Origin: Diadema antillarum
Taxonomy: Eukaryota
Reading direction: 5' to 3'
Assembly: GCF_040938485.1 (NCBI RefSeq)
Contig: NW_027272004.1
Location: forward strand, 682,001-746,000
DNA: 64,000 nucleotides
The notes under the pieces are model-generated. The model had not been told where the DNA came from. It did no database searches and was given only the letters and a program-made list of their open reading frames with translations. Position numbers and translations under genes: made by a program. This document shows, piece by piece, positions 1-64,000 of the stretch. Within the stretch, counting starts at the first letter, position 1. Each line of letters starts with the position of its first letter.

Positions 1-2661
1 TGCTCTAGGAGCAAGGGAGCTAGAAATGCTCTCCGACTGTTCACACTTGACTGCAACGTTTCATTTACGACACGGATGTTGAAATCTTGTTTATCGATCG
101 AAGGACAGGGAATCGGTATTGATCGATATTCTTTTCCGAGGTGTGGGGCTTTGATACACAGAGGAGCAGAGTTTAATCAGACCAAAACCACAAGGAACTA
201 AGATCTATTCTTACTGAGAGCGAGTGTGGGCGGAAGGGGTGTTATAGAAGTGCCGGTGGAGAAATGTTGATGACACAGACGCCAGAGAGAAAAGAGAAGA
301 CAGCTGAGAGAAAGAGAGATGTTCAAGCCATGCAGATAGCTGAGACACATTTCCTAATCAAGTGCATTTTAATCATGCTAATACACGTTCTGCGACTGTA
401 CTTTTGGAGCTGAATGTTAATGCAAATGTCAATATAATCTATCTCACTTGTTCTGTCTGTCTGTCTGTCTCTCATTCTCTAAATTTGTCTTTCCATCATT
501 CAATTCTCATCAGCAATTTAGACAGCCCATGGTCATTCTTGCGTTCTAGAATGCTAATGAAAGTTTTGATTCGTTTGATGAGAGGGTGTTGTGTCATCAA
601 ATCAGTAAAAATAGCCTTCGTCCTGAAAGGACTGAATCATGTCAACTGCGCGTCACTGTCATTACGAAACAAATACAGGGGGAGGGGGTACTACTGACTA
701 ATCAAGCAGATGCTAATACTTTACTGATCAATTCCATATTTTTTACATCTTATTCCGTGAATGAAATAGCTACATGTGTTTGAAATAACTAGATTGTTCT
801 TTGACTCTTATTTTAGCGATATCTAAAAAAAGTGAAAATGATGAGTTGACGAGAGTAATGTTTGCATAATATTTTAAACATATGACATTTATAAACTCAA
901 CCGAAATGAAACCAAAATTTTGACGTTATTGACAATAATGTCATTCGGAACAATGGAAACACAATCGACTGTGATGAATCTTAATTCAATCAAATATTTT
1001 CATTATGTGATAAAACCCCAAATCATATATTTCTTATATTCTTCTGGTTACAGAGTACTGGAGATTAGCTGAATGCTAATTGCTTACACGTCCGAAAATT
1101 CCAGCACATTATCATATAGGCGCCGAGATTCGTATAGACAAGGACGTCACTAGCTTAGATATAGCGTCACTATTCTATTAACCTTAATTGATGAATCTCA
1201 TTGGGTACATAATATGCTGTTGTTATGTTCAGCTAATGAAAAAACAAAATCATTACAATTGTGCCAAAGATGGTTGGTAATTTGCGTCGCTGTTTGGATG
1301 GAAGTGACGCCCTCAATACGAGCGTGGGAAAAGCTCCTGAGGAGAAGAAGATGGAATACCCGGGTGAATGCCTGATCAGCAGACTGGCCTTGGCTTGAAA
1401 TGAAAATGAGTCTCACACTCCATCGGGAACCTAAAGTCTAGCATGGAATGGGAGGAGTCATTTCCAAATGATATTGCTTTGGCTTAGGTAAACGATGAAC
1501 GGGACGACTCGAGTAAAACTCCCACAAGAAAAAAAAAAATCAAATGCCCAAACGCCCATCCTAGTGTTTGTAATCAAATGGTGAACTTTGGAGTGCAAAA
1601 GTGAGGCAATTGTTCTGTATAAATTGACAAGATTTGCGGAACAGAGTCATCGAGAAGGCAATTTGAGCCTTGTGACGTCACTCTTATTTTTAAAGACGAC
1701 TATCAATAATGCCAAGTACTCGTCGTTTATGACTAAAAAGTGCTGACTGCTATGATGAACGACTGTCGAGAAGCAAAGATAGGCCTAAATTGGCTCCAAT
1801 AACACTCCAAATAAAGCATCACGTGACTTGGTGAGGTTCTGGAATCGACGCGACTTCCCCCCTAAGCAGGCATGACTGATCGCCGTGTCTCTCGGGCAGC
1901 GAATTTAGTCTTGGGGCAGGGGCAATAAGGCTGCACACACCTTGCCAAGTCTTTGTATTAAGGGTAAAAAGTCTGACAGTGATTGCAGACATAGGGCTGG
2001 TCATCGCAGCTTTCCATTTCCATTTTTAGAAAACGAAGTGCTAACAAGCTTTTTTCTTCTTCTATTTCTCTAAATCGGAGATGTCATAGTTCGGTTCATT
2101 AATTAGCATGGGACTTTGGGTCATTTTTCTTGGACGGTGATAAATTTAGATCCAACGTGACGTGAGTTTCCGTGCATGCAGACATTCATGTGTGTAAAGT
2201 TAAGCTGTTTTGGAATCGACATACCAAACAGACAGGAAGAACAATTCCACGGCAATAGTCACAGTGCTAGAAGAAAAGCTAACAGCGTTTTGTTTGTCTT
2301 TCAGGCTGTAGGGTCTATGCCGGGGTCCGTGTCTTGAGTTTGTAGAATGTCGCTGCCTGTAAATACACGGGACTATGCGTACTGAGCTCCTCAGCAAACC
2401 AACCAATGGGGCAGAGGGTGCAAACAGGGAGACTAATGGAAACCGAAAGAGATGGAGCCCCGTCCAGAGCCGGTCCGTGACAGGGCGAGATTAAGTCTGT
2501 ACGATACACCAAGTGACGGCCACGAATAGTGGTTATCATTTACACTTGCTTCTCGCGTCAGCTAAGATTTGCGAAATCCAGGGATTGACAAGGGCAGATT
2601 CAATCCATCGAGTCAATTTCAATGTCAATTTTCGTCTTATAGAAATACGACAAGAAGAGAT

Positions 2662-2677
2662 AGAGAGAGAGAGAGAG
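2662..2677. repeat. (GA)n microsatellite inside a purine-rich tract
   Basis: agagagagagagagag, followed by G/A-rich sequence to about 2740. Confidence 0.9.
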
Positions 2678-5600
2678 GGGGAGATGGAGAGAGGGAGGGG
2701 TTGAATGAGAGGAAGGATTAAAAAGAAGAGGGAAAGAAAGAACCAGAGGTGGCGCAGGATTAACTTCAGGATTTCACTTCTCATGGAAATGAACTGACTG
2801 TGCCAGGAAGAATCTTTTCTTTTTGCCTATTTAAGATGAGAAACAAATTTGCATAAATTCAGGTGATTGTTCAAGTGAGCGTGTTTCCTGTGCCATTGTG
2901 TGTTCGTGGTTAATTAGGATTTACCTGAGCGAGGACACACCACTCTCTCGTAGTTCTTTAAATCTCCAAGACCAATGGAGATTTGGTCATTCATATGTAT
3001 GGTCAAACAAGAGGCAGAGGGGGATTTTTAGTCGGTCCAGTGACAATCATTATGCGTGATATTTACTCAACATAGTGGGACGTCATACCGACAGTCTCAT
3101 AGAATTTTTGCTCTTGATTCGGCGCCCTTAAACTGGGAACATAGTTGAAAAAGAAGAAGTAGACGAAGGGAAAAAAAGTCTTTCTCGCCAGTCTCTGTTG
3201 AGTCAACTTCTAGAGGTAAAGACGCTGATGTAAGCGTGATAAATTTCTAATAATCGCGTCAAAGATAAACAGTGACAGAAAATTGTGTTAGCTTTTACAA
3301 AGCTCGTTTCCTTCGCTGAAAGCAAAAAAAAAAAATGTATTAGCAATTTCAATAAATTCTGGAAGCATCAGCTACATTATGCGTACGTTACTATTTCAAA
3401 CAAGTTTATTTTAACCTTATGAACAAGACTCAAATTCAAGTAAGAGGTATCAAACAGCATTAAGACTGATGTGAACCATGAGTGTTATTATACTTCATGA
3501 ATATGTGTTTTATAAAAGTATTTATGTATCTATTAACTTATAAAATTCTGCTCACTTTCTTATTGTTAACTGCACTTATCAATCTATCAATATTTTACTC
3601 ATGTGTGTGTTAATCTTATTTATTTGCATGTTGTGTGGCAATAAAACAATGCAAAGTGCTTGCCGGTTATTGCAAAGACAATACTGGCTAAAAAAGGCAA
3701 TGACTTAAGAAATTGTCTCGTTCGGTTTTCTACATGACTTAGTGTCAAAGTTTCATCAGACATATATAGTGTCAGTCAAAAAAGTGTAAACCAATATCTG
3801 ATGAGTAAGTGAGAATAGTCTTCTTTTGCCAGACCGTCGGCTGATTACTGCATCATTAAAGAGAAAAACAAGAACTCTGTCTTGCATCATTCTAGGAAAG
3901 ATTATCATTGCATGATGGAAACGGATGTTTTTGAAGGCCATCAAAGAAAATAGAAAGAAAGAAAAAAACCACCCGCAAATCAAAATGATCAGCCTCAACA
4001 AAAACAGCCTAATTAAATGGAAAAGGAAAGAGGGAGAGACTAACCGAGGATAAAACAAAAGATAACCTGTAAATTCATTACATTAATGACATCAATGGTA
4101 CTATTAGATAAGCCAAGCTTGATTTATCATTCGCCTTCTGTATAGAATTGAAGATTATTCATAACAAGTGTCACAAGTCATCAGCCAAAGCGTCTGATGT
4201 GTGATCATTTTCTAGCAGTAATGTGACAATAATGCAGGAAAGTCTGAATGTGCGTCATCTCAGCTAAAAATGCATGAATTGCGTCCCTAAACATAGCTTC
4301 TATCTAAATTGCACTGCTCATTCTACACGCTCACATTAACGAGAAAAACGACCGTGTGCAATAAAGGTCAAGTTTTTACACACAAGATATCCACTCAACC
4401 AGTATAGAGAATACTGTATGGAGAGTGAATTGACTAAAACAAAAATGACATCTCGAACACCCCAAGGCAAGTATTGATTCTTAAACTTTTACGAAGGAAG
4501 CATTGTTTTCACTACGTAATAAGGTCCTTCTCTATTGAATTTTCAAATCGTTCTCAATTAAAAAAAAAATATGATGAAAATAATGGAAATCATAGATATT
4601 GGGCTGGACAATGGCTTTGATACCGATATAATTAATAAGGAAATAGTAATTATCGCACATGGATAACAAAAAATCAACCTATGCAATATCTTTATACATA
4701 CTTATTCATTCCTTGCATTATGCATTGTTTGTGTGATGACGTTTGACACGTAAGTTTAGTTATGACTGAAGAATAATTGGAGAACGTTTCTTTGATGCGT
4801 TTTCTATTCCATCATGAACGGTTTGTTTTGTTCGTCTTGATATTTTAGGCTATTCATCAACTCGATCAACACATGAACAAATACCCCCTCAAAAAAATAC
4901 TATTCAAACAAAGTCAGGCCATGGTCGTATGTTTCCTCTTGACTAGTCTACCGTCACTGACCGTGTTGATGGAAGAACATACGTAATAGGTTATTGCTGC
5001 TAGTCTGTCGATTAAAGTTCAATGATCATGATTATAAGAAAAATGCTCCTTTCTTCCCCTGAGCTGACCAATCTATGAAAGTGAAATAAAAAAAATGATT
5101 TCTCTATTTATCCATGTATCCCATGGCAACGATTCGTGCTGTTGACACGTTTCCACAATCTCCCCAACGAAATCGAATGGATCTGTTTATAACATTTTTC
5201 CCAATCCCCATTTTAGCGAGTTTTCATTCTGCACCTGTTTTGGAGGAGTTGATCCCAAGAAAACGTCACAATAGCGAGCTTTGTCCACGAGGGAAACCTT
5301 TCAGTAGAGTTTCACCTCGTGCTTTCCTTATTTATATGCCAACCGCTTAATATAACCATCGCTTGGCAGCAAAGAGAAAATGAAATCCAGCACGTCATAT
5401 TCGACATGAAAGAAACCTATTTGAACGTCATAAAGTGAGATACAATCTCAGCAATGACACCATTTGCCGATCTCCCTCATGACGCCTATCTTTTGCTGTT
5501 TCGAAAATCTCTCAACAACGAACACTAAGCTCTATGACGTAAACAATAACCGGATGAATAAGGGGCGTGGCACAATTTCGCTGAAATCCGAGGTTGTTGG

Positions 5601-7248
5601 AAACTGTGGCAAGTGATGAACAGTCAGTGATTCTAAGAACATCGATCCGTGATAGCTTCATTTTGCTGAATGTTTGACGTAGGGCTGCTCTCCTTCTCGA
5701 TAGAAATGTTTTTTTTTTGTTTTTTTTTAAGCAAAAGGAGAAACAGTTCGTTTGCCTTTCCTGAAGTTTTAAAATGTGATCACTAACAGGTTATCATGCT
5801 CCAACAGCCTTCAAATCACATGGCAGTTATCAATCAAGCCTCAACCCCCCCCCCCCCCCCCCGGAAGAAAAAGGGGGGAAAACAAGAAGCCAAGAGGAAC
5901 ACTAAAGAGGTTAGCTGCTCTACATGGCACGCACGCCTTGCGGACGCCCGATGATGGTAGCTCTAGCCTCCATCCCAGGCTCGTACGCATTATCTCTCTA
6001 CCCTCTAAAGAGTTCGAGGAAGCTAGGGATGTAGGGAGACATCGACAGTAGAGTGAGAGCGAAATGAGAATGTGCCTGTAGGATTACCTGTGCGTATTTC
6101 ATGTCGGTTCTCTAAACAAATAGACACTCGGAAATAGCGTACCTAGCGTAATGCGATGGATTATAGACCGCACTGATTATAAACAAAACTCATTTATTTG
6201 CACCGCTCTCAGGAGTGATAGGAGGAGCGATGGGGGAGGGGAAGGAAGTGGAGGGGGGGGGGGGGGAGCCGCTTTCCAAATAAGCGCCAAAGGAAGTCTT
6301 CTTTTCACAAGCACTCCTAAGGGAAGTTCAAAGTACATGGATCTTCCAAATGGGATACAAAATACGATACAAGTCCCACAAAACAAAACAATACGAAGCA
6401 TTCTAAAAGTTGAAGGCATACCACAAGAATGTACGAATCACTTATTTGTAGATACTCAACTTTCCTTGGTCAATAAAATAAAAAAATAAGTACAACTTTG
6501 TTCAAGGGAAATATACAATCTTAACATTGCGATTTCATATGTCTGTAATTTTTTCCGTACAGTACGTGGAGAGCTCTTCAAATAATTCCTATGCTTAATT
6601 GAAAATGCATAGAAGGCAGAATTCCTTTCGTGTAAACATATCGAGCATTCCCGAAGGAAGCCACACGATGAGAGGATAGACACGCACTATCCGTCAAGCT
6701 CAACGGGCAAAGAAGTACCTTGACCTCACATCAACATGCTGCTGTAGTAATGCCTGTAAAGTGGTAAAGCCGTCAGGAAAAAAAAAATCGTCCATGTAAC
6801 TTAAACATCACATACATCCTTGACTCAGACAATATGCGGAGATGAATGATATATATATATATGTTATATTAATGAATGTATATATTCCATTGAATGTATA
6901 TATTCCATTGAATGTCAATAGATATATCTCAAATATCGCAGCACTCGCCTTGTGGGGCAAACAGTAAAACCCACGGGAGACCAAAGACAAAATCACATTT
7001 GATAGTCTGCATGTCACATTTTGTATGTCTGTCGCATAAAACACTATACTTTGTAGTACTTAAAAACTTATTTAAAGATAAAAGAACAATAATTTTGAAA
7101 GAAATACTAGACACCCCATAATGCAATTAAGTGTCACAGCTCATGCAAGGATCTTGCAGGAGTGTTGATTATTGGAAAGATCGTAACGCGACACACAATG
7201 TATAATTCTTGATAACAGAGCAAGTATGTCGAATCCAATGAGAAAGAT

Positions 7249-7575
7249 GGGTGATGTTCGTTATTTTGAAGGTTCGTGATTTCGAAAAAGAAACAAGGTT
7301 GGTCATTCCAACAAACGTTCGTGAATCCAAAACTAAAAAGAAAAAAGAGATGTGCTTACTACGGGACCCTTTTGATTACTAAAATTATTTTGCTGTCGGA
7401 TTAACGAACGTTCGGAATAACTAACCCTTTTTTGATTCGAGGATGAGCGAATCTTCGAAACGACGAATCTTATTTCACTTTCGGTACTACAAAAGTTTAG
7501 GAATAATGAATATCGGCATAACGAACCTTCGGAGTAACGAATCCTCGGATTAAACGAACCTTCAGAATAACAAAC
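7249..7575. mobile_element. Degenerate foldback/MITE-like element built from TTCGGAATAACGAACC subrepeats
   Basis: Starts GGGTGATGTTCGTTATTTTGAAGG, resembling the reverse complement of the right terminus of the 45.5-kb copy (GGGTGTTGTTCACTATTCCGAAGG). The left part carries GGTTCGT-type units and the right part carries TTCGGAATAACGAACC-type units. The right boundary is approximate. Confidence 0.7.
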
Positions 7576-8959
7576 ATTTGAGCACTCCTCCGGTTCGCCA
7601 GGTGGGTGTTGCAGCATTAGGTCTGTTATCCCCATGCCCGAATTATACATGAGTGAATGTTGAGTTACCTGTTTTCTCTTGCTTTCTTTTGATTCTAAAC
7701 ACTCTATCTTCTCGTACTTCTTCCCTTGGTAATCTGCCAAAGTTTTTAGTTTTAGTCCGGTCTGCACAGACTCTAAAAAACAACAAAATATCCATCAAAT
7801 CAGTTTCTCTCTAAACCTGCACATCAGCAGATAATCTAACCGTTATGAATAAATAACTGAGAAATGCGCTCATTGCACTCAGGGAAGCGGGCTTTCACAA
7901 GGCATCTGGAATCTCGCAGAGTATCACTATGATTACGGAATAATTGAAAATAAAATTCAATTGTATTTCTCCCCAAAAGGTTTAACCTCTTTATCAAAGA
8001 TAATTTCAATTACTATGAGTTCCCTTTCTTGCCCTGGAAGAACGCCTTAAATGATTAAGAAAGTTTGCATTAATCTCTAAATGAAATGCTAATATTTAAT
8101 CATAATTGTAGCTACCATCAATGATTGGACAAACATGTTAATATGCATTAAAGGGGACATCTTTAAGAGTCATACTTAATAAAATCCTTCTATAACTTGT
8201 TGACGACTTTTTTTTAGGTTGTCGTTACTTTTCCATGTATTTCTACCTTTCCAAACTCTGCTCCCTAATGTATGGAAGTCCAATTTCCCTCTTCCTTGGA
8301 TCACGACTGTATCCATCGTTAAGGTTTATTTTTTTTCTATCTCTCCTTCTCTCTCTCTCTCTCTTCGTGTCTCTTCTCTTCCTATCTCTGACTGTCAGCT
8401 GAGGATGAAGAGCAAACAGTGTCTTCGGCATAGTCGCTGCACTCCGAGCGCTCAAGAGGGGTATTTGTGTCCACCTCTCCGGCATGCACACGAAGTGTTC
8501 GGTGGTACAAGATCACCCCGTCAACAGGTGCACCGATCGCTTTTTGGGCTGAAACACTAGCCGAGGGAGAAACGGGTCGGAGAAAACATCCGCCATTGTC
8601 GCAATGTGAGGATGAGGCACGGGGGCTTCAGCTTTCCAGAAGACTTACCGGCATTTTCGAATGGATAGCCGTGTTGCTTTGCAGCTAATAAGACATGTAA
8701 TAGATTGTGTATAAAGCTATACAGGGAGAGTGAGAGAAGCATGCCGATGCATTTTACAGAAAACAGTACACACGACAGGGCGTCTTTACAAAGCAAGGTA
8801 TCCCTACACTATTTGTCTCGGCTTATTTGGAATGGGTATTCTACGATACCCAGCGCCAATACTCTCCAATTTCATTTACCTCACTTGCCCGCAATTATCG
8901 TGATTATAATCATTCCTTTGGTCTTATTGAATTCTATCTTTTTGCATATTATCAACAAT

Positions 8960-9246
8960 CACTGCTGCTATAATCACCATCATTTGTTCACAGCAGAAAC
9001 CATTCTTTGTCATATCAAGCGGAATTTGCAAACTCACAAAAGACGTTGATTTCAAGGTTTTTAAACATTAACTTGTATTCCGTTGATCTTACTTGTTTCC
9101 ATTTTTTTTTTTTTGGTGCAAATCATTTAACAAACACTGCTGCTGTAATCGCCATCATTTGGTCATAGCAGAAACCATTCATTGTGATTTCAAGCAGAAC
9201 TTGCATGCAAACTCACAAAAGACGTTGATCTCAAGGTTTCGAAACA
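8960..9246. repeat. Diverged direct duplication of about 110 bp (8960-9067 and 9135-9246)
   Basis: Both copies read CACTGCTGCT.TAATC.CCATCATTTG.TCA.AGCAGAAACCATTC...GCAAACTCACAAAAGACGTTGAT.TCAAGGTTT..AAACA. Confidence 0.9.
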
Positions 9247-9599
9247 ATAAATCCATTATCACGTGAGCAACTTGCACGTTGCATAGTACCTCCTGCAGGA
9301 CACGTATTTCCATTCAATTTTACTGGGGAGGGGAAGCGATCTGATACTTTACTTTGAATGTGTTCATTACGTTTTATGGTTTACATACATCCCTTTCTAA
9401 TAATTACAATAATTTTCGAAAGTCCATCCGCCGATTCTGCCTACTTCGTCTTCTTGTTTTTACCTCATTGCCATGAATATTTGAGATTGGTTCTTGTATA
9501 CTGATCGTTTATTTGGGCTTACGGCTTCACAGCACCAACCATCCTAGTGTATGTTATCAACTACCTCTTAAGGGTTTAAGGTTCATGTAAAGCTTCACT

Positions 9600-9652
9600 T
9601 TCATTCATTCATTCATTCATTCATTCATTCATTCATTCATTCATCCATTCAT
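9600..9652. repeat. (TTCA)n microsatellite
   Basis: About 13 units visible directly. Confidence 0.95.
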
Positions 9653-10352
9653 TATTTCTTTCTTTATTTTAATTCATTCATTCTTTCTCATTGTAATTCT
9701 AACATTAATAATTTCAAAACGATTTTTTTTTTCTCTCACGTAGATGCAGTTCGCTTCTGTATTTTGGGTGAGTAAGATATTTTCACTACAATGTGAGAAC
9801 CACTTTTAAAAGATGTAGGTCTTTGAGGCTGCAGAGCTTTGTACTTCCCTTCTCAATGCCGACCGAAAGGCATCTAGAGGGAAATTCTCCGTCTTCATCG
9901 CCTCTAGTTTTTTCTTTCAGCTGATTATGCGTCTTGATCTTATTATTGGCGCTGTGCGAACCGCCTTTAGATGATAAGCTTGGTATTTTGTAGCAACCTT
10001 TAAGGCTAGGGCAAAGGGTAATAACGAATCTAGAGCAGACAATGGAATACGGTACCGTGTGTGAGAATGAGCAGAACCAGTCAGAACGTTTCAGGCGTCG
10101 AATAAAACAGCTGCCTCTTGTGCCATTCCATTTAATTAACAAACTTTATTACTTCCCCGGTTCCCCTGCTACGGAGTGAAAATTCACGGTTGGCACGACA
10201 GAAGAACGCACAAATCGCAAACCAGAGACAGACCGTACGGCGTTTTTTTCACAACCCACTTCATTCCTATGCAGATAACATAATCTGATTCTGCTAACAA
10301 TGTAGACATGTCTGCGTTTCCCCATCCGTCACACATAAAGTAGATACATATA

Positions 10353-11827
10353 GGGTACATGCAGGTAATATGAGACTGCAGGTAATATGGCACGCGTGAC
10401 TTAAAAACCCTTATTACTCCACCTGAACCACTTCCAAAATGCATATAGCGCCATCTATAGTTTTATATCATCACTGTGCTTAGTTCTTGATGATTTTCCT
10501 GCTCGCTGACTGAAAGTTTGGTGAGAATATCACCAAATACTGAAAAGATATGTAAAAATTACAGTATTTTTTAGCCTTGATATAAGATTTGACATTTCAC
10601 CAATTACACTGGTGTAAGTAAAGTTATTGTGTGTGAAATCAATTCTTTGCATTTTACGTAAGCTCATTGATTGGTTTAACCAAATAAAGTGTGTTTTGGT
10701 CTATGTACAGCACTAAATATGTGTTATATGGCTTCAAAGGGGACCAACAAGACCCAACAAGCTGCAGGTAATATGAGACGTCAATATGGCGGACAGGTTT
10801 TATTGACATCTCTGATTTCAACTGACTTGCCTAATTAGATAGAAGCCAACATCAAAATACCTCATTTTCTTCTCTGACAGTTTTTTATATTCAAAGTATA
10901 TAAAAAATGTATCACAAAGTACAACACACAGCTATATGAACATGTATGTAAATTAATATTTGTGTACTTTAGATAGGGTGCTTCCAAATTAATGCCACAA
11001 TTAATTTGGTGTGCTATAATCTTTAGTTTAAGTGTTATTTTTTATATGTGTTAGATACTGTACACGATTACTTCAAACATTTGAATTCACAATTTTCATA
11101 GTTTTAACCATAAAAGACTGGGGTCTCAACGTTTTGTGTGATATTTCCGCGGTTTTTATTATTTTTTTATTCAATTTTCTTTTTGCAACTGAGCTAGGCC
11201 AGGCCTAGCTCAGTTGCAAAAAAAAAAAAAAAAGAATAATAAGATATAATAAAATGCCCATCAGGACTATCTTTTTTTCTTTGAACTTTTGTGCAACATT
11301 TGATACCTATTTTGTAAAAATAAAAGTAAAAGACCTTTACGTAATAATCTCATGTCGGTAATGAAATCTCATGTCGGCGTCAAATTTGAGAATTTCTGAG
11401 ATTTGTGTACAAACACACGGAAAATGGCGTTTCATGCTTAAAATCAATTTTTGGCTTAAAATTGTGTTATTTGTCTCAGTTTTAGATAATATTCATATGA
11501 TATCTATTAAAATTAAATAGTCAAACAACACCAATAGAAAAAAGTCATGAATTTAAGACATAAGATTGTCGTTTTAACATTGACACAATGTCTACCATGC
11601 ACAGTCTCATATTACCTGCACATGCAGGTAATATGAGACTTCTGCGATGATGTCATAATTTGCATATTAACTGTCAACAAAAATATTTGATTGGTGCAAA
11701 TGCTATATAAAAGGAAGGATGAATAGTTGCTAATTCCCAAAAACAAAGTTTGATGGGTTTCTCTATATGCATCTTCATGCCATTTATGCAAATGAGCTTA
11801 ATAGTCTCATATTACCTGCATGTACCC
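10353..11827. mobile_element. Non-autonomous DNA transposon, about 1.47 kb, with perfect 25-bp TIRs and a TA flank on both sides
   Basis: TA|GGGTACATGCAGGTAATATGAGACT (10351-10377) and AGTCTCATATTACCTGCATGTACCC|TA (11803-11829) are exact reverse complements. There is no internal ORF in the track. The TIR core recurs inside the element. Confidence 0.9.
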
Positions 11828-11829
11828 TA

Positions 11830-12865
11830 GTATAGGTTTCCCGTCCATTTTCGCACTTTTAAAAAGCCATTTCAAAGATCTTTCTATTCAAATTCGTCAC
11901 GAGAAGCACACAGAATGCAAATCCTGGCTCCAATTTATGCAATATAATTGTCGTTATAACTCGTTTTCGTCAACTATTTTCAAGGACATCGCATACGAAA
12001 TTGTCAGTTGTCATTGAAATTCATCCCCGCCGCTGACTGGAGAATGTAAGGATCAAATTCGTCTTTGTTCACACAATTTCATGAATTTTTCAAACGAACT
12101 AGTCAGATGCTATTGGTCTTTTATTGTGAGGGTAAACCAAATTTCAGCCGGTGCACTTTCTCCTGGTATTTGGCAGTCAGAGAACATTAAAAGCAGTAAA
12201 GACAACTTTGATCATGTCGTGGTAACATTTAGACTTCAGCTCTCTTGTTTCCTGATTTTATGTTGGTGCTTCTTATGTATGAAGCAATCTTTATTCAACA
12301 TGAAAATGACATTGAAACGGACTTAAACTCTAGGGCCCCACACATACAAAACTGTCTTTAATCATAATGTGCTTGAAAATCGTGGATCACTGTCTTCCCT
12401 TGTGTGACAAACATATCATTATGTTTGCATGTCTCCGTTTGTAATCTGATTAGAGTGTGTTTGTATGTGTGTGTGTGTGTTTGTGTGTGTACGTGTTTCT
12501 GTGGTTTTGTGTGTGTAGTGGTTGGGTACACGAGTGTGTATGTAACTCCTAAATGTGGAAAAGGTAAATGGTTGCAGGAAATGAAATAACCCGGAAATCA
12601 CAACAGAAAAGATGAATTTAAAGGAAAATTTAACGAAAGACGAAATTGCTTTTGCTGTTTTGTGTGCATCGAGTGTGACGGCCGAATTTGAGTTGTAAAT
12701 GACGAAAATGTGTGACAAATTACTAAATTGAATAGACTTTGTTAAAAAATGATGATTTTGAAAGTAGAATTGGCATATTCTAGATCTCTCGGGGCGAATT
12801 TGAACTACAAATCTATTAAATTAAATGAAAAAAGTTTGAAAATGAACGGGAAAACCTATTACCAT
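11830..12865. mobile_element. Old element with long degenerate inverted ends
   Basis: Left end ATAGGTTTCCCGTCCATTTTCGCACTTTT...AGATC...TTCAAATTCGTCACGAGA aligns by eye with the reverse complement of about 12780-12863 (ATAGGTTTTCCCGTTCATTTTCAAACTTTT...AGATT...TTCAAATTCGCCCCGAGA). Confidence 0.55.
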
Positions 12866-13099
12866 GTTGTTTTACTGATTATAGTGAAAAAATGAAATGA
12901 AATCGATTTACCTACAAGACGAAAATTGCCTTTGACCAGCAAGTTATAGCACTAAAGAGTACGTACAAAAAAAAAAAGATTACGATTCTTGGTATCATGT
13001 ATGATTAATGTAGAAAGATCTCAGAAATAAGAAGAAAACAAAGATATTTTGGAAGTCGATGTAATATTATGTCTAGCTAATTGCTTTTTGATGTTATTT

Positions 13100-13335
13100 A
13101 GTCTTTTTGTCCACGAGGAGACTGCAAAATACAAGCTTAGCTTTTTAGCATGTCTCCTCCATTTCCTGCAACTTTAGTTTCAATTCAATTTTCATTGTTT
13201 ACTTTGCTTTTGTGATGCGTAGTATTGTCAACTTCACGTATTTTTCTTTGTTACTACATTGCATTGATGTTGTGTTATTTTGTGTATGAAAATGTTGTTG
13301 GAAATGAAATAAATGAAATGAAATGAAATGAAATG
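13100..13335 (+). mobile_element. 3' remnant of a CR1/L2-group (Crack-like) LINE
   Basis: Stem GAGGAGAC (13115-22)/GTCTCCTC (13152-59) encloses TACAAGCTTAGCTTT. A T-rich UTR, AATAAA (13308-13) and a (TGAAA)n tail follow. The layout matches the 3' end of the LINE at 53.8 kb. Confidence 0.6.
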
Positions 13336-16300
13336 CAAGACTTCATAGTTCTTCACCTACAAGTGAAACAAGTGAACCACAAAGAATCTTTAATTATTCG
13401 TAGGAGTTTGTAAATCAGCGAGATGGTTTGCACTATATAATCAGTTTAATTGTGATATGCATGTTTTCTATTAAATTCATGCCGGTTTGAGAATTTGTAA
13501 TATAATACGGAAAGATAAAAACAATAGCGCAGCAGCGGCAAGTTGGATACACAGCGATGCATGAATTTAACTTGAAGTTAAATAGAAAGAAAAAGATGGG
13601 ATATTTCTTTGATAAAAAAGTACATGATAAATGCTGAACGTATGGGAGCAAATGCTTTTAATGTCTTGAGCAGAAATACTAATGAAATAAGTGCAATAAG
13701 TTAGCGGCTACATCAGAATTCTTTGTGACATTGGGTGAGATGCTGATTGTTCGCACAAATGTTTACAGGCGTAAGCAAAAAGTGTTTCTTTGTCTAGGAG
13801 GGCTCTGAGATATTCAATGAGACGCAATATCGGCAATCTGCAAATCTATTGAGCGCTTTAATTTCAAGTGCAGGAATGCAATGTACGTCTGAACTCCGAA
13901 CGACATTGCACACATTTTCACATGTGACATAATGCTCAATGTCGCACATCCTTTATACGCAATCCAAGATCACCATATATCCGCGAGGAGACTGGAATGT
14001 TTTCTCTATTACTGTTGGAATCAATCTGTATTTCAGATTGCACCAAATTAGATTAAGAATGATCGACAGCAAGTATGACAAGTCAGCGTTCCTCCGCGCC
14101 TCTTCTCTTTAACATTGCTAGGTGTTAATGGAAATAGAAATACGTCTACGTATTACGCAGTACATGCAAAACCTACCCGATACTATCCCTTTTCTTCCTG
14201 AATAATATTGAAAACATAACATGGGAAAGTGGTTTAGACCTCGAAGAAAACTGTACAAACGAATCTTGAAATGGATTAGTTTACAGAATTTTTAAAGATC
14301 ACTTCACAATGAGGTATATTTGTTGCACTCCAAATGTGCCTATTCAGATTTGGGAGTGCGCCCAACAACATGCTGGTTTTTGTAAAGAAATCCGTTAAAC
14401 AAAAGCGTCCTTGGAACCTATGAAATGCTGCATTATTCCATTTAGGCAATCTTTACGTATTATGATCACTTCTAGAGTCTTTTACTTACAGAATGTGATA
14501 AAGAGTAATACTTTACAAAGATGTATACTCTATTAAAAGAAAGTTCCAGACCAGTTATGATAGTTAGTCTAAAAGGAAGAGTATAAATCTATCACCAGGG
14601 CAGAGAAAATGTGATCAAAATGGGATAAAAAGTAAGGCAGTTATGACATTGTAAAGTTTTACATTTTCCCCCAAAACACGTTTGAGACAGGTGATATGAA
14701 TATGCAAATGTGACCTGATGATTATCAGCATATTAAAAAAAAAAAAATCCATTGATCGTGTTGAAGTCAGTTTTCGGCAGCATAATGACATTCCTATCTG
14801 AATGACCTCGAAATGACGAACGGAAATATACATATATATATATGGATTTTAATGCATAATTGCATTTTGAGGAAAAAAAGTGGATATGCCAAGATTTTCC
14901 GAGCAAAATGCAATGGCAATTTGGGAAGCAATTGGCATCAACAGCTCACTCATTCATGCTCATTTTATTCACACTTATGAACTGTTTTCTTACAGTATTA
15001 AAGCAAAACTTCACAATTGCATAACTGCCCCTCTAATCCAATTTTCATCAGATTTTCACTGCTTAGTTGGTAAAGGTTTACTTTTTCTCAACAGCGGAAC
15101 TTTAACTGATCTTGAATTTCCGTCTAGGAACTTTGTTATAAAAAAGGTGAGAATCTTCATCAGCAGGCCTCACTTGTGCTCAAATAAAATAGGGTGATAT
15201 TTATTTGCATGCAATGTCATTCTGTCAAAGAAGTTTCGGGAATTCACATTAAAGTCGTGCAGTCAAACTTTACTGCCCGAGCATTATCTTGCATGCCGCG
15301 CTGTAAACAGTGAGCTCTTGGAATCAAGTTAGAATATGGACAAAAAGGCACGTGGACTTGAAAAATGGATGGCTGACATTGACACTGTGATGTTTTGTGA
15401 TCAAAATCCTTGCATGAAGTATCCACTCCTTCTCTGAGTCTGCCACTTGGATGTAAAAAGGCTCCTAAATGGTCGTTATGATATCGCCCCTGCACTTTGC
15501 GCGCGGCAAAAGTAAAAGAGCACAGAAAGAATGGCAAACGACACACTTTTGCGCTCGTCGGTCAAAAATGAGACTTTTGTCCTGTTCCCCGCCATAGAGT
15601 GAGTATTGAGGAGTGATGAATATTTCATGGCCGCCATTGAGTTGATTGACTCGTAGTCTGCCGATGGAAATTGCAAATAACTTAGGAATTCAAGTTGTCC
15701 GATGACGCCGGCGATGAGCATAAGCAAACTTCGGGCGCTCTACGAGACTTCGTGAGCGGAGTCACGACGTAGAATTTTTCACACGCCCCCCTTATTTTAT
15801 GTAACAAAAAAGCATCATCAACTGTGTCACCCATTCCCAAAGTCTACAACATTCTTTTATTCACGATTGTGTTTTATAAACGGTATTTGAAGTACTTGCT
15901 GGTCGATCTGTTACGAAATGGTAGCTATTCAGTAGGTGACTTGGTTTTCATGACAATTTAAACTGCTTTTAGTTTTCCTCTTTGGCATGTCTGACCTTGC
16001 CTAAAATAACGAACATAAGCTTTTAATATGGTTTGACGTCTCGGAGTGTCATGAGGACAAGACTAAAAAGTACATTAAAGTGTGTCCTTCAAACTCCATC
16101 TCCTGACATTTTTGCAATAATGTCTTGTTTGCATATCAATTTTAATGGGAAGGGAATATTTGTTTCCAAACGGGAGACGCCATTGTCTGTTGTCTGGTGA
16201 GGAAAGGACACGCATGCCCTAAGAATGATTCCCCTGCACTTTAGAGTGTTAACACGTTCATAAGATCGTTGCTATTCGGCGGGGAAGAGATAGGCCGGCT

Positions 16301-19300
16301 CGATCCGAAGGCGTGACACAACTCGGCGAGTCGACTCCCAGCCCACGTAGCTGCCCTTTCTTCCACCTTCGAACACATCAACATACTGTCTTCAAAAGAC
16401 TGACACATTCTCATCCCTCCCTCCTTCTCTCACACTCTTAAGTAGATTACATATTGATATGCAATAATGAAAAATAAGAACTCTTCAGCCTCATAATCGC
16501 ATTACTGTAGATGGTATTGCACACTAGGGAGATACAGCATGCTGGTCTTTAAATATCACCACCCCCGCCACTAAAAATCTAATGAGTGAACAACTTGGAT
16601 GTATTTTATGAACTGAGAGTCCTGTGAGGCAATACTTCAAAACGAATATGTTTTGTATCATTTCCTTTAGTCATAAATAGCTCAAAGATGTCTTACAACA
16701 GGTGCATTACCGGAAACATCAATGTACCATAATTTTGATAGAACGTGAAATAATTCAGGACCACGATGCTCGCCTGTTCGGGCAGAGTAAAATGTTTTTA
16801 CTGAAAAACAAAATGCATGATTGAAGTCACATTACAAAGTTCAAAATCAAAACATATCCTTACCTTCTTTCATGGTTGCATGTATTACAAACGTACACAC
16901 CATATTAATTTCTCGATTTGGCAAAAGCATTTTAATTGCTTTAAATAATCAAAGTATCTTACAATAACCACGCAAGAAAAAGCCACACCATAGCTGCAAA
17001 CTGAAATCATTATTAATGTAATTTCTAGCCATGATCTCAACCTGCACATCACTAAGAAGGCTAACAATAAAGTAAATTGGTTCAGAAGTGCTGGTGTATA
17101 TAATAAAAGTTTTCGTTATGCGCAGTTTACGATTATGTCCTGGTCTCCACTCCTTTCATATCTTCACAAGATAGCCATTTAAGACAGAGCTCTTAGTGGG
17201 TTCGGTCAATACATTCTTCACACGGTGTCGGCTCGGCATACACTGAACACTTCGGTTTTGTGTTTGCCCTTCTCGCTTTCTCCCTCTATCGAAAAAAAAA
17301 GAGAAGACAAAATTAATGGCGACATCTCAACACCTTTCGGGAGGTTTTTTTTCGGCCGAGACCATTTTTTTAAAGTCTTGATTGCTTTAAATGTTGATGA
17401 GATCTCTGGTATGTCTGATAAACTACTTTGTACTCTTTAAACTTAATGAACAAAAGAAATGCAAATTACCCAACACTCTGTTATTGTCATAAATTGGATA
17501 AAATGAATGTGTTAAGCACATGACTACTGGTATCCTCACTAAGCTGCATATCAGCGTTCAAGCTTTGTTACCATCGTAGACAAGTGCTTCCAATATCCTA
17601 CCTGCACTGTATTTTTTATTAATTGCATTTCAAAATGAGAGTGATTACCTGGGCATGACATGGATGGTTGGTTTGAAAGAAACGTATAATCCCCTTTAAG
17701 GAGGCTTGGACTCGAGAGACCGTGATGTTATGTGTGGTCGGTCACGGGCAATATAAGGTATGTTATAAGAGACGCCATTAAAACGTCGCATACAACCTGT
17801 CGCTTAATTCTATGGAGGATTCAAAGCGGACGAAATTGCCAATGTGTCGCCTAGGGCCATTGTGGCGCTTTACCTGAGTTCCTGCGGGACGGTGAAAGTC
17901 TCTTTCGCCAGGGTATATGACGTTCTTTAACTCTGCCAACTCATCATCTAACTAACTCCTGGTGTATAGTGAGAGGACGCGCAGGTGGCGCCGGGCTGCT
18001 AACAACCCGTTATGAACTCTCGCGATATTATTCCGTGTGGGAAGCGCATTTTGGCGGAAATTGAAATTAGTTATACGTGGTTTCAGGCAAATGGGATATT
18101 ATTACTCCACTTGTAACAAACATCGCAGACGGCCGTGCGGGTGGGAAGGCGGAGTGGGCAATGAACCAGTGACGTCACAAGTGGTGGTTACCTCTCTTTC
18201 CCACGGACTATCCCACGAAAATCGAGGAGCGCTCCGTGTAATGGCCTCTGGCTAACCAAAGATCGAATCATGCGGTCTAAAATCTTGATCTTAATTCTGA
18301 AACATGCCGTGTCGGTAACACGCAGGATCCCCGAATTACTAAAATGGATCAACTTTGGGAATTCGTGTTTCTGTGGCGGAATCCCAATACACGTACACTC
18401 ACAGAGAATGACATAATGAGCTAATAGAGAAATAAGCGTGGTTCTAAGTCAGTTTTCCTGGTCACGTACTTTGATGCTATACATTCGTCGGCAAAATAGG
18501 GACTTATTTTATGATATTTGTGTATTCGGTGCTTTATTTTGTTGTTTTCTTGGCATTTTAGAATTATTTGGATCTGAATTTTACTATAATCGTTTCCCAT
18601 AGGTCTGTAATCGGACTTTAATATATAACTACTATTTAATGAGAGGGACAAAAAAAAATCCATTCCATGCCTCTTGTTGATAAAGTAATAAGATTCGATA
18701 TGACTCCTGATTTGATTGCAGTATATATTTATTACAGACCTTTTACAAGTAGATAGAAAGCATTTTTTTTTTCTGATTTCTAGCATATGTGTTTATTGCT
18801 TTGTATAACATTCTCATGCATAATTTTGATTATTATTGACAATTTCGGCAGTTTATTTATTCATTGTCTATGTTTAAATGATTATTGTATAATTCATTGG
18901 AGCTCAATGTTCAGTTGAAAGAAAATCTTCTAAGGAAAGAGGAACGTATTTCATTACACATCTAATTTCAAAGTTTTCTTTCAGATGTACACAAGGATGA
19001 TTACTAGGATTTTGTCTCACACTGCTCTACATCTGAAAATCGCAATTATATCCGTGTCATCGAGTTATCCTAATAAGCCAAGATAACAGGCAACTCTACC
19101 CAGATCGCAAGTAATCCAGAGCCCGTGGGTTCCGTGGAATTCCATCAAAATTGTTGTATTCATTTAAAAAAGAGATGTTCGGCTAACCATCTCTTCCAGG
19201 AGAAGCTCCGCAAGCGAGCTCTCTACTTAGCTGCGACCGCCCGTAGCTCCTCAAATTCAATTACGAATCTTTAAGTACTTCTTATAATGCCGCCTCGCTG

Positions 19301-20802
19301 GTTTGGTAACAAGTGGTAGTCTTCCTACCCATCAGCTTCTTTTTTTTTTCAAGGGACTTTTATCCTTTTTTTCCCTTCCCCTCTCTCTATCCTGATGCGC
19401 CACAATTAAAAGAAAATGCCCAGTAGAAATCTGCGGGCATGACACATTGCCCGGATTGCTCCTTAACCGACAAAACAGCTATTTGAGATGGCGTATTGCA
19501 CGAAACCTATCGTCGTGACCAGTGGCATCATTACTGATATGTTCTTCTTTGTGTGGTGACGATTTTGCTTTTGTCAGCCTTGTTTTTCCCCATTCTAGAA
19601 TTGTCTCTAGCTCCGCAGATGACTTGATGAATATCGCCAATGCACAAATGCCTCACAAGCACATTAGTCGGCTTATCCCCCGCGTTATAGTGCTTCAATT
19701 CTTCAAAGCCTCGAATGGATTTAAAGAAATAATTTCCTATCAACATTCCTATCTTTTATGTGAGGAACTGTGTTTAATTATTGATTGTCAGTAGAATAAG
19801 GGTAGTTTTTCTTGGAAGAATTCTCCTCCCCCCCCCAAAAAAAAAAAAAAAAAAAATCGAACTCATCTTTGGAAATTGACTGAAGACTCGCGCGACTTTC
19901 TCTCTCTAGTTTACGATATTATCGATTTGAATTGGCTCTCAACCTGACCGCACAAATGAAGTTATCGATCGCAACCCGTTGAATTAGCCGAGAAAATGAC
20001 AAGACTGTGCAAGCGCTTGTAGTCTGTTCACCCGGGGCGTGGGGAAAAGGTGAGATAGAAGATTGGATTATTTGCAGAAATCTACAAAAAACACGGTGAG
20101 CAGAGGTAAGAGCACAAGCAAATCAGCATATCATAAAAAACCACACTCCAGCTGATAATCAGCTGATTAACTTGTCTGATTTGTATTCATAGCAAATACA
20201 TGGGGAGAGGGATTCTATCTATCAATTTGTGAGTCCTCTGACAATGTTTTCAAGTCGAGATTTTCTACACGTATATACGTGAACGAAAAAAAAAGCAAAG
20301 ATTATTCTCAGGTCAGTGCTACAGGTCACTTTTATTTAGATTTTCCCGCATTTCCACAATGCCTACCTCCAAGGGAAATAATGAGGCAAGGCCATGCTTG
20401 AATCGGGGAGATGGCAAGCTTCTTTTTAACAATAAGATGGAACAATCAATTGTCGGGTAACGTGACTATTTCCCCCGAGTGAGAGACACTCGCAGGGTAT
20501 CACTTTCGCTCCTAACCGTGTGGTTCGTGGACGGGATTATATCCATGACACTCGACAATCTGGCGTATAGCGGGGTGATGTTTGGTTGGAGAAAAGATGA
20601 CTGCTGTGTCGATGAAAGGGCCATATTGTCAAAACGACTTACGCGATCTGATACGCCATATTTCATTTCGAGCTGTGGGAAGAACCCATGAGAATTCTCA
20701 CGTTGCTTTCCCCTCGGGAGTCACAGGGTAACAAAAGAAACAAAAATGCACCTTTACATGGTGCGCATAAAGAATGTGTCGTCCGTCTCCAGCAATATTG
20801 TG

Positions 20803-20883
20803 TGTGTATGTGTGTGTGTGTGGTATCTGGGTGTATGTACGTGTGCATGTGTGTGTTGTGTTGTGTGTGTGTGTGTGTGTGTG
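20803..20883. repeat. Compound (GT)n/(GTAT) microsatellite
   Basis: Seen directly; it generates the spurious HT/CV-rich ORFs at 20663-20940. Confidence 0.9.
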
Positions 20884-23800
20884 CATATTTGGCATTGTTT
20901 CCGTAGCACTCTTTCTTCAGTGACTGTCATCCTAGTATAGTAATGACAAAGATGAATTCTCCGAGGTCTACTCTGAATGAAATTATCTTGCAGACTTTAA
21001 AACTTCAAAAATCCTGTTGATCAGAGGCAATGTTACACAATATAGCACTAGAAAGGAGTTCTCCACGTTGGTGGCAACCTAGTGTAGATGTGACAGCTCA
21101 GAGGTATAGCGGAAAATGAAGGAAAAAATATCTGTGATTTGATATCACTTAAACACTTTTTGACCTTTACACGAGCTTCTGATTGTAATCTCTATGTGGT
21201 ATTTTGTTATGTTTTTAGGTTTCCTTACCGCCTGTTGGAAATTTGTATGTAGTTCGATTTATTGTCATATTCAATGAAGAGAGAGAAAGTTTCCCTGCAT
21301 TTATGGTGATTTGGAAAAATTCAACTTGAGTTTGAGGGGATGGTATGGTTCTGGTTTAGATGGGGATCCAGATTATAAATTTTTGCGAGATAATACCAAA
21401 CCACTTATTTGAAATGATAAAAAAAAACCACAAATACAATTTTTGGACTGAGATGTACAAAAACAAAGATGTCCTAATAAAAGGTGGGCAAGACCACCTT
21501 TTATTTCAACCACTTTCGTTTACTCTATTTTGGATTTTCTTCAAGTAAACTGTTAATTCCTCATAGATAGGATATTATCCTGATGATAATATTTCAAATA
21601 AGTGGTTTCTAATCATCTTAAAAATTATTTGACATCTGAATCCCCGTTTCAACAAATTCGTACCATCCCTTTAAACATTAATTGCACAATAACTGCGGTG
21701 ATTTCTTTAAAGGGTTCAAACGGAGCGTGTGTGTGTGTGTGTGTGTGTGTGAGTTTGTCCGGATGTTATGTTGGTGGGGTCTCGATCCATGCGTGTTGTT
21801 CTCATTATAGTTGTATTTAGCGAACTGTTCAAATCAGAATTGTGTAGAACAGAACCCACATGTGCACATGTGCAGGAATTAAGTTGAATAATCTAATGAG
21901 TTGAATAATGTATTTTTTGTCAATGGTGTGTACTTGTCATTTAGTTATATTGTTCTATTTCCTTCTGTATCATGTATGTTTGTAAATTTGGAGACTGTTA
22001 AGATAATTTTCATGCCTGAGTATATGAAAATAATTGATTTGAATTGAATTGAATTGAATTAAATTAAATTTAAAACCATTAAGTGTTTAACATTACCGTT
22101 TTTCAATCACAGAAATTAAATCTCTTTCCAGAATCCCAGAAAAGAATATCCAATGTGTGATTGAAACTTCCGGAGTTCTTATACATATATATTTATGCCT
22201 GTGATTCAATGCGTCGCTGATTGTGTTTAAGAACATGTATCACTTTCTTTTTTATAATTACTTAATCTATGGTAAAGTCTTAGATGGAAGTGTTGTTAAC
22301 ACGCGTGGAAAGTATTCAGATTTCATTTCACGAGATGTGGGCAATGGTATTCCAGTGATCAAATTTGATGAAGCGGTTCGCTTTCACTTCACTGCTTTTC
22401 TCTACTTGCAAATTTTCCAGCGCAATCCAGCGCTTCTAAATTTGCTAAAGGAATACAGGATTTACAGCTTCGATATTTCAGCTGGTTTGGAGTTCGTAGA
22501 GGTGGATTTGTGTCGCTCGAAGTGATGAAAAGAATCAAATGCTCTCCTCCTCTCTTGGCTCTCGCTATGCAAAGATCTTTGGCCTCGTCAACAGGCGATT
22601 TGGACGGCTGTTTCGCGGAATAAATGCACATTTTAACCCAAGGCTACGAGAGCGAGTCACTTATACTTACTAGCAGACGACTGATGCCGAATGATAGACG
22701 ATATATCGATCGATACCATGTCGACAGGGCTAAGCGTTTAGAGGATCTGTGAAAGAAACAATGTCGCCTGCCTCTCCCCAGCCGAAGGGGAAAGGTGTTG
22801 AAGCAGGTTGCTTTCATTCAGGCGTTGTAATTGATCCATCTTGACTGTTAAAGGTATTATTTCTTACAGCGAAAGTATCCAGACAATTTTGTCAGTGAAA
22901 TGCAATTGACATTAATACGTATATGAGTAGTCATAAAACGGTCATACCTTTATGGTTTTCATAATAGGAAATTCATATACACTCATATGTTTAGAATGCA
23001 TTGTTACTTAATTTTGATCATGTTTATTGGAGAGGTCTGTCACAGCCTATAATAATCGAAACTTAAGAAGTAAGAAAGGCTGTGAAGGGAAGAGATAATT
23101 TAATAGAGTGATTTACAGTTGGTTGGCAATGAAGTTGATTGCTCCACTGAATGCAGGACATGAGTGAGTAATGGTTGCCATATCATTTTACGTTTGCATA
23201 GATAACAATCAATCAAACAATAAATCAGGAAACCCCGTAGTGTAAATCTGTAATATGGCACGATGTTTTGCCGATATCACTTGTGGGCTCAAATAGCATT
23301 ACACGCAATACATGATAACATGAGTACAGTTGATAAACAGAATTATAAAATGGGTTCAAGAATGTAGCCAATTGGAAGCGCTGAATTGAGTCACGTGTGC
23401 GTGCATTAATTTCTCACTAACATGCACGGCCTGACGTCACAATGTTTACACTAGCAGTGCGCCCTCAATTAGTTGTTACAAATGCGTCGCGCGCTACTAT
23501 ACGCGCTGTCAAACCTGTAAACAACTTCTAGTTCGGGCTGCTGCCAGCCGGCCTTTCTTGTGCATACATGTGGCGTACGTATACTCTTATACGTACACAT
23601 CTCACAGTACTTATATGTGCGGGATTTCCGAGTGCGAAGTGCGTAATATGTTTGGGACGAACGTCTTCGGACATCTTGACTTTTTGACTTGAGCGAGTGC
23701 TGCATGTAGCTGACTGGTATTGACCCACAAAGGTACGTGAAAAATGCTGTTAGTTTTCGACCCATTTTATAAAACAAATGATGCACAGGATTATTTCGTG

Positions 23801-25296
23801 GCGTTTGTGGAGATGCAGCTCACACTCGGGTATTTACAATGTAGTGCAACATGCACTCGGCTTCGCCTCGGGCATGTTTCACAATTGTAAATACCCTCGA
23901 GTGCGCTACATCTCCACTAACGCACTCTATCCTGTGCATCATTTATATAGTATAGATTCTTCTTTGTTCGTCACTTGCCATCAGCCGCTCCTATAACGCA
24001 AGCAAGGACATGCGTTGCCGTGATCATGACGATGGTGCATGCTAAATGAAAGCTATACTCAAGGAAATCAGCAAGGCTTTCCAGAATTAGCCTGTCACTT
24101 TCAAACGAGCACTTGGTATTCTCGAGCAACCAGCAAAATCACATTCATTGAATGCCAATCGGAGCCGGGGCAATAAAGTACACACATGGTGGAGCGAGAA
24201 CGAACCAGTCACCGAGACGATTGACTCCGGGACTTCTTGAGTAATAATGCTGACATTTCAGGCCAAATTCGACAGCATGAGAAGACAGACAGGGATGCTG
24301 GAACGAGGAACAGGTGAAATTCCCCAACAATCTCTACCAACAGTCGTCACAGTCAACGCGCATTAAAATCCCACTTCAGGCATCCAATGCTGGATCTGAG
24401 GTATTTTCACAAGAAAAGAATAAAAAGAAAATCAGACAAGCGTACCTCTTGATCGAATGTACTTGCACTTTTTGACAAATAGACATGCACCGACGTCTTT
24501 TGAAATTCCAGTCATCTAGGAATAAGCAGGCATAATCGGTATTAGTTCCTGGTAAATCTAAAATGCAAGGGCTGAAATACATCAAATAAGAACCGTCAAT
24601 TCTGTCACTCTTCATTCCGCGGCTGGCGAATTGCTTTTTTTTTCCTTTCCTGTTTGGAATCTGGAACGTGAAATGATGCTTGCCGCTTGTCAGACGACAA
24701 GACACGTGGGAAGGAAAACACTTACCATGCAGCGCCAACTCCGACGACTCAACTACATCTGAATTATCTCTACCGTGTTGGTTTCGAAGATTTCGAAGTG
24801 TTTCATCTCATTGAAGCGTCTTTCTTCCGTTCATCGTGACATCTCGATTAAACCGAATGACTCTTTGAGATATATGAATACGAAGTGGAGAACATCACTA
24901 TTCATGTAGTATAAGTATTTCAGTTTGAAGTGACAATTTTTAATAATCTTCTATCTAGTCTCATTGTAAGTCGTCATTGCCTTTATTATATACTGCAATC
25001 TAAATCATAATCATAATTACAACCAAACGGGTCTGTCAATAAGTGTCAGAAAGATCAGCGGAAACCATGTAGTAACAGTTTATAATTATAGCAATATCAC
25101 AGCGTCATTTCCGAGTTACCAATTTTTATATGATAACGATTTAACCACCGGGCAAGATTCGAAGCGGGACCTCCTTTGTTCTGATGATAAAGATTCCTAT
25201 CCGCCATCATATCAGGGTTTACCCTTATTTCACTTTGACAAAGAGAATCCGAGTTAAGAATAATAGGGGAAAGAACACAAATGATGTAAAGAATCG

Positions 25297-25608
25297 GGGT
25301 CATCCCGCTAAACCGACACCCACGAGTCATACAGCCCACGAGTTCGACATTGAAAACAGGCCTATGATTCATACAGCTCACGAGTCATACAGCCCATGAG
25401 TTCGACACTAAGTAAATAAAGCCCATGAGTTCCACACTAGGTAAAAAGCCCACAAGTTCGACAAATATCTCATGGCCCTTGTTAGCTTAGTGTCGAACTA
25501 ATGGGCTGTATGACTCGTGAGCTGTAGAGCTCATGGGCTTTATGACTTGTGAGCTGTATGACTCGTGGGTTGTATGACTCGTGGATGTCGGTCTCGTGAC
25601 GTGCACCC
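25297..25608. mobile_element. Foldback-type MITE, copy 1 (GAGTCATACAGCCCAC/GAGTTCGACAC subrepeats)
   Basis: GGGTCATCCCGCTAAACCGACACCCACGAGTC...GACTCGTGGATGTCGGTCTCGTGACGTGCACCC; the tandem subunits of the left half are inverted in the right half. Confidence 0.85.
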
Positions 25609-25757
25609 ACTGAGTTTCCTCAAAACTGTCAGTTTAGGAAGGACATCGCAATGAACAACGTAGACGGCCGTCTGGCGTCCTCGCTCATATCATCCTTAAC
25701 GATGACATTTTTTTTTCAATTTTGAGCAGACAAATAACCATAACATGAAGAGAAACG

Positions 25758-26017
25758 GGGTCATTCCACAAGACCGACACTCATGAGTCATACAGCCCAC
25801 GACTCCTACAGCCCACGAGTTCGACACTAGGCAAATAAAGCCCATGAGACCAACACTGGGTAAAAACAACCCACGAGTTCGACAGATACAACACAGAGTT
25901 TACGCCGGTCTCGTGGGCTTTGTTTGCTTAGTGTTCAACTCATGGGCTATATGACTGGTGGGCTGTATAACTCGTAGGCTGTATGACTCGTGGGTGTCGG
26001 TCTCGTGACTTGCACCC
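25758..26017. mobile_element. Foldback-type MITE, copy 2, with a 9-bp target-site duplication
   Basis: AGAGAAACG|GGGTCATTCCACAAGACCGACAC...GTGTCGGTCTCGTGACTTGCACCC|AGAGAAACG (TSD at 25749-25757 and 26018-26026). Confidence 0.9.
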
Positions 26018-26966
26018 AGAGAAACGACCCCTCAATTAACACATAAATGGGCAAACAACACTGAACATCCCAAAATGTCAACAACATTCACCAACCAGCC
26101 TGCCAACGAAAACTAAAAAAACACACACACAAACACACGCACACACATTAAGGTACCGAAACCTCTTATTACGTACGAAATCATACTGCTGAAATGTCGA
26201 ATGTATTTCTCTACATGTTTGCTAGTTTGCTTTAATATTAGGTTTTATTTTACGTGTACTTTTGAGTTTGCTGAAATGGCTGTCGTGAGTGCTTTAATTT
26301 GATAAAGATTTTAAATCACACTATAGGACCACAATATTTGAAGTAATTTGATAGAATGAATGAATTAAGTTACGAGCACCAAACATGAGAAGTAAGAGAA
26401 TACTTTATGCAATGACAGACCTGACGACTGTCAATCCACCCTGATTAATCTTCAAGCATTATAAAGGCAAAAATACATCTTGTGGTTTCACAATTAAAGT
26501 ACATCACTAATTGATTAATGAAAAGGGAGAGAAAAAAGGAATTGAGAAGATGATTAATAGAATGAAAAAATTTCCATGGTTCTTGTTTCTCCAAGTGTAA
26601 TGATAATACAAGAAATACAGCAACTACAAACAATTTAATGGCACATATATCAACTGCATAAGTAAGTACATGATAAGTGTACAATATGAGACGATAGTGT
26701 TTGCTTAAGTCCTTAAACGTGTAAGTGCGTCTGAAAGTTTTAAGTGCATGTATTTTCTCACCTGCATTAACGCAATCTGTTTTGATGTCATAGGTTTTCC
26801 TGCCCAAATTTGATAAATACTTCATCTGACTTTGGTAACAAGCACTCATGGTCGGGCAATTCTCCTTGGAATACTCGCCTTTTCACGTAGTTCAAACTAG
26901 CTTGTAAAAACCTTTAAGTTTTATGTTTTAAAAAAGTAATCATTTTCGAAATCACGTCATTTAAAT

Positions 26967-27124
26967 GGATGCATGCCATGAGACTGACACCCACCAATCA
27001 TACAATCCAAACAAGGCCGATGAGACCGACGTCTCATGGGCCTTGTTTGCTCAGTGTCGAACTTATGAGCTGTATGACTCGTGGGTTGTGTGACGCGTGG
27101 GTATCGGTCTCGTGGCGTGCATCC
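26967..27124. mobile_element. Foldback-type MITE, copy 3 (short)
   Basis: GGATGCATGCCATGAGACTGACACCCAC versus the reverse complement of the right end, GGATGCACGCCACGAGACCGATACCCAC; same internal subrepeats as copies 1 and 2. Confidence 0.85.
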
Positions 27125-27709
27125 GGAATGTCAGGGAGTGGTTGCACCACTGGTGGCGCTTTGCCTGATGCAACGACATTCAGTAACCAAGCTTCGTACA
27201 TGTTTTCCTCTGTTCTTTTTTTTTTTTGGGGGGGGGGGGGGAGGGAGGGGTGATTGAATCCTCTCATTTACACCTTTGAGTGAAAGAAGAAAATCCGTGA
27301 AATTGCATGACAGAAGTTTCGGTGTATGCCTATTTCAAGTATTTGATTTTGATATCGTTGGTCATTTGAATTCGCCCCAGATTGAATGTAATGTCTAATA
27401 GTTTTGTATATTTTTGATTAGGGAAGAAAAGAGCAATATTTGTTATCTTTGATAGATGACGAAAAACCGATTACGTCTCCTGCATGATCATACAGCAGAT
27501 ATACTTTATCAATGCATGTTCTGTTTGCAGCTGTATCTGACAATAATTTTGTTTACTTTTTATCTTAGCTATGTTCTGGCGATCAAAATAAAATAAGTTT
27601 AAAAATATCAGCAATGTGAGTTAATAGTTTTGAGAGTTCAAAAGTATTCTATGCTTTCCGAATTTGCAGTGAATGCATGGTTATATAATATTACGGCACA
27701 CAAACAATT

Positions 27710-28078
27710 TTGTTTGTTTGTTTGTTTGTTCAATTCCATCTGAAAAGATGGCTGGATAGCTCATATCCAGCTAAGCTAAGCTGGTCTTCCATGGGGTCAC
27801 GTTGGATGTGAGGTGGGACCACTCCACCGGGTTAAACAACCTGCTCTTTGCGATGAATAGATGAAGTGGGATCTTTTACGTGCATGAGTTGTGACTCTCT
27901 AATACACGGGACTTCCATTTCATGTCCTATCCGAGGGACAGAGTGTTTTGCCTCTTGCTAGAGGGGACGGTATGGTTACACACAACATTGCTCAGTCCAG
28001 ACTCGGGTTCGAACCCGAGCCCTTAGTAGGTGCAGGATCGTGAGACAGACGCGCTCCCGACTGAGCCAACTCACCGCC
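27710..28078 (-). mobile_element. Full-length tRNA-derived SINE with a Deu/Nin-type central domain
   Basis: On the minus strand: A box TGGCTCAGTCGG (28068-28057) and B box GGTTCGAACCC (28015-28005). The central CTCTGTCCCTCGGATAGGAC...GTCCCGTGT...GCACGTAAAAGATCCC...AAGAGCAGG...CCCGGTG resembles the Deu domain as I recall it. A 3' stem GCTGGATA/TATCCAGC and an (AAAC)n tail follow. Confidence 0.85.
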
Positions 28079-31000
28079 TTACGATGGCGTGGCAATTCTT
28101 GCGATTTAGAAAGAAAAGTTTGTATTGTCGAATAATTTTGAATATTGTCTTATGGGATAGAACAAGAGGCTTGAGAAATAATTTTCTTGAAAGCATGAAG
28201 TATCCACCATTGATAATACAGAACACATATCTGGGGTAATTGAGTTGTGCTACCCATCATAGGACTTATCACGCCGAATCTACACCTCCGCTTGGAGGTA
28301 TTCATTTCTCGATTCTCCACGCAGTACTGGCAATGATTTTAAAAATAACACACAGCCTGTTTGACAGCATTAACTTAACCTACTTTTCTATTTTTTTGCA
28401 CAACCACACATAAAAACACACACACACACACACACAAGCAAAAATAGACGCTCTAATCGCATTAATCTCAATCGTCTTTCACAAATTCTTTAACAAAAAA
28501 TGTTCCAAAAATATTTTTTCTTTCTTTTTTTTTCTACCGTGATATCGAATATAGAAAACATGGTAGCAACACAGTTTATCTATGACTACTTTTTGGTTTT
28601 GCCTTTTCTTAGATATTCACGGAAACCCTGGAATAGGCAACCACAGTATTCTTTTACCCCCAGGGACCAGATTTATTCCCTCGTTCACGTTACGTATTTA
28701 GATCAACCTGTTCTTCTACAGGCGTGTTCAAACCACTTCAAGACTGATACATTTAACTCTTACACAAAAAGCTTTTGTCTGCATGAAGGAGTGTGTAGTT
28801 CATCTTCATACCCACTTTTTAGAATCCTACCCTCTTTTCCTTTACTATCCCACGCGCAAGAAGGATATACATGGAGGAAAAGTAGCACCTTTGCCATGCT
28901 GCAGAGCTGAATCGATGTTTTCTCCAAACTTCAGCTCTTTGGAAAAGACACAGAGAGACTGGTGCCATCACGAATCTCTCTCTCTCTCTCTCTCTTTTTC
29001 TCCATCTCCTTCTCTCCCCCTTGCTTTAAACCTTTTTTCCCCCTTTTCTTGCTTTTGCTCAATGAAGTCGAGTTCTCTAGTACTGGCAGCACTCAATTAG
29101 GCTGACGTCATAATGGTGACGCCTCCAAATCCTATTGTGAAAAGAACGCTCTTGTCGTTCGTCGCCACCAGAAGTACTACGCACCACGTGACCAATGCTG
29201 TGTGTTGGTTGACATGGCGCCATTTCGCCATGGGGCATGAAAAGGGGTGCAGGGACACATGTTTATGTATTTATAGAGAGAATATTGAAACATACATAAA
29301 CACTTCAGAAAACAAAAGGAGGCAAATAAGTGCAATTATCCGGATAATAGTCATGATGATAATGATAATGAGAACAATGAAAAGAGAGATAATATTCAAA
29401 GTCTAATGAACGTACGAGAAATAAGAATGTGAAAATTTAACGAAATCAACAAAAATGTTTCCTTAGTAAAGAGAATACATTCTGACTCAATTGAAGTTAG
29501 TTGCGAGTAAAAAAGTAGAGTTCAAGCCTTAGCAATATAATCGTGCTGATGGTGGGCAAATTAAAGAAAAGGGCAGATCCTGAAGGAACCCCCAAGAAAA
29601 ACAAACAAACAAAGAAAAAACAAACAAACAAACAGGACATTATTCAAATGCAAAATTGAAGAATCTTGAAGAGTTGCAAAAACAAAAAAGAGTGGGTAAA
29701 ATCCATGGGAAAAATTCCTTTCAAATTATGATTGATAACGGTTTAACCCATATGCAGGAAGGTGGGTCCCACCTCCCTGACCTATGTAACATCCATCCAT
29801 AACTGAGTGTTCTTGGAGAAACGCTGGATAACCATCGTCACCACACTAAGGCATTTCTACAATTAAGATGTCCCTTAACCCCGGGCAGCTGCCATGTTAG
29901 GTTTCCAGTCCTTTTGTGAGACTATGATCTCTTATTTTGATGATTGTGTGTGTGTGTTTGTGTGTGTGCGTTTGTGTGTGTGTTTAGATCTATAGCAACT
30001 TGTTCTTTATTCAGTCATCTTTAGAGCATACATTCATTTATTTATGGCATATATCTCTGAGTCAATTTCAAGTTATTTCTTAATATGTGTCTTCACTTTC
30101 AGTCTTCCAGACATTTCTGGAGGAGTTATATTTTCCGAGGCATGGCAATTGTTCATCCTGCATTTGATATTTGAAAATTAGTTTAAGGTCAATTACTTCT
30201 TGAGCATTTTTCTGCGGAATATGTTTATCATGCCTGCATTACGGCTCATGGTTTGCTTTTACTAAAGAATAAAAAGGTCAGACTGACTAACAAAGACTTA
30301 CACGAGTGTTGTATTCACTTTTGCGAGGAGGCGGGAACAGAGCGCGACGGCAACCTCTCATTTCATTCCTAGCAATTTTGAAACCAATTTTGGATTATAA
30401 GAATGAAATGAATTTGGTTTACGGAGAGAGTAAAGTTAAAAACGTTTTACTCTTAAAAAAGGAAAATCTGTACGATCTTGTCTTATCTAATACGCAAACA
30501 TAACGCACACGTACACACACACACACACATACAAGAAAACAAACCCTCTGTACATTGTGGATTGTGTGGCACTGAGTAATCTACGCTCAGCGTATTCAGT
30601 CCAAGTTCAGCTAGCCATCATAAACTATTCATATATTTGCTGGTGATACTCTCTCGTGCGTATAAGTCGCGAAATCGTAGCATGGTTTTAATGACTCAGT
30701 TACTAGGAATTGCTCCAGGCTGGAATGAATATGTGGAAACAGACAGGTGGAAGAAACTGAATGTCAATAAGGTTTTTGTCTTTTTTTTACTGCTACGTCC
30801 ATATTGCTATGTTGGGTTTCTCTTCTTGAGTTTTCTAGCACGAGCTAAGGTCGAAGACGTTGCATCATCCACGCTAATGCGCTTAAAAGCAGAAGGCAAT
30901 ATCTCTAATGAGTAGAATGTCAAACAACTCATATTTCTTACAATCGGAAAACAAAGTTTGAAATCAAACATACGAAAGAACAGTTTGGCTCGAAACATTC

Positions 31001-33221
31001 ACGTATACCCTTGACCAGTATGGGCAAAGAAGAGTTATTTCTGAAGATACAATTACAACGCGTAGCGTTGCAACCTTGCTTTTCCACCATGCATTATCCT
31101 TGTGTATCAAATTCTTAAACATACGTTAAAACAATTTCTATGTTTCCGTAAGCTTTACTGAGTTTCAATCGTAGACTGTTTTGCGGCATGTTATATGATT
31201 GCTTGACAGAATAGAATGGGGAATATACGTCAGTCCTGCAAAAAATAAAAACCTCAAAACAAAACACAAAAACCTCGGTTCTTTAATTAATAGATAAAAT
31301 ACGAATCTGTTATCATATTTCCCAAGTTCAATGAGAAAAGTAAGTTGGTAAAAAGGTTAGGCCGAATGATCCTTGGATATGTCGTGTTCTGCCAAGAATA
31401 AGCCCGGCTATATCAAAAATATGTATTTACATTGGCAAGAGAGAAAAGGTTGCATTGCTCAAAATAAGAGCGTAATTTCATCATCCCAGGGACATCAAAG
31501 GCAAAGCGACCACAAAAATTGTACGCCGTGCTTTATGCGCTTGACGATACCATGTGTTGTGTGTGTCTTTTGGCGCGTGCCGACTTGATCAGGAATCTAA
31601 TTAACAACCAATCAATGCGCTTGAGCTAGACAGCGCGCGAAAAAAGCACAACGTTGATTTTGTCTCTTTCGGCTGTGATTCTGAGGTCGGCCAAAACTCA
31701 TTGGTGCAGAACAATAGCGTTCGTCTTTCTCGAGTAATTTTCATTTCCACAAAGAATCTAAAGAATTCTCTACTCGAATATACTTCCTTTAATCAATCAA
31801 AATGTGCAATATTTCATCCAAGGGCAGATAGCATTTTTGTCTAATATGTGCTGCGTTTTCTCGAATTCCAGTGCTACCATTATTAAGAAAAGTTACTTGA
31901 ATCTTCCGTAGAATAACTAAATTGTATTCATAAATCTGAAAAAATTAAAACCCCAAGTAATGGTATACACTCCTTTTGATAATCATGAAAAAAAAGTACG
32001 TTCTCGATAGCGTGTTGTGAAGCAAGGAAACTAATAAAAACGGCAACAAATGATTGATCCTTGAAATATGGTAGAATTCGTGGTTTCTTTTTCAAACTGA
32101 TGAATGTTTTTTTTTTTCTGAAATCCTTCAACTCGGATTAATGTGGAAGATTGCAGGCCTGTTGGACGTTTTTTTATACTTGTCTTTAATACTTAGTTTC
32201 CGTGTGAATATGAAATATTCTTGACTGTGAAAATTTGTGACAGCCGGATGATACAATGTCTGTGAATGCGTTTGTCTGTTGGCCCCCCTGTCTTTCTCTC
32301 TCTGTGCGTGTTTTAGTGTATGTACTAGGAAGCCATTATATTAACATTTTGCGCATCACTTCCTCAAAAGTCTTCAAAAACTGATACAAAATACACGCCT
32401 ATTTGACAAGCACAATTGCCAATTCACTGTTCTTCCAGAACGTCAATAGCGAATACCTAAGTTTCTCTCCTAACAACATGTTTCCTAATTCATAAGACTA
32501 TATAGAATGAGGGCCATGTGATATGCCCGGCAAAGTATCGCTGATTATTGAATTCCAGAACGTTGAATATTCAATTGAACGATCACAAACAAACAAACAA
32601 ACAAACAAAAACAAAAAACACATAAACTTTATTGTCATTTTTTTACTCTGTACAAGGCAATTACTCTCTAGATTAACCCTTCACTTCACTGAATGTGTAA
32701 TGAGAAAAGTCATGAAAACAATTATAAAACTTTGAATACCGTTCAGACGGGTATTAGATCTCACGGAGCCACGTCGTGCCACGCTTTCTTGCAATCACAT
32801 CTATAGAATAATAACTATAGAAGACCGTATATATCTCCCATCAGACCGGGTTGATTGCGCATTCCCTGGGAGTATCGCACATAGGTACCACAAAGTAGAG
32901 TAGTCTAATGTAACATGATTACGTTTATACAAACATTAGGAAACACCAACAACAAAATTTACTATCAGTACGTACAGGTTACGGAGAGACTGAGTATGAA
33001 AAGAAGTAATAATTGAGCCATTCTCTTACTTTCAATTTACGCATTGGCTTATTACATTGTAATTGTTTGACATAACCTCACACGCACACACACACACACA
33101 CACACACGTACACACACATACTACGTATGTAAGTACAAGCGCTTAACGCAGCCTTAAATAGTCATGATATCTAGCTAAGCGATTTCTTTTTTTTTTTTCA
33201 TTCGCTGACTTGGAAAGTACT

Positions 33222-33400
33222 GGGCCCCGTTGCTAGAAACTTTGCGTTTAAACGCAACTTGCAACTGATTGTCACTGGCCAATCAAAATCATTGTTGCAT
33301 GCATGTCTTCTTAATAGGGCAGACCCTGAGCCAATCAGAATGGTTGTTTCAAAATTAGCAATTATTTGCAATTGATTGCAACTTTCTTGCAACGGGGCCC
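33222..33400. mobile_element. 179-bp MITE, probably PIF/Harbinger-like
   Basis: TIRs GGGCCCCGTTGCTAGAAA / TTTCTTGCAACGGGGCCC match at 17 of 18 positions. The superfamily is inferred from the GGGCCC termini only; I saw no clean TSD. Confidence 0.85.
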
Positions 33401-36400
33401 TGATATATCAAACGTACCATTCTTTCATTTTCGTAACTCTTGAATGCCACGATGATATCTAATCATTGAGAATTTATAATATATCTTGTAGACAAAGCTT
33501 TTGGTTCAGCATTTTCAACCGACGCAATGACAGGATATAGAACTAATTTGATAGGGCAGGCCACGAATGGAGCCACCTTTGTTGGGCAATGGTAATCAGA
33601 AAATAAATATAGATTGATCTACGGTAGATGAGAAAGTGTTGTAGTCACGTCCGTTAGATCTACCATCTATCATCTCTGTCTGAACGTTAGTTTTAGATAG
33701 CGTGTTTATTTACTCGTGGGAGGAAAAGGTTCTCTTTCCGTGATGGTAGTAACATTTTAGCTTCACTTATAAGGTTTGCCATTTAACATAAACACTTACA
33801 GAATACATTCTGAAACTGAAAAGATTTCACTTAGATCACGCTGTTAGATGGACTTCTGTCTGTGAACTCGAAACGGCTAATAGAGTCTATTACATGCACA
33901 TACCCACACTTACGTGCGCGCACGCATACAGGGCTTGACATTAGCGATGACCCGTGGTTGCCCGGGGCCACTAAAGTTTGGTGTCGGGCTACTACATTTA
34001 TCTTTTTGTGGGCCAATTGAGCCATTTTTAATTTTTCTTGCCCTGTATGAGCAAGTTTAAAAAATCTGTCAATCCTTATCTTTTAATTGTATTTTGAAGT
34101 TCATTCCAATGTCGCAAAGCAGTTTCTCTTTGTACGTAAACATATTCATTATTCATTTTATGCATGCATGTATGTATGCAAACTGCGTATACTCGACACT
34201 AACGTGTTTCGTCTGGTGGTCTGTTCGGGTCACTAAAACATCTAAATCATGAAAGAACCGAATACTTCTTTTTTTCTCTCTGAGAGGAACAGGTCGAAAA
34301 TTAAGTTAGCCGCATATAATCTGAAAGAAAACATTTTTCAACTTGTTGGATATCAACATTGACATTGTTCGCGGGTATGATGTTCGATACCTATATCGAC
34401 ATGCAGAGAAATCTTTCCACTTCTCTGAGACTTTCGTTTCTCTATTTAACAACAAGGCAAATCTACATTTTCTTTTCTTCTGGTCCAGATTCCCACCTCA
34501 ATAGCCACACGCAGTATTATGTGCCCAAAGGTTATTTTCAATTCAGTGTGAAGTCATGTGAAGTGTAAATCAAATCATATGAATAGATATGTCTTTCTAT
34601 ACTCTCTCCGTCTCTTTGTCGCATTTTCAATTGATAAAGAAGGTGAATATAACAATAACAACCAATAACAAAGGTATAAGATGGCCTTTCTCTCTCTCTT
34701 TTTTCTTGGGGGGGGGGGGGGGGTGGGATTCACCGGATCTAGATATTGAATGAAAATAAGCTGTCATGAACTAGATAGCGCCATTAGAGACTGCTTGGTT
34801 TGGAAATACCAGATACAGCCAGGAACCACCGTACAAGAAAAGGACAAACACACACACATACACATACACACACACAAAAAAACAACATACGAATATCTTC
34901 AGTCGTAAACAAATTATTTAGAAACAACGTAGAAACCAACGAGTTTTGTCCATAACTTATGCTCACAGTCGAAGAAAATCACCTGAAACTTGTTACAAAT
35001 ATTTCTATTATGAAATGAGATTATTCGACCAAAATGTAACCTGTATTTTGTGAATGAAACCGTCATAGATTGCAAGGTACAAGTAATGAAATGTAACAAA
35101 CGAAATTATTGATTTATATGCACAGACAAACACATTCTGAATTGGTATGTGTAATACCCTAAGATTCATCCCGAATTTTTCCTGAAATTAAAGTTTATCA
35201 TTGTGAATCCTTATTGACCGCGCATAGAATATTTGGTGCTATGGAATTTCATATATTTTTAAAAGATATAATGCTACGGAACTGCACTGGGCCTTTAATC
35301 CCATGTGGCTGAAATGGCGAATCTTGTGAATTCTTCCACCGACGTTACGCCGTCCAGAGTAGAGAGAGAGAGAGAGAGACAATTGATCCCCGATCCCCCG
35401 GGGGACCAACGTTCCTACTCTCAATGGGATGTAAACGTGGTATTGTGTCAGAGTATTACTATCATAGTAATTGATGCCCGCAGGGGACGAAGCCGCTCGC
35501 CATACCTGAACGATTGTTATGATCACGAGACCTTTTTTCTTTGATGGTTGGTTTGATATTTGCCTTCCTCCAACGCTTGCGGGAGAAATGACCGAGAAAC
35601 CATATGAAAACACTCGATGGTTTGATGATGTATTCATAGCTATCTTCTCCCATAAGTATTTTGTCTTCCTAAAGGTTATCAGAAGACTCCCTTGTGACTA
35701 TCAATGCCGTAGGAAAAAGACAGCCGCAATTCTATTCGATAGACATGATCGAACAGACCACTTAGGGATATAAGGATAGCTAATCGCTGCGGATACTACT
35801 CATGATGTTGTTTTGAAATACAGCAATTATTCGCCCATCTAGGTCAAAGCATCAGCCTTGAATAACAGCATTTCAACATTCTCATCTTATTTCCCTTATG
35901 TGCTTCCTACAACGTCAGACTTTGTTGATATGACTACTCAGAATACTAAATCCTGGCGAATAAACAATTCGCTATTAACTTTCCCAAAGATGTCTACTCC
36001 CTTCCTCGCAGCGAAATTATGAAAAAATAAAATGCGAACTTTGATTTAAACATATCAATGCAATTAAAACATACGATTTCATGATATCTTGATATCTTTT
36101 GCAGAAATAATCCGCAAATGCAGACAGTCTGTAGCAATTCAAGCTTAGTAGCCACGTGTAATTTGTTGTATTATGCACACGTTCGAGCTCCAGTGCATAT
36201 TTTCTGCTCATTTTGATGTTTTCATCTAGGGAGAATTGGTATGACGCTTCATTAGGATTGAAATATGTCTAATGGACAGAGGATAAGCCGTCCAGCCAAC
36301 ACCTAGTCCTTCCCACAAAAATGTTTCAACTCATAGTTCAGAATAAGGAGATGTCATATAAGAAACTCTGCTTCCTGTCTTTTCTGAATATAACTGACTT

Positions 36401-36441
36401 TCTTTTCTTTGTTTGTAAAGGAATTAATATAGGTCTCTTAC

Positions 36442-36570
36442 CTGTTCTTCAATCTGAGGGAATTCATCGGCGTCCAGATCCACGACGGGCAGCCCTAGGT
36501 CGAGATTCCTGCCGGCGGCGACGGCCAGAATGGCAGCCAGGATTGCGAGGTAACACGTTGTTAGATTCAT
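36442..36570 (-). CDS. SS2: First coding exon (signal peptide plus start of the acidic pro-region) of a somatostatin-type neuropeptide precursor (echinoderm SS2, Spnp16-like)
   Basis: ATG at 36570 with A at -3 (CACGACAATG). 43 codons: MNLTTCYLAILAAILAVAAGRNLDLGLPVVDLDADEFPQIEEQ. Hydrophobic core followed by an A-A-G cleavage-like site. Canonical phase-0 donor CAG|GTAAGA at 36442/36441. GC-rich codons against an AT-rich background. Matches my recollection of the S. purpuratus Spnp16 N-terminus (MNLTTCYLAILAAILAVAAGRTLDLGLP...); no database search was run. Confidence 0.85.
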
Positions 36571-36879
36571 TGTCGTGGAGCGACGGAACACGATATGTTA
36601 CAGAGGAGAAAATGCACACATAGAGAGTCAAAATTTGTGCTCTTAGTATGGGAGTGAGTCTACAGAGAGAAATTCACTTTTTGTCGTCGCCAGAACGGCA
36701 AACTGAGTTGCGTGGAGCTCGTCTCTTCAAACAGGTGGGGAAGTGAGGAACGATTCGCTGCAAGTGATTCGTACTCTAGTTCTCGTGTACTGAAGATTCG
36801 ACCAATAGGCGCTGTGATATCTAACGCTAGAGCTGCTGGCGCGCTTGTTAATAAAGGACTCGAAACGCAGGAGACATTT

Positions 36880-36887
36880 TATTTATA
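36880..36887 (-). promoter_or_regulatory. TATA box of the SS2 gene
   Basis: Minus-strand TATAAATA about 310 bp upstream of the ATG. An Inr-like TTCGAGT lies about 27 nt downstream (about 36860) and a CCAAT lies at 36897-36893. Confidence 0.65.
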
Positions 36888-37029
36888 ACATTATTGGCGT
36901 TATCATGTGCCCCTGAGGGATGCACACACGGCGATAGAGCGGGAAGCAGTCATTAGGGGGCGTGATCCAACAAAACGCAAAGGAGCGTCGCGATTGACAC
37001 CTGCTTGACGAGCACTACTCAACCTGACC

Positions 37030-37091
37030 AGTCACGACGAAGCCACGCCCCTTTCAGAGAGTCACGTGAAGATGACGTAGGAAATACGTCA
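37030..37091. promoter_or_regulatory. Proximal promoter motif cluster: GC box, E-box and an inverted pair of CRE-like sites
   Basis: CCACGCCCC (37043-51), TCACGTGA (37062-69), TGACGTA (37073-79) ggaaa TACGTCA (37085-91). Confidence 0.55.
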
Positions 37092-38005
37092 GCACTTATC
37101 TGTTGAAGACACTGGTGGGCTGGTGGATAGAACAAACAAGACGATTATTAGTTTCATGCGTTGTGGCTATAAGTAAGCCTTATGGAACAAAACGATAAAC
37201 ACAGATTTATCACTCGTCAAACCAATCGAAGAACCGGAACTTGAACGGCCCAAGATGAATAAGGAGGCATGCGACACACACTTTGGGTGAATTATATGTA
37301 TGTTATTACAGGCGAACTTCATAAATTGGGTCATCCTTACACATATTATTCAAAACATGGTACAAAAGAAAGAAAATAAAGATATAGATTGATAGATATA
37401 TGAGATAAAATGCTTGGATGAGTAAACTGTTCCTTGAACAGAAACATGACATACTTTCTGTAAAATCATAACTAGAGGTTTGCACTTTTATACCAATGAA
37501 GTCATAATTACAGTCTTTGATGGATTAAAAAAGTTTAAAATCACTGGTTAAAAACATTTTACAGTCGCTAAAGAGATTGGGATGTATTGAAGGGCTGCAT
37601 AGATGTAGAATGATTAAATGAAATTGTTATTATACATAAGGAGGTCAAATCAATCTGGCTTTGCTCGACTGGAGTGCAAAGGGCTTAACAACATCAACAG
37701 AACTTCTAGAACTTCTAGGACAAGGAGTAATCTGCTCTCCCCGGCCCCCACAGAAACGAAGAAAAAAATTGCTGATATTTCAATATTTCATGGATTTAAC
37801 ATTAAACTCAAAATTATGTGGCCTTCCGCACTGTCCTCCATATAATTAAGAAATCTCCCTGCTTGACTGCAAAATTTCATTGATTATTTGTTAAAAGAAA
37901 AGCGTTGTAATGAACTCTAAAGAAAGTTTGATCTTAGTAGTTTTCAACAAGCTCGAAAACAAAATTGAAGGTTAAACAGCCTTCATGTAATTATGATCTG
38001 TTTAA

Positions 38006-38013
38006 TGACGTCA
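38006..38013. promoter_or_regulatory. Full palindromic CRE about 1.15 kb upstream of the predicted SS2 start site
   Basis: TGACGTCA seen directly; function is inferred. Confidence 0.4.
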
Positions 38014-50439: not shown

Positions 50440-53400
50440 TAAAACCATGAGATGCGTTGTACACATTGGAACAAAATCTTTCAAATTTTTCTCTATTCTC
50501 ATATAAGTAACAATTATTTAAAAAAAGAGTTTTTAACACAGATTTGAATTTATCAAAATCTGTAATTCATCTATAAATACTGAAAGGGAGAATATTCCAT
50601 AATGATGGTGCCATTTTACCAAAAGCCCTATCAGCAACTGTTTTAGATTTGACACATATTTACAGAGAGGAGTTGTTCTTTCTTTATTTTTTTTTTTGAG
50701 CGCAGATTACGACCGGAATGATATGGCTTGATGAGTTCACTGAGGTATGCAGGGCATAGATAGGATAAAGTATTAATGCCATCATTATGTTGCTGTCAAG
50801 CTTGAACAGTTTATTCAATCCTATAAAGTTGGTGGAAATACGCTACTGGCAGTGGCAATGATCTCTCTTGCCTTAACAGGAAGGTATCCAACTCATCTGG
50901 ACTAGTAGACGAGGCTTGATGACAGTGGTTTAATGGATATTAGCGAGTTTTGGCAAGCACGACGCGGCCGGTAGTTGAGCGTGCCGGGTGCCAAATTTTC
51001 TTCTGCGCATGATCAAATCCGAGAAACGTCCCGTCCTGGGGATAACTAGTGAGGTACTCGGCCAAAATTGCGTTCGGTCCTGATGCTGGGCAGTATTGAG
51101 CCAGCCAGCCAGCAAGCCAATCAGTGATCTTGTCTCCACGCCTCCGTCCTGTACAGGAAAGCGAAACTGCTCAGATATGGGGACGGGAGTCCGAGTACGG
51201 GGACTGTCACAGCTGATTGCTTCCGCGTACTCTCGGTCTTCCCGTTGTGTAGTGAAAACTCCCTAATTACTCTGTTTGAAACAACCCGGGTAATTGAAGT
51301 CCAGAGCAAGAATGAATCATCCCCAGAGGACCTGTCATGCAGTTTATTTCGTAGGGGTAGATGCTTCATTACACCCCATCAGTGGTCCTAAAGGTCGAAT
51401 TATCCTTCACAGGCACATAGTAAGGAGCATTAATATCAACCTGTCTCCATTAAAGAGGAAATCAAGTCCAAAAATAAGTTAGTTCGATAAAAAAAGAAAA
51501 ATCTTGCGAGTTCAACGTTAGAAATATTGACTGAAATTGGAGGAAAAATAAGGAATTTGTGACATTTTGAAGTTTTGCTAATATCTGCAAAACAGTTCTT
51601 GTACAGTGGATATGAATATGCAAATGAGTGAACTGACCATGTCATAACCTGACCATGTCATATTTTGTTAATGTACTTTTTTGAAATTACTACAAATTTG
51701 TTTTGTTTATGCATTGTATATAATTTCTCCTGTTTATTTAATGGAAATGAAAAATAAAATGACAAAAGTTACAAAAAGTTACCTCGCAATTTTCCATTGA
51801 TCGTGTACAAAAAATGACGAAAATTCAGTGTTTCTGTCGTTGAAGTGCGAAACATGATGTTGTTCCTGGTTGAATAACTTCAGAATAGTGATCAGTTAGA
51901 TATACGAGGATTTGAGCCTTGGGCATAAATAAAATTTTGAATTTTTACAGTTTTGGCGAAATCATCGCTTCGTATGAAGAATACTACACTTCATGACGCT
52001 ATCATGTATAAATTATATCAAAGACAATTCTACAATATTCTACTTTTCTGCCATGATAAATGAGTATACTTGACTTACCTCTGTCAGAAGGAAGAGGAAT
52101 GATAATTTCACTTAACATAAGTACGTCAGAAACAAATAGATGGAAAGTGCACCTTTTAAGAAAACAAAAAGAATATTTTTTTTTATTTCAAATGCTTATA
52201 TATTAGTTTATTAAGCAGGAGCTTGTTTCATTTGAGTAATAATGAAAACAAGTCTACAGTGACCTGTAGATTACTTTAGGATTATCAATATTCATGGTTT
52301 ATAAATCATGACTTACAGCAATGAAGTTGGTGAATTGCTCACAATTGTACATGAAAGACATGGATACATATAGATACATTGTATAATAAAACTGTCAGTT
52401 ATTTTACTGCAAATACAATCACAAAACTATGATTCATTGTACATATACAGTAAATACTTAAGATATAGAATTTCACATCTTTGCTACGAAGAAATTGCCT
52501 TTTGGTGCAATTTGGACATTCTGCTGAGGTGCTTGTGGGAGCATAGGATACCATGTATGTGTCTGTGATCATGTGTATGTCATGTGTATGTATTCATGTG
52601 CATTTTAAATGTTTGTGTGCATGAGTGTGAGTATGTTCAAGTATATGATTTTGTTTGCAGCAATGAAATTGCTAAATTTCTCCCAGTTGTACATATAAGA
52701 CATGCATACATGTATATGTGCCTGTGAGCATGTGTTTGTGTGTATGCACGAGTTTGTGTGTGTATATGTATGTGTGTGTATGTATAGTTATGTGAGGATG
52801 TATGTGTGTTTAATGTATGGATTATGTTCTTACTATTGGATTTTTTTTAATGAGTCCTTATGATGAAGCACTACCATTCATTGAACAATATTAAATCTTT
52901 GCTCTTGTGCTAGTGTGTATTGCCCTTTTTACCCCCCCCCCTTCTACCAAAAACAAAAATAAATAAATAATTAATAAATAAATAAAGTAGAGATAGGGGT
53001 GATTTTCTGTTTACTGTAGCAGCAGCAGCTGTGGGAAAGAAGAAGAAGAAAAAAAAAATCACGGCTGACAGTTTCCCAAAAAGTTCAAAAAGAATATTGA
53101 AATTGTCCTGAATATTTTCTTTATACATGTGAAGAGCTTGTTTGCTAAAACCGATGAGTCCATTTTTGAAGATTTTGAAGTGCGGTCTCTGTCACAAAGT
53201 ACAAAATAATACCTTTTAAATGATATATTTTTCACTACATATAAAGGCACATTTTCAAAGTTATGATCAATCATTATTCTCTTTATTTTTCTTGACCTTT
53301 AATCGCAAATATCTCCATTTGGCAAATATGGACTTATCGGTTTTTGCGAACAAACTCTTCATGTATTATTTTTCAAAATGGCGTGATGAAGTGCAGTAGT

Positions 53401-53764
53401 CTCCTTATTCAGTGGTTACAGCACACAAACTGTAAAAGTTCATAACTATTGAAGTGGTCTGTCGAATATTCTTCAAACTCTCATCGATGTGTTCTGCCTG
53501 CAACATTGCTATTATTTTTCTCTCAATCCATATTCATATCTCGTTTGTCTGGCTCCAATGAAGGTGTAACTTCTGATGTATTAACTTGCTGTTTGATAAT
53601 CATGAACAATGTCATGACAGTAGGGGCAGGTCCGTTTAAAGACAATCTTTATCAGGAAGAGCGTGTGTATTTCAATGTAGGGAGGAGTGTGTGTGTGTGT
53701 GTGTGTGTGTGCATGTGTGTGTGAGTGTGTGTGTAAGAAGGAGGGGGCGAAATTTCGCAGGAGA

Positions 53765-55007
53765 GTTTGTTTTGTTTTGTTTTTTATTGTTCCATATTCC
53801 ACATTTCAACAAATACATAAAACATAGACATCACGATACAAAAGCCTGGATGAATTGTCACGTACAGCTTATAAGACAATAAAACATGTGAAATATGAGG
53901 AATCTACATAGAAGCATTGCTTGTAGGGTGTAGATTCCCAGATGCGGATGTGAGATTATTTCTTACTTGGGTATGTAATTAAAGGAATGACAATTTCTGA
54001 ATTGGAGAAATATAAACGCCAAAAAGTAAAAAGAAAAAGAAAAAAGAAAACAATGAAAACAATGTCCGCGGCACAGACTTCTTGAGTGTTGCGTGATCAC
54101 CCGAGCGAGATACAAGTCAGATGCAGTGTACAATAGCAGAGATACCAAATGTGTACAAAGGAAGTTCAGGAGATAATACAGAAATCACGAGCGAGGCACA
54201 TGTTACATAATCGATAATGTCAGTAATGTGAAGTATGAACAGAGAATATCGAGGAGGATTGAAGAATAGCTATAGATATGAATTCAGAAAAACTAGTTTA
54301 AGTTTATGTTTAAATGAATAAAGAGACTGAGATTGGATTATTTCTCTATCCAACTCATTCCAAAATTTAGGTCCTGTAGTGGTTATTGTTTTTAAAGCAG
54401 ATACGGTTCGTACAGGAGAAAGATGAAAAGAATCTTTTTGTCTAGTAGGGTAAGAATGAACTTCAGTATTTTTGACAAACATCGAAGAAAACACATCAGG
54501 GAGACCACCTGAGTTTAATTGATACATAAATGACCCGATATTAAAATGATATAAATCCTGGATCTTAAGTGTTCTACTGGAAAAGAATAAGACATTAGTG
54601 TGTTCGAAAAATGTGGCGAAGTTAATTATCCGTATAGCTCTTTTCTGTATCAATAATAAAGAATTAAGTCTAGTTGTACAGCAGTTTCCCCATGCCAGGA
54701 TTCCATAACCTATATAAGGCAAAAATAGAGTAGAATACAATGAATGCAGAACATGTTTAGGAAAAAACTGTTTTAACTTATACATAACACCTACATTTTT
54801 TGATAATAATTTACGCAAAGAATCAACATGAACTTTCCATGTCAACTTACAATCAATATAGAGACCAAGGAATTTTATATGTTCCACCTGGTTCAATTCT
54901 ACGTCGTTTACAACCAACTTACCCGGTAAAATATTGATTATATTGCTAAAAACCATAAATTTTGTCTTGGCCAAATTCAATGACAATTTATTAGCCTGAA
55001 TCCACTT
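53765..55007 (-). mobile_element. 5'-truncated non-LTR retrotransposon (CR1/L2 group, Crack-like)
   Basis: ORF2 C-terminal fragment, a UTR of about 500 bp, a 3' stem GGAATCTACA/TGTAGATTCC (53899-53938), AATAAA (53788-53783) and an (AAAAC)n tail. Confidence 0.9.
54270..55007 (-). pseudogene. LINE ORF2 fragment: end of the reverse-transcriptase domain plus C-terminal region
   Basis: KWIQANKLSLNLAKTKFMVFS...EHIKFLGLYIDCKLTWKVHV...LYSTLFLPYIGYGILAWG...LLLIQKRAIRII...GPKFWNEL...FKHKLK. These are typical CR1/L2 RT-thumb and C-terminal motifs. The frame stays open for about 245 codons. The YADD catalytic region is lost to 5' truncation. Confidence 0.92.
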
Positions 55008-55074
55008 GTGACACTGTCATCAAGATGATGACCCCTTTGTCATCTCTACCCGAAAGCTCGCTGAATTTTTTTCC

Positions 55075-55077
<3 letters not shown>

Positions 55078-55122
<45 letters not shown>
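55078..55122. repeat. (TA)n microsatellite
   Basis: Seen directly. Confidence 0.95.
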
Positions 55123-55126
<4 letters not shown>

Positions 55127-57858
55127 ATGTAGTGACGTAATATAGAATGTGTTACAAAGAAGGTAACTTTACGCTTTTTACGCGAAAATAGTTGAGAATA
55201 AAATTGGAAATGCAAGAACAAATTCGGACGACTTAATGACATCAAATATAATTATTATTAAAAGATGCACTATATATTCTTTCAGCAAATCAGAGAGAGA
55301 GAGAAAAGAAAGAAAGAAAGAAAGAAAGGGAGTGGAGAGAGAGAAAGAGAGAGAGAGAGAGAGGGAAACCACTGACACTCGCACTTTTTTTTAAGAATCA
55401 TCCACCATGTTGACGTTGTTATGGCATAAACACGTGACACATACTCCTGAAGTTCAAGAAAAAAAAAACTGATGTATGATCATCATCCATCACTCTTTCT
55501 GTCAGCTTGAAAATATGACGTGTGAATTTGTCAATCTAAAGTAGATATCCTCAACAAGATTACAACAACCGTCTCCACCGCCATCTCTCTCTCTCTCTCT
55601 CTCTCTTTCTCTCCCCCCCCCCCCCTCTCTCCCTCTGTGCAGGCTCCCGTGTCATCCATGCAAGGGGATTACACTGAAGAATTATAATCTCTCTTCCTCT
55701 TTGCATTCAACGTCGAAAGTAAAATGGCTTTCAACTTTTTCCAGCATGACTCTATGCGATCAGACGAATGTGATCAGATTATATCTGCTGCTACCTCGTT
55801 GGCTGCTTTTATCATCAGTCTGCTGTCGGGATTACCTTCTTCCCAATGCTATTAGTAGCAAAGTTCCTTTTTAGTGAAATGCGTGCAACCTGTCCTTATC
55901 AAATTAATATCTTTACGTTTGGCAGGGAGGCGAGGCGCCAAAATGAACAGTCAATGAATATCGTGTCATCTTAATGAAAGCTGACGAGGCAGACGTGTGA
56001 CAACTTCACGCGCCAAAATATCATACATCGTGGTTGCATCTGAAACCCTTTCAGACGTTGTGTCATGCGTGATGTCTCTACAAGTGGAGAGAGATCCGTT
56101 CATCTTCACACGAAAATACGCAAGCACTCCGCGTCTGCAAGTACTTATTTTCATCGAAGACACGAATTATTGTGTCCATACAGACATGTACGAGTAATGC
56201 CCTATGACATGATACAATAGAGTAGATGCAAATATGACTAGAAATTGCGAGAGAGAGAACCTGTTAAAGTCTTCTAGACTTCATGTCTTTAAAGTGATTA
56301 AAGGGCAACGAGTAATGTGTTTCTCTGCTGTAGGCCCATCTACTAAAACATTCGCTTATTCAAAATGTTAGAACAGAAAACATCAGTTCAGGTTTTTGCA
56401 AACTCCATGGAACAGGTCTTGGCCTAGCATCCCTTAAGAATATTACAGGGATTCAGTTGCGGCTCAGTCAAACTATCCTAAGTATTGTATCTGACATTTA
56501 AAAATAGTGAACATTTACTGCTAAAGTTGCCTGGATTCCACAAAGATTAAAGCATATTAATCGTGCTATACACAGACTTCACTTGTAAAAACGGATAAAT
56601 GCCATTTCAGCGCTATTAAGTAAGCTCATCATCTTTTAGAGACAATCTAAATCTTTTCAATGATACTGCAGCAGCAGCTGCACTCGTTACATATCAACTA
56701 ATGTTTTTGAAGAATTTAGTAAAATCATCTCATGTATTTTTTTTTTTTTTCGGCAGCTACAATCTCAAAAAGGTTGATGAAAATGGGATTTTTTACATTT
56801 AAGATATGATATATAATCTATATGTAATGTACTATCACGAAAGCCCTGTAATGCCGAGAAAATTCTTCTTTTTCATTTTGACAGGCACGAATTTGCTAGA
56901 TGCCACGCTTTAAATTGACATATGATTTGTGAAACAGCACCGCAAAGCCAACAAAAAAAAAAATCACCAGACATGATATTTTTATTTATTTTTTTATTTT
57001 TTTACTTGGGCAGATTCTAAAAGAGCTGGATTTAAGCTTTGAAATGATGCATAACTCAATTCAAATAGATTCTCCTGACCTAATCGAGATATTGGAAAGA
57101 AAGCACACATTCTGAAAAAGTGTGAACTGAGAAAAGAGGTTCTAAAATAAAGGGTGTGTTCAAGCCCTCAATCTTACCTAGCTGTGTACTTTGCAATGAA
57201 TGAGACAAGAACTGGAAGTAATACCCCATAGCAACAATACTGAGAGGATTATCTTAATAAGCTGAAATTATGGATGCTTTCCCTATTCATGATTAATGCC
57301 AAATTTCAAAACAGTATAGCATCATTATTTTGAAAAGTTATTAGAGTTGAAAGTGAAGAGTGTGTAAAGGGTTTCTCAAGAGTTTCTTAGAAATGAAAAG
57401 GGGCTTCTAACACCAACCTAATCACACTATTCTACATGAAAGTGCAATCGAAAAACTATTAAAAACACAAATTCCCATTCGTTTTATGATGCCAAACTTT
57501 AGAAAACTGAAGAAGGAGAATTGTTCCTTCAGAAAATATAAAAAACTCAAGATTGACTAGCATTCAGATTCAGATTCAAATGTATTCATCAAAATGTTCA
57601 TTGTCCATCTGGGATTTTTTTTGTGTGTGTGTTGGTATATGGGCGTATACGTAGCAATATCTACGCACATACACACACACATACATACATGAAAACTATA
57701 CTATTCATATACGTATACACATCATGAATAAATATAATTTTCAATATAACAATGAAGAGCTTACTTCCAAAATACACTAAATCCATTGAAAAATGATGGA
57801 TTTACCACCTTTTGTGAGCTCCAACTTTATACAAGTAAGATGATAACGCGCCAAACAT

Positions 57859-57863
<5 letters not shown>

Positions 57864-57893
<30 letters not shown>
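57864..57893. repeat. (GT)n microsatellite
   Basis: Seen directly. Confidence 0.95.
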
Positions 57894-57897
<4 letters not shown>

Positions 57898-60800
57898 ACA
57901 CGTGTGCGTGTAAGCATGTAATATGCGTAATGATATTTTGCTACGTTGTTTAACGTTTATCGTTTATCTTATGTACATTTTCCTATCAATTTTATTGTAT
58001 CATCTCAATATGCCTTTTTCACCTGTATCTGAAACTACGAATAAAAATCTCTCGAGGAAACCTGACAATTTTGTCACGGGCATCCAAAACCATATTTCTT
58101 TTTAATAGAGTCGCTGTATCCATGTTGTTGACGCAATGTGTGACAAAAGTTCTGCAATTTATTCCTAGATATACCAGGAAGCCAGGGGACCCAATATGAA
58201 TGGAACACTTCTACGAGCCACCTGTCCCCTTCATAGCATCAACCACCACCGCAGTTGTCAAAATCTGTGGCAATATACCTCTAAGCAGATGGCAACGTGT
58301 CCGTATATGTCAATACTGGGATATCATAATATACGTAGAGCAGGTAAAGTGAAAATGAGACCTTTAAAAAGTGCACCACGTGATTAATTTCTTGTTTACT
58401 TATCGATGGAGTGTGTCAACTTGACAAGCCATCAGCCCTGTTTCATTGTGGCGTTACATTTAGCACTAAATTGGCAACCGATGTCTGTTGTATGTACAGA
58501 GAGAAAATAAATGTCATTCGGGCATCGCTGTTCTTCATTTCTTTTCATTTTGTCATAATAATACCACAATATTATAACAGTTTCAGCTCTTAAGATGCTA
58601 CCAATATATGTGTCAAGGTAGAGTATCTGTGTAGAGTGTCTGTTGTTGAATTTGGGGAGGAATTTTGGAAACAATCAAATGGTTAAAATCTAACAACTTA
58701 GGGAATGGTATTGTAAAATCTCCGCTCATTGGAGAAAATAGATGGTATTAGTATCTCTAACATACGCAGTGAAGATGAAGTCCTTTGGCAAGAACCACTA
58801 CCTAGCGAGCAATCAGGAATCATACAAGAGGGATAAAGAGCTTTATTGTAAAGTGAGCTAAGCAGCGCCATGTTTAAACATTTCAAAGTAAGTCCATCAG
58901 ACAGAGCAAAATTAAAGCTTTCCTGTAACACTGTGACATAGCAAGGAATTTTCTAGAAGTTATGGTTAAACAAGTTCTGTATTTTCTTCTTAGTATCTTT
59001 TTTAGCAGCGTTAATCACAAATATCTCAACTTAACAAGAATGGAGTGAGCTCGTTTTGCGATAAAACTCTTCATATTCAACATACGACAGCGAGCAGACA
59101 CGGAAGAAGCCTCAGAGTTATCTCTAAATTTTCAGTCGCCTTGAGAAGAAATTGGCTTCTTCGTGAGGTTACTGCCAACATAAGACCCTAAAATGAAAGT
59201 TTTTCTTTGTTTGAAGGAATGATATGAATTAAGATTTGTACCTTCAATTTTCACTTGAATTTCAAAGAAATATGCATTTTGTCATGTTAATAGTCTTGAA
59301 GGAAACTCTCGGAGTAATGACGTGACAAAGTCGATAATTCGAAAAAAAACCCCACAACAACACATGACAGTACAATAGAATTCGAATTAATGTCTCATTC
59401 AAATTGTATTTTAACGTAGACAAACTTAATTACACAGTTTGGATGTCGTTTTCACAACGCTTTAATGCAATTAAAATAGACATTTGTGTATATGCTATGG
59501 ATGAAATATCAGTTAATACATGAAAATGTGCTTGTGAATAACTGTTTCTGAGATGCGGAAGAATTGATTACATGACTATACGATTGCATGCGTTTATCAA
59601 GACAATGAATAAACATGAACATTTGAGCACTGTTCTCTGTGGTAGTATCTGATTTGAGAGTATGAGCCTTCCCTTGAGTTGAGAAACGGCAAGAAAGAAA
59701 ATTATAACGACTGGACACTACGCCAGCGATTGTACTTTAAATCTTTTTATACCTTGCAAGAGTAGCGGAAATTCTGTACTAAAGAAGGCTGGAAACCACA
59801 CATCATCTGGTCAAATTAAGAACTCGAATCTCAAAAAGTCCCAAGAATCTCACACTTTGTACTGTCTCTCATTCTCGGAGTTAATACCAGCCAAAGTCTT
59901 CTCGCGAGCTCATAGATATGTAGGTTAATCCTGTATCACTCAGACGTCATGTGCAAAATGAAACTTTTCCCACTGCCTATAAAACATGGGGACCGGGGTG
60001 TGCCTCGTGTGACAGGGCAAGTTTCAGGAACTATATTCGTTGTTTTCTGAATGCAGAGAGATCATTAAAAGACCAGTGAAAGTTTGGGAAGCATAGATTA
60101 AGATATTGAAATGAGTGAAGTTTACAAGATTTGGTAGCGCCCTCTCTAGATAGGAACTGTACAGCAATTCAAGATGTTGTGGGGCGACCTAATGAAACAA
60201 AAAAAGACTCTTTGCACAATTTTATATTTCCATATTTTTGCCGTGTTTTAGGGATATTTTAATGCACATGTATTTCTTCATAAACTCCTGACGCTCATGT
60301 ATATCATTCTGGAGATACATTATTTAGAGACGATTGAAGTACTTTGATATCATGTAACTATATTCAAAAGTAAAAAAAAAGTTCTCCAAACATTTATTTA
60401 CTTTTATAAACTGTCTTAGGTAGAAAAGCACTTAATGGAAACGTATTTTTCATTTCCTCTCATTGTGCCTAGTTTCTGCGAAGTTTTATTTAAATGGAAA
60501 GTTCACATCGTTCTTAAAGAAAACACTGATATCTTTTTGTTCTCCCCCGTTTTATTCATTTTTGTTTTGTACAAAAAAAGATGATTCTTGATTTTAGCAC
60601 TGATAAATATTTGATGAAATTCAACGCTTTACTGGTTAAAATGTAACAGTATATCTCATCACATTATACGTATGAATCGATACACTATTTGTTATTCATT
60701 TTCTACACAATTTACCTCTCCATCCATTTTATGCCGAAGGAGGGATGAAAGGGGAAGGAGCATTAATCAAGGAGTTGTGAATACCTTGACAAAAAATAAA

Positions 60801-60906
60801 AGAAAATAAAAGCATTCGGGGCACTAAAAAGTTGATAAAAAATCGATGCGAAGAAAATAGACGGATAGAAAAGGAGTAAGAGGAGAAGAGAGACAGTTTA
60901 AGTGAG

Positions 60907-60910
<4 letters not shown>

Positions 60911-60947
<37 letters not shown>
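60911..60947. repeat. (GA)n microsatellite
   Basis: Seen directly. Confidence 0.95.
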
Positions 60948-60955
<8 letters not shown>

Positions 60956-62346
60956 AAAAAAAATCAAGCAAACACATGACCATCACCAGTTTATGCGTGG
61001 CTGTTCGACCCTTGGTGGTTTGATTAAAGCGTTCGCTCATGGCGTGCACTTGATCAACGAGGTGAGAGAGGAACGATTTGAGATTCAACATGTCGCAGAC
61101 GGTTCCTAAGTATAATGACGTTAACTTGATTAGCTCGCTGTTCAGAAGAAGAGCCTCTGATGTGCTGTAAATCCCAATCTAGTCACCACCGCCTTCCTTG
61201 ATAAGTGCGTGCCACACTTTAACTTAATCGTGTTCATATATACGGTTGCTGTCGGTATGTAGCAATAATCAAATCATGATTAATTGAAGTGTAGTTGAAT
61301 TTAAAGACTTAAACGGATTGAAATAGTAATAGCTCAGAGTAAATGAGACATTTACACCAGTGGTATCAGTGCTTAATATATCTTTTCTGTTATGCAATCA
61401 AGCGAACGTTCGGTCATCGTTGTCATTTTTTAGCATCTCCTTGCCAAAGAATATGCTAAATCAGTATGTAGAAGAATACTATTGTGTCACACCTACTGTA
61501 GAATTGATATGGTTTGGGAAATACTTTATAATTGATGTCACGATACAAGATTTTCATGCGATGGTGTCTGCTTAGGAAACATATCTATTCTCTTCAAAGA
61601 AGACAGAGGATCTTTTCACCTTTCCATCTATACTGTTATTCCAATTTTTGTGTTTTGTAGGGATATCTCTTGTAACGTTAAAAGATAATATGTGTGTTCT
61701 GTCTATAGTAAGACTGAACAATTCGTAGATTGACAGGATGAAATCGTTAATCCTGTTTAGTATGAGCCTATCCGCCAGTCTGAACACTCCCAGGAAAAGC
61801 TGGGAGGGTTTACATTGGACTCGGACGTGACTGTCACAGGACCATCAGCCTTGAGTGTTTGTTCGTCAGTAGGAGGCGCTCCGCCATCTGTGCACCATTG
61901 AAACATCCTCCTCGGATTGAAAAAAGCAAGGCATGCAAAGGTATGAATATTTTGAACTCGCCTAAACGAAGGCATTGTTTCTCGAAGACGGGAAAGAGTT
62001 TATGGTCTCTCTCAAGAGGTTCTTGCCTAAGAAGTCGAAAAGGGCAACAAAGGCTGACAGTAAGAGAGAAAGAGACAGAATCATTGTAAGAGAAGACAAA
62101 CTTGAAGTCAGTAAGCTTGAGAAATGGTGGGCGAGATAGATGTAAAGAGGAAAAACAAAACAAAACTAAAAGCAGAACTTTTGATTATCGAAGCGGTAAA
62201 GCTATGATGTGTTTTCGGGTTTATTTTCATCCAAAAATATTTCTTTAGAATATTCTTCTTACAGACGCTCGTTCGGAAGACACACACCCTCATACATATA
62301 TGTAAAGTATAATACTTGTCATGCCTGCCGAAAAAGAACACAATTG

Positions 62347-62662
62347 TACACAGTGTGTTCACAGTCTGTTCACAGTGTGTTGACAGTCTGTACACAGTGT
62401 GTTCACAGTGTGTTTACAGTGTGTTCACAGTGTGTTCACAGTGTGTTCACAGTCTGTACACAGTGTGCTCACAGTGTGTTCACAGTGTGTTTACAGTGTC
62501 CCCAGTGTGTCCACAGTGTGTTCACAGTGTGCTCACAGTCTGTTCACAGTGTGTTTACAGTGTGTTCACAGTGTGCTCACAGTGTGTTCACAGTCTGTAC
62601 ACAGTGTGTTTACAGTGTGTTCACAGTGTGTTCACAGTGTGCTCAAAGTCTGTTCACAGTGT
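62347..62662. repeat. 11-bp minisatellite, consensus CACAGTGTGTT (about 28 units)
   Basis: Tandem variants cacagtgtgtt/cacagtctgtt/tacagtgtgtt/cacagtgtgct; a short relic of the same unit lies on the opposite strand at about 48448-48478. Confidence 0.95.
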
Positions 62663-62790
62663 CGACTACGCGAACACACTATGGAACAGTGTATTCACTC
62701 TACTATCAAATACGCTTGAAATTAACACTGTTCTTTAAAATGTTTTCTTTCGCAAGATTCATGTGTTTTGTAGCAAACTTTATCGTGTGG

Positions 62791-62826
<36 letters not shown>

Positions 62827-64000
62827 TTGACACATTTTCCTTTCTGCTTCATAACTCACTGTTTAATTTGAATCGTAGTGTAACATGACTTTGGAGAATT
62901 AAATCAGTAGTTGAATAAAAGAACATTCAACGAAACCCATTGGACCAGGTATTTATTTAACTATGCACGTTATCAGTGAGTCGGAAAGTGCTGATTATCG
63001 ACAGTACTTGAACTCTGAAGTTTATTTTGATCAATCATCGAACAATAGCTCTCCTCACATCTCCCCACCACCCGAAATATTAATGCCTCTTTCGAAATTG
63101 ACATATCTGTTTGTAGGTTTCAAACAATATCATGGTCAAAAGAATACAAGTAATACTTTTTTTTTGAATTACCTTTAGAAAATAGGTATGTTTCTGTCTT
63201 ATTACTACATTTGTTTGTTTGTTTGTTTGTTTTCTTCACAGCAGCATTTCTAGATCTATGATGGGCCTACGTCTTGTGACTACACAGGAGATATATTTAA
63301 TCGATTTCTAATATTTATGACATATTTCCATGAAAGGTTGTCCATCTACTTTTCATGGTTCTTCATTTTTGGCACACGGTAGGCCGAAATGGTAACAATT
63401 TGACATAATCTTGTCCCTGAAATGGCTTATAACCATAAGAAAGGAAGTATTAAAGGATCTCCTTTCCCTGACTACAGATGAAATGTATAATGTGGTTCGG
63501 CCTATTAATTCTTTTAAACAGTTTGCTGGGTAAAATATATTCCTTCTTCTTGACATGCCACGTCTTTAATCATAGATGACGACCGATTTGATGAAATCTC
63601 TCACATTTGAATTTTACTTGTTTGCACTTTCTTTAACATGACCTGTGTAAACAAGGACAACAAAAACAACAATAAGAACAAAAAACAACATCAAGGAACA
63701 GTTTTTAAAGAAATCAAAATAGACTCGTCCGCTGGTAAAACCAAACGTCAAATTAATCTGAAATTTGGAAGGAATGTGATATAAGGCGTTTTATAAGCTC
63801 TGATTAGATCCTCGTATAAGCAGTAAGTTGTGATGGATTTGTGGCTGACAACGGGAAGGCGAACACTTTGAGGCTCTATTTATGGCTTTACCTTCAGTTT
63901 TAGGAAAGGAAAACTTCTATCAGGAAACGATCCATTAAAATCAATCAATTTGACATTTGACTTCGTTTACGTAATTTCTAGCGTGACAGATAATCAATGT

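Follow-up and report, generated by a model that had tools for sequence, protein, structure and literature searches.

First coding exon of an SS2-type (somatostatin-type) precursor gene and its 59-kb intron in the sea urchin Diadema antillarum

Positions 36442-36570 of the analysed stretch of Diadema antillarum DNA (64,000 nucleotides, G000:C1116:682001-746000; in the following termed the window) almost certainly represent coding exon 1 of a Diadema gene that is orthologous to the echinoderm precursor gene of SS2 type (somatostatin-type, Spnp16) and consists of two coding exons separated by a single phase-0 intron of 59,041 nt. The gene is located on the minus strand, its downstream DNA therefore lying below contig position 682001, and the peptide-encoding second exon resides 22.6 kb left of window base 1. 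A preliminary description of the window had recognized the exon, and missed its counterpart because the window ends that far short of it; the apparently missing exon is a window-edge effect and not biology. The term "hidden" chosen there for the gene was overstated, as public annotations of two other urchins, D. setosum and S. purpuratus, already carry the orthologue without naming it. What the window contains is part of an ordinary orthologue of a neuropeptide precursor that was known before. The present assignment supplies the correct name (SS2/somatostatin-type precursor) for the "uncharacterized protein" entries of these two species as well as a predicted SS2 peptide for a keystone urchin of Caribbean reefs.

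Exon structure and coding constraint

Exon 1 codes for 43 residues (MNLTTCYLAILAAILAVAAGRNLDLGLPVVDLDADEFPQIEEQ) and comprises the start codon, a hydrophobic signal peptide, the core of which (CYLAILAAILAVAAG) is directly readable, and the 23 initial residues of the pro-region. Residues 1-21 are the same as residues 1-21 of the S. purpuratus precursor, and according to the -3/-1 rule the signal peptide is probably cleaved after AAG20 (Gly20). As stated in the preliminary description, the 43 codons beginning with ATG are directly followed by a phase-0 GT donor (GTAAGA) and the exon is below the usual ORF cut-off, the program-made ORF list containing just a 55-aa ORF at this site. Contig C3, which carries the second haplotype, and the two D. 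setosum copies share the donor motif GTAAGAG. A chance ORF can be dismissed, because two database proteins match the exon product over their residues 1-43 in gap-free alignments (single comparisons, E = 8e-16 and 3e-28), with 34/43 identical residues (79%) in S. purpuratus XP_001176809.1 and 42/43 in the D. setosum protein. A literature search with words of the exon-1 peptide revealed no published paper printing it.

Exon 2 was searched for in the 1.75-Gb genome with a back-translated pattern for DIWKGRG, a motif of the published Spur_2 and Ovic_2 peptides. Five sites were detected, versus none with the reversed control. One of them (C1116:659189-659208, minus) shares contig and strand with exon 1 and lies in an open frame ending with ...NDDFTKRGRRPTRKICINDIWKGRGGGLRCN-stop (the C-terminal end of this frame was also read as ...KRGRRPTRKICINDIWKGRGGGLRCN before the stop codon), while its twin on contig C3 is located 58.6 kb downstream of a 99% identical exon 1 copy. 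The frames at the remaining three sites are short and unrelated. The exon 2 product reads KLDHQSMRDLVSERLW...FTKRGRR-PTRKICINDIWKGRGGGLRCN up to the stop codon and is preceded by an acceptor composed of a polypyrimidine tract and CAG (ttcttttgtcttgttatctccttttgcag|AAA, phase 0). Within the window, a six-frame scan for WKGRG or C..[FI]WK..C peptides was negative. It used the patterns W[KR]G[KR]G, C..WKG..C and, ahead of a stop, C..[FIVLYW]W[KR]..C as well as dibasic site plus Cys-Cys plus stop; pattern matches considered as a peptide exon inside the window were of low complexity or devoid of the motif and were discarded. The earlier finding that positions 1-36441 are free of a WKGRG-type peptide exon and of gaps thus holds for the entire window with respect to the exon, and N runs are confined to 41915-50439.

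Upstream of the gene, four such N runs of 132-209 bases are found (41915-42046, 42252-42412, 49466-49615 and 50231-50439), the last of which overlaps ORFs at 50053-50539. Further upstream, ORFs of 140-220 aa at 62209-62871 are overlapped by a dispersed repeat (62330-62690), dozens of copies of which (67-92% identity) occur on many contigs.

Table 1 Coordinates of the gene and of sequence elements in and around its intron (window positions unless a contig is named)
Feature	Position	Strand	Remarks
Exon 1 CDS, SS2-type precursor	36570..36442 = C1116:718442-718570	minus	129 nt, 43 codons, ATG AAT CTA ... GAA CAG
5' splice donor GTAAGA	36436..36441	minus	phase 0, intron starts straight after codon 43
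Intron part in window	1..36435	minus	36.4 kb of 59,041 nt; continues past left edge to C1116:659401
Exon 2 CDS	G000:C1116:659167-659400 = L007:1479-1712	minus	77 codons and stop; same contig and strand as exon 1
Promoter-proximal/5'-UTR block (putative)	36731..37230	minus	500 bp, 97.4% identical to D. setosum
TATAAATA	36880-36887		317 nt before ATG, in promoter-proximal block
Two inverted TGACGTA CRE-like heptamers	37085-37091 and 37073-37079		in promoter-proximal block
CACGTG	37063-37068		in promoter-proximal block
TGACGTCA palindrome	29103..29110		conserved intronic block, >=96% identical; in place in D. setosum
TGACGTCA palindrome	18170-18177		block >=96% identical; in place in D. setosum
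TGACGTCA palindrome	1673-1680		block >=96% identical; in place in D. setosum
TGACGTCA palindrome	23432-23439		within 601-bp insertion absent from D. setosum
TGACGTCA palindrome	38006-38013		in window
TGACGTCA palindromes outside window, in place in D. setosum	C1116:680224-680231 and 660046-660053		

All searches and comparisons were performed exon by exon, separately for each exon product. Only two proteins were retrieved by a word search with the exon-2 product: a D. setosum "uncharacterized protein" of 120 aa, 100% identical to exon 2 (residues 44-120), and S. purpuratus XP_001176809.1 (LOC753211) of 119 aa, 76% identical to exon 2. The two exon products add up to 120 aa (43 + 77), and there is no space for a further coding exon, because the exons tile the homologues from residues 1-43 and from 44 to the end.

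Across its full length, the D. setosum protein (P0001; GCA_964275005.2, OZ188200.1) is identical in 119 of 120 residues. The coding sequences differ at 8 of 363 nt, 7 of these differences being synonymous, versus about 11% of the aligned intron positions, and the gene is therefore under purifying selection; in this comparison, such a divergence pattern marks a functional gene. Both splice sites are conserved in D. setosum, and no residue of mature peptide or cleavage site differs between the two Diadema genes, as compared with one residue in S. purpuratus. The single non-synonymous change replaces Cys6 of the window gene by Phe6 in the signal peptide of D. setosum. From this change one might argue for a locus which is structurally intact yet silent or decaying, i.e. 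an unexpressed pseudogene in the making. Such a state is, however, very unlikely in view of open frames, two canonical splice sites, seven synonymous changes to a single non-synonymous one, the unaltered mature peptide and cleavage site, and a promoter-proximal block conserved to 97%; moreover, Cys6 is also the state in S. purpuratus. For the functional gene, homology predicts the splice junction, the start of transcription and expression. The D. setosum gene model begins at the ATG and stops at the stop codon, and may be a homology-based or ab initio model rather than an RNA-supported one.

Assignment to the SS2 group and predicted peptide

One of the two somatostatin-type precursors of S. 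purpuratus is the former Spnp16, and the SS2 precursor of brittle stars has been labelled "Spnp16-like" (Zandawala et al. 2017, PMC5627052). XP_001176809.1 reads ...EQ|NMEHQSMRDMVSARLWS... and terminates with KRGRRPARKICINDIWKGRGGGLRCN; its C-terminus is identical to "Spur_2" of the SS2 alignment in the supplement to PMC7536072. The continuation of the S. purpuratus precursor given in the preliminary description (NMEHQSMRDMVSARLWS) is present in this protein, as are the motifs KRGRR and ICINDIWKGRG, and the suggestion of an urchin other than S. purpuratus was correct, the species being a Diadema. The same applies to the proposal that exon 1 belongs to a somatostatin-type (SS2/Spnp16) precursor: in addition to the agreement of the exon itself with both homologues, exon 2 matches the rest of them.

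Three features described for the group are found in the Diadema gene. According to Zhang et al. 2020 (PMC7536072), the SS2 genes of S. purpuratus and A. planci harbour a single phase-0 intron in the N-terminal part; here, the intron is placed exactly between codons 43 and 44. Somatostatin-type precursors contain a single C-terminal peptide with a dibasic site before and a stop after it (PMC5627052), corresponding to ...FTKRGRR|PTRKICINDIWKGRGGGLRCN and stop. Finally, two cysteines flank the [F/I]WKGRG core (C-INDIWKGRGGGLR-C) and an SS1-type GRFxP core is absent, as in the comparison set Spur_2, Ovic_2, Arub_2 and Apla_2 from the alignment in the supplement to PMC7536072. The characteristics of SS1/allatostatin-C-type genes, i.e. 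the motif C-x-GRF-x-P-x(4)-C and a second, phase-1 intron, are not displayed by the gene, which has a WKGRG core and one coding intron. Neither exon product matched a Pfam family (0 families at E <= 10), and no precomputed Pfam domain is on record for the D. setosum or the S. purpuratus homologue. The gene is therefore placed in the echinoderm SS2 group as defined in the literature and not in the Pfam somatostatin/cortistatin family.

The last exon of the paralogous SS1/allatostatin-C-type precursor, containing RCMGRFAPYMLNC and reading ...GQNVRQTRGRCMGRFAPYMLNCKRSSGATI up to the stop, was observed elsewhere in the genome in two haplotype copies (C321:838261-838295, plus strand, L024; C399:1451557-1451591, minus strand, L025). 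It is preceded in frame by a long low-complexity (SIYL)n stretch, presumably intron.

Exon 1 could in principle belong to a different secreted protein, the likeness being merely that of one signal peptide to another; signal peptides do share composition, and a Pfam match is lacking. Three observations render this explanation highly improbable: the identity is not limited to the hydrophobic core and includes residues of the pro-region (LDLGLPV..FPQ..EQ), the alignment ends precisely at residue 43/44, where exon 2 begins in both homologues, and the 43-aa query finds only the window locus and its allele in the whole genome. Both proteins retrieved are SS2 orthologues. Among the eight papers containing both words, none was found on a Diadema somatostatin-type peptide, neither word appearing in title or abstract.

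The SS2 precursor of Diadema would be a prepropeptide of 120 aa consisting of signal peptide, acidic pro-region, KRGRR cleavage site and one C-terminal peptide, PTRKICINDIWKGRGGGLRCN. Upon entry into the secretory pathway, the signal peptide would be removed, probably after Gly20, and, judging from the family, prohormone convertases should cut at KRGRR to yield a single peptide of 21 residues (PTRKICINDIWKGRGGGLRCN). By analogy with the starfish peptide ArSS2, a disulfide bridge is predicted between Cys6 and Cys20 of this peptide. For A. rubens, PMC7536072 reports that the orthologous ArSS2 is the ligand of three somatostatin-type receptors (ArSSR1-3), which it activates, and that it has a relaxing effect on the tube feet and the cardiac stomach. 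Following the same analogy, the Diadema peptide may be released from neurons and act via somatostatin-type G-protein-coupled receptors as an inhibitory, muscle-relaxing signal; neuronal expression and receptor activation are thus to be expected of it.

The intron, its copies and conserved non-coding blocks

With its intron, a protein of 120 aa is spread over approximately 59.4 kb. In the four assembled copies of the gene, the intron measures 59,041 (C1116), 58,429 (C3), 60,344 (L010) and 56,185 nt (L011), and no N runs are present between the exons in any of them. The D. setosum loci L010 and L011 were obtained by exact-protein look-up, by which no genomic locus was on record for S. purpuratus. 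About 91% of the Diadema antillarum intron aligns collinearly with that of D. setosum, the identity amounting to 88.7%. Neither a nested gene or transposon (ORFs >=120 aa had no Pfam match) nor an Rfam family was detected in the intron. Three intronic stretches (10354-11827, 23348-23948 and 27706-28080) are without counterpart in D. setosum; they represent lineage-specific insertions or deletions and are probably derived from mobile elements.

The preliminary description had offered the alternatives of an intron exceeding 36 kb and of a misjoin or a lineage-specific loss of exon 2, of which the first proved right. That exon 1 is an orphan relic of a gene split by misassembly or deprived of its second exon can be practically discounted: the only point in favour is the lack of a peptide exon within the window, against which stand an intact exon 2 with canonical acceptor on the same contig and strand, uninterrupted sequence between the exons, the same layout in the other haplotype and two D. 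setosum copies, and an intron whose sequence agrees in order and to 88% in identity between the two species along about 91% of its length; misjoin and exon loss are excluded because four independently assembled copies share this layout.

A second collinear copy of the whole locus is found at G000:C3:1219208-1277999 (loci L015-L021), in which exon 1 differs only synonymously and exon 2 not at all. C1116 and C3 are collinear over 92 kb or more, up to the right window end or beyond. Non-coding identity amounts to 97.0% between C1116 and C3 and to 97.8% between L010 and L011 within D. setosum, versus about 88% between the window genome and D. setosum. The initial assembly of Diadema antillarum has been described as "inflated", with 1.75 Gb, 2964 contigs, 84.4% duplicated BUSCOs and 2.52% heterozygosity (Majeske et al. 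2026, PMC13511894). The two contigs are accordingly interpreted as two haplotypes and not as paralogues. Two paralogous SS2 genes were considered and rejected, with copies of about 97% identity being collinear over at least 92 kb and clustering by species, in an assembly of about twice the haploid size. In D. setosum, the gene occurs twice on one chromosome record in opposite orientation and 1.2 Mb apart (L010, OZ188200.1:1999740-2070446 reversed; L011, 764769-831316); these copies share 97.8% identity over 64 kb without any difference in the coding sequence, and represent either a haplotig that was retained and scaffolded into the chromosome or a genuine inverted duplication of recent origin.

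Conservation within the intron is very unevenly distributed, with some 40 conserved blocks. Out of 528 non-overlapping windows of 100 bp, 58 (about 11%) are at least 97% identical to D. setosum, versus 1.4 expected under a uniform rate, a post-hoc comparison with one species diverged by about 12%. Identity between the haplotypes is 99.72% in these conserved windows as compared with 97.71%. A fully open stretch of 144 codons in the block 24376-24738 (minus strand), the only conserved block open throughout in this genome, was rejected as coding, since it contains stops and indels in both D. setosum copies. The CRE-type sequence TGACGTMA has 13 matches on both strands of the window, versus 3.8 ± 2.5 in 100 dinucleotide-preserving shuffles, none of which reached 13; this motif count is likewise post-hoc. 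Its palindromic form TGACGTCA occurs six times in the whole intron, with about 0.7 occurrences expected from base composition, and for five of the six intronic palindromes both D. setosum copies have the site at the corresponding position. Upstream of the start codon, a conserved block with further short motifs (Table 1) would have a promoter-proximal/5'-UTR role.

The conserved non-coding blocks and conserved CRE sites lend modest, indirect support to the former portrayal of the intron as packed with regulatory modules. That the 59-kb intron as such constitutes a conserved cis-regulatory landscape of the SS2 gene is a speculative and rather unlikely extension of these observations. With its length of 56-60 kb retained in two species and its wealth of conserved non-coding blocks, the intron makes the gene a candidate locus for studying the regulation of echinoderm neuropeptide genes.

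Comparison with known somatostatin-type systems

The D. setosum gene resembles that of the window in donor, acceptor and an intron of 56-60 kb, and differs in Phe6, in intronic DNA of about 88% identity and in its presence twice on one chromosome record. With SS2 (Spnp16) of S. purpuratus, the Diadema gene shares the 43-aa exon-1 product, the phase-0 intron, the pro-region, KRGRR and the C-terminal 21-aa peptide with its two cysteines and the core ICINDIWKGRGGGLRCN. The mature peptides differ in one residue (PTRK in Diadema against PARK), and the protein of Diadema (order Diadematoida) is one residue longer and diverged in the pro-region. ArSS2/ArSSP2 of A. rubens is likewise of SS2 type, with an FWKGRG core between two cysteines in a single C-terminal copy, and differs outside the core (RAKNARCMADFWKGRGLVDC); its function has been characterised, whereas the Diadema peptide is known from its sequence.

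The relation to vertebrate somatostatin/cortistatin is more distant, given the lack of a Pfam family match and a longer Diadema peptide with a GRGGG insert. In addition, the Diadema intron is far larger than the introns of mammalian somatostatin and cortistatin genes. The vertebrate somatostatin promoter is a classical target of CRE/CREB, and its CRE finds a likeness in the conserved TGACGTCA sites of Diadema, which in contrast to the vertebrate situation are intronic or distal and putative. Should these CRE sites make expression dependent on cAMP or activity, the control of somatostatin-type genes by CREB would be older than the split between echinoderms and chordates.
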